A DNA stretch of 64,000 nt from Eledone cirrhosa (lineage: Eukaryota), in NCBI GenBank assembly GCA_964016885.1, contig OZ024749.1:19902001-19966000 (forward strand), read 5' to 3'. The notes below the pieces were generated by a model, which did no database searches, had not been told where the DNA came from, and saw nothing but the letters and a program-made list of their open reading frames with translations. Below, piece after piece: positions 1-64,000 of this stretch (positions within the stretch are counted from its first letter, which is position 1; every line of letters starts with the position of its first letter). Made by a program: the position numbers and the translations under genes.

Positions 1-5
1 TTTCC

Positions 6-172
6 TCAGTACGTCCTCATCAGATAAAATACATAAATTGATGTATGACATACCTCAACTGTACTGATGGTTCAATTCCAGTCTTGACTGCCAAGACTGG
101 AATTGAACCATCAGTACAGTTGAGGTATGTCAGACATCAATTTATGTATTTTATCTGATGAGGACGTACTGA
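6..172. repeat. Fold-back palindrome of a PLE pseudo-LTR fragment (81-bp arms, 5-nt loop)
   Basis: 6-86 is the reverse complement of 92-172 with one mismatch. The right arm runs into a hammerhead core. May continue beyond the window start. Confidence 0.9.
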
Positions 173-210
173 AAAAACAGCACAGTACCTCCGATATATA
201 TATAATAAAA
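149..210 (+). ncRNA. Minimal type I hammerhead ribozyme, probably inactivated (GAAA>GATA)
   Basis: TTTTAT-CTGATGA-stem II (GGAcGTACTG...CAGTACcTCC)-GATA-TATATA-TA-ATAAAA. Confidence 0.7.
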
Positions 211-268
211 CATATATTTTGATTATGTGAATGTATCCATTTATTAATATTTTGAATAATATATATAT

Positions 269-1739
269 ATGTATAGAGCTGATACCTCTAACAACTTTGA
301 CATCACAATGGGAGCATCCGATTCATCCCAATTGACAGATTTAATTGGTATCTTTATTTTGAACTCTTTGAATCGGAAAATTCCTCAACTTCGCGGTGGA
401 ATTTATCGTGACGATGGACTCTTTACTATCTTAAATTGCAACATAGTTAACCTTAACCTTAAAGAACAATATACGTAATCTCTTTAACCAACATAACTTA
501 AAAATTGAATTTGATAAAAGCATCAAACTAGCTAATTTCTTGGATGTATCTCTTAATCTTGACACTGGCCTATATTACCCTTACCATAAAAACAATGAGA
601 ACCTAAATTATGTTAATTTTAAATCTAACCACCCCACTAATATTAAGAATGCTATAGTTAGTAATATTGGAAAAAGAATATCTAACCTATCTTCTAATAA
701 AAACATCTTTGATGCTAACGCCAATTACTATAATAACGCGCTTTCTAAAGCCGGTTATCCTGATAAAATCAAATATAGTAAAGAAACAAATTCTAGAAGA
801 TCTTACAGTAGAATAATTAATCATGATCATTCCAATAACTTTAATAAAAGACCTAGATACAAAAACATAATCTGGTATAATGCTCCTTTCTCCATCTCTA
901 TTAATAATAATATTCCTAAATTATTCTTTAGTGCCTTAAATAAATGCTTCCCTCCCTCACATATCTATAGTAAAATATTTAACAAACACACTATAAAATT
1001 TTCCTATTCGACCTCCTCCAACATCTCCAACATTATCTCTAAACACAACAATAAAATACTAAATACTAAATCTCTTCCTTCGAACACTGAATATCATAAT
1101 AATAGTAATAGTACTCCCGACGTCATTGTAAACTCTAGGCTAATTTCTGCAAACCCAAATATGTCAAACGCAACTTCGTTAAATGTTCTTAATCCCATTC
1201 TAAATCAAGAAACTATTATTCCTATCGTAAATAACTTCTCCAATCCAATTCCTTCTATAGATAACACTAGGTCACTTGTTAATAACTCTGTTAATTTCTC
1301 TAATCGCAATTGTAATTGCCCTGTTAAAAATAAATGTCCTCTCAACAACCATTGTCTTGAAAAAAACTTAATCTACGAATGTAAAGTTATAACTGACACC
1401 AATTCCTTTACCTATTTTGGCTCCACTTCCACCTCCTTTAAAGCTCCTCTTTATAATCATCATTCGTCTTTTAAATACCAACTTAAAAGAACCAACACGG
1501 CACTCTCAGAACTCATATGGTCCTTGAAAGACAAAAATATTAACTATAACATCTCTTGGAAGAAGGTTTGTTCTGCTTCTCCATACTTGAATAGTTCTCT
1601 ATCCAAGACATGCAATCTCTGTTTATGTGAAAAATTTACCATTATATCTAATTTAGATTCTATAATAAATAGATGCACTGACTTGTTTTCTCTCTGCTTG
1701 CATAAATTCCACAGAACATTCCATAAAGTATACAGCTAA
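269..1739 (+). pseudogene. PLE RT/GIY-YIG endonuclease polyprotein fragment (frameshifted between 478 and 540)
   Basis: ORFs 269-478 and 540-1739 carry consecutive RT, thumb, linker and GIY-YIG segments. Confidence 0.85.
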
Positions 1740-2750
1740 TATCTAATACTTTACCAATTTAAAATCTTTTTCTCAAAGGCACATATATATATATACATAT
1801 ATATTTCTTTAAAAATATACCCATCTTTCTACCTTATTTCAATGTTATTTATTATACATTATATAATACTAGTTACTCATTCTATATCACTCCTATTTAT
1901 CACTTTCCTTTCTTTCTTTTTTCCTTTTTTCTTTTCTTTTTTTCTTTTTCTTTTAATTTTTAACCTCTAATCTGTACCTTTTCTTCCTAGATACTTCTCA
2001 ATTCTCATTATTACCCACCACAATATATTCTTACTTCATAATATCACCTTGAAAAAATCCTTCGTAAACATAAACATTTTTTTGACGTTAGATTATTCAT
2101 CCTCAATTCATTATTTTTTTCTCCCTTTCATGCTCATCTAACTTATACATATTACACTTATTCATCCACTCTTCTACTTCTTTTCACAATATATCCTTAA
2201 TTACATTACTATTGTTATATTTTTATATTTTTTAATAATACATATCAACAATTTCTTTCCATCACACATATTATTAAACCCTTCAATATACAAACCTTAA
2301 TTTAACATTATTCTAAAATTTTTCTCTTTGTTAATTTTCAAATTCTTTTAATTTATATATTATCTTCCAACAGTTTTTTTTAACCTCTCTATGTAAAACA
2401 ATATATTTTTCTCAGTTATAAAAGCTATCTCTCTCTCTCTATCACCCATCTCTCCTCCTATCTCATCCTTCCTCATTATACTCCTCCCCCTCCACTTTTT
2501 ACTCTCATCTCCTCCTCTTTTTCATCCTTTCCACCCCCCTCAATTTTATCAAAATATCACACATCAATCTAAAACTACTTTTCATATGTTGATTTAAAAC
2601 TGCACTATTCACAAGTGTGTTTTAACCTTCATATCATGTCTCCCTATTTTATCTGACGAAAACGCAAATGTTATTGCATGATGATATTTGTTTTTGAAAT
2701 GCGCATAATAAAATACATGGAACTCTTTTAACCATCTTTTGATCTTATAT
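271..2750 (+). mobile_element. Penelope-like element family 1, copy A (5'-truncated; resembles the Hydra clade)
   Basis: RT motifs FDITMGASDS / GGIYRDDGL, CNC-x5-CPL linker, GIY-YIG (LIYEC...TYFGST), CNLCLCEK. Followed by a long AT-rich 3' region ending in a hammerhead and (TA)n. Confidence 0.85.
2645..2715 (+). ncRNA. Minimal type I hammerhead ribozyme with an intact core
   Basis: Stem I TATTTTAT/ATAAAATA; CTGACGA at 2653-2659; stem II of about 16 bp with a GCAT loop; GAAA at 2696-2699; palindromic TGCGCA; TA cleavage site at 2706-2707. Confidence 0.85.
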
Positions 2751-2754
2751 ATAT

Positions 2755-4292
2755 ACGACACTGACTACCTAGACAGCCATGACCTTAGATGTTTCTGCCC
2801 TAGTAGACCTATAAGAGGTAGACCCCCCACCATAACCTCAATGGCTAAAAAGACTCCCATAGGAAGGTGGATTGGGTGGACCAAAGCTATACGGACCCCC
2901 CAAAACACTGATCAGGTAAGAAAAATGGTCGCACATGCAATAGGGGCTAGTATCAAAACTACCCTAAAGGGCCACATATTTAAGTTCAATGAGAAAATCT
3001 ACACCCAAAATGAGGGAGCAGCCATCGGCGTCAGCATAGCTGGTGATGTTGCCAACCTTTTCATGGTATGGTGGGAAAGGAGACTTAAAGATCTCCTTAA
3101 TGAAAGCTCCATAGACCTCATCATGTACTCTCGTTATGTAGACGATATCAATATAGTTATAAGAACACCCCCACTAGAGAGCACTAACAAGTTTGATTTA
3201 GAACGTAGCACAATGGAAAGCATCCAGCAGATAGCTAATTCCATACACCAGAGTATAACTGTAACTATAGACTTCCCTTCCAAACACCCTAACAATAGAC
3301 TACCTGTATTAGACACAGAACTCTGGATTAACACTATAGACGAGAGAGCCCAAATTCTCCACTCACACTATGCTAAACCCATGGCCTCCAAATACCTGAT
3401 ACTCAAAAACTCAGCAATGTCCAGTAGTGCTAAGTTTAATATTCTGATCGCAGATTTGGTACGAGTGATGAAGAATGTGTCCAGCATGTGCGACCCAACA
3501 GAAATGGAAGGACACATCCAACACTTCATCAACCGCATGCAGTTCTCTGGCTACAACCAAAGAGACAGAGTCAGAGTATACGAAGGAGCCATGGAAAAGT
3601 ATAAGACCCTCATAGAACTGGACATGAAAGGAATTTGCCCACTATACAGGAGCAAATCATGGAATAGCTTAGATAGGGCTAGACATAAGATAGGGAAGGC
3701 CACATCATGGTACGACAACCAGAGATATCAGAGTGTCATGTTTGTGGATGCCACCCCTGGAGGGAAATTAGCTAACCAGTGTAGAAAGGCCCTGAGAAAG
3801 ACCCACTTAAAAATAAAGGTGGTAGAAAAGCCAGGAACCACCATAAAATCCCTGATCAGCAAAACCTACCCTTTTAAGAAAACCCACTGTACTAATAGGA
3901 AATGTATCATATGTAAGGTGAACCCCCGGATAAACTGTAAAACCAGAAACGTAGTCTATAGCATAAGATGTACAGAGGGTACTTGCAGAAACATGACAAC
4001 AACATACATAGGTGAGACAGCTCGTAGCATAGGTGAAAGGATAGACCAACACTGGGGGGAACTAAAAGGACGAAAAAACGGGTCAGTACTATACGAACAT
4101 GCTAGACAACAACACGACGGTAACATAGACAACATAGAAATTAGAATAATATCTAAACATAGGAATGACCCAGCAGATAGGCAAATCAGAGAGGCCAGTG
4201 AAATAGAAATTAGAAGACCAAAGCTAAACAGAAAGAATGAGTGGAACAACAACAACACCCAAACAAACAACACTGATCTAAGAGAAGTATAA
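2755..4292 (+). CDS. PLE reverse transcriptase-GIY-YIG endonuclease (N-terminally truncated)
   Basis: GAAIG, YSRYVDD, Cys linker (C-x4-C-x2-C), VVYSIRC...YIGETARS..ER..H...H...H. Confidence 0.9.
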
Positions 4293-4427
4293 ATAAGTAA
4301 ATAAAATTAAATAAAATAAGATAAATAAATACATACACAAGCACATAAACACACACTAGTCACCCAGCAGACACAACACTATACACACTAGTCACACATC
4401 ACACATAACACTATACACACACGCAAA

Positions 4428-4522
4428 CGCATGCGCAAAGAAGACAAAATAAAATAAGATAAACAAACAAGCAAATAAATAAATAAATATATAGACAGAC
4501 TGAACAAAAAAAAAAAATGGCG
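4428..4522 (+). promoter_or_regulatory. Putative pLTR promoter: NRF1-like CGCATGCGCA and YY1-like AAAATGGCG
   Basis: Motifs at 4428-4437 and 4514-4522; same order in the family 3 pLTR despite little other similarity. Confidence 0.5.
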
Positions 4523-4562
4523 TAGACATACAACACAACAGGAGGAACAATGAATATAACAC

Positions 4563-4600
4563 CACTGACGATGTTGCAGATGTGCAACGAAAGATTTATG
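4563..4600 (+). ncRNA. Hammerhead-like core with weak stem I
   Basis: CTGACGA-T-GTTGCA(GATG)TGCAAC-GAAA-GATT-TA; only about 2 bp of stem I. Confidence 0.55.
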
Positions 4601-4817
4601 TAAATTATGTAAACTATATATATGTGTTTGTGTCTATATTGTATCTGTATTATTTTTGACCGCCGGTCAGTCAATGGCAACATTGAGGACCGAGTAAGTT
4701 AGATCGCAGATATATATATATAAAAGACAGCGAGAAGCGAAAACCAACCAAACAGTGAGTGTGTTCTGTTATTAATTCTGGCAATATTACGCAAATATGA
4801 CCCTCCCCAAATATAAC

Positions 4818-4848
<31 letters not shown>

Positions 4849-5070
4849 GAGGTGAGTTTTATTGTAGTACAATGAAATGCGCATAATAAAATACATGGAA
4901 CTCCTTTAACCATCTTTTGATCTTATATTATATATATATATATATATATTCATTAGTTAAGCAAAACAATACCACAAATTTCACAAGGAAGACATTATTA
5001 AAAGATTGTCAACATATTTTAGTTTGATGTAAGGAATGTAGAGAATATTAATAATAATATTAATAATAAT

Positions 5071-5197
5071 TGTTTCTACTTTAGGCACAAGGCCAGCAAT
5101 TATCCAGTGCATTACTGGAACTTTATTTTATCGACCCCGTAAGGATGAAAGGCAAAGTCAACCTCGGCGGGATTTGAACTAAGATCGTAAAGGGACG
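5071..5197 (-). mobile_element. 5'-truncated tRNA-derived SINE
   Basis: B-box GTTCAAATCC, body GCCTTTCATCCTTACGGGGTCGATAAAATAAAGT.CCAG; ~23-bp AT-rich TSD at 5048-5070 and 5198-5220. Confidence 0.75.
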
Positions 5198-5227
5198 TTA
5201 TTAATAATATTAATAATAATAATGTCC

Positions 5228-5347
5228 GTTTACAATTGTTTCGCTACTCCATATAATATTTCTGGATCAGATGACTATATATCATAATTGATCTGGTTCA
5301 GTTGAAAATAATTAACATATTTAAAAGACAGAGCGGCTCATCGGAAC
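5228..5347 (-). ncRNA. Minimal hammerhead ribozyme with long stem II (left inverted pLTR)
   Basis: GTT-CCGATGA-long hairpin-GAAA-CAATTG-TA-AAC on the minus strand. Confidence 0.7.
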
Positions 5348-5758
5348 TTCAAAGGAATATAAATTAAAATAATGAGAGAATGTTACATAATATAATGTTT
5401 CATATATTGGTTTTTACTATGGTGTCTTGGTTGCATCAGTTGTCAGCCATAATCAAGCAGTATTCATCTGTCGAGGCTGCATTGTGTGAGATCTACCTAT
5501 GGGTAACAAGATGGCTACCAAAGGGCATATTTACCTTACTAATTAGAGGGTGGTTTCAGGGGAAGTAACTCCTCGAGAGATTAGAAATTTTGGGTGTTTA
5601 TAGGTAAGTGCTAATTTTTTAATTTTGTTTAATTGAGAGACAATGTAGGGGAGGTAACTTATAATTATCGAGTTGTTCATAGCAATTTAACTTATTAGCT
5701 ACAAGTAAAATTAGCAACAACTATAAAAAAATTTAAAGATAGCCACCTCTTACATGTT

Positions 5759-7610
5759 ATGTCTGACAAAACTAAAAATCTATACACCATGACTCCTGAA
5801 ACTTACAACTCTTTCCTTCTTAAAGAACTCAATAAAAACTGTAAAAAAACTACACCCTCCAGTGTAAACGTACTTAACCGAAAAGCCCAGGCTTTGGTTA
5901 AGGACTTGCATCTGGATAGATTTACCCACCCTTATGTACCAACAACCCCAAGGTTCTCTCTCAAGGATCACAAGCCAAACTTCATAGAGAACCCATCTAT
6001 TAGACTCATAAGCCCAACCACATCTGACCTGGGCCGCATCAGTAAGAACATCCTTGATAGGATAGTCCCTGGGCTACGGGATGATACCACCTACAAGTTG
6101 TGGTCCAACACCGGCCAAGTCATTAGATGGTTCTCCGATCTAAGGTCCAAGCAATCTATGAGGTTCATCCAATTTGACATAGACGGCTATTACGCGTCAA
6201 TAACCCCAAAACTGCTCAACAAAGCTTTAGCCCTAGGCACCACCAACTCGGACATAACCAATAATGAGATTAACATCATACTTATGGCTAGGCAGACTAT
6301 CATTGAATTCAACGGAGCACTCTGGACTAGAAAAGATAGAACAGACAACTTTGACATTACGATGGGCTCAAGTGACTCCGCGCAAATCAACGATTTAGTT
6401 GGGATTTACCTATTACGTAACATCAGAGCCGAAATCCAACCCTTGCAAGGCGGAATATACAGGGACGACGCCCTATTTGCAGTCCACAATTGCACTAATC
6501 GGGGAATCGATTTGCTAAAGAAACAATTACATAGATTCTTTAAAAATAACGGTTTCTCTATCACCATCGAGCCGAACCATAAAGTAGTAAACTTCCTAGA
6601 CGTCACCCTGGATCTCAACAATAACCTATATTATCCTTACCACAAACCAGGTGAAATACTCACATATATTAGCCCACACTCTAACCACCCACCGGCAGTC
6701 ATCAGAGCAGTAATCAAATCTATCTCCTATAGGATCTCAATGCTATCAGAAAATGAGGAGATATTTATAAACCACGCACAATATTATAATAAGGCTCTCT
6801 CTGAATCTGGTTATGAACAATCAATTTATTACATACCTAAATGCCATAACACAGCAATTCACCATAATAAACTTAACACTAGAACTAGAAATACCTTAGC
6901 ATATAGCCAGATTCGCCGGAATTTTAGCAGTAACAGCACCTATACAGGGAACTTTAATGGTGGCAGCGGCCTGCTCCCCACTCCAAGTAGCAAACTAAAA
7001 ATCAACCCTAGAATAGGAATGAGAAATGAGATGACAAATAACAAACCCCCAGGTAATAATAACCCTAGGAAGGCCCCTACCAACTCCACTAGAACCCCTA
7101 GAAGGAATAGACCTAGAAATATCACCTGGCTTAACCCCCCATTCTCATCTAATCTAGCCACTAATATTCCCAAACGCTTCTTCTCTATCCTATCTAAACA
7201 TCCCCCCCCCCCTCCAACCATAGATATTACAAACTCTTTAATAAAAATAACATTAAAATCTTATTCTCCACAACACCTAACCTAGCTAGCCACATCGCAT
7301 TCAGTAACCATTATAAGCTAAGACAGTATAACTCCCACACCGCGGTACCACCACCCCTATCAAATGCACCATGCCACTACACCAATAATTACTCTAGTAG
7401 CACACCTCCCCCATCTAATCCTTCTAGCACGGACCTACCGCTTAGGTTAAACAACCCTACTCTCACTAACCGCAGAAGCAACTGCAACTGCCGTTACCCC
7501 AATACATGCCCATTAAATGGACACTGTCTGACACCCAACATAGTCTATAGGTGCACGGTTAAGACTGCTTCGAATACCAGCTCTTATATCGGGTCTACCT
7601 CTAACCCTTT
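5759..7610 (+). pseudogene. PLE RT (FDIDGYY, FDITMGSSDS, IYRDDAL) plus partial GIY-YIG; frameshift at the poly-C near 7202
   Basis: 508-aa ORF homologous to 269-1739; CNCRYPNTCPLNGHCL and IVYRC..YIGST follow in another frame. Confidence 0.88.
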
Positions 7611-7910
7611 AACTATGAACAACTCGATAATTATAAGTTACCTCCCCTACATTGTCTCTCAATTAAAAAAATTAAAAAATTAGCACTTAACTATAAACAC
7701 CCACAATTTCTAATCTCTCGAGGAGTTACTTCCCCTGAAACCACCCTCTAATTAGTAAGGTAAATATGCCCTTTGGCAACCATCTTGTTACCCATAGGTA
7801 GATCTCACACAATGCAGCCTTGACAGATGAATACTGCTTGGTTATGGCTGACAACTGATGCAACCAAGACACCAATATATGGAACATTATATTATGTAAC
7901 ATTCATTATT

Positions 7911-8008
7911 GCCGAGGTTGACTTTGCCTTTCATCCTTACGGGGTCGATAAAATAAAGTACCAGTAATGCACTGGGTAATTGCTGGCCTTGTGCCTAAAG
8001 TAGAAACA
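7911..8008 (+). mobile_element. 5'-truncated SINE, same subfamily as 5071-5197
   Basis: Differs from the other copy at 2 positions over 98 bp; ATTATT TSD at 7905-7910 and 8009-8014. Confidence 0.75.
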
Positions 8009-8034
8009 ATTATTTTAATTTATATTCCTTTGAA

Positions 8035-8154
8035 GTTCCGATGAGCCGCTCTGTCTTTTAAATATGTTAATTATTTTCAACTGAACCAGATCAATTATGA
8101 TATATAGTCATCTGATCCAGAAATATTATATGGAGTAGCGAAACAATTGTAAAC
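8035..8154 (+). ncRNA. Minimal hammerhead ribozyme with long stem II (right pLTR)
   Basis: GTT/AAC stem I; CCGATGA (U4C variant); GCCGCTCTGT/ATGGAGTAGC base of stem II; GAAA at 8140-8143; palindrome CAATTG; TA. Confidence 0.7.
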
Positions 8155-8480
8155 GGACATTATTATTATTAATATTATTATTATTATTCTCTACAATCCT
8201 TACATCAAACTAAAATATGTTGACAATCTTTTAATAATGTCTTCCTTGTGAAATTTGTGGTCTTGTTTTGCTTAACTAATGAATATTTACAGCTCTGCGC
8301 ACCTAACTTCTGCATGAACCCAGCCACCTAGCTGCTTTCTACTGCAGCATATTGCACATTGAGCACATGCCTTTATGCTTTGGCTTCTAACTAATTCACC
8401 AATCTCTCCTCTCCTATCTCCATCTCTCTCTTTAAGATTGGTTACTCTTGAACTGTGTATATATATATATATATATATAT

Positions 8481-9966
8481 CATCATCATCATCATCATCA
8501 ACGTTTAACGTCCATGTTCCACGCTTGCATGGGTTTGGACGGGGGTAGTCCCACTTGAGGCAAGAGTGATTGTCTTGCTCGCATAGGACTGTCTGGCAGG
8601 TTTTCTACAGTTGGATGCCCTTCCTAACACCAACCACATTTACAGTGTGGGTCTGGGAGGTTTTTACCGTGTTGCCTACACGGCCACATTACAGCGTGGA
8701 CTGTGTTATTTTGTCGTGACACCTACACGATCTCATTTGTTTCGGCCTGGATGGCGCGGCACCAACATAACTTTACATAGAACGGGGTGGTGTGGATGAG
8801 GTGGGGGTGGTGGCGGGACAGGGTGTATTTTGTTAGAGATGCCTACTGGCAAGGCGGGTCTTCTCTGTTACTGCCAAAGGTCTCGGTCCAGTGACATTGT
8901 CTTGGAGAGGTGTAAGTGTGTGAGGTCGGAGTTTATCAGCTCGTCCCAGGTTTTTCTAGGTCTGCCTATTCCGTGGCTACCGTCTATCTTTATTGCCCTG
9001 CACTTTGTTATACAGCTATCGACTTTCATGCGCATCACGTGTCCATACCAACGTAGCCTTCTCTCGAGTAAACAACATCTGATCCCTCTTATCTCTAATT
9101 TTTTCCTTAGTTCGTTTATGCTTTGCCGTTCACGTATATTACTGTTACACATCCAACGGAGCATGCAAGCTTCGTTCCTCTCTAGTCTGCGTATATCCTC
9201 TGCACACAATGCCCAGGTCTCACTGCCATGCAACATTGCTGTTCGTATGCAGGCATCGTACAACCTGCCTTTCATTTTTAGGGAGAACCCTTTAGCAGCT
9301 AATAGTGGTATAAGCTCTCTGAACTTTTTCCAACCAGTTCTGACTCTAGCTACAGTACTTTCAGAGCACCCTCCCCCACTGCTGATTTTATCGCCCAGGT
9401 AACGGAAGCTGTCCACTATTTCTATAGAACCCTCTGCGCAATTGAAAGAGCTAGTATTTTGTGGGCACTTGCTGCTACTTATTGCACCAGAACACCGGCC
9501 ACATGTAAAATCTATGTTCTTAGTTAGCTTACCTGTGATCCCACTACATCTTTTATGCACCCATACTTTGCATTTAGGACATAAAATGGAGTTTCTACCT
9601 ACGCCTTTCCTACACACCGAGCACGACCATTTCCCAGAAGGGACCGCCGCCTTGTTTTCTTTCCTACAAACTAGAACTTTGGTCTTAGCCAGGTTAATTT
9701 TAAGTCCTTTTGACTCTAGGCCGTGCTTCCATGTTTGGAATTTCTTCTCTAGCTCGGCCATTGATTCCGCTATGAGTGTCAGGTCGTCTGCGTATAGGAG
9801 TTCCCATGGGCAGCCTGTCTTGAACTCCTCTGTTATAGCCTGAAGGGCAATAATAAATAGTAGGGGGCTGAGAACAGAGCCCTGATGGACGCCAACTTTT
9901 ACGCTAAACTCTTCACTATATTCGTTGTTAATTCTAACCTTGCTGACTGTTTCTTTATACATGGCT

Positions 9967-9970
<4 letters not shown>
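8481..9970 (-). mobile_element. RTE-clade LINE family A (subfamily A1), 5'-truncated
   Basis: GVHQGSVLSPLLF, LLYADD, PHD-like insert, GSETW, RRLRWYGH, GRPRKTW; (GAT)n tail; (TA)n at both ends. Confidence 0.93.
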
Positions 9971-10039
<69 letters not shown>

Positions 10040-10389
10040 CATATATATATAACATATATAGTGTGAAGTGTGATGTACTGAATAAACTTTAATTTTTATA
10101 AAATGACCTTCCTAAACCATGTGGTGATTGTTAATGACTGCCAAGGAGAAGGGGAGATAATTCCAAGAAACTATGTGTGTGTGTGCATGTAACTATACAT
10201 ATACATACACTGACATCAACACACATACTCACAGATTGTGACACACATACACATACTGATACATACATCAGCACACTCACACACACAAACATCAATACAC
10301 TTGTGTATACTTGTGTGGCTAGAAAAATTCCCATTTCTGTTTGAAATGAAAATAGTGAGAATGAATCAATATTTCATAAAGTCTCTATG

Positions 10390-10423
<34 letters not shown>

Positions 10424-10485
10424 TACATACACATATATATACATATATATGTATATATATATATATACATACACATATATATACA

Positions 10486-10536
<51 letters not shown>

Positions 10537-10596
10537 GAATATATATACATATATACATATATATACATATATATATATACATATATATGTATATAT

Positions 10597-10650
<54 letters not shown>

Positions 10651-10693
10651 TTATATACATATATACATATATATACATATATATATATATAAT

Positions 10694-10758
<65 letters not shown>

Positions 10759-10760
10759 TA
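9970..10760. repeat. (TA)n / (TATACA)n microsatellite blocks
   Basis: Direct reading: 9970-10060 and 10388-10760. Confidence 0.9.
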
Positions 10761-10959
10761 TCACACACTCGGTATCTATCAGTCACTCTATCTATCATTA
10801 GCTCAGACGCCCCACCCCCCTCCCCATTCATTAGTTATTTATAAAACTCTCTAGCACCTTCAGACTACAAAGATTCACCAACAAGATTTTACACAACCGC
10901 AGCCATGGTTTTGGCACCTTCTTACCCATTCCTCACTCCAATTTTCATCACATCAAACT

Positions 10960-13140
10960 TCCACCACACCACTTCTACTCCATCATACCATTACATACCA
11001 TCACCTCGCCTCACCACCATACCATCACCTCACCACCACATCACACCACCACAGCACTTCTACTCCATCATACCATCACACCACTACATACCATCACCAC
11101 CATACCATCACCTCACCATCACACCACCATACCATCACCTCACCATCACACCACCATACCATCACCTCACCATCACACCACCACAGCACTGTTACTCCAT
11201 CATACCATCACACCACCACATACCATCACCTCACCACCATACCATCACCTCACCACCACACCATCACACCACCACAGCACTTCTACTCCATCATACCATC
11301 ACACCACTACATACCATCACCTCACCACCATACCATCACCTCACCACCACACCACACCACCACAGCACTTCTACTCCATCATACCATCACACCACTTCAT
11401 ACCATCACCTCACCTCCATACCATCACCTCACCACCACACCACACCATTTCCACCACATCATACCATCACACCATCACCACACCACCACACCACACCATT
11501 TCCACCACATCATACCATCACCTCATCTCACCACCACCCCATTTCCACCACATCATACCATCACCTCACCACCACACCACACTGTTTCCACCACATCATA
11601 CCATCACCTCACCTCACCACCGCACCACACCATTCCACCACATCATATCATCACCTCACCTCACCACCACATCATACCATCACCTCACCTCACCACGGCA
11701 CCACACTGTTTCCACCACATCATACCATCACCTCACCTCACCACGGCACCACACCGTTTCCACCACATCATACCATCACCTCACCTCACCACGGCACCAC
11801 ACCGTTTCCACCACATCATACCATCACCTCACCTCACCACGGCACCACACCATTCCACCACATCATACCATCACCTCACCTCACCACCACACCACACCGT
11901 TTCCGCCACATCATACCATCACCTCACCACCACACCACACTGTTTCCACCACATCATACCATCACCTCACCTCACCACGGCACCACACCATTTCCACCAC
12001 ATCATACCATCACCTCACTTCACCACCACACCACACTGTTTCCACCACATCATACCATCACCTCACCTCACCACCGCACCACACCATTCCACCACATCAT
12101 ATCATCACCTCACCTCACCACCACATCATACCATCACCTCACTTCACCACCACACCACACTGTTTCCACCACATCATACCATCACCTCACCTCACCACCG
12201 CACCACACCATTCCACCACATCATATCATCACCTCACCTCACCACCACATCATACCATCACCTCACCTCACCACCACACCACACCGTTTCCACCACATCA
12301 TACCATCACCTCACCTCACCACGGCACCACACCATTCCACCACATCATATCATCACCTCACCTCACCACCACATCATACCATCACCTCACCTCACCACCA
12401 CACCACACCGTTTCCGCCACATCATACCATCACCTCACCACCACACCACACTGTTTCCACCACATCATACCATCACCTCACCTCACCACCGCACCACACC
12501 ATTCCACCACATCATATCATCACCTCACCTCACCACCACATCATACCATCACCTCACCTCACCACGGCACCACACCATTTCCACCACATCATACCATCAC
12601 CTCACCTCACCACCGCACCACACCATTTCCACCACATCATACCATCACCTCACCTCACCACCGCACCACACCATTTCCACCACATCATACCATCACCTCA
12701 CCTCACCACGGCACCACACCATTTCCACCACATCATACCATCACCTCACCTCACCACCGCACCACACCATTCCACCACATCATATCATCACCTCACCTCA
12801 CCACCACATCATACCATCACCTCACCTCACCACGGCACCACACCATTTCCACCACATCATACCATCACCTCACTTCACCACCACACCACACTGTTTCCAC
12901 CACATCATACCATCACCTCACCTCACCACGGCACCACACCATTTCCACCACATCATACCATCACCTCACCTCACCACCACACCACACTGTTTCCACCACA
13001 TCATACCATCACCTCACCTCACCACGGCACCATACCATTTCCGCCACATCATACCATCACACCATCACCTCACCATCACACCACCACCACACCACTACAC
13101 CACACCACCACACCACTACACCACCACACCACCACCTCCA
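10960..13140. repeat. (CACCA)n-derived complex satellite with a ~48-bp core unit
   Basis: Unit TCATACCATCACCTCACCTCACCACGGCACCACACCATTTCCACCACA; period 48 seen at 12541/12589. Confidence 0.9.
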
Positions 13141-13224
13141 GCCTTACATTCTCACAGAAGTTTTAATGTGTGAACATGTTAAAAAGCAAAACAATATAAA
13201 AAAAGGACATCACCATTATCTCCT

Positions 13225-14380
13225 TACACATACATACACATACATACATGTACACATACTTGTATACACATACATACATGTACATACACTTGTATACACA
13301 TACATACATGTACACACACTTGTATACACATACATATACATACATGTACACACACTTGCATACACATACATGCATGTACACACACTTGCATACACATACA
13401 TACATGTACACACACTTGCACACACATACACACACATACACACACACATACATACACACACATACACACATACACACATACACACACATACATACACACA
13501 TACATGATCACACATACACACACACACACTTTACATATATTTATTTTCTACTGAAAAGGTGTCAATGACTCTGAAATTTTAGCTATTGATTCTGTCCACA
13601 TGTATTGAGTGCTCCTTCGGTTAATGTTGCAGTATTTTATGTATACTAGTAATTTAAAACACCTACTTCAGTGTGTGTATATATGGGTACTCCCTTGTAA
13701 GTGTGTGTTTCTGTGTGTATTTGTCTGTGTGAGTGTGTGTGTGTGTATTTGTCTGTGTGTGTGTATGTGTGTTTCTGTGTGTATTTGTCTGTCTGTGTGT
13801 GTATATTTGTGTTTCTGTGTGTATTTGTCTGTGTGTGTGTGTTTCTGTGTGTATTTGTCTGTGTGTGTGTGTTTCTGTGTGTATTTGTCTGTCTGTGTGT
13901 GTGTGTGTGTTTCTGTGTGTATTTGTCTGTGTGTATGTGTGTTTCTGTGTGTATTTGTCTGTGTGTGTGTGTGTGTGTGTGTGTTTCTGTGTGTGTGTAT
14001 GTGTGTTTCTGTGTGTATTTGTCTGTGTGTATGTGTGTTTCTGTGTGTATATCCCTGTGTGTGTGTGTGAATGTGTATATCCCTGTGTGTGTGAATGTGT
14101 ATATCCATGTGTGTGTGTGAATGTGTATATCCCTGTGTGTGTGTGTGAATGTGTATATCCCTGTGTGTGTGAGTGAGTATATCCCTGTGTGTGTGTGAAT
14201 GTGTATATCCCTCTGTGTGTGTGAATGTGTATATCCGTGTGTGTGTGAATATGTATAGCCCTTTGTGTGTGTATCTCTGTGTGTGTCCCTGCGTGTCTGT
14301 GAGTGTATTTCCCTGTGTGTCTGTGAGTGTCTTTGTGTGAATGTATATGTGAGAGTGTATGTGTGTGTCCTGTCCCCACT
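13225..14380. repeat. (CA)n- and (TG)n-derived minisatellites
   Basis: ~30-bp CA-rich units at 13225-13530; TG-rich units at 13700-14370. Confidence 0.85.
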
Positions 14381-14499
14381 AAGATATCTATTTGATGTAT
14401 ATCAGATTATTCAATAACATTAACCCTTATAACACTGCCAAGACTTGATATATCAGTTGTTAGTCTGCTGTTGTTTCATAGTTAATGTATTTTTGTATT

Positions 14500-14750
14500 T
14501 GTTTCTGTAATTGAGAGATCACAGCTCTGATACTGTGGGCATGTGGTTAGAATGTCTCAGGAAAGAATCACTGGACAGATTGGTTGCTCAGAGGTTAGTG
14601 AGTCACTCCAGGTAGAGCCGCTACTTTTCTGAATTGAATTGAGAGATCACAGCTCTGATACTGTGGGCATGTGATTAGAATGTCTCAGGAAAGAATCACT
14701 GGACAGATTTGTAACTCAGAGATCAGAGACTCGTTGCAGGTAGAACTGCT
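14500..14750 (+). mobile_element. Tandemly duplicated (~128-bp unit) degenerate RTE ORF fragment
   Basis: Translates as NSEIRDSLQVE.LL..IERSQL*YCGHVVRMSQER, the RTE C-terminal 'QLRWxGHVxRM' motif; copies start near 14509 and 14637. Confidence 0.65.
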
Positions 14751-15597
14751 ATAGCATAAGATGTACAGAGGGTACTTGCAGAAACATGACAACAACATAC
14801 ATAGGTGAGACAGCTCGTAGCATAGGTGAAAGGATAGACCAACACTGGGGGGGAACTAAACGGACGAAAAAACGGGTCAGTACTATACGAACATGCTAGA
14901 CAATAACATGACGGTAACATAGACAACATAGAAATTAGAATAATATCTAAACATAGGAATGACCCAGCAGATAGGCAAATCAGAGAGGCCAGTGAAATAG
15001 AAATTAGAAGACCAAAGCTAAACAGAAAGAATGAGTGGAACAACAACAACACCCAAACAAACAACACTGACCTAAGAGAAGTATAAATAAGTAAATAAAA
15101 TAAAATAAAATAAAATAAGATAAATAAATACATACACAAGCACATAAACACACACTAGTCACCCAGCAAACACAACACTATACACACTAGTCACACAGCA
15201 AACATAACACTATACACACACGCAAACGCATGCGCAAAGAAGACAAAATAAAATAAACAAACAAGCAAATAAATAAATAAATATATAGACAGACTGAATA
15301 AAAAATGGCGTAGACATACAACACAACAGGAGGAAAAAATATAACACCACTGACGATGTTGCAGATGTGCAACGAAAGATTTATGTAAATTATGTAAACT
15401 ATATATATGTGTTTGTGTCTATATTGTATCTGTATTATTTTTGACCGTCGGTCAGTCAATGGCAACATTGAGGACCGAGTAAGTTAGATCGCAGATATAA
15501 AAGACAGCGAGAAGCGAAAACCAACCAAACAGTGAGTGTGTTCTGTTATTAATTCTGGCAATATTACACAAATATGACCCTCCCCAAGTATAACAAT
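14748..15597 (+). mobile_element. 3' fragment of PLE family 2 (GIY-YIG end + pLTR with a hammerhead core at 15350-15385)
   Basis: Near-identical to 3957-4820 with the same terminus, followed by a TA-rich tract. Confidence 0.92.
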
Positions 15598-15612
15598 ATG
15601 TATATATATATA

Positions 15613-16225
15613 TCATCATCATCATCACCGTTTTACGTCCGTTCTTCCAAGCTAGTATGGGTTAGACGGGTTGTCCTGCTGTTGTGGGCAGTGTCCGGTC
15701 AGCTGACTTTGTCTTGCTCATACTGGAACTGATTCTGGCTTGATTTCTACAGCTGGATGCCCTTCCTAACACCAACCTCATTTTCAGTCAGTGCTGGGTG
15801 CTTTTTTCCGTGGCGCCTACATGTCCACTTTACAGTGTGGGCTGGGTGCTTTTTTGCCGTGGCACCTCCATGACTACTTTGCAATGGGAGGGGGTGGGGG
15901 CATGTTGTCTATATGCTTCAGCTTCAGCTTGTACCTGTGGGGAGTCAGGTATTCTGTATTACTGTGTGACGCCAGAGGTCACGGTCCTGTGTCATCGCCT
16001 TTGAGAGGTGCAATTGGGTAAGGTCGGCTTTTATCACCTCATCCCAGGTCTTCTTGGGTCTCCCTACTCCGCAGCTTCCATCGACTTCTAGTGCTCTGCA
16101 TCTTTTTATGCAGCTGTCATCCTTCATACGTATCACATGCCCATACCTACGCAACCTCTTTCAGAGCATGCAACCTTTGTTTCTTTCTAATCTACGCACG
16201 TCTTCTACACACAGTGCCCAGGTCT
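15613..16225 (-). mobile_element. RTE family A (subfamily A2) 3' fragment
   Basis: YGHVIRM...GRPKKTW...DRDLWR; 3' UTR with GGATGCCCTTCCTAACACC; (GAT)n tail. Confidence 0.88.
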
Positions 16226-16619
16226 TACAGAAGAGAGTGTAACACAGTTTCTCTTCAATTTTTGTGCATATTCTCAATTACAATTTTATTTGACGTATCA
16301 TATCTAAATGCATGTAAATTTGCATATAATATCAATATGCACACTACACATACTAGCAGAAAAACCACCTGAAGGGTGGTTTTTCTGCTAGTACCTGTAA
16401 TAACAGGATCAGAAGACCAGCTATTGTAACTGTAAATACAAGAATGAGGTCTGGGATCTTGTCGATTAATCAATAAATCAATAAATCACTGTCATATTTC
16501 CATGATAGCAATATGGAGTTGATTTATCAGAGTTAATCCAATCAACACTCATTGATACATGAAATGTTTTCATTGATTCAGGGTGGCAATTGATTAATTA
16601 ATTAATTGGTGCATATACA

Positions 16620-16980
16620 CCACCGGTTGACCTAGCTGCGATGCAAAGACGTGAAGAGAGAACTGAAGGCCATTGACATCAACAGAAAGTCCTGGGATGG
16701 CCTCACGGCTGACTAGCTAAGATGGAGGAACACTCTAAATCAATGCCTCAAGTCAGGGGAGGAAAGTTTGATGACTGCAGCAGTAGACAGCAGAGCTCGG
16801 CGAAAGGTGTGCAATAAATCCAACCAGACCAGAGACCGTATACAGATGTGTTCAATGTGACAGAGACTGTCACTCATGTATAGGTCTGTTTTGCCAACAG
16901 AGATGCTGCTCCAGCTGAGCTGACAGTAGGATACTACCCATGGTCAGCCCTGACTGAAGGAGTCCTTAGATAGATTAGAT
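16620..16980 (+). mobile_element. RTE (BovB-like) 3' remnant with a C-terminal zinc finger
   Basis: KRELKAIDIN..SW..L..D..RWR...YRCVQCDRDCHSCIGLF; short UTR and TAGA-type tail. Confidence 0.7.
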
Positions 16981-17056
16981 ACTCTAATATAAGACAAGGA
17001 ATATGTGACCAAAAGAAATCGATGGTAAAATGTGAGGTTGGCTTATATATGCCATC

Positions 17057-17498
17057 TAACTCTTTACCATTTACATTACTCTATATTTACTATTGTATTT
17101 TCGCGGTAAAGGCTTTATCTCATATAATATCAAATCGATGAGATTTTGATATCATTTATTTTGAGAAAAATACTTAATGTTTAAAATACTTAGCGTTTAA
17201 ACCGGCTGTATCAGGCCTGAATTCTCTTACCTCTTTCTGTCCAAACTGGCTGTAACCAGCTGCTCATACTGATGATAAGATATTGTTATATAAATAACAT
17301 CAAAATCTTATAGATTCGATATTATGTGAGATAATTATGTGAGGTAAAGCGTTTACAATGAAAATATAATAGTATATATAGAGTAATGTAAATGCTAAAG
17401 GGTTAATGTTGAATGAACAGCCAGTTACAGCCAGTTTGAACTGAAAGAGGTGAGAGAATTCTGACTGGATTTGGCTCGTTTAAATGCTCAATGCTTAA
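17057..17498. mobile_element. TTAA-ended (piggyBac-type) MITE with a second copy of the same MITE nested in reverse orientation (17181-17406)
   Basis: Both ends match the complete ~230-bp copy at 48349-48578 (TTAACCCTTTAGCATTTA-like TIR). Confidence 0.65.
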
Positions 17499-17715
17499 AC
17501 AATGAGTTGATTAGGTGGCTCAGTTTAAAAATGACTCTGGATTTTGTCCATTTCTCAGACATAAAATTGGGGGCAGGGGGTCGGCTTATATTCAAGGACA
17601 TACAGTAATGAATTATTCCACTCTGAAATATCTGTTAATAGAAGATACAGTGCTAACAGTGGGAACCTCATACTGATGACAACAACAACAACAAACACCC
17701 AGGAAAAAACTCAAC

Positions 17716-17912
17716 ATATATATATGTGTCTATGTGTATATATATGTATTTGTATATATATATATATATATATGTGTATATGTATTTGTGTGTATATGTA
17801 TGTATATATATGTATATATGTATATATATGTATATATGTATGTGTGTATGCGTGTGTATATATATATATATATGTATATGTGTATGTATGTGTATGTATA
17901 TATATATATGTG

Positions 17913-17945
<33 letters not shown>

Positions 17946-18013
17946 GTGTATATGTGTGTATATATGTATGTATATTTGTATATATGTGTATATGTATGTA
18001 TATATGTATGTAT

Positions 18014-18049
<36 letters not shown>

Positions 18050-18136
18050 GTATATATATATATGTGTATATATATGTGTGTGTATATGTTTACATATATA
18101 TGTGTATATATATGTATATATATATATATATATATA
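17716..18136. repeat. (TA/TG)n microsatellite
   Basis: Direct reading. Confidence 0.9.
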
Positions 18137-18400
18137 AGCTGTATGGGAGCTGTATGGGAGCCTCCCAAAAGTCAGCTCAAAAGTGACACACAGGAGACTG
18201 AGATTAGCTGGACTTGCTCACCAACATCCAGAGTTGACATTGCACTCAGTGCTCCTGTGGGAGCCCCTACATGAACACACTGGAAGAGGAAGACCAAGGT
18301 TAATGTATGTTGATGCCCTAAGGACAGACACTGGTCTGTTGGAGATGCAGGACATGGCAGCGATAATGAGGGACAGAGACCGCTGGAGAGAACTCGTCCA
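18137..18400 (+). mobile_element. RTE family B 3' fragment
   Basis: RRLRLAG..H...GRPRL.YVD...DRDRWRELVH; matches 61665-61918. Confidence 0.88.
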
Positions 18401-18562
18401 TATATATATATGTGTGTGTATAAAATGTGTATATGCGTGTATATATTTATATGTGCGTGTGTGTGTGTATATATATATATATATATCAGATAGGGTATGG
18501 TAAAATACCAGCTGGACTATTACCCACCAGAGTACTCGATACATGGTGTAATAGAGTGGGTA

Positions 18563-18687
18563 ATATGAAGAGATTCAGGACCCCGATGGCTGACCTCCGG
18601 CCATTTCAACAGTTAGATCCGAACTGTTCGGATCTAACTGTTGAAATGGCCGGAGCTCAGCCATCGGGGTCCTGAATCTCTTCATAT
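18563..18687. repeat. Near-perfect 125-bp palindrome
   Basis: 62-bp arms around a single T (CCGAAC-T-GTTCGG), one mismatch. Confidence 0.92.
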
Positions 18688-18918
18688 ATATATGTTTGTG
18701 TGTGTAAAAATCACCCTTAATGCATTGAAACAGTAGTGATTTCCAGAGGTTGACTGAGGAGATGGGACTGTCCGTCTTTCGATTATTTTTTTCCTTGGCC
18801 ATTGTCCTGTGTCCCCTCCCCTCTATTTTGAATCCATATCAAAAGACTTAATCATGTGGGCCTTTTTTAAAACTATATATTTACATGTATATATGTGTGT
18901 GTATATGTGTGTGTATGT

Positions 18919-19467
18919 ATATTAGGTACTTCAGTAGATTCATGGTTTACTATATGTATATATATATATATTTCGTTTCTGAATTTGTTTAGCAAGATTC
19001 TTTATCTGAAAACGTGTGTTGAAACCGATATTGTTATACTTTGGGAGGGTCATGTTGCCAATAAGAAACACACACACCAGTTGCTTTCACTTCAATTTAT
19101 TATAATAAATTTATAAATTACCGGTTGGTTGGTTGGTTCCACAACTAGATGATTGTTTATATATTGTCAAAGTTCTTTCGTCACACATTTTGTGCCTCTC
19201 CTTTGTTCTGTCCTACGCCATCAAGATGGCGTAGGACAGAACAAAGGTGAGGCACAAAAACTAAGAAAAGAATCCCCAGTCACTGAAGAAGTCACATAAT
19301 GTGTGACGAAAGAACTTTGACAATATATAAACAATCATCTGGTTGTGGAACCAACCAACCAACCGGAAATTTATAAATTCCTAAATTTATGAATTTATTA
19401 TAATAAATTGAAGTGAAAGCAACCAGTGCGTGTGTTTCTTAATGGCAACATGACCCTCCCAAAGTAT

Positions 19468-19511
<44 letters not shown>

Positions 19512-19535
19512 AAAATGAATCTACTGAAGTAACTA

Positions 19536-19538
<3 letters not shown>
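18919..19538. mobile_element. Fold-back solo pseudo-LTR pair related to PLE family 3
   Basis: Arms 18970-19222 (-) and 19223-19473 (+) match 54017-54346; centre GCCATC-AA-GATGGC; outer 35-bp inverted pair at 18919-18953 and 19504-19538. Confidence 0.85.
19279..19321 (+). ncRNA. Minimal hammerhead-like motif
   Basis: GTCA-CTGAAGA-A-GTCACA(TAATG)TGTGAC-GAAA-GAAC-TT-TGAC. Confidence 0.65.
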
Positions 19539-19574
<36 letters not shown>

Positions 19575-19837
19575 CACACATTCACACACACATGTATGTA
19601 TATATATATACTCACAAAAGCAACGATCACATCACAAAATCTCATACACATGTTTTCCTAAGAGAGAAAAAAAAATGAATGTCTTTAGAGAGAGTTGAAG
19701 AAAGAAACCAAAATATTTCTGGCCAATTATCTGTTGATTGGTGTTTCTGCAAGAATTGATTGCACCTGCGTCTGGTGCAAGGAATTTCTCTGCACAACAT
19801 CCATTCCTGTAACTGTTACATGCCAGACCCCCCCCCC

Positions 19838-22800
19838 CTTTACAGAGTGTACTGGGAGCATAGTTTCTATGGTTGGATGCCCTTCCTAACACCGACCACT
19901 TTACAGAATGTACTGGGAGCATAGTTTCTATGGTTGGCTGGTCTTCCTAACACCGACCACTTTACAGAGTGTACTGGGAGCATAGTTTCTATGGTTGGCT
20001 GGTCTTCCTAACACCGACCACTTTACAGAGTGTACTGGGAGTATAGTTTCTCTGATTGGCTGGTCTTCCTAACACCAACCACTTTACAGAGTGTACTGGG
20101 AGCATAGTTTCTATTATTGGCTGGTCTTCCTAACACCAACCACTTTACAGAGTGTACTGGGAGCATAGTTTCTATTATTGGCTGGTCTTCCTAACACCGA
20201 CCACTTTACAGAGTGTACTGGGAGCATAGTTTCTATGTTGGCTGGTCTTCCTAACATCGACCACTTTACAGAGTGTACTGGGAGCATAGTTTCTATTATT
20301 GGCTGGTCTTCCTCACACCGAGCACTTTACAGAGTGTACTGGGAGCATAGTTTCTATGGTTGGCTGGTCTTCCTAACACCAACCACTTTACAGAGTGTAC
20401 TGGGAGCATAGTTTCTATGGTTGGATGCCCTTCCTAACACCAACCACTTTACAGAGTGTACTGGGAGCATAGTTTCAATGGTTGGCTGGTCTTCCTAACA
20501 CCAACCACTTTACAGAGTGTACTGGGAGCATAGTTTCTATGGTTGGCTGGTCTTCCTCACACCGACCACTTTACAGAGTGTACTGGGAGCATAGTTTCTA
20601 TGGTTGGCTGGTCTTCCTCACACCGACCACTTTACAGAGTGTACTGGGAGCATAGTTTCTATGGTTGGCTGGTCTTCCTAACACCAACCACTTTACAGAA
20701 TGTACTGGGAGCATAGTTTCTATGTTTGGCTGGTCTTCCTCACACCGACCACTTTACAGAGTGTACTGGGAGCATAGTTTCTATGATTGGCTGGTCTTCC
20801 TCACACCGACCACTTTACAGAGTGTACTGGGAGCATAGTTTCTATGGTTGGCTGGTCTTCCTCACACCGACCACTTTACAGAGTGTACTGGGAGCATAGT
20901 TTCTATGGTTGGCTGGTCTTCCTAACACCAACCACTTTACAGAGTGTACTGGGAGCATAGTTTCTATGGTTGGCTGGTCTTCCTCACACCGACCACTTTA
21001 CAGAGTGTACTGGGAGCATAGTTTCTATGGTTGGCTCGTCTTCCTAACACCAACCACTTTACAGAGTGTACTGGGAGCATAGTTTCTATGGTTGGCTGGT
21101 CTTCCTAACACCAACCACTTTACAGAGTGTACTGGGAGCATAGTTTCTATGGTTGGATGCCCTTCCTAACACCGACCACTTTACAGAGTGTACTGGGAGC
21201 ATAGTTTCTATGGTTGGCTGGTCTTCCTAACACCGACCACTTTACAGAGTGTACTGGGAGCATAGTTTCTATGATTGGCTGGTCTTCCTCACACCGACCA
21301 CTTTACAGAGTGTACTGGGAGCATAGTTTCTATGGTTGGCTGGTCTTCCTAACACCGACCACTTTACAGAGTGTACTGGGAGCATAGTTTCTATGGTTGG
21401 CTGGTCTTCCTAACACCAACCACTTTACAGAGTGTACTGGGAGCATAGTTTCTATGATTGGCTGGTCTTCCTCACACCGACCACTTTACAGAGTGTACTG
21501 GGAGCATAGTTTCTATGGTTGGCTGGTCTTCCTAACACCGACCACTTTACAGAGTGTACTGGGAGCATAGTTTCTATGATTGGCTGGTCTTCCTAACACC
21601 AACCACTTTGCAGAATGTATTGGGAGCATAGTTTCTATGGTTGGCTGGTCTTCCTAACACCAACCACGTTACAGAGTGTACTGGGAGCATAGTTTCTATG
21701 ATTGGCTGGTCTACCTAACACCATCCACTTTACAGAGTGTACTGGGAGCATAGTTTCTATGATTGGCTGGTCTTCCTAACACCGACCACTTTACAGAGTG
21801 TACTGGGAGCATAGTTTCTATGGTTGGATGCCCTTCCTAACACCGACCACTTTACAGAGTGTACTGGGAGCATAGTTTATATGATTGGCTGGTCTTTCTA
21901 ACACCAACCACTTTACAGAGTGGACTGGGAGCATAGTTTCTATGGTTGGCTGGTCTTCCTAACACCGACCACTTTACAGAGTGTACTGGGAGCATAGTTT
22001 CTATGATTGGCTGGTCTTCCTAACACCAGCCACTTTGCAGAGTGTACTGGGAAAATAGTTTCTCTGATTGGCTGGTCTTCCTAACACCGACCACTTTACA
22101 GAGTGTACTGGGAGCATAGTTTCTATGGTTGGCTCGTCTTCCTAACACCGACCACTTTACAGAGTGTACTGGGAGCATAGTTTCTATGGTTGGCTCGTCT
22201 TCCTAACACCAATCACTTTACAGAGTGTACTGGGAGCATAGTTTCTATGGTTGGCTCGTCTTCCTAACACCAACCACTTTACAGAATGTACTGGGAGCAT
22301 AGTTTCTATGATTGGCTCGTCTTCCTAACACCAGCCACTTTACAGAGTGTACTGGGAAAATAGTTTCTCTGATTGGCTGGTCTTCCTAACACCGACCACT
22401 TTACAGAGTGTACTGGGAGCATAGTTTCTATGGTTGGCTGGTCTTCCTAACACCGACCACTTTACAGAGTGTACTGGGAGCATAGTTTCTATGGTTGGCT
22501 CGTCTTCCTAACACCAATCACTTTACAGAGTGTACTGGGAGCATAGTTTCTATGATTGGCTGGTCTTCCTAACACTGACCACTTTACAGAGTGTACTGGG
22601 AGCATAGTTTCTATGGTTGGCTGGTCTTCCTAACACCGACCACTTTACAGAGTGTACTGGGAGCATAGTTTCTATGATTGGCTGGTCTTCCTAACACCAA
22701 TCACTTTACAGAGTGTACTGGGAGCATAGTTTCTATGATTGGCTCGTCTTCCTAACACCGACCACTTTACAGAGTGTACTGGGAGCATAGTTTCTATGAT

Positions 22801-25800
22801 TGGCTCGTCTTCCTAACACCGACCACTTTACAGAGTGTACTGGGAGCATAGTTTCTATGGTTGGCTCGTCTTCCTAACACCGACCACTTTACAGAGTGTA
22901 CTGGGAGCATAGTTTCTATGGTTGGCTCGTCTTCCTAACACCGACCACTTTACAGAGTGTACTGGGAGCATAGTTTCTATGGTTGGCTCGTCTTCCTAAC
23001 ACCAACCACTTTACAGAGTGTACTGGGAGCATAGTTTCTATGATTGGCTGGTCTTCCTAACACCAACCACTTTACAGAGTGTACTGGGAGCATAGTTTCT
23101 ATGGTTGGCTGGTCTTCCTAACACCGACCACTTTACAGAGTGTACTGGGAGCATAGTTTCTATGGTTGGCTCGTCTTCCTAACACCGACCACTTTACAGA
23201 GTGTACTGGGAGCATAGTTTCTATGATTGGCTGGTCTTCCTAACACCAACCACTTTACAGAGTGTACTGGGAGCATAGTTTCTATGGTTGGCTGGTCTTC
23301 CTAACACCAACCACTTTACAGAGTGTACTGGGAGCATAGTTTCTATGGTTGGATGCCCTTCCTAACACCGATCACTTTGCAGAGTGTACTGGGAGCATAG
23401 TTTATATGATTGGCTGGTCTTTCTCACACCGACCACTTTACAGAGTGTACTGGGAGCATAGTTTCTATGGTTGGCTGGTCTTCCTAACACCAACCACTTT
23501 ACAGAGTGTACTGGGAGCATAGTTTCTATGGTTGGATGCCCTTCCTAACACCGATCACTTTGCAGAGTGTACTGGGAGCATAGTTTATATGATTGGCTGG
23601 TCTTTCTCACACCGACCACTTTACAGAGTGTACTGGGAGCATAGTTTCTATGGTTGGCTGGTCTTCCTAACACCAACCACTTTACAGAGTGTACTGGGAG
23701 CATAGTTTCTATGGTTGGATGCCCTTCCTAACACCAACCACTTTACAGAGTGTACTGGGAGCATAGTGTCCATGATTGGCTGGTCTTTCTCACACCGACC
23801 ACTTTACAGAGTGTACTGGGAGCATAGTTTCTATGGTTGGCTGGTCTTCCTAACACCAACCACTTTACAGAGTGTACTGGGAGCATAGTGTCCATGATTG
23901 GCTGGTCTTTCTCACACCGACCACTTTACAGAGTGTACTGGGAGCATAGTTTCTATGGTTGGCTGGTCTTCCTAACACCAACCACTTTACAGTGTACTGG
24001 GAGCATAGTTTCTATGGTTGGCTGGTCTTCCTAACACCGACCACTTTACAGAGTGTACTGGGAGCATAGTTTCTAAGGTTGGATGCCCTTCCTAACACCG
24101 ACCACTTTACAGAGTGTACTGGGAGCATAGTTTCTATGGTTGGCTGGTCTTCCTAACACCGACCACTTTACAGAGTGTACTGGGAGCATAGTTTCTATGA
24201 TTGGCTGGTCTTCCTAACACCGACCACTTTACAGAGTGTACTGGGAGCATCGTTTCTAAGGTTGGATGCCCTTCCTAACACCGACCACTTTACAGAGTGT
24301 ACTGGGAGCATAGTTTCTATGGTTGGCTGGTCTTCCTAACACCGACCACTTTACAGAGTGTACTGGGAGCATAGTTTCTATGGTTGGCTGGTCTTCCTAA
24401 CACCGACCACTTTACAGAGTGTACTGGGAGCATAGTTTCTAAGGTTGGATGCCCTTCCTAACACCGACCACTTTACAGAGTGTACTGGGAGCATAGTTTC
24501 TATGGTTGGCTGGTCTTCCTAACACCGACCACTTTACAGAGTGTACTGGGAGCATAGTTTCTATTATTGGCTGGTCTTCCTAACACCAACCACTTTACAG
24601 AGTGTACTCGGAGCACAGTTTCTATGATTGGCTGGTCTTCCTCACACCGACCACTTTACAGAGTGTACGGGGAGCATAGTTTCTATAATTGGCTGGTCTT
24701 CCTAACACCGACCACTTTACAGAGTGTACTGGGAGCACAGTTTCTATGGTTGGCTCGTCTTCCTAACACCGACCACTTTACAGAATCTACTGGCAGCATA
24801 GTTTCTATGGTTGGCTGGTCTTCCTAACACCAATCACTTTACAGGGTGTACTGGGAGCATAGTTTCTATGGTTGGCTGGTCTTCCTAACACCAATCACTT
24901 TACAGAGTGTACTGGGAGCATAGTTTCTATGGTTGGCTCGTCTTCCTAACACCAACAACTTTACAGAGTGTACTGGGAGCATAGTTTCTATTATTGGCTG
25001 GTCTTCCTAACACCAACCACTTTACAGAGTGTACTGGGAGCATAGTTTCTATGATTGGCTGGTCTTCCTAACACCAACCACTTTACAGAGTGTACTGGGA
25101 GCATAGTTTCTATTATTGGCTGGTCTTCCTAACACCGACCACTTTACAGAGTGTACTGGGAGCATAGTTTCTATGGTTGGCTGGTCTTCCTAACACCGAC
25201 CACTTTACAGAGTGTACTGGGAGCATAGTTTCTATTATTGGCTGGTCTTCCTAACACCGACCACTTTACAGAGTGTACTGGGAGCATAGTTTCTATTATT
25301 GGCTGGTCTTCCTAACACCAACAACTTTACAGAGTGTACTGGGAGCATAGTTTCTATTATTGGCTGGTCTTCCTAACACCGACCACTTTACAGAGTGTAT
25401 TGGGAGCATAGTTTCTATGATTGGCTGGTCTTCCTAACACCGACCACTTTACAGAACGTACTGGGAGCATAGTTTCTATGATTGGGTTGTCTTCCTAACA
25501 TCGACCACTTTACAGAGTGTACTGGGAGCATAGATTCTATGGTTAGCTGGTCTTCCTAACACCGACCACTTTACAGAGTGTACTGGGAGCATAGATTCTA
25601 TGGTTGGCTGGTCTTCCTAACACCAACAACTTTACAGAGTGTACTGGGAGCATAGTTTCTATTATTGGCTGGTCTTCCTCACACCGACCACTTTACAGAA
25701 TGTACTGGGAGCATAGTTTCTATGATTGGCTGGTCTTCCTAACACCGACCACTTTACAGAGTGTACTGGGAGCATAGATTCTATGGTTGGCTGGTCTTCC

Positions 25801-27901
25801 TAACACCAATCACTTTACAGAGTGTACTGGGAGCATAGTTTCTATGGTTGGCTGGTCTTCCTAACACCAACCACCTTACAGAGTGTACTGGGAGCACAGT
25901 TTCTATGATTGGCTGGTCTTCCTAACACCGACCACTTTACAGAGTGTACTGGGAGCATAGTTTATATGATTGGCTGGTCTTCCTAACACCGATCACTTTA
26001 CAGAGTGTACTGGGAGCATAGTTTCTATGGTTGGCTCGTCTTCCTAACACCGACCACTTTACAGAGTGTACTGGGAGCATAGATTCTATGGTTGGCTGGT
26101 CTTCCTAACACCGACCACTTTACAGAGTGTACTGGGAGCATAGTTTATATGATTGGCTGGTCTTCCTAACACCGACCACTTTACAGAGTGTACTGGGAGC
26201 ATAGTTTATATGATTGGCTGGTCTTCCTAACACTGACCACTTTACAGAGTGTACTGGGAGCATAGTTTATATGATTGGCTGGTCTTCCTAACACCGACTA
26301 CTTTACAGAGTGTACTGGGAGCATAGTTTCTATGGTTGGCTCGTCTTCCTAACACCGACCACTTTACAGAGTGTACTGGGAGCATAGTTTCTATGATTGG
26401 CTGGTCTTCCTAACATCAACCACTTTACAGAGTGTACTGGGAGCATGGTTTCTATGGTTGGCTGGTCTTCCTAACACCGACCACTTTATAGAGTGTACTG
26501 GGAGCATAGTTTCTATTATTGGCTGGTCTTCCTAACACCAACCACTTTACAGAGTGTACTGGGAGCACAGTTTCTATGATTGGCTGGTCTTCCTAACACC
26601 GACCACTTTACAGAGTGTACTGGGAGCACAGTTTCTATTATTGGCTGGTCTTCCTAACACCAACCACTTTACAGAGTGTACTGGGAGCATAGTTTCTATG
26701 ATTGGCTGGTCTTCCTAACACCGACCACTTTACAGAGTGTACTGGGAGCATAGATTCTATGGTTGGCTGGTCTTCCTAACACCGACCACTTTACAGAGTG
26801 TACTGGGAGCATAGATTCTATGGTTGGCTGGTCTTCCTAACACCGACCACTTTACAGAGTGTACTGGGAGCACAGTTTCTATTATTGGCTGGTCTTCCTA
26901 ACACCAACCACTTTACAGAGTGTACTGGGAGCACAGTTTCTATTATTGGCTGGTCTTCCTAACACCAACCACTTTACAGAGTGTACTGGGAGCACAGTTT
27001 CTATTATTGGCTGGTCTTCCTAACACCAACCACTTTACAGAGTGTACTGGGGGCATAGTTTCTATGATTGGCTGGTCTTCCTAACACCAACCACTTTACA
27101 GAGTGTACTGGGAGCACAGTTTCTATTATTGGCTGGTCTTCCTAACACCAACCACTTTACAGAGTGTACTGGGAGCACAGTTTCTATTATTGGCTGGTCT
27201 TCCTAACACCAACCACTTTACAGAGTGTACTGGGAGCACAGTTTCTATTATTGGCTGGTCTTCCTAACACCAACCACTTTACAGAGTGTACTGGGAGCAC
27301 AGTTTCTATTATTGGCTGGTCTTCCTAACACCAACCACTTTACAGAGTGTATTGGGAGCACAGTTTCTATTATTGGCTGGTCTTCGTAACACCAACCACT
27401 TTACAGAGTGTACTGGGAGCACAGTTTCTATTATTGGCTGGTCTTCCTAACACCAACCACTTTACAGAGTGTACTGGGAGCACAGTTTCTATTATTGGCT
27501 GGTCTTCCTAACACCAACCACTTTACAGAGTGTACTGGGAGCACAGTTTCTATTATTGGCTGGTCTTCCTAACACCAACCACTTTACAGAGTGTACTGGG
27601 AGCACAGTTTCTATTATTGGCTGGTCTTCCTAACACCAACCACTTTACAGAGTGTACTGGGAGCACAGTTTCTATTATTGGCTGGTCTTCCTAACACCAA
27701 CCACTTTACAGAGTGTACTGGGAGCACAGTTTCTATTATTGGCTGGTCTTCCTAACACCAACCACTTTACAGAGTGTACTGGGAGCATAGTTTCTATGGT
27801 TAGCTGGTCTTCCTAACACCAACCACTTTACAGAGTGTACTGGGAGCACAGTTTCTATTATTGGCTGGTCTTCCTAACACCAACCACTTTACAGAGTGTA
27901 C
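19838..27901. repeat. 61-bp satellite array (~132 copies) derived from the RTE 3' UTR
   Basis: Monomer TTTACAGAGTGTACTGGGAGCATAGTTTCTATGGTTGGCTGGTCTTCCTAACACCGACCAC; register shifts 1 nt per 60-nt line. Confidence 0.97.
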
Positions 27902-27908
27902 AGCTACC

Positions 27909-28204
27909 CTGTCTTGTCTTTTTGTCTGTTAGTCTGTCTGACAGTCTATCTGTCAGTCTGTCTGTAAGCTGTCCGTCAGTCTGTCTGCCTATCAGTCTGT
28001 CTCTCAACCTGTCTGTCAGTCTCTCTGTCAATCTCTCTCTCCATCTGTATTGCCTGTCAGTCTCTCTGTCAATCTCTCTCTCCATCTGTATTGCCTGTCA
28101 GTCTCTCTGTCAGTCCATCTGTCTGTCAGTCTGTCTGTCAGTCAGTCATTCAGTCTGTCAGTCAGTCTCTCTGTCAGTCTGCCTGTCTGCCTGTCTGTCT
28201 GTCT
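27909..28204. repeat. (GTCT/GTCA)n degenerate microsatellite, left flank of the Tx1 element
   Basis: The same repeat resumes at 33824-33955. Confidence 0.85.
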
Positions 28205-28379
28205 GAGGATAGTAGACGTGTTTCGTATCGCTCCCTGATTTGGATTTTTACCTGCTAATTTTGTGAGTGGATTTTTTTGAATTCTTTTGTATAATTAACT
28301 GTAACCCCTAGTCTGGGACTCTAGACGTCGGGTAAATATATTTTCACCCCTTTTGGGGTGAAAAATAAATATTTCAGAA

Positions 28380-30227
28380 ATGTTTATCGATATCGTTGAT
28401 AACGATATCGTCGAAAACGATATCGCCATATTGGAAGCGAACGCCACGCCGACCAAAAAAGCAAGCTGGAAAGAGGGTACAACAGTTCAAACTGTTGAAC
28501 AACCCCTCCTCTCCAATGAAAAAAAGAATTTCAATTCAAATGAAAAAATTAATTTTCAAGAAAAAAATAACACCACAAATAAGGAAACCAACAACATTAC
28601 AACAACAAACAAAGACAAAATTTCTTTTGCCCAAACACTTAGGAGAGCCACGGAATACAAAGCCATTGACATCACGAACGCCAAGGAAAATTTGCTAGAG
28701 GCTAGAAAATACGTATCTTTTGGGGAGGATGGTTCTTTTACGATCAACTCCCCAGAAGAAGTACGTCAACAGATTTACAAGAATACCGTAAGCTACAGAA
28801 CCATAACCAACGAAACGAGAAAGCCAGCGCAATTGACCGAAAGTCAAATCGAGCTGGTTCTGAAAGAAATTAAAAATGACATACTCTTTATTCAAAGAGG
28901 AAAGCTGTATGCCAGCATTATGGTCCGAATGAAGGACGAAATGCTGGCTCAGAAATATTCGGTGGCACCTATAGTGTCACCACAATACACCTTCTTCCCC
29001 ACATATAAAGGAAGAAGAACACAAAGGATAAGAATGTGGAGCCCTACGCCAGTAATTAACATCTGGTCCGTCCTAACAGGATTTACCGACCTAGATAAGG
29101 ACATACTAATTTCAGCAGGGGAGTCCACCAGTGGACTGTTCGGGGGGAAAAGTCTGGAGGTTCTCTTACAGATGACACCTGAGAGAATCTCCGGAATACC
29201 CGACCGAGTGCTACTGGATGGGCGAACCTACATACATATCACAGTGGAAGGCAGGAGACCCTCATGTTACCACTGCGCTGGCAGAGGTCACCTGAGGACG
29301 GCCTGCCCTCTACTAACAACTAAAAAACCACTGCTACAAACACCACAACAACAACAAAAACAACCAGCACCACCATCACAAAAACAACAAAATACACTAC
29401 CATCTCCACCAGAACAACAAAAACCAACAACACCACCACCACCACCACCACCACAACAACAACAACATCAACAACAGCTCAAGAAAACAACCCAAAACAC
29501 GGTCCCACCCAGCCCCACCCCACAGAATACAAATACAAAAACAGTTCATACACAACCCGGAGATATACCCCTCCCCTCCAATACGGAAGAGGAGCTCATA
29601 TCGTCGGAAGACGAGGGGGCTCCCTTCCAAAAAGTGAAAAGAAAAAAACGTACACACACCACACAAACAAAAATAACCCCACCTGACAACACAACACAGA
29701 CAATAAAACGCAAACTCACTCAACAACAACAAGCAAAAACAAACACAACAACACAAAAACTCTACACATACATAAACAAAAACAATGAAAACCTAACTTT
29801 AAAAATAGAAACCAACCCTTCGATACAAACCGAAGGGCCGAATTTCGTAACGGCAATGGGGCTCCCTAACCGGAAAATGGTGAAAATCCCACTTGACATT
29901 TTCAAAACTTTAAAAGACATGTACCCTGAGGACGTGGGCCCACCCTGCACCAGGCCACTCAACCGCGTCCTCCTGAAAGGTTTTCCCCTCCCCTCCTCAA
30001 ACACCCACACAACTCCAAAGATCCCAACCCCTCCACACACTAATACCCCCACACCACCACAAACCACCACCCACCCATCAACCCCTCCATCAGCCCCATG
30101 GAAACTGAGCGACCCGAACCCCGGGACGCAGAGAGGTAAGTGCCTCTTTCTTTGCCACCAATATGGCTGTCTTAAGAGTAGGTTGTCTAAATGCGCGTGG
30201 CCTGGGCTCACCTTGGAAGCAAGCTAA
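28380..30227 (+). CDS. ORF1 gag-like nucleic-acid-binding protein
   Basis: CYHCAGRGHLRTAC zinc knuckle; long Q/P/T-rich tail; the true 3' end may be the TAA at 30137-30139. Confidence 0.82.
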   Translation: MFIDIVDNDIVENDIAILEANATPTKKASWKEGTTVQTVEQPLLSNEKKNFNSNEKINFQEKNNTTNKETNNITTTNKDKISFAQTLRRATEYKAIDITNAKENLLEARKYVSFGEDGSFTINSPEEVRQQIYKNTVSYRTITNETRKPAQLTESQIELVLKEIKNDILFIQRGKLYASIMVRMKDEMLAQKYSVAPIVSPQYTFFPTYKGRRTQRIRMWSPTPVINIWSVLTGFTDLDKDILISAGESTSGLFGGKSLEVLLQMTPERISGIPDRVLLDGRTYIHITVEGRRPSCYHCAGRGHLRTACPLLTTKKPLLQTPQQQQKQPAPPSQKQQNTLPSPPEQQKPTTPPPPPPPQQQQHQQQLKKTTQNTVPPSPTPQNTNTKTVHTQPGDIPLPSNTEEELISSEDEGAPFQKVKRKKRTHTTQTKITPPDNTTQTIKRKLTQQQQAKTNTTTQKLYTYINKNNENLTLKIETNPSIQTEGPNFVTAMGLPNRKMVKIPLDIFKTLKDMYPEDVGPPCTRPLNRVLLKGFPLPSSNTHTTPKIPTPPHTNTPTPPQTTTHPSTPPSAPWKLSDPNPGTQRGKCLFLCHQYGCLKSRLSKCAWPGLTLEAS

Positions 30228-33200
30228 ACTTCTAAGTGACCTCAGGTCACAATGTGTAAATGTGATGGTTATTTGCGAGGCCCGGATCAGCAGCATGCGA
30301 CAGCTAACCCCCACCTTTGATGACTTTGAGATGCACGCATCTCTCTGTCAGCCCGGAGGTGGGGGTGGGGTTGTCGTTCTGCTGCAAAAACATCTGGGTC
30401 TCGCTACACAGACGGTACACTTGGACCCGGAGGGTCGACTCGTGGTTCTGGACCTTGGCAATGGTGAAGGCGAAGCTTTTAGGCTTGTCGCCGTATACGC
30501 CCCTTTTGGGGCAATGCGGTCGGACTTCTTCCATCGTCTGGAGACTTTTCTAGGGACGTCCCGCTCCTTGCTTTTAGTGGGGGACTGGAATGGTATCCTA
30601 GATGCACGTTGGGACTATGTAGGGGCATGTCCCGATAGAGGGGGGTGTAACAGCCTTAAGGGGTTAATCGGCCGATTCGACCTGGCCGATAGATACCGAC
30701 TAGATTTTCCGACTGTACCAACCTGGACCTGGTCAAATAACAGTGGTCAATCTAGATCGTACCTAGATAGGTTCTTAGTTAGAATTAAGGATAGGGACTT
30801 TTTAAGTTGTCCAGAAATGCTCATGGTGGGCTATTCAGACCACAAGTTAGTGACCTGCGTAGTCCACCTTGATAGAACGCATAGGCAGGGGCCCGGTTAC
30901 TGGAAGCTCAACTTGTCCTTACCGGCAAGTAGAGCTTACAGGGACCGGATTAGAACCTTAGTTAAGGAGCAGTTGACGGGCGCCATTGTCAACAACAGGT
31001 GGTGGGGCTCTCTAAAAAGAGAGATTAGAGTAGTTTCAATAGGAGTTAGTAAGGAGTTAGCCTCAGATAGAAATAGGAAGGAAAGGGAGTTGATAGTTAA
31101 TGTTGAAGAGGCAATGAGAAACGGCAACGTGGCCAGAGTGCAAGCGTCGAGAACGGTCTTGAACCAGTTCTTCGACGCGAAACACGAAGGCTGCGTTGTC
31201 CGAAGCAAAATACGTGCTCTGGGAAACGAGGGGACCAAAGCTGTTAGCTGGGCCCGCGTGACAGAAGCGAAAAGTGGGATTAAATCCACTATCCGGTCTT
31301 TGCGAGACCAGGATGGACGGCTGATCCTTGAACCTAAGCAAATGTGCGAGGCCTTTCAAAGGCACTTTGCCCAATTGTTCGGGAGGGGCGGGGAGCCGGT
31401 TGGAGATGTGGATTTCGGTCCATACCTCGACGGCCTGCCGCGTCTTTCGGACAGGGAGGCGAGGTCCTGCGACGGGCCGATCTCAGCTGCTGAAATAGGG
31501 GACGTGCTGAGCCTATGCGGCAAACGCAAATCTCCAGGACTCGATGGTCTGCCCTACGAACTATATATTAATATGCCGGACTTGTTCCCCGATCTCCTCG
31601 AGGCGGTCTACTGCAACTGGCAACAGAACGGGAGAATTCCCTGTTCTGTGACCAAGGGCGTAGTCTCGCTAGTGAGGAAGGACGAGAACAAGGGGGATGA
31701 CATTAGTAATTTTAGGCCCATAACTCTGCTAAATGCAGAGTTAAAGATTTTGGCGAAGGTGTTAGCGAAGAGGTTGGCGCTTGTCGTGGGGGGCCTGGTG
31801 GGAGATGCGCAGACATGCGCTATCCCGTCCAGGTCCATCCACGACAACCTCCACCTCATGCGATACATCATAGAGAGGGTTGGGAACGAACCCGGCTTTG
31901 GTGGGGCCCTGATAAATTTAGATCAGTCTAAAGCGTTCGATAGGGTGGACCATGGTTACCTGGATGCGGTGCTAGCGGCGGCTGGGTTCGGACCCGTTTT
32001 CAGGGGCTGGATCACTGCCATGCACAGCAGCCGCATCTGCTCTAGAATCAAGGTGAACGGCTACCTTTCGGAGCCGTTCGAAATCACCCGCTCCATCCGA
32101 CAGGAGTGCCCTCTCTCCTCCCTTCTGTATGTGTTGACTCTCGAGCCATTACTGCGGAAGTTGGAGTTGTTGCAGGGCATCCCTTTGGAACCGGGATTGC
32201 GCAAAGCGGTGTCGGCCTACGCCGATGACGTAACAGTAATGGTGTCGACCGCCTCGGAAATCGAGGCAATCGGCACCTTACTAGAGGAGTACGAAAGGTT
32301 GACAGGGGCTAAGCTGAACCGGGACAAGTCAGTCGCTTTGCAACTCGGTGAGTGGAGGGCCAAAGCGATGTCGTGCGACGGTATCGTCGGACGGTGGACG
32401 GAGGGCCCGGTGAAGTTGCTTGGGGTCTGGTTCGGACCGGACCTCCAGGTGGAGAAAAACTGGGGTGAGGTGACGAATAGGGTGTTTGCACTGACCTAGA
32501 AGTGGGCCGAGTGCAAACTATCCCTAAAAGGTCGGGCGGAGGTGGCGAACGCTTACATAGCGTCCGTCATCTATTACCACTTGACTGTCGTGCCTTGCCC
32601 GGGTGAGATCCTCGCCAAAATGGAGCGCGCCCTCTTTTATTTCCTTTGGAAGAAGAGGTCTCCTCTGGTGAGGAGATCCATCTGCTGTCAACACCCTTTG
32701 AAAGGAGGGCTGGGGATGCCGTGGCTAAAAATGCGTAAACACGCATTGAGGCTAAGGCACCTCCACGTATTCCTCACCGGTCAACCGGTGTGGGCCCCGT
32801 TTGTGAGGCGAGCCTTCCCGAGGCTCGTCTCGCTCACCGAGCTGCAGTCCTGGGTGAAGCAAAGACCGAGAAAACTGGGCGACTGGCACACCGAGTGTGC
32901 CCAGGCGCTCACGGCTCTCTGGCAGGCGGACCCGGCTATCGACAGAGACTCCACCTCGTCATTCTATAGAGGGCTGGTGGTTAGCGGGTGCGACGACGCC
33001 CTCGGAGAAGCCCTAGGCATGGAGGAGGACGAACTGGCCAGTCTATTCGGTAGGACTTTCGGCCCGGGACCTATGGACAACTTCCAGAAGTCCTTGGCCT
33101 GGCAGTGCTACCGAGGGGCTCTGCCCGTTCGGGATAAGCTCTACAGACACGGGCGCCCGGGTAGGGACCCCTCGAAAAAGATCTGTCCCAGATGCGTGTG

Positions 33201-33600
33201 CGACGAGGAAACCGTCGCGCACGCATTGGTGCACTGCCCGAGCGTTGCCGATCTGTGGGGCTATGTTGAACAACTGCTGTCACGGGTGGGACCAATTAGG
33301 TTGACCACCGAGTCCATTGTAACGATCAAGCCGCCTCCCCCCTTCAAAAATGAAGGAGAGGCGGTCTTCCTCTGTGTAATAGCCATGGTAAAAGAGGCTA
33401 TATGGTGGACGCGTCTGAAAGGGCTGAGGTCGGACACCTTTCTCTCCGGCCAACAACTGGTCCTTTTTCTCCGATACCATTTCGGAAGAAGGATCAGGAT
33501 GGAGAGAGAGGTGCTCCACCCCAGCCAGTTTTATGAAAGGTGGGTGAAAGTTGCGAGAATGGCCCGTGTGAATGGGCCTTCTCTCTACCTCAGCCTGTAG
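30163..33600 (+). pseudogene. ORF2 AP endonuclease + RT + C-terminal zinc finger with one in-frame stop (32497-32499)
   Basis: LNARGL, GDWN, YLDRF, SDH, GYWKLN, KSPGLDG, FRPITLLN, DQSKAFD, YADD, CPRC..ETVAHALVHC. ORFs 30163 and 32542 are in the same frame. QGCPLSP is altered to QECPLSS. Confidence 0.92.
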
Positions 33601-33905
33601 GTGGAACAGAAAGAAGGGAGCACCCTCTCTTTGTGCTCCCGTGGAGAAGGGTCGCACATTTTTTTTCGGGGGTGTGTGTGACCCCAAAACGATCCCTCCC
33701 TATTGAGGACCTTCTTGTTATTATTTTGTTTGTTATATTTTTCTTACTCGATTTTTATGTAAACTCCCCCCACCCATGTACATGTCCCTTTCTTTTGTGC
33801 CCTAGTGGCAAATAAACAGAAATTTGTCTGTCAGTTTGTCTGTCTGTCTGTCAGTCACTCAGTCTGTCAGTCAGTCAGTCAGTCAGTCAGTCAGTCAGTC
33901 AGTCA

Positions 33906-33955
<50 letters not shown>

Positions 33956-34164
33956 TACAACACACCAATTAAGGCACCATACATCAGAATATAATATCAA
34001 AATAACTTTGCCAGTAAAAACTCAAATACTTTCTTCAACACATCATTATATTTTATATTATTTTATTATATATTATTCAATTATTATTTCCATATTCCAG
34101 CACCCCCCCCCCCCATCATATCTCCACCTCAACCGTCCTCCCTTATACACACACGCATAAACCC

Positions 34165-34173
34165 ATATGCACG

Positions 34174-34227
<54 letters not shown>

Positions 34228-34241
34228 TGTATATAAATATG

Positions 34242-34312
<71 letters not shown>

Positions 34313-34425
34313 GTATGTATGTATATATATATATATGTATGTATATATGTGAGAGAGAGAGAGAGGGACAGCACATTTTTATGTTTCTGTATTTTACTAC
34401 TTTCTAAATATGGGGGCATATTTTG

Positions 34426-34475
<50 letters not shown>

Positions 34476-34550
34476 GTGTGTGTGTGTATATATATGTATG
34501 TGTGTGTGTGTATATACATGTGTATGTATATGTGTGTGTGTGTATGCATG
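34165..34550. repeat. (TA/TG)n microsatellites
   Basis: Direct reading. Confidence 0.88.
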
Positions 34551-35369
34551 TTCCTTAAAAGTATTATATAAAATAAAAGATGGTATTATATTCCATAGTT
34601 CTAGAGTTTTTGTACCCCCACCCATCACCACCCACTTCCCTCTCTCCTCTCTGTCACCCTCTTTTGCCCTCTCTTACCGTCTCCCACGCCCCTCTCATCT
34701 CCTCGCCCCTCCCCCTCTCATTCGCTCTCCCGCTGCCCTCTCATTTCTTCCCCCCTTCACCCTTTTCACCACCCTCCACCCTCCACCACACTACATGTCA
34801 AAAGAAAGGTCTGTGGAATTGGTTAGGTTAAAGAAAAAGTCTTTTGAATCAGCTGCTGGTCTCCCTCTCCCTCCCCCAGCCCACAAGTCCTCTCCCCCCC
34901 ACACCTCTCGCCCCTTCCCCCTCACTCTCTTGCTGCACCATTGCGCACCTTTGTTGCAAAACATGCAAGAAAAATTTGGTGCCATCACCTTAATTGTATT
35001 GCATTGTTCTCTTGACTGGGTGTTCTCTTGTCTTGTGGCTTTTGTAAAAGACAACAGTAATAGCAGCAACAATAACAACCACTGCAACAACAACCTCTAC
35101 AGCAACAACAACAATATAACAATAGTAAAAATGAAAATAACACCACCAACAACTACAGCAACACTACAACAGCAGCACCAATTATAACAGTGACAATGGT
35201 AACAATAACAATAACAACAACAACAACAACCACTACAACAACAACAATAATATCAATAACAACCATTACAACAACAACAACAGCAACAGCTATAACAATA
35301 ATAACTGCAATTACAGTTATAACAACAACAACAACAACATCAACAACAGCAGCAATTATGACAATGACG

Positions 35370-38300
35370 ATAACAACAACAACACCAGCACTACAACAAC
35401 AGCAACACTACAATAACAACAATACCAACCACTACAACAACAGCAACACTACAATATCAACAACACCATCACTACAACAACAGCAACACTACAGTAACAA
35501 CAACACCACCACTACAACAACAGCAACACTACAATAACAACAACACCAACCACTACAACAACAGCAACACTACAATAACAACAACACCATCACTACAACA
35601 ACAGCAACACTACAATATCAACAATACCAACCACTACAACAACAGCAGCACTACAATAACAACACCAACCACTACAGCAACAGCAACACTACAATAGCAA
35701 CAACACCATTACTACAACAACATCAACACTAAAATAACAACAACACCATCACTACAACAACAGCAACACTACAATAACAACAACACCAGCACTACAACAA
35801 CAGCAACACTACAATAACAACAACACCATCACTACAAAAACCGCAACACTACAATAACAACACCACCACCACTACAACAACAGCAACACTACAATAACAA
35901 CAACACCAGCACTACAACAACAGCAACACTACAATAACAACAACACCATCACTACAACCACAGCAACACTACAATAACAACAACACCATCACTACAAAAA
36001 CCGCAACACTACAATAACAACACCACCACCACTACAACAACAGCAACACTACAATAACAACAACACCAGCACTACAACAACAGCAACACTACAATAACAA
36101 CAACACCATCACTACAACCACAGCAACACTACAATAACAACAACACCATCACTACAAAAACCGCAACACTACAATAACAACACCACCACCACTACAACAA
36201 CTGCAACACTACAATAACAACGACACCACCACTACAACAACAGCAACACTACAATAACAACAGCACCATCACTACAACAACAGCAACACTACAATAATAA
36301 CAACAACACCACCACTACAACAACAGCAACACTACAATAACAACAACACCATCACTATAACAACAGCAACACTACAATAACAACAACACCATCACTACAA
36401 CAACAGCAACACTACAATAACAACAATACCAACCACTACAACAACAGCAACACTACAATAACAACAACACCATCACTACAACAACAGCAACACTACAATA
36501 ACAACAACACCATCACTACAACAACAGCAACACTACAATAACAACAATACCATCACTACAACAACAGCAACACTACAATAACAACAGCACCATCACTACA
36601 ACAACAGCAACACTACAATAACAACAATACCAACCACTACAACAACAGCAACACTACAATAACAACAACACCATCACTACAACAACAGCAACACTACAAT
36701 AACAACAACACCATCACTACAACAACAACTATAACTACAATAACAACAACACCATCACTACAACAACAGCAACACTACAATAACAACAACACCATCACTA
36801 CAACAACAGCAACACTACAATAACACCAACACCATCACTACAACAACAGCGACACTACAATAACAACAATACCATCACTACAACAACAGCAACACTACAA
36901 TAACAACAGCACCATCACTACAACAACAGCAACACTACAATAACAACAATACCAACCACTACAACAACAGCAACACTACAATAACAACAACACCATCACT
37001 ACAACAACAGCAACACTACAATAACAACAACACCATCACTACAACAACAACTATAACTACAATAACAACAACACCATCACTACAACAACAGCAACACTAC
37101 AATAACAACAACACCATCACTACAACAACAGCAACACTACAATAACACCAACACCATCACTACAACAACAGCGACACTACAATAACAACAACACCATCAC
37201 TACAACAACAGCAACACTACAATAACAACAACACCATCACTACAACAACAGCAACACTACAATAACACCAACACCATCACTACAACAACAGCAACACTAC
37301 AATAACAACAACACCATCACTACAACAACAGCAACACTACAATAACAACAATACCATCACTACAACAACAGCAACACTACAATAACAACAACACCATCAC
37401 TACAACAACAGCAACACTACAATAACAACAGCACCATCATTACAACAACAACAACACTACAATAACAACAACACCAACCACTGCAACAACAGCAACACTA
37501 CAATAATAACAACACCATGACTACAAAAACAGCAACACTACAATAACAACAACACCATCACTACAACAACAGCAACACTACAATAACAACAACACCTCAA
37601 TACAACAACAGCAACACTACAATAACAACAACACCATCACTACAACCACAGCAACACTACAATATCAACAACACCATCACTACAACAACAGTAACACTAC
37701 AATAACAACAACACCACCACTACAACAACAGCAACACTACAATAACAACAACACCAACCACTACAACAACAGCAACACTACAATAACAACAACACCATCA
37801 CTACAACAACAGCAACACTACAATATCAACAATACCAACCACTACAACAACAGCAGCACTACAATAACAACACCAACCACTACAGCAACAGCAACACTAC
37901 AATAACAACAACACCATTACTACAACAACATCAACACTAAAATAACAACAACATCATCACTACAACAACAGCAACACTACCATAACAACAACACCAGCAT
38001 TACAACAACAGCAACACTACAATAACAACAACACCATCACTACAACCACAGCAACACTACAATAACAACAACACCATCACTACAAAAACCGCAACACTAC
38101 AATAACAACACCACCACCACTACAACAACAGCAACACTACAATAACAACGACACCACCACTACAACAACAGCAACACTACAATAACAACAGCACCATCAC
38201 TACAACAACAGCAACACTACAATAATAACAACAACAACACCACCACTACAACAACAGCAACACTACAATAACAACAACAGCAACACTACAATAACAACAA

Positions 38301-39830
38301 CACCATCACTACAACAACAGCAACACTACAATAACAACAATACCAACCACTACAACAACAGCAACACTACAATAACAACAACACCATCACTACAACAACA
38401 GCAACACTACAATAACAACAACACCATCACTACAACAACAGCAACACTACAATAACAACAATACCATCACTACAACAACAGCAACACTACAATAACAACA
38501 GCACCATCACTACAACAACAGCAACACTACAATAACAACAATACCAACCACTACAACAACAGCAACACTACAATAACAACAACACCATCACTACAACAAC
38601 AGCAACACTACAATAACAACAACACCATCACTACAACAACAACTATAACTACAATAACAACAACACCATCACTACAACAACAGCAACACTACAATAACAA
38701 CAACACCATCACTACAACAACAACAACACTACAATAACACCAACACCATCACTACAACAACAGCGACACTACAATAACACCAACACCATAACTACAACAA
38801 CAGCAACACTACAATAACAACAACACCATCACTACAACAACAGCAACACTACAATAACAACAATACCATCACTACAACAACAGCAACACTACAATAACAA
38901 CAACACCATCACTACAACAACAGCAACACTACAATAACAACAGCACCATCATTACAACAACAACAACACTACAATAACAACAACACCAACCACTGCAACA
39001 GCAGCAACACTACAATAATAACAACACTATGACTACAACAACAGCAACACTACAATAACAACAACATCATCACTACAACAACATCAACACTACAATAACA
39101 ACAACACCTCACTACAACAACAGCAACACTACAATAACAACAACACCATCACTACAACAACAGCAACACTACAATATCAACAACACCATCACTACAACAA
39201 CAGTAACACTACAATAACAACAACACCACCACTACAACAACAGCAACACTACAATAACAACAACACCATCACTACAACAACAGCAACACTACAATAACAA
39301 CAACACCATCACTACACAACAGCAACACTACAATAACAACAACACCATCACTACAACAACAGCAACACTACAATAACAACAACACCATCACTACACAACA
39401 GCAACACTACAATAACAACAACACCATCACTACAACAACAGCAACACTACAATAACAACAACACCATCACTACAACAACAGCAACACTACAATAACAACA
39501 ACACCATCACTACAACAACAGCAACACTACAATAACAACAACACCATCACTACAACAACAGCAACACTACAATAACAACAACACCATCACTATAACAACA
39601 GCAATACTACAATAACAACAACATCATCACTACAACAACAGCAACACTACAATAACAACAACACCATCACTACACAACAGCAACACTACAATAACAACAA
39701 TACCAACCACTACAACAACAGCAACACTACAATAACAACAACACCATCGCTACAACAACAGCAACACTACAATAACAACAACACCATCACTACAACAACA
39801 GCAACACTACAACAACAACACCATCACTAC
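35370..39830. repeat. (AAC)n-derived 40-bp satellite (~110 copies)
   Basis: Unit ACTACAACAACAGCAACACTACAATAACAACAACACCATC; period 40 at 35761/35801. Confidence 0.95.
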
Positions 39831-41058
39831 AACAACAACAATACCAACCAATACAACAACTATAACAACTGCAAAAATAACAATAACACCAACAACCACT
39901 ATAACTACAACAATAACAACAACTGTAACTACAACAACAATAACAACAACAACACAAGCAACTATACCAATAACAACTGTAACAACTACAACAACAGCAA
40001 GAACAATAACACCACCAACAACTGTAACAAAAACAACAACAGCAAGAACAATAACACCACCAACAACAACTGTAACAACAACAACAACAACAGCAAGAAC
40101 AATAACACCACCAACTACAACTGTAACAACAACAACAACAGCAACAGCAATAACACCACCAACAACAACAGCAAGAGCAATAACACCACCAACAACAACT
40201 GTAACAACAACAACAACAGCAAGAACAATAACACCACCAACAACAACTGTAACAACAACAACAACAACAGCAAGAACAATAACACCAACAACAACTGTAA
40301 CAACAACAACAACAGCAAGAACAATAACACCACCAACAACAACTGTAACAACAACAACAACAACAGCAAGAACAATAACACCAACAACAACTGTAACAAC
40401 AACAACAACAGCAAGAACAATAACACCACCAACAACAACTGTAACAACAACAACAACAACAACAGCAAGAACAATAACACCACCAACAACAACTGTAACA
40501 ACAACAACAACAGCAAGAACAATAACACCACCAACAACAACTGTAACAACAACAACAACAGCAAGAACAATAACACCACCAACAACAACTGTAACAACAA
40601 CAACAACAACAGCAAGAACAATAACACCACCAACAACAACTGTAACAACAACAACAACAGCAAGAACAATAACACCACCAACAACAACTGTAACAACAAC
40701 AACAACAACAGCAAGAACAATAACACCACCAACAACAACTGTAACAACAACAACAACAGCAAGAGCAATAACACCCACAACTACAACTGTAACAACAACA
40801 ACAGCAAGAGCAATAACACCGACAACTACAACTGTAACAACAACAGCAAGAGCAATAACACCACCAACAACAACTGTAACAACAACAACAACATTGGCAA
40901 TAACACCAACAACAACAGCACCTGTAACAACAACAACAATGGCAATAACACCAGCAACCGTAACAACAACAACAACAGCAACAATGCCAATAACACCAAC
41001 AAGCGTAACAACAACAACAACAACACCCATAACAACGACAACAACAACAACAGTAACA
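39830..41058. repeat. Second (AAC)n-derived array with ~45-54-bp units
   Basis: GCAAGAACAATAACACCACCAACAACAACTGTA(ACA)n. Confidence 0.9.
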
Positions 41059-41289
41059 TTAGAATTTATCAAAGCAGTTTGTATTACTGCAATTATATAA
41101 AGATATTATTTAACAATAAAAAATTAGTCATTGTCATTTTTGTCATCATCATCATCACCATCATCACACCACCACTCCCACCACCATCATCATCATTATA
41201 CCACCACCACCACCACCACCCTCACCACAATCATCATCATCATCATCATCACTGTTGTTGGATCTATTATAAAGTTGATGTGTGTGTAG

Positions 41290-43150
41290 GACGGTGAGGT
41301 GGAAGAATTGTTAGGGCAGGTGTGTATGACGGTGAGGTGGAAGAGATGTTAGGGCAGGTGTATATGACAGTGAGGTGGAAGAATTGTCATGGCAGGTGTG
41401 TGTGACGGTGAGGTGGAAGAGATGTTAGGGCAGGTGTGTGTGACGGTGAGGTGGAAGAGTTGTTAGGGCAGGTGTATGTGATGGTGATGTGGAACAATTG
41501 TTAGGGCAGGTGTGTGTGATGGTGAGGTGGAAGAGTTGTTAAGGCAGGTGTATGTGACGGTGAGGTGGAAGAGTTGTTAAAGCAGGTGTGTGTGACGGTA
41601 AGGTGGAAGAGTTGTTAGGGCAGGTGTGTGTGACGGTGAGGTGGAAGAGTTCTTAGGGCAGGTGTGTGTGACGGTGAGGTGGAAGAATTGTTAGGGCAGG
41701 TGTGTGTGACGGTGAGGTGGAAGAATTGTTAGGGCAGGTGTGTATGACGGTGAGGTGGAAGAATTGTTAGGGCAGGTGTGTGTGACGGTGAGGTGGAAGA
41801 ATTGTTAGGGCAGGTGTGTATGACGGTGAGGTGGAAGAATTGTTAGGGGAGGTGTGTGTGACGGTGAGGTGGAAGAATTGTTAGGGCAGGTGTGTGTGAC
41901 GGTGAGGTGGAAGAGTTGTTAAGGCAGGTGTGTGTGACGGTGAGGTGGAAGAATTGTTAGGGCAGGTGTGTGTGACGGTGAGGTGGAAGAATTGTTAGGG
42001 CAGGTGTGTATGACGGTGAGGTGGAAGAATTGTTAGGGCAGGTGTGTGTGACGGTGAGGTGGAAGAGTTGTTAGGGCAGGTGTGTGTGATGGTGAGGTGG
42101 AAGAGTTGTTAAGGCAGGTGTATGTGACGGTGAGGTGGAAGAGTTGTTAGGGCAGGTGTGTGTGACGGTGAGGTGGAAGAGTTGTTAGGGCAGGTGTGTG
42201 TGACGGTGAGGTGGAAGAGTTGTTAGGGCAGGTGTGTGTGACGGTGAGGTGGAAGAATTGTTAGGGCAGGTGTGTATGACGGTGAGGTGGAAGAATTGTT
42301 AGGGCAGGTGTGTGTGACGGTGAGGTGGAAGAGTTGTTAGGGCAGGTGTGTGTGACGGTGAGGTGGAAGAATTGTTAGGGCAGGTGTGTGTGACGGTGAG
42401 GTGGAAGAATTGTTAGGGCAGGTGTGTGTGACGGTGAGGTGGAAGAATTGTTAGGGCAGGTGTGTGTGACGGTGAGGTGGAAGAGTTGTTAAGGCAGGTG
42501 TGTGTGACGGTGAGGTGGAAGAATTGTTAGGGCAGGTGTGTGTGACGGTGAGGTGGAAGAATTGTTAGGGCAGGTGTGTATGACGGTGAGGTGGAAGAAT
42601 TATTAGGGCAGGTGTGTGTGACGGTGAGGTGGAAGAATTGTTAGGGCAGGTGTGTGTGACGGTGAGGTGGAAGAGTTGTTAGGGCAGGTGTGTGTGACGG
42701 TGAGGTGGAAGAGTTGTTAGGGCAGGTGTGTGTGACGGTGAGGTGGAAGAGTTGTTAGGGCAGGTGTGTGTGACGGTGAGGTGGAAGAATTGTTAGGGCA
42801 GGTGTGTATGACGGTGAGGTGGAAGAATTGTTAGGGCAGGTGTGTGTGACGGTGAGGTGGAAGAGTTGTTAGGGCAGGTGTGTGTGACGGTGAGGTGGAA
42901 GAATTGTTAGGGCAGGTGTGTGTGACGGTGAGGTGGAAGAATTGTTAGGGCAGGTGTGTATGACGGTGAGGTGGAAGAATTGTTAGGGCAGGTGTGTGTG
43001 ACGGTGAGGTGGAAGAGTTGTTAGGGCAGGTGTGTGTGACGGTGAGGTGGAAGAATTGTTAGGGCAGGTGTGTGTGACGGTGAGGTGGAAGAATTGTTAG
43101 GGCAGGTGTGTGTGACGGTGAGGTGGAAGAGTTGTTAGGGCAGGTGTGTG
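41290..43150. repeat. 38-bp G-rich minisatellite (~49 copies)
   Basis: GACGGTGAGGTGGAAGA(A/G)TTGTTAGGGCAGGTGTGTGT; period 38 at 41708/41746. Confidence 0.96.
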
Positions 43151-43375
43151 TGTGTGTGAGAGAGAGAATGTGTTGTGGTTTGTTCTGTGTGACTCTCTGA
43201 TTCCAGAGTTCAAATCCTGCCAGGGTCAACTTTATTTGTCTATGGACAGGGTCGTGGGGGAGGGGAGGGGTTTGATGATCTGGAAGGTTCTTAGATTAAT
43301 ATAAAGACTTAGAAATAAACAGTTTTGTATTGTGGAACCATAGGTGATTTTACTGTTCTTTGAAAGGAAACATAA

Positions 43376-43685
43376 AAAACTTTCCATCATAATTTTATGA
43401 AAGAACCTTTATTAAGTTATGTTCCAAACACTCCTAGTTCTACACTACAAAACTCTTTACTGCCTATATTAATCTAAAAAACTTTCCATCATGATTTTAT
43501 GGAAGAACCTTTGTTAAGTTATGTTCCAAACACCCCTGGTTCTAGTGTACAAAACTCTTTACTCTAAAAGTGTTTATATTTATCTCAAAGAACTTTCCAT
43601 CATAATTTTATGTAAGAACCGTTGTTAAGTTATGTTCCAAACACTCATGGTTCTACAGTATAAAACTCATTACTCTAAAGTGTTT
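43376..43685. repeat. Degenerate ~100-110-bp tandem repeat (3 copies; related segments continue to ~44350)
   Basis: ACTTTCCATCATAATTTTATG...TTAAGTTATGTTCCAAACAC at ~43379, 43481 and 43592. Confidence 0.75.
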
Positions 43686-43689
43686 ATGA

Positions 43690-43930
43690 CAGTCAATCGA
43701 CAAGATCCCATACCTCATTCGCTTAACGAGTGGGGTCGAGCTCGTCAAATTGGACCGAGGAAACAATGTTTCCATTGGTCTTCCCAATTGCTAATACTAT
43801 CTGTTGGTTGCAAGTCCAGGCAGAAGGAGCAATGGGAAATAAAGTGTCTTGCATCACTAAGTTCGAGAATCAAAATCACAACCTCATGATTGCGAATCCA
43901 ATTCTCTAACCACACAGCCACATGCCTTCA
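43690..43930 (-). mobile_element. Degenerate tRNA-derived SINE
   Basis: A-box-like TGGCTGTGTGGTTAG, then GCAAGACACTTTATTTCCCATTGCTCC; similar to 57870-58020. Confidence 0.6.
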
Positions 43931-44604
43931 CAATAAAGCTTTTATATTTATCTAAAAACCTTCCATCATAATTTTATGTAAGACCATTATCCATTATGTT
44001 CTATGTTAACCCTCAGATTCAATGAACTGAAACCACCCATTTCAAAGGGTTCTTGTTTGAATTAAATATTATTTAAGAACCATTTGTTAACTCTTTTAAT
44101 ACCAACACAGCCAAAACCAGCTCTGATTCTGTGAAACAAAACCACCCATTTTAAAGGGTTCCTATTTAAATAAATATCTCCCAACATAATTTTATATAAG
44201 AACTATGTGTTAAGCTATTGTCTTTGTAATGAAATAGTTACGAATTTTAGTAAATCACTCAAAATTCTTCATTAATTGAAATATAGAGTCCTATTTGAAT
44301 TAAAATCTTTCAACATAATTTTATATAAGAACCGTATGTTAACTTACTATCTTAGTAATTAAACAATTACTGAATACACTCATGTAAAAGTTGAATTTTT
44401 CTGACCATTTTTAAGGTTAAATTTATGGGGTCGACTCTCACATAGATACTACTTTTGAGGAGTTTGAAATTCAAGCTAGAATCCAAAGTACCGTACCAGT
44501 AACAGAAGCCTAACTGTGTATGTATATATATATGTGTATGTATATATATATGTGTGTATATATATATGTGTGTGTGTGTGTATATATATGTGTGTGTGTA
44601 TATA

Positions 44605-45856
44605 CAGGGTGCGGACGATATTTGTTCGCAAGATTACTGTCTAGGAAAAAATAACACAGTAGTTTTATTTTTTAAGATATATTTATCAAACTTGGGTCAG
44701 CTTGTCTTCATGACTTGTTCTTTCGATCTCACTCAATAAACCTGCCATTGGCTTTGATGACGGCCTCAAGGCGGCCTCGGAACCGGCTACAGGCCTTCGT
44801 CACTGTTCCCCGACTTAGGCCCCTAAAGGCCTTCAGATCGTCTTTCGAATTGCAGCTAGATCTGTTGGTGAGTCGTTCCACTGCGCCCCACACAAAGGAG
44901 TTGAGGGGGTTGTAGTCAGGCGAGCTGGGAGGCCAGATGTCAGGTGAAGTGTGGTCGACGAAGTTCTCTGACAGCCAGGCTTGGGTCTTTCGGCTGGTAT
45001 GGCAGGGCGCTGAGTCTTGCTGCCACATGTACGGCCTACCTGCAGCTACCTGGTCGACTCAGTAGTCATCGGTGTTCAGCTTGCGGCCCTCAGGGAAGAA
45101 GTGAGGTGGTATGACGTCACCTTGACTACTGACGACACCTAAGACCAATGTTGTCGCTGGAAACTTTGTCTGCACGACTCTGGGCATGTCTTTGGATGAG
45201 ACAGCGAGCCACCTGTTGTTCTGGGAGTTGATCTTCTGGTCTTGGCAGAAGTTTTTCTCATCGGAGAAAAACCACAGCATGTCTGGCTCCAGTGGGTGTT
45301 TCAACTTGTTGACCAGCTTCTTTGCGTGCTTCAGTCACTTTTCTTGCATCGCCTTTGACAGAAATTGTCCTTTCCTCATCTTGTATGAAACGTAGCGAAT
45401 GTCTTCATGTACCACCAGCCTAATGAGCTTTTCATCCACGCTTTTCTCCCTTGCAATGGCACGCATCGACTTGCTAGGTTCATTGTTGATGATATCCTGA
45501 ACTTCAGCAACGAACTCGGGCGTTCTGAGGGTGTCAGATCGTCGATCATGTGTTTTCCTCTCTGATGTTGCTTCGTAGTCGAATCCTGAATCTTCCAATT
45601 CCTTTCTGACCTCCTGCTGACGCTGCTGAGAAAGTCTGAAATTTCCTTATTTGTCCTCCTGGCGCGGATTCCAAGAAGAACTCTGTGTCTCTTCCACAAA
45701 TTTGGAGGTTCAAAATTATTCATAATCAATTATTCTGAAAATAAATAATGGAAATATAGTCACTGTTTTTATGAAGGCAAGAGTGACAACGGAAGTGAAA
45801 AAATTTGCATAAAAATTAGCAGTTGAAAATTGCGAACAAATATCGTCCACACCCTG
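44605..45856 (-). mobile_element. Tc1/mariner DNA transposon, DD37D (maT) type, defective
   Basis: 27-bp TIRs CAGGGTG(C/T)GGACGATATTTGTTCGCAA at 44605-44631 and 45830-45856; TA TSD. Confidence 0.93.
44729..45729 (-). pseudogene. Transposase pseudogene
   Basis: FFSDEK, WQQDSAPCH, WPPSSPDYNPLN. There are 37 residues between the second D and the third catalytic position, which is N here. Several stops and frameshifts. Confidence 0.9.
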
Positions 45857-46169
45857 TATATATATGTGTGTGTGTGTATATATATATGTGTGTGTATATA
45901 TATATATATGTGTGTGTATATATATATATATATGTGTGTGTATATATATGTGTGTGTGTATATATACATGTGTGTGTATATACATGTGTGTGTGTATATA
46001 TACATGTGTGTGTATATACATGTGTGTGTGTATATATATATATGTGTGTGTGTGTATATATATACATGTGTGTGTGTGTGTGTATAGAAAGGTAGTGCTG
46101 GACAATGGTCTGCATTGATCAACCCAATGGGAGTCTGTATACTTATGATGTGTCATGTTGTTAATGGCA

Positions 46170-46842
46170 ACAGTGGTGGTGGTGATAGTAGTGACTGTTA
46201 TGGCGGTGGTGGTGGTGTAGTGGCAGTGGTGGTGGTGGTGGTGGTGGTGATGGTGATGATGATGGTCGTGATGATGATGATAATATTGGTGGTGATGGTG
46301 GAGGTGATGGTGGTGATGGTGATGGTGATGATGGTGGTGATGGTGATGGAGGTGATGATGATAATATTGGTGGTGATGGTGGAAGTGATGGTGGTGATGA
46401 TGATGGTGGAGGTGATGATGATGATGGAGGTGATGATGATGGTGGTGATGGTGATGATGGAGGTGATGATGATAGTGGTGATGTTGATGGTGGAGGTGAT
46501 GGTGGTGATGGTGATGGTGGAGGTGATGGTGGTGATGGTGATGGTGATGATGATGGTGGTGATGATGATGATAATATTGGTGGTGATGGTGGAAGTGATG
46601 ATGGTGATGGTGGAGGTGATGATGATGGTGGTGATGATGATAGTGGTGATGTTGATGGTGGAGGTGATGGTGGTGATGGTGATGGTGGAGGTGATGGTGG
46701 TGATGGTGGAGGTGATGGTGATAGTGATGATGATGATAATATTGGTGGTGATGGTGGAAGTGATGGTGGTGATGGTGATGATGATGGTGGTGATGGTGGT
46801 GATGGAGATGGTGATGGTGATGATGGAGGTGATGGTGATGAC
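46170..46842. repeat. (GAT/GGT)n trinucleotide tract
   Basis: Direct reading; followed by TG/TA-rich tracts to ~47410. Confidence 0.9.
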
Positions 46843-48348
46843 TGATTTATAGTTTTCAAACTAATTAACGCAGTATGTATGTATAATAAGTTGTGCGTGT
46901 GTCTGATGGAGTGTGTATGTATGTGCATGTGTGTGTCTGATGGAGTGTGTGTGTGTGTGTGGGTGTGTCTGATGGAGTGTGTGCATGTGTGTGTGATTAG
47001 GTATTCTAGTGTGTGAGGTTGTATGTATGCTGGTGTGTGTGGTGGTTGTGTATCTGTGTGTGTAATTGTTGTGTATGTATGTATATGTGTATATAATATG
47101 TATATGTGTATATATAGTATGTATGTGTGTGTGTATATATGGTATGTATGTATGTGTGTATATATATGGTATGTATGTATGTGTGTACATATAGTATGTA
47201 TGTATATATGGTATGTATGTATATATGGTATGTATGTATGTGTGTATAAATGGTATGTATGTATATGTGTATATATGGTTTGTATGTATGTATATGTATA
47301 TACATAGTATGTATGTATGTGTGTATATATGGTATATATGTGTATATATATGGTATGTATGTATGTATATGTATATATATAGTATGTATGTATGTATGTG
47401 TGTATATATTTTATTTTATTTTTTATTTATTTATAAATTTTTTTTTTTTCTCCTCGTGCAATGGCCATACTCGATAACGAAGGGGCAGCCATCATCATGT
47501 GTGTATATATGGTATGTATGTTTGTATGTCTTGTTTCCTAGTCCATAAAGTGAAAGGAGCTATGAATATTTTCTTGTTTACAGAATGTACTGTGTGTATT
47601 TTATCATGGCACCAGCATTAGTGTGGTTACCTTGCCTGTTGCAAGGCTGAAGAGTTCTCTCCCTTGTCTGTAGTTACTGTTCTTTGAAAGGAAACATAAT
47701 TGAGATTGGAAAGGGACATTGATACCCAAGAGATGGAAAAATTAGAGAGAGAGAGTATGAATATGAATGTGAAGTGGGGAGGGGAAAGTAATAGGGTGAT
47801 AGATGGGGGAGAGAGAGGGTGGAAACTACATGTTGGTTGTTGGTAGTTTGTTGGAAGTTGAATAAAAACCAGCATGAGCAATGTGATGGGATAGCAATAT
47901 TTTGTGTCATGGTAGGAGAGATGGAGTTATGAATGTATATATGTATATATATATCATCATCATCATCATTTTACGTCCGCTTTTCCCTGCTTGCAAGGGT
48001 GGGACGGGTCTTATTCAGCACAGCATCTCTCCACTTGTCACGGTCCTTTGTCATCTCCACCGTGAGCTTCAGCGATCTGAGGTCTGTTCTCACCACCATC
48101 ATATATATATATATAATCATCATGTCTGTTTTACTCTATTTGCAAAGATTAGATGAGTTCTCATCAGTATGGCTTCACTCGATTTGCCCCTCTCCTTTGA
48201 CATCATCTTTGTGAATTTCAGCTTTCCTGACATCTTCTTTGTTGTTTTTCTGCAGCTTCCTTCTACTAGGAAGTCCTGGCATGATTCATCCAAGACTTCT
48301 TTACTCACATGTATTACATGTTTCTTCTGCACCCTGGAAAAAAGAACA

Positions 48349-48578
48349 TTAACCCATTAAAATTTACATTACTCCATATTTACTATTGTATATTCATGGT
48401 AAAGGCTTTATCTGACATAATTATCTCACATAATCTCGAGTCTACAAGATTTTGATGATGTTATTATTTATTTTAAGAATGATATCTTAACATTGGTGTG
48501 AGCTGCTGGTTACAGCTGGTTTCAAAAAGGGGAAAGAATCCTGGCCAGATACAGCCAGTTTAAATGCTAAACGGTTAA
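48349..48578. mobile_element. Complete TTAA-flanked MITE (~230 bp)
   Basis: TTAACCCATTAAAATTTA ... TAAATGCTAAACGGTTAA. Confidence 0.7.
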
Positions 48579-48985
48579 CTCTTAAAGACCTGCAATAATT
48601 TGACATAAAATACCTAAAAATGTGTTTGTTACTTCAACTATTTATAGTATGTTTACAAATGGAGACAGATTGTTTTGAAAATTTCTAGTATTAGAGTAAA
48701 GACATTAATTTTAAATGTGCTGGGTTTGTACCTTTCAATAATGTCTTTCACATATGGTTTCATGTGGTTTGTTAATGTAAATGTTTATAGTATCTTTACT
48801 GGTTGACAGTTTGTTGAGAAAATTTGCAGTAATAGAGTAAAAACTTTATCTTTCAAAGTGATGTAGCAATAGTGTTGTTTTGTACTTTTCAAGATTATCA
48901 TGCTAATGTGATATAGAATGTTAAGAGTTGAAAGATGATTATATGTATGTATGTATGTGTGTGAGTGTGTGTGTATATATATATA

Positions 48986-49799
48986 TCATCATCATCATCA
49001 TCGTTTTACGTCCGTTCTTCCACGCTAGCATGGGTTAGACGGGTTGTCCTGTTGTGGGCAGTGTCCGGTCAGCTGACCTTGTCTTGTTCATACGGGAACT
49101 GATTCTGACTTGATTTCTACAGCTGGATGCCCTTCCTAATACCAACCTCATTTTATAGTGAGTGCTGGGTGCTTTTTTTCCGTGGTGCCTACACGTCCTC
49201 TTTACAGTGTGGGCTGGGTGCTTTTTTGCCGTGGCATCTCCACGACCACTTTGCAGTGGGAGGGTGTGGGGGCATATTGTCTATATGCTTCAGCTTCAGC
49301 TTGTACCTGTGGGGGAGTCGGGTCTTCTGTATTACTGCATGACGCCAGCGGTCACGGTCGTGGGCCATTGCCTTTGAGAGATGTGATTGGGTAAGGTCGG
49401 CTTTTATCACCTCATCCCATATCTTCTTGGGTCTCCCCACTCCGCAGTTTCCATCAACTTCTAGTGCTCTGCACCTTTTTATGCAGCTGTCATCCTTCAT
49501 ACGCATCACATATCCATACCAACGCAACCTCCTCTCCTGCACACAGCATTTGATTCTTCTTATGTTCAATCTCTCTCTCAATTCATTTATGCTTTGCTGT
49601 TTGCGTATATTACTATTACACACTCATCGGAGCATGCAGGCTTCGTTTCTTTCTAATCTAGGCAAGTCTTCCACAGACAGCGCCCAGGTCTCACTACCAT
49701 GTAACATTGCTGTTCGTATACACGCATCATACAGTCTGCCTTTCATTTTGAGGGAAAAGCCTTTTGCAGCTAGCAGTGGCAGTAGCTCCCTGAACTTCC
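48986..49799 (-). mobile_element. RTE family A (A2) 3' fragment
   Basis: WKFRELLPLL..GSETW..RRLRWYG..GRPKKIW; UTR; (GAT)n tail abutting (TA)n. Confidence 0.9.
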
Positions 49800-50279
49800 A
49801 ATACACATACAAACATACATCATAATCCTCATCATCATCATTTAACATCTATTTCCATGCTTGCATGAGTTAGACAGGTCGCCCACATGAAACAAGTCTG
49901 GCCAGCTGGCCACGATGGAACTGTATTTTGGCTGGGATTTTTACTGCTGGGTACCCTTCCTGAAGGCGACAACATCATATTCATTTGTTGCTGTGCTCAT
50001 AATTGTTTTGGAATTAATACACTGGTTGGATGCCCTTCCTAACACCAGTGCCACTTTACAGCATGGACTGGGTGCTTTTATTTGTGCCACCAGCACTACA
50101 GAGGATGTCTCAGTGGACTCATGGGCCCTCTCTACTCCTCCCTTTTACAGCATGGTCATAACAATAATAATAACACTATTAATAATTATTAATTAATATG
50201 CAATGCCTGTGCGTGAAGAATATTTTTTTTAGAGTGAGGAAAGACTGTGTACTGAGCCAATCCCACTCTCTGAGCGACA

Positions 50280-50742
50280 GTAACTATAACCCGTATCCAG
50301 CCACAATTCTTTCACCTCTTTCTGTTCAAACTGGCTGCTCATGCTTATGTTAAGGTATTATTCTCAAAATAATATCAACATCTCATAAATTTGATATTAT
50401 GTGGGATAATTATGTGAGGTAAAGCCTTTACTGTGAAAATATAATAGTATATATAGAGTAATGTAATTGTTATGAGATATTATGAGAGATATGTGAGATA
50501 TTTATGTGAGGTAAAGCCTTTACTGTGAAAATATAATAGTATATATAGAATAATGTAATTGTTATGTGAGATATTATGTGAGATATTTATGTGAGTAAAG
50601 CCTTTACTGTGAAAATATAATAGTATATATAGAGTAATGTAATTGTTATGTGAGATATTATGTGAGATATTTATGTGAGGTAAAGCTTTTACTGTGAAAA
50701 TACAATAGTATATATAGAGTTTATGTAAATGGTAAAGGGTTA
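50280..50742. mobile_element. Reverse-oriented copy of the TTAA MITE with an internal ~88-bp segment amplified 4 times
   Basis: Repeats of TATGTGAGGTAAAGCCTTTACTGTGAAAATATAATAGTATATATAGAGTAATGTAA; ends AAATGGTAAAGGGTTA. Confidence 0.7.
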
Positions 50743-50989
50743 TAGACCTAACTCCATTATTGATTGGCTCTTCAGCCCTGGTGATGCGACCAAAAATATA
50801 GTGTTCCATAACTTCTATGGTCTATTCTGTGTCAATCTACTATGAAACGCACATAATAGGTTGATACTTCATTCTTTTTAATATATATATATATTATAAC
50901 CTATGCCAGCATGGAAAAATGGACATTAAACAGTGATGATGATTCTGTTTGGAAATGATTTACTCTCTCTCTCTCTCTCTCTGTATATA

Positions 50990-51115
50990 TCTATCTATCT
51001 AGGGCAGGTAAAATTCCCGAGATCCATGGATGAGTTCTTTCCAGCAGTCTCTGTCCCTCATCAACGCTGCCATGTCCTGTGTCTCCAAGAGACCTGTGTC
51101 TGTCCTTAGGGCATT
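50990..51115 (-). mobile_element. RTE family B extreme 3' remnant
   Basis: Reverse complement resembles 61830-61950, including the TAGA tail. Confidence 0.65.
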
Positions 51116-51473
51116 TAAGCTGACATTTAATGATGATGATGATAATGATGATTATATATATATATAGTTTGAGATAAAAAAAAGACAAACATGAGATACA
51201 ATTACAAAAAGTTGGATTAGTTTCACGCTTGTTGGAAAATGGCAAAGGAATGTTTCAACATATCTGGCATTAGTTCTTGATCAGGAAAGAGGAAAGTTAG
51301 GAGAAAGTAGAGGTTGGAAGGTTACGAGAGAAGGAAAAAGGTTTATCAGGATATATATATAATCATCATCATCATCATTAAATGTCAGCTTTTCCTGCTA
51401 TCTCTATATATATATAGATAAATGACAAACAGATACAAAAGCAATTAGTCTTATTAGGTTCATTCTATATATG

Positions 51474-51510
<37 letters not shown>

Positions 51511-51613
51511 GTATATATAGAAATATACATATATATATATATGTATATATATAGATAGCAGGAAAAGCTGACATTATATATGTATATATATTGATATATA
51601 TATCAAAGGCAAT

Positions 51614-51666
<53 letters not shown>

Positions 51667-51824
51667 ATACTTTGGGAGGGTCATGTTGCCAATAAGAAAC
51701 ACACGCACCAGTTGCTTTCACTTCAATTTATTATATATTTATAAATTTATAAATTTACAAATCTACAAACTTATAAATTTCTGGTTGGTTGGTTGGTTCC
51801 ACAACCAGATAGTTGTTTATATAT

Positions 51825-51869
51825 AGTCATAGTCCTTTCGTCACACACTCTGTGACCTCCTCAGTGACT
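51825..51869 (-). ncRNA. Minimal hammerhead-like motif
   Basis: AGTCA-CTGAGGA-G-GTCACA(GAGTG)TGTGAC-GAAA-GGAC-TA-TGACT. Confidence 0.7.
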
Positions 51870-52082
51870 GGGGACCCCCTCTTTGCTTCTGTGCCCCCCC
51901 CCTTTCTTCTATCCCACGCCATCTTGTCTCTGTGTGTGTGTTGTGTGCTCAGTTTGCACATGCGCCACATCCGGGTGTCTGTGTGTGTTTGTGTTCATTT
52001 ATCTATTTGTTTATTTATTTATTTATTTATTTATTGTTGGTTGGTTGTTTGTTCTATGTGTGTGTGTGTTTTCATTTTGTCC

Positions 52083-53380
52083 TTAATTGTAAGTTGTGAT
52101 GTTGCTGTTCCACTCATATTTTCTATTTAATTTTGGTTGTAATTCTTTTATGCTTACTGCCTCTGTAAATTGCCTAAACATTGCATCTTTTCTGTGTGTG
52201 GATTCTATTTTTATTTCTATGTTCTCTAATCTACCCCTGTGCTCTATCTTAGCATGTTGGTAGAGCACAGATGATTCTTTATTATCTTGAAGGTCTCGCC
52301 AGTGTTCATTTATTCATTCCCTATACTACGAGCTGTCTCACCTATGTACACTATATTTTTGTTTCTACATTGTCCTTCAGTGCATCTTATGCTATACACT
52401 ACATTTCTAGTTTTACAGTTAATATGGGGGCTTATTTTACAGGTTATACATTTCTTATCTATACATGAGGGTCTTTGGAACGGGTATGTCTTGCTAATAA
52501 GTGTTTTTACGGAGGTACCTGGTCTTTCTACTATCTTAATATTGAGTTTATGTTTATTTAGGGCCCTTCTAAATTTGTAGGCTAGTTCGCCTCTAGGGGT
52601 TGTATTGATGAACATTACACTCTGGTATTTATTGCTATCATACCATGAGTTTATTCTATTGGCCTTGTTCCTAGTTCTTTCTATTCTATTCCAAAATTTG
52701 CTCCTATACAAGGGGCAGGTCCCATTTATGTCATTATTTACCATTTTTTCCCATTTGGTTCTGGCTTCTCTATACACTCTGATTCTATCTCTCTGATTGT
52801 AGCCAGAGAACTGCATACGGTGGATGAAGTGTTGTATGTGTCTCTCTAGTTCTTCGGGGTTGCACATGCGGGACACATTTCTCATCACCCGTACCAAATC
52901 CGCAATCAGTATGTTGATTTTGGTATGGTCCGAAATGGCCGAGTTTCGGTGGATCAGATGTTTGGAAGTCATGGGTTTGGCATAATGGGAATGGAGGATT
53001 TGTTTTTGGTTGTTAATGGTATCTAACCAGAGCTCTGTGTCTAGTACAGGTAATCGATGGTTGGGGTGTCTACTTGGGTAGTCTATAGTAACTCTAATGC
53101 TCTGGTGGATGGAGTTTGCTATTTGCTGGATGCTTTCCATTGTGTTTTTCTCTAGTTCCTGACTGTTCTTTAGTGGGGGTGTCTTAACTACGATGTTTAT
53201 ATCATCTACGTAGCGGGAGTACATTATCAGGGTTAAGCTGTCTTCTAATTGTTCTTTAAGTTTTTGTTTAAGTCTACTGTCCCACCATACCATGAATAAG
53301 TTAGCTATGTCGCCTGCAATGCTAACACCAATGGCTGCTACTTCTTCTTGGGCATATGTTTTACCATTAAATTTGAACAT
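52083..53380 (-). pseudogene. PLE RT-GIY-YIG fragment, frameshifted at ~52315
   Basis: YSRYVDD, VVYSIRC..YIGETARS; clearly homologous to 2755-4292. Confidence 0.9.
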
Positions 53381-53967
53381 ATGTTCCTTAAGGATTAATT
53401 TTATGCTGGCCCCTACCGCATGTGCTGGGCCCTACCGTAAAAACACTTATTAGCAAGACATACCCGTTCCAAAGACCCTCATGTATAGATAAGAAATGTA
53501 TAACCTGTAAAATAAGCCCCCATATTAACTGTAAAACTAGAAATGTAGTGTATAGCATAAGATGCACTGAAGGACAATGTAGAAACAAAAATATAGTGTA
53601 CATAGGTGAGACAGCTCGTAGTATAGGGAACGAATAAATGAACACTGGCGAGACCTTCAAGATAATAAAGAATCATCTGTGCTCTACCAACATGCTAAGA
53701 TAGAGCACAGGGGTAGATTAGAGAACATAGAAATAAAAATAGAATCCACACACAGAAAAGATGCAATGTTTAGGCAATTTACAGAGGCAGTAAGCATAAA
53801 AGAATTACAACCAAAATTAAATAGAAAATATGAGTGGAACAGCAACATCACAACTTACAATTAAGGACAAAATGAAAACACACACACACATAGAACAAAC
53901 AACCAACCAACAATAAATAAATAAATAAATAAACAAATAGATAAATGAACACAAACACACACAGATA

Positions 53968-54026
53968 CCCGGATGTGGCGCATGCGCAAACTGAGCACAC
54001 AACACACACACAGAGACAAGATGGCG
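53968..54026 (+). promoter_or_regulatory. Putative pLTR promoter: ETS-like CCGGATGT, NRF1-like GCGCATGCGCA, YY1-like CAAGATGGCG
   Basis: Three canonical TATA-less promoter motifs within 60 bp, ~55 nt upstream of the hammerhead core. Confidence 0.55.
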
Positions 54027-54077
54027 TGGGATAGAAGAAAGGGGGGGCACAGAAGCAAAGAGGGGGGGGGGGTCCCC

Positions 54078-54122
54078 AGTCACTGAGGAGGTCACAGAGT
54101 GTGTGACGAAAGGACTATGACT
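54078..54122 (+). ncRNA. Minimal hammerhead-like motif
   Basis: 5-bp stem I AGTCA/TGACT, CTGAGGA, 6-bp stem II, GAAA-GGAC-TA. Confidence 0.7.
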
Positions 54123-54435
54123 ATATATAAACAACTATCTGGTTGTGGAACCAACCAACCAATCAGAAATTTATAAGTTTGTAGATTTGTAAATTTATAA
54201 ATTTATAAATATATAATAAATTGAAGTGAAAGCAACTGGTGCGTGTGTTTCTTATTGGCAACATGACCCTCCCAAAGTATAACAATATCGGTTTCAACAC
54301 ACGATTTCAGATAAAGAATCTTGCTAAACAAATTCAGAAACGAAATATATATATATATATGTATATATATATATGTATATATATATATGTATATATATAT
54401 ATATACATATATATATGTATATATATATATATATA

Positions 54436-54813
54436 TCAAAGGCAATGACACACGACCGTGACCTCTGGCGTCATGCAGTAATACAGAGTACCCGACCTCC
54501 TATGGGTACAAGCTGAAGCATATAGACAATATGCCCCCACACCCCCCACCGCAAGGTGGTCGTGGAGGTGCCACGGCAAAAAAGCACCCAGCCCACACTG
54601 TAAAGTGGACGTGTAGGCGCCACGAAAAAGCACCCAGCACTCACTGTAAATGAGGTTGGTGTTAGGAAGGGCATCCAGCTGTAGAAATCAAACCAAATCA
54701 GTTCCTGTATGAGCAAGGCATGGTCAGCCGACCAGACACTGCCCACAACAGGACAACCCGTCTAACCCATGCTAGCGTGGAAGAACGGATGTAAAACGGT
54801 GATGATGATGATG
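54436..54813 (+). mobile_element. RTE family A (A2) 3' end
   Basis: [18 protein letters not shown], (GAT)n tail. Confidence 0.88.
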
Positions 54814-54961
54814 ATATGTTTGTATATATATGTATATATATAAGTATATATACATATGTTTGCATATATATATATATATGTATATATATATATGTATATA
54901 TACATATATATATAAATATATATTTATATGTATATATATATAAATGTATATATATATATAT

Positions 54962-57212
54962 CATCATCATCATCATCGTTTAATGTCCATGTTCCACGCT
55001 TGCATGGGTTTGGACGGGAGTTTTCCCACTTGAGGCAAGAGTGATTGTCTTGCTCGCATAGGACTGTCTGGCGGGTTTTCTACAGCTGGATGCCCTTCCT
55101 AACACCGACCACATTTACAGTGTGGGACTGGGAGGTTTTTACCGTGTGGCACCAACATAACTTTACATTGAAAGGGGTGGTGTGGATGGGGTGGGGGTGG
55201 TGGGACGGGGGGTGTATTTTGTTAGAGATGCCTACTGACTGTAGTAGGTTTTACTTTGTATTTAGGTAAGGCGGGTCTTCTCTATTACTGAGTACCGCCA
55301 AAGTGACATTGTCTTGGAGAGGTGTAAGTGTGTGAGGTCGGAATTTATCAGCTCGTCCCACGTTTTTCTGGGTCTGCCTACTCCGTGGCTACCATCTATC
55401 TTTATTGCCCTGCACTTTGTTATACAGTTGTCGTCTTTCATGCGCATCATGTGACCATATCAACGTAGCCTTCTCTCGAGTAAACAACATTTGATCCCTC
55501 TTATTTCTAATTTTTTCCTTAGTTCGTTTATGCTTTGCCGTTCACGTATATTATTATTACACATCCAGCGGAGCATGCAAGCTTCGTTCCTCTCTAGTCT
55601 GCGTATATCCTCTGCACACAATGCCCAGGTCTCACTGCCATGCAACATTGCTGTTCGTATGCAGGCATCATACAACCTGCCTTTCATTTTTAGGGAGAAC
55701 CCTTTAGCGGCTAATAGTGGTATAAGCTCTCTGAACTTTTTCCATCCAGTTCTGACTCTAGCTACTGTACTTTCAGAGCACCCTCCCCCACTGCTGACTT
55801 TGTCACCCAGGTAACGGAAGCTGTCCACTATTTCTATAGAACCCTCTGCGCAATTGAAAGAGCTAGTATTTTGTGGGCACTTGCTGCTACTTATTGCACC
55901 AGAGCACCGGCCACATGTAAAATCTGTGTTCTTAGTTAGCTTACCTGTGATCCCACTACATCTTTTATGCACCCATACTTTGCATTTGGGACATAAAATG
56001 GAGTTTCTACCTACGCCTTTCCTACACACTGAGCATGGCCATTTCCCGGAAGGGACCGGCGCCTTATTTTCTTTCCTACAAACTAGAACTTTAGTCTTAG
56101 CCAGGTTAATTTTAAGGCCTTTTGATTCTAGGTCGTGCTTCCATATTTGGAATTTCTTCTCTAGCTCGGCCATTGATTCAGCTATGAGCGTTAGTTCATC
56201 TGTGTATAGGAGTTCCCATGGGCAGCCGGTCTTGAACTCCTCTGTTATAGCCTGAAGGGCAATAATAAATAGTAGGGGGCTAAGAACAGAGCCCTGATGG
56301 ACACCAACTTTTACGCTAAACTCTTCACTATATTCGTTGTTAATTTTAACCTTGCTGACTGTTTCTTTATACATGGCTTGTATAGCTCTCACAAGCCATT
56401 CGTCAACACCTAGTTTTCTAAGAGCCCACCAGATAATGGAACGGGGGACTCTGTCGAAGGCTTTCTCCAAGTCGACAAAAGCTAAGTATAGGGGTTTACT
56501 TTTAGCTAGGTACTTCTCCTGTAGTTGTCGTACAATGAAAAGAGCGTCTGTGGTACTTTTGCCTGACACAAACCCGAACTGCATTTCATCTAGATCAATT
56601 CTCTCTCTGATTAGTTGCGCTATTACTTTTTCCGTGACCTTCATGACCTGGTCGATTAATTTAATGCCTCTATAGTTACTCCTATCTAGGGCGTCTCCTT
56701 TACTCTTGTAACAGTTAGCGATGATGCTGCTACGCCAGTCCTTCGGAACAACCCCATTCTGTATGACTTGGTTTACTATCCGGGTGACCATGGTGTGTCC
56801 CACCGTTCCAGAGGCTTTCAGCATCTCAGCAACTATTTCCGAAGGCCCAGCCGCCTTACCCGTCTTCATATCTTTGATTACCTTACTTATTATACTACCT
56901 TCGACTAACACTGCTGGTCCCTCTATTGGGTCGATGTGGGGGAGACTGTCTTTCTCCCATTTATTCTCCTCATTTAGTAGCCTTTCGTAGTGACACTTCC
57001 AAGCTACCTTCTTATCAGCGTCAGTGATGGCAAGTACGCCATCATCGTTAAGTACACACTTCTCCCCGACAATATCACGGTTTTCCTTGACACATTGCCT
57101 AGCAATCCTGAACACCTCACGTTTTTGGTCCTCGCGTTGTAGAACATGCTTGAACTTTCTTTCCTCTGCTTCCCTTCTTGCGAAGTACACTTGTCTCCTA
57201 GCTTCCCTCCTG
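54962..57212 (-). mobile_element. RTE family A (A1), 5'-truncated, defective
   Basis: 576-aa RT ORF (NYRGIKL, QFGF, FVDLEKAFD, QGSVLSP, YTDE instead of YADD), PHD insert, TGG>TGA at 55460; (TA)n at both ends. Confidence 0.93.
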
Positions 57213-57367
57213 ATATATATATATATATATATATAATATCATTTATTAATCAGCAATCATTAGAATATTTAGTTTGCTGTTCAACAAAAGCCATGCTACA
57301 AAGAGAAGAGAATGTGATAAAATGTCAGTTAATAACAGATAGAGGAATAATGTACTGTACACTAGTG

Positions 57368-57570
57368 TTACTACTACTGCTACTGCTACTGCTACTACTA
57401 CTACTACTACTACTACTAATGCTGATTCTGCTGCCACTACTATTGCTACTACTACTACTGCTGCTGCTGCTACTACTGCTGCTGCTACTATTACTACTAC
57501 TACTACTGCTGCTGCTACTATTACTACTACTACTACTGCTGCTGTTAGTACTACTGCAACTGCTGCTGTG

Positions 57571-57602
<32 letters not shown>

Positions 57603-57625
57603 ACTACTACTACTATTACTACTAG
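57368..57625. repeat. (CTA/CTG)n trinucleotide tract
   Basis: Direct reading. Confidence 0.9.
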
Positions 57626-57681
57626 AGATACAGTAGATGAATCATTTCAATATTAAGTATATAGCATGCAAACATATATCC

Positions 57682-57850
57682 TCATCATCATCATTTTACG
57701 TCCACTTTTCCCTGCTTGCAAGGGTGAGACGGGACCTGATTCTGGCTTGATTTCTACAGCTGGATGCCCTTCCTAACACCAACCCCATTTACAGTGAGTA
57801 CTGGGTGCTTTTTTTGCCGTGGCACCTCTACGACCACTTTACAGTGGAAT
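57682..57850 (-). mobile_element. Short RTE-tail/UTR-derived element (related pieces at 47953-48010 and 49829-50100)
   Basis: CATCATTTTACGTCC..., TTTCTACAGCTGGATGCCCTTCCTAACACC. Confidence 0.7.
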
Positions 57851-57869
57851 GATAGGGACCCCAGTCCTT

Positions 57870-58018
57870 ATCATCTCATTTCTACAGCTGAGTAAACGGG
57901 AGCAATGTGAAATAAAGTATCTTGCTCAAGGAAACAACACATCACACGGTCTGAGAATTGAACTCACAACCTTTCGATTGCAAGGCCAATCAATGTTCTA
58001 ACCACTGAGCCATGTGCC

Positions 58019-58020
<2 letters not shown>
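57870..58020 (-). mobile_element. tRNA-derived SINE, 5' portion
   Basis: A-box TGGCTCAGTGG, B-box GAGTTCAATTC, then CCTTGAGCAAGATACTTTATTTCACATTGCTCC. Confidence 0.75.
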
Positions 58021-58067
<47 letters not shown>

Positions 58068-58130
58068 TACACACAGACACCACACACTCCCACACATATA
58101 TACATACTTACATATATGTCTATATATACT

Positions 58131-58174
<44 letters not shown>

Positions 58175-58193
58175 AATATATATATATACACAT

Positions 58194-58229
<36 letters not shown>

Positions 58230-58538
58230 GTATGTGCACATGCCCACACACACACACATATATATACATACATCACCCAGTGGAAATCTAGAAATATAGA
58301 AGGCACACATAATAAAGTGACTTACAGAAATGGAATACACCTAGCTTACCCTATGCTATGTCGGATGTCTCCGCCTCGAACGACATGCCGTCTAGAACTC
58401 GTCCGCTCCGCCTCCGCTCCGTATTCCGCCTCCGAATAATAGATAACAAATAGATATATAGACATATATAGGCATTATTAAACACTCATAGAATAGGACT
58501 CAACATATATTACAGCCAATCATATACTAGCATGAATA

Positions 58539-58578
<40 letters not shown>

Positions 58579-58621
58579 ATGTATATATTCATGGAGTTAT
58601 ATATATATCTTTGTATATGTG

Positions 58622-58656
<35 letters not shown>

Positions 58657-58892
58657 GTGGGTGTGTGTATGTGTATATATATGTACTTGTCTATGTATAT
58701 ATGCATCATATATTATAATATGTATTATTAAAATATCTACAACAAAGCTATGAATAAAGTTCAGATGACTAAAAATTGAGATTGAGACATGGAAACTGTA
58801 AAGTTTATGTCACAAACTATTACATTGGACAAACATACACCACACTGTGCTGACATATGAACATACATCTGCAACATGGTGGTGCCATCATC

Positions 58893-60684
58893 ATGACGAC
58901 CCCAAGGAATGCGCAGAGCTCATTGCTGAATGCTATGCAGGCATTTTCACTATTGAAGACCAGAGTGTACCATCTCCACCACCTATGACACCGGACTCTA
59001 TTACAACCATGGAATTTATACCTGCAATGCTGCGACGTCACCTAAAAAATAAACGCAACCATGCCTCTCCTGGTCTTGATGGTGTTACGTACCTGCTTCT
59101 TAAACGTGGTGGGTACTTCCTTCTGCACCAGTTATCATGCTTCTTCCAATTCTGTCTGAACAACAGTGCTACTCGAGAACAGTGGAAAACTGCCAGTGTC
59201 ATTCCTCTGTTCAAAAAGGGTGACCGCACATCACCTGTGAACTATCGTCCAGTCAATCTTACTAGTTGCATCGCCAAACTAATGGAATCCTGTGTCAGAG
59301 AAACACTTTGGAACTTCTGGAGCTCTCACAGTCTTATCCGGCCCTCGCAATTTGGATTTATCCCCAACTCCAGCTGCTGTGATCAACTTATAGAGTTTCT
59401 TGAGGACATCACCCGGATCACTGATGGCGGCTCATGGGTGGATGTTGTTTACCTTGACTTTGCGAAAGCCTTCAATTCTGTGCCACACAAAAGGCTTATG
59501 GCAAAACTCTCTGCAATGGGTGTGAAGGATGATCTTTTTAACTGGTTGAAGTGCTTCATTCTCAGTCAAAGAGAGGTAGTCACGGTTCTGGGACAGCATT
59601 CCTCACCATATGAGATTTCATCTGGTGTACCACAGGGATCTGTTCTTGGCCCCCTTTTGTTTGTGGCATATATTAATGATATAGATGCTAACTTAAAGAA
59701 TGTCATGGTACTAAAGTACGCAGATGACATCAAGCTGTACCTTGAGATAAAAGGACAGATCCTGAACACTATAGATCTTGCTTGTAGTCTGACCTGGACA
59801 CAATGCAACAATGGATCTCAGACTGGCAACTCAAGCTAGCTGTGGACAGGTGCACCACCATGCATTTTGGGAGTAAAAACCCAGCATCCACATACTCCCT
59901 CCACAGCACTAATATCAAGAAGTCTTCTTGTGAACGTGACCTGGGCATTACGGTCAGCAGCGATTTGCATTGGACGAAGCACGTCTCTAAAATTGTCAAG
60001 AGGGCCGAGGGTGTCTTAGCATCACTCAGCAAGACTTTTGTCAGCCGCTCTCCAGATATCTATTTAAGGCTGCACATGACTATGGTGCGGCCACACTTAG
60101 AATTTGCATCACCAGTCTGGAACCCCTATCTTGCTCAGAACATTGACTGCCTGGAAACTGTTCAGAGACGTGCAACCAAGCGAATACCCTCCATCAGGCA
60201 TCTACCATACTCTGAGCGCCTTGCTTCCCTGGGCATGGATACATTGAAGCTCTGACGTCTGGCAACTGACTTGGTAAACACCCACAAAATTGTTAACCAT
60301 CTTGCCAACAACAACCCTGAGTACCTTTTTGATTTCCATGTGTCTAACACATGTGGACATGCCCACAAAGTCAGAAAACAGCACAGTTCCCATGACTTTC
60401 GGAAACATTTTTTCACGCTCAGAGTTGCTGAAGCATGGAACAAACTACCTGCATCAGTTGTTAGCTGTTGAGACACTGCATCCTTTAAGGCCTCCATGCT
60501 TCCCGAGATCAGCCAACACTACAGCTCATGTTCCCCCTCCATACACATACACACATGTATACCATGACTCATACACTATTCACTTCCCTGACATTTGTGT
60601 ATTATTCTATTTGTGTATTACACCTTTGACGAGTTGTAGTGCACCTGAGCACTTTACACAATAATTTCATTATTATTATTATTA
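58893..60684 (+). mobile_element. CR1-clade LINE, 5'-truncated, defective
   Basis: SPGLDG, NYRPVNLTS, YLDFAKAF, SGVPQGSVLGPLLF, YADD, ERDLGI, VRPHLEFASPVWNP, FFTLRV..WNKLP; (ATT)n tail; frameshift near 59760. Confidence 0.92.
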
Positions 60685-60704
60685 TACATTATACAACATA
60701 TATT

Positions 60705-60900
60705 GACAGTTGTAGAGCCTGTAGCAGTGGATACTTTCAGTGTTCTTGACCCCCAGACAACATCCCTACTCACTGCTATCAGAGTGCAGTTGGCTGCCTG
60801 CCTGTAGTTGTGAGCCTTTTGAGGTGGAGTAGCTGTTCCACTGCATCTTCCTCACCATCCTCTGGGGCAATGTATTCTCCACCCTGTCAGCCAGGACCCA
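60705..60900 (+). mobile_element. Degenerate 3' remnant of a CRE-like (restriction-like endonuclease) non-LTR element
   Basis: VEPVAVDTFSVLDPQTTSLLTAI...LF.CI.LTILWGN.FS.LSA resembles the 'PvavEt.G...qris.ai.rGNa' C-terminus. Confidence 0.5.
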
Positions 60901-61059
60901 GAGGTGAAAAGTAAGTTAGAGGAAATATTGATAAAATCTTGAAACAGTGACATTAGTTGATAATTTAGCTATCTTATATAGAATAATATATTCCAGAAAT
61001 TACATGGTCATCGTAGTTATAAGAAACATTTTGCATCCTTGTGGGATGTTAGCTATATA

Positions 61060-61121
<62 letters not shown>

Positions 61122-61122
<1 letters not shown>

Positions 61123-61950
61123 GGCTTTACTGTAGCACCGGCTCAGAGCAGGAGAGTTAGGGCGAAAAAGGTATCGGATGCTCTGAATTTGTCGACGACA
61201 TAGTTTTGGTGACAAATACAGTGAAGGAGGCAGAGGATTTGATGCGGGAGGTTGAAACTGTATCGAAGAGTGTGGGGCTGAGAATGAATGAGACTAAAAC
61301 AAAATATCTGGTAGAGAATGTTGAGAAGCCAGAGGAGATCACTAATGTAGGCGGGAAGCCGCTGGAATTGGTTGAGGACTTCCTGTATTTGGGAGCAAAG
61401 ATTGGGAATACGGAAGATGATGTGGTTGAGAGGAAGAGCAAGGCCTGGGCGGCGTGCCACAGCTTGAGATCGGTGTGGAAGTCGGACCTTCGTAGAGACC
61501 TGAAAATCCGCCTCTTCATTGCTGTAGTGGAGTCTGTGCTGCTGTATGGGTCTGAGACTTGGACACTGACCAAGAAACTCACTCAGATGGTGGATGGTGC
61601 TACACGAGAATACTGAGGATGGCTCTGAACATTAATCAGTATACACTGAGGATGAAAAACTCAGAGCTGTATGGGAGCATCCCAAAAGTCAGCTCAAAAG
61701 TGACACAGAGGAGACTGAGGTTAACTGGACATGCTCACCGACATCCAGAGTTGACATTGCACTCAGTACTCCTTTGGGAGCCCCTACATGGACACACTAG
61801 AAGAGGAAGACCAAGGTTAACGTATGTTGATGCCCTCAGGACAGACACTGGTCTGTTGGAGATGCAGGACATGGCAGCGATAATGAGGGACAGAGACCGC
61901 TGGAGAGAACTCGTCCATGGATCTCGGGAATTTTACCCGCCTTAGATAGA
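61122..61950 (+). mobile_element. RTE family B, 5'-truncated
   Basis: FVDD, GLRMNETKTK, FLYLG, LLYGSETW, RRLRLTGH, GRPRLTYVD; (TAGA)n tail. Confidence 0.9.
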
Positions 61951-61983
61951 TATATATGTATCATCATCGTTTTACGTCCGTTC

Positions 61984-64000
61984 ATAGCCAGTAATAAATT
62001 TAAAAGCATATTACTTGATGCTTTCGACAGTAAGGAAGAGCAATTAGAGTCGTACAATATAGAGGAACAGTGGGAATTCCTGAAAGCTAACCTGCTGAAG
62101 GCGGCAGATGAAGTCTGTGGCTGGAGCAGGCCTATAGGCAGGAGGAGAGTAACGTGGTGGTGGAACAGTAAGGTGGAGGAGTCAATTAAGGTAAAAAAGC
62201 AGGCTTGGAAAGTATGGCGGGATGGGGGAATTAGAGAAGACTATCAAGTGGCCAGGAGGGAAGCTAGGAGACAAGTGTACTTCGCAAGAAGGGAAGCAGA
62301 GGAAAGAAAGTTCAAGCATGTTCTACAACGCGAGGACCAAAAACGTGAGGTGTTCAGGATTACTAGGCAATGTGTCAAGGAAAACAGTGATATTGTCGGG
62401 GAGAAGTGTGTCCTTAATGATGATGGTGTACTTGCCATCACTGACACTCATAAGAAGGAAGCTTGAAAGTGTCACTACGAAAGGCTACTAAATGAGGAGA
62501 ATAATTGGGAGAAAGACAGTCTCCCCCACATCGACCCAATAGAGGGACCAGCAGTGCAAGTTGAAGGTAGTATAATAAGTAAGGCGATCAAAGACATGAA
62601 GACGGGCAAGGCGGCCTGGCCTTCGGAAATAGTTGCTGAAATGCTGAAAGCATCTGGAATGGTGGGACACACTATGGTCACTCGGATAGTAAACCAAGTC
62701 ATACAGAATGGGGTCGTTCCGAAGGACTAGCGCAGCAGCATTATCATTAACTGCTACAAGGGTAAAGGTGATGCCCTAGATAAGGGAAACTATAGAGGCA
62801 TTAAATTAATTGACCAGGTCATGAAGGTCACAGAAAAAGTAATAGCGCAACTAATCAGAGAGCGAATTGATCTAGACAAAATGCAATTCGGGTTTGTGTA
62901 CAACAGACGCTCTCTTCATTGTACGACAACTACAGGAGAAGTACCTAGCTAAAAGTAAACGCCTATACTTAGCCTTTGTTGACTTGGAGAAAGCCTTTGA
63001 CAGAGTACCCCGCTCGATTATCTGGTGGGCCCTTAGAAAACTAGGTGTTGATGAATGGCTTGTGGATGCTATACAAGCCATGTATAAAGAAACAGTCAGC
63101 AAGGTTAAAATTAACAACGAATATAGTGAAGAGTTTAGCGTAAAAGTTGGTGTTCATCAGGGCTCCGTCCTTAGCCCCCTACTATTTATTATTGCCCTTC
63201 AGGCTATAACAGAGGAGTTCAAGACCGGCTGCCCATGGGAACTCCTATATGCAGATGATCTAACGCTCATAGCTGAATCAATGGCGGAACTAGAGAAGAA
63301 ATTCCAAACATGGAAGCATGGCCTAGAATCAAAAGGCCTTAAAGTTAACTTGTCTAAGACTAAAGTTCTAGTTTGTAGGAAGGAAAATAGGGCACTGGTC
63401 CCATCTGGGAAATGGCCATGCTCAGTGTGTAGGAAAGGAGTAGGCAGAAACTCCATTTTATGTCCCAAATGCAAAGTATGGGTGCATAAAAGATGTAGTG
63501 GGATCACAGGTAAGCTAACTAAGAATATAGATTTTATATGTGGCCGGTGCTCTGGTACAATAAGTAGCAGCAAGTGCCCACAGAATACTAGCTCATTCCA
63601 TTGCACAGATGGTTCTATAGAAATAGTGGACATCTTCCGTTACCTGGGTGACAAAATCAGCAGTGGGGGAGGGTGCTCTGAAAGTACAGTAGCTGGAGTC
63701 AGAACGGGATGGAAAAAGTTCAGAGAGCTTATACCACTATTGGCCGCTAAAGGGTTCTCTCTAAAGGCAAGGCTGTATGATGCCTGCATACGAACAGCAA
63801 TGTTACATGGCAGTGAGACCTGGGCATTGAGTGCAGAGGATATACGCAGACTGGAGAGAAACGAAGTTTGCATGCTCCGCTGGATGTGTAATAGTAATAT
63901 ACGTGAACGGCAAAGCATAAACAAACTAAGGGTGAAATTAGGAATAAGAGGGATCAGATGTTGTTTACTCGAGAGAAGACTACGTTGGTACGGTCACATG
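61984..64000 (+). mobile_element. RTE family A, defective, running off the window end
   Basis: Highly similar to 55460-57212; WWN motif; YADD; PHD insert; several stops and frameshifts. Confidence 0.92.

Follow-up and report, generated by a model that had tools for sequence, protein, structure and literature searches.

The window analyzed here, a 64,000-nucleotide stretch of the Eledone cirrhosa genome, contains four hammerhead ribozyme motifs that share a layout and carry three different palindromic hexamers (N6) at the position of helix III. An initial annotation had assigned them to a single PLE family and proposed that each subfamily's palindrome acts as a self-pairing code. The question raised by this locus is hence whether helix III discriminates between subfamilies or needs only to pair with itself. 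The analysis favors the latter with good probability: the motifs would be minimal type-I hammerheads in the pseudo-LTRs (pLTRs) of three PLE insertions, with a helix III that likely forms between copies and is self-complementary, but not subfamily-specific.

Hammerhead cores and PLE insertions in the window

The four cores, their layout and their N6 were all confirmed in the sequence, and the cuts predicted after positions 2707 (core 2) and 8151 (core 4) are correctly placed. Core 1 (149-210, + strand) presents a CTGATGA box, TATATA as N6, a predicted cut after 204 and a helix II of 3 and 6 bp flanking a C-C mismatch. The GA(A/T)A layout initially described holds for the cores, but the GATA of core 1 is a private A14U mutation, with GAAA present in 99 of 100 subfamily relatives among the matches listed and in the inverted twin of this core. 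The twin is a fifth core, on the - strand, of which positions 1-29 lie inside the window and the remainder, with an intact GAAA-TATATA-TA, just upstream of its start. Core 2 (2645-2715, +), in the 3' pLTR of element A, combines CTGACGA, a long helix II, GAAA and TGCGCA, and the CUGANGA, GAAA and UH boxes are exact in this core and its family. Core 3 (5228-5347, -; predicted cut after 5231) has the same letters as core 4 (8035-8154, +): CAATTG, GAAA, a 95-nt helix II region and a CCGATGA box whose U4C change is likewise found in most family C copies among the matches listed. Both are enclosed, letter-identical, in an inverted repeat (5199-5373 versus 8183-8009, 99.4%). Since they constitute the inverted pLTR pair of one element, element C, the four cores are real but only three are independent. 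Helix I closes the motif in all three, with 6 bp in core 1, 8 bp in core 2 and 3 bp in core 4.

Six cores beyond those first noted were identified in the window. Besides the twin that crosses position 1, family B contributes two of them and family D three. The first family B core (4561-4601, +; core position 4565) has N4 GATT and a helix I of only 2 bp, and a second identical copy lies at 15346-15386 (core position 15350). Family D is represented by a core with a non-palindromic N4, GAAC (19275-19325, +; core position 19283), and by two inverted twins with N4 GGAC, at 51822-51872 (-; core position 51864), downstream of a PLE ORF (52310-53431, -), and at 54075-54125 (+; core position 54083). 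Rfam at gathering threshold returned zero matches across the window, and single-strand folding z-scores were weak (-2.6, -0.6 and +1.3).

Core 1 belongs to a short 5'-truncated PLE end of stem-II class S1b (1-262), an inverted duplication starting 82 bases before the window, which is self-inverted at 90% from -82 to 262 and at 97% in the stretch from 6-172. As a separate short insert, it falls outside the family to which it had been assigned. The possibility that cores 1 and 2 were the two pLTRs of element A was rejected, with only a few short matches of 10-23 bases between them. Element A (274-2755, +) is a 5'-truncated PLE with a long 3' UTR/pLTR, whose open frame (447-1739, +) encodes the C-terminal half of an RT, a CxC-C-C linker and a GIY-YIG-like endonuclease. 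Its protein shows 90-95% amino acid identity to ORFs of 775-808 aa located between direct pLTRs, and locus L051 matches 1139-2752 without a break, spanning element A into core 2. The 808-aa open frame of L146 contains DKT, YRDD, a CNC-C-C linker and LIY..YFG, placing RT and C-terminal GIY-YIG in a single ORF. Atlas neighbors at 0.95-0.98 contain HTH_animal, GIY-YIG and RVT_1, and a Pfam scan gave zero hits for element A, element C and L146.

Element B (2712-4836, +), located behind element A, is a PLE of another clade with a YVDD RT, a CxxxxCxxC linker and VVY..YIG; its RVT_1 match (E 0.001) lies under the Pfam cut-off, as does that of the ORF at 52310, which is 67% identical to element B in amino acids. 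A family A tail-only insertion (4811-4949) consists of an inverted +53..+136 tail followed by a direct piece beginning 12 bases 5' of the predicted cut. Element C comprises an inverted 5' pLTR copy (4943-5682, -), a coding region (5699-7683, +) with two frames (5699-7285 and 7198-7683), a YRDD RT and an incomplete endonuclease, and the 3' pLTR (7613-8289, +) that partners the inverted copy. Elements A and C, both YRDD, are presumably 'Nematis-like'. Their proteins are 44% identical over 106 residues and blastn found no match between their 3' UTRs, results at odds with a single PLE family. Partial tandem pLTRs, inverted 5' copies and an optional tail, all PLE hallmarks, are present.

Self-complementarity of helix III across the genome

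The frame of cores 1 and 2 matched 39,017 sites genome-wide and a second core pattern matched 1,457, whereas the reversed patterns matched none in either case, indicating that the cores do not arise by chance. Overall, exact patterns locate no fewer than 63,000 hammerhead sites in this one genome (39,017 + 17,893 + 5,527 + 1,457). Among the 39,017, the most frequent N6 were TGCGCA (20,201), TATATA (7,966) and TATGTA (7,462), followed by TRCGTA (628); the first 100 of these 628 listed include 74 TACGTA and 26 TGCGTA, which scale to ~465 and ~163. Perfect palindromes account for ~73% of the 39,017, whose N6 was assigned in all but 2,498, compared with 1.6-2.1% for a random hexamer, and self-pairing words, G·U included, for ~93%. 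The anticipated palindrome enrichment and the self-pairing constraint on the helix III of PLE pLTR hammerheads were thus borne out, but the perfect palindrome, present in all four cores, is not universal genome-wide, as the large TATGTA class shows. In family C, CAATTG is present in 31 of 35 cores, from two subfamilies. Family D (17,893 matches) presents N4 GAAC in 79 and GGAC in 18 of the first 100 listed, words that lack a Watson-Crick center and are not strictly self-complementary.

TATGTA, which self-pairs through G·U, outnumbers its DNA mirror TACATA by 7,462 to 61, counts that inverted twins enter twice, and the excess amounts to about three expanded master lineages versus none for TACATA (one-sided p ~0.125). 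The predicted homoduplex energies differ accordingly in sign (UAUGUA -2.2 versus UACAUA +2.6 kcal/mol). Because the G·U-pairing word expanded while its mirror did not, the census lends comparative support to the notion that helix III may be selected as RNA. For TGCGCA, the two mirror mutants are about equally frequent (TGCGTA ~163, TACGCA 201), and TGCGTA, a G·U step toward TGCGCA, has no expanded lineage. An origin of TATGTA by post-insertion CpG decay of TACGTA was discarded, the mirror product being 122-fold rarer, and TACGCA was rejected as a subfamily state, its 201 copies being scattered across all TGCGCA stem-II classes.

Helix II also presents evidence of conservation as RNA. In the A clade, 104 of 130 cells are paired in register, versus 37-73 when slid, and two-sided changes occur at pairs 1, 2, 3, 5 and 6, in a test with one natural copy for each of 13 classes. 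In the best register A9 is not followed by an extra base, and pair 4 is recurrently mismatched (C-C in 9/13 classes). The first pair is A-U in 8/13 classes, G-U in 3/13 and G-C in 2/13, departing from G10.1-C11.1; in the window it is G-C in cores 1 and 4 and A-U in core 2. Family C presents one-sided repair only, and helix I, being fixed by the searches, showed no covariation in the A clade.

These data bear on the idea that the palindrome is a DNA-level feature, either a protein binding site or a (TA)n microsatellite bias. In its favor, the genome is TA-rich, TATATA is a word typical of microsatellites and recurs in several families, and (TA)n terminates the elements. N6 nevertheless occupies a fixed position between GAAA and TA in every family, neither TGCGCA nor CAATTG is a TA run, and the mirror-word asymmetry and helix II covariation also speak against this idea, which we consider highly improbable.

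N6 distribution and pairing specificity

Pairing at the RNA level would proceed between copies. By itself, A-N6-U would be unable to close a stable hairpin (predicted monomer helix III, +2.4 to +4.7 kcal/mol), and two copies could pair antiparallel to form a shared 8-bp helix III. The usual partner would be the second pLTR of the same element in a tandem transcript, or another RNA from the same master. The same N6 is present at both pLTRs of full-length elements, in 5/5 direct pairs examined (3.3-3.9 kb apart, with an ORF between). Because such a partner is identical by copying, any self-pairing sequence would work and no code would be needed; with a helix III that likely requires two copies to form, self-complementarity is what selection would maintain. 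N6 could then drift one transition at a time, passing through G·U states (TATATA, TATGTA, TACGTA), with rare moves to more distant words (TGCGCA, CAATTG), and the weak cross-pairing of distant families would be a by-product of divergence. At L156, a coding sequence is flanked by inverted pLTRs with TACATA in both cores, so a non-pairing copy may have been mobilized once.

Under a code, selection on each palindrome would instead have restricted activation to pairs of like copies. By prediction, the three hexamers of the window are orthogonal, with homoduplexes at -3.2, -10.5 and -6.4 kcal/mol and heteroduplexes at +5.7, +6.9 and +7.7 kcal/mol. Unlike cores lie 0.36-3 kb apart on the same strand in the window (149/2645) and at L147, L148, L152, L153, L160 and L161, so mixed transcripts could exist, and TGCGCA is restricted to one 99/99 clade of the endonuclease tree. 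This tree was built from 35 endonuclease rows, each no shorter than 95 aa and no more than 2.6 kb from a core; it lacks S5, S6 and S4b, the one S1b row forms a long branch whose placement is uncertain, and its TACGCA, TGCGTA and TACATA rows were chosen as mutants.

The N6 are, however, common to several subfamilies. TATATA occurs in stem-II classes S1b, S3, S5, S6 and F, and in another family that differs in stems I and II, and TATGTA is common to S1a, S3 and S4b, in a table of 195 cores that is biased by loci chosen for their N6 and was used for presence only. One 100/99 clade contains both words, and S3 rows, counted by eye among the first 100 of 39,017 listed, have TATGTA in 7 cases and TATATA in 5. 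TGCGCA itself spans at least three subfamilies, with endonucleases 68-93% identical to that of element A. Furthermore, TATATA, TATGTA and TACGTA form a predicted cross-pairing chain: the TATATA x TATGTA (-3.2 kcal/mol) and TACGTA x TATGTA (-4.7 kcal/mol) heteroduplexes are predicted to match or exceed the TATGTA homoduplex in stability. One N6 per subfamily without cross-pairing was therefore not observed and, since many subfamilies use the same arm, this arm is not a private code. Of the proposed code, what stands is the predicted lack of cross-pairing among the window hexamers; selection for it in each subfamily appears improbable.

A broader form of discrimination, which we regard as unlikely, is that helix III sorts co-resident PLEs into compatibility groups (TGCGCA; the TATATA-TATGTA-TACGTA chain; CAATTG; the 4-nt words), with cleavage in trans or in mixed transcripts within groups only, and that the 20,000-copy TGCGCA clade gained by leaving a shared group. 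If such groups operated in cells, transposons would have a simple means of telling self from non-self at the RNA level, which would bear on the function of PLE hammerheads. On this reading the genome would also preserve, on a large scale, the natural evolution of a ribozyme dimer helix by way of G·U steps. The natural N6 series is a ready panel for comparing homodimer and heterodimer cleavage. A literature search, with the contents of Lunse et al. outside its scope, found no paper on Penelope hammerhead heterodimers.

Putative cleavage and related systems

The layout, the pLTR position, a covarying helix II and a predominantly self-complementary N6 are found together in one clade. By analogy, the motifs are likely self-cutting RNAs of an already described kind, present by the tens of thousands in PLE ends; cleavage, possibly protein-assisted, is assumed from other PLEs. 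Cervera and De la Pena (2014, PMC4209133) already described hammerheads with a palindromic helix III, cleavage as dimers and more than one palindrome per genome, with both UA-CGCG-UA and UA-GGCC-UA in Aedes aegypti and an alignment consensus given as 'GAAAN Palind NU H'. In the available portion of that work, min-HHRs resemble the motifs reported here in their type-I layout, conserved core, pLTR location, palindromic helix III and dimer model, in their thousands of mostly truncated copies with several families per genome, and in inverted pairs a few hundred bases apart. They differ in having G10.1-C11.1, where the first helix-II pair in E. cirrhosa is mostly A-U; the absence of an extra base after A9 and the recurrent pair-4 mismatch in the A clade, the large TATGTA class, and the U4C change and long helix II region of family C also set E. 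cirrhosa apart. A matching sequence was absent from the alignment rows compared. Short-stem-III hammerheads (Lunse, Weinberg and Breaker 2016/2017), as summarized in parts of PMC6765202 and PMC6466107, are likewise PLE-associated with a palindromic stem III loop, and need a tandem arrangement for dimer cleavage. The available portions of bioRxiv 10.64898/2026.07.22.740005 and PMC8490949 contain no further information on palindromes.

A possible, if doubtful, alternative is that the hammerhead fold is mainly a protein-bound RNA structure, serving as an RT-endonuclease handle or dimerization site, with slow, protein-assisted cleavage that is dispensable for insertion. Of 77 family A end alignments, none ends at the predicted cut (0/77) or starts at +1, and 27 of them extend past the cut to +53 and 29 to +136, suggesting that templates span the cut site. 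The Poseidon element PAc of Anolis (Frangieh et al. 2024, PMC11167929) likewise has a pLTR hammerhead, with genomic copies whose 3' ends fall at two positions downstream of the cut; in the sections available, cutting occurred in vitro only with protein, insertion persisted in catalytic mutants and RNA-seq ends were absent from the cut. Low in vitro activity is also recorded in the accessible part of PMC4209133. Conversely, the core boxes are kept in every family seen, although the searches require them, and cut-spanning templates would equally fit circular or more-than-unit RNA. With regard to pairing, a protein-bound structure is compatible with a self-complementary helix III formed between copies.

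For cephalopod Penelope hammerheads, the literature search returned only Craig et al. 2021 (PMC8557442). The Neptune and Nematis PLEs described in the portion available share with the E. cirrhosa elements an RT with C-terminal GIY-YIG, a cysteine-rich linker, partial tandems, an inverted 5'-truncated copy, (TA)n targets, a hammerhead in the pLTR and an optional tail, which spans ~83 bases in family A (+53 to +136) versus 30-40 in those elements.

Hammerhead cores in the stacked PLE insertions

Re-reading of the sequence (G000:C9:19902001-19966000, in an assembly of 3.0 Gb) confirmed the positions of the four minimal hammerhead cores proposed in the initial annotation, at 149-210(+), 2645-2715(+), 5228-5347(-) and 8035-8154(+); an Rfam search of the window at the gathering threshold returned no match. 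All four are present, but only three are independent, since 5228-5347(-) is an identical copy of 8035-8154(+) and both lie within inverted repeats (4943-5682 and 7613-8289) flanking a single element. Cervera and De la Pena 2014 (PMC4209133) describe minimal hammerheads with palindromic helix III in Penelope-like elements (PLEs); a genome can hold several such families, and the dimers are weakly active. The supplement gives UA-CGCG-UA and UA-GGCC-UA in its alignment for Aedes aegypti and the consensus 'GAAAN Palind NU H'. The dimer model is restated in two reviews (PMC6765202, PMC6466107). The window motifs are real, abundant and of a kind already known.

Bases 1-8289 consist of stacked PLE insertions. 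Core 149 is carried by a short insert that contains an inverted duplication, which begins 82 bases ahead of the window start and extends to 262. Its GATA is a private mutation, because the twin core spanning position 1 and 99 of the first 100 listed of its 969 relatives read an intact GAAA; 90 of the same 100 present TATATA as N6, the helix III word between GAAA and TA. Core 2645 sits in element A (274-2755), within its 3' UTR; the assignment follows from a genomic copy (L051) that aligns unbroken from the ORF through the tail. Relatives of element A with 90-95% protein identity present open frames of 775-808 aa with direct pseudo-LTRs (pLTRs) on either side, and the open frame at one locus (L146) encompasses DKT, YRDD, a CNC-C-C linker and a GIY-YIG-like pair. 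Pfam scans of the element A, element C and L146 proteins returned no match; GIY-YIG and RVT_1 are annotated on Atlas neighbours. No significant similarity was detected between elements B (2712-4836) and C (5699-7683). Given that the A and C proteins share 44% identity over 106 aa, that their 3' UTRs are unrelated and that core 149 belongs to a separate insert, the single 'PLE family 1' originally named must be replaced by three insertions that represent two families within a single broad clade.

Self-pairing of helix III words

A genome-wide tabulation of N6, as the initial annotation had proposed, used the frame that core 149 shares with core 2645, with helix I fixed, N6 free and exact flanks required, match counts being lower bounds in which inverted twins count twice. 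The frame returned 39,017 matches (reversed-pattern control, 0): TGCGCA 20,201, TATATA 7,966, TATGTA 7,462, TRCGTA 628 (74 TACGTA and 26 TGCGTA, by eye, among the first 100 listed), TACGCA 201, TACATA 61 and 2,498 outside these words. N6 was enriched for palindromes, but its words were not subfamily-specific. The notion that N6 is always a perfect palindrome holds for the four window cores but not genome-wide, where strict palindromes make up ~73% of N6 (2% by chance) and ~93% self-pair once G·U is included (6% by chance). The constraint on helix III is self-pairing, not perfect palindromy. In the element C family (1,457 matches), CAATTG was found in 31 of 35 cores read.

Two further PLE families with four-base words in the window depart from the strict palindrome rule. 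Family B (5,527 matches) carries GATT, which self-pairs through G·U only, in 97 of the first 100 listed; its window cores, at 4561-4601 and 15346-15386, have a 2-bp helix I. Four same-strand family B cores spaced by ~4,147 bases (G000:C1:14381867-14394342) suggest, from their arrangement, a young tandem array. Family D (17,893 exact matches; window cores at 19275-19325, 51822-51872(-) and 54075-54125) carries GAAC in 79 and GGAC in 18 of the first 100 listed. Its helix III is A-G-(AA or GA)-C-U, so that dimerisation would require tandem A-A or G-A pairs. GAAC was also found in older family B copies.

As DNA, TATGTA and TACATA mirror each other, and only UAUGUA can self-pair as RNA, via two G·U pairs (predicted homoduplex -2.2 vs +2.6 kcal/mol for UACAUA). 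TATGTA is read as a founder state because it outnumbers its mirror by 7,462 to 61, while the mirror-image mutants of TGCGCA occur in similar numbers (TGCGTA ~163, TACGCA 201). It is present in three stem-II classes of the A clade (S1a, S3, S4b), and with three lineages against none (one-sided p ~0.125) its excess is only suggestive of RNA-level constraint. One insertion (L156) carries TACATA at both inverted cores. The predicted cost of monomeric helix III is +2.4 to +4.7 kcal/mol. Across 13 classes, 104 of 130 helix II cells are paired in register, against 37-73 when slid, with two-sided changes present. Pair 4 of A-clade helix II (149-210, 2645-2715 and relatives) is mismatched, as C-C in 9/13 classes, amid covarying pairs; it is possibly a tertiary or protein contact.

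Helix III words and subfamilies

The hexamer had been proposed as a self-pairing code for each subfamily. Cross-pairing among the window words TATATA, TGCGCA and CAATTG is predicted to be absent, and unlike cores occur on one strand 0.36-3 kb apart. N6 is identical at both ends in 5/5 direct pLTR pairs, for which copying alone suffices and which makes a partner available in cis. The hexamer is not, however, a code for each subfamily. TATATA is common to classes S1b, S3, S5, S6 and F and to a family with different stems, TATATA and TATGTA are both shared among classes and both occur in the S3 clade (support 100/99), and TGCGCA is spread over at least three subfamilies in a 99/99 clade. Furthermore, the predicted heteroduplexes TATATA x TATGTA (-3.2) and TACGTA x TATGTA (-4.7) equal or exceed the TATGTA homoduplex in stability. 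A looser form of the idea, in which helix III words fall into a few compatibility groups, is improbable. A literature search, largely outside subscription journals, found no paper on heterodimer specificity. Additional hammerhead families lie outside the window (L019, L023, L154, L082): one has CTGC/GCAG as helix I together with TATATA, and another has a 2-nt AT helix III.

3' ends and neighbouring repeats

Family A ends gave 77 alignments, of which 27 finish at +53 and 29 at +136 downstream of the predicted cut. No alignment finishes at the cut itself or starts at +1, although only 4 extend to the ORF start. Templates therefore span the cut, as with the PLE tail. The family has two discrete 3' ends (e.g. 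2755 and 4811-4876), with an optional tail of ~83 bases (+53 to +136), longer than the 30-40 given for other PLEs in Craig 2021 (PMC8557442), which also describes PLE structure. For the Anolis Poseidon hammerhead, PMC11167929 reports cleavage only with protein, and hammerhead mutants still inserted in vitro.

A satellite array at 19838-27901 contains 132 copies of a 61-base unit (94% matches); the unit is similar to a section of a dispersed repeat (8602-8659 and 55077-55134). Three consecutive long frames (621, 796 and 366 aa) at 28362-33600 presumably represent, by their motifs, ORF1 and the endonuclease-RT of a non-LTR retrotransposon, and we take 8868-10088(-), 55460-57238(-), 58802-60255, 61161-61945 and 62876-64000, also by motifs, to be pieces of other LINE-like reverse transcriptases.
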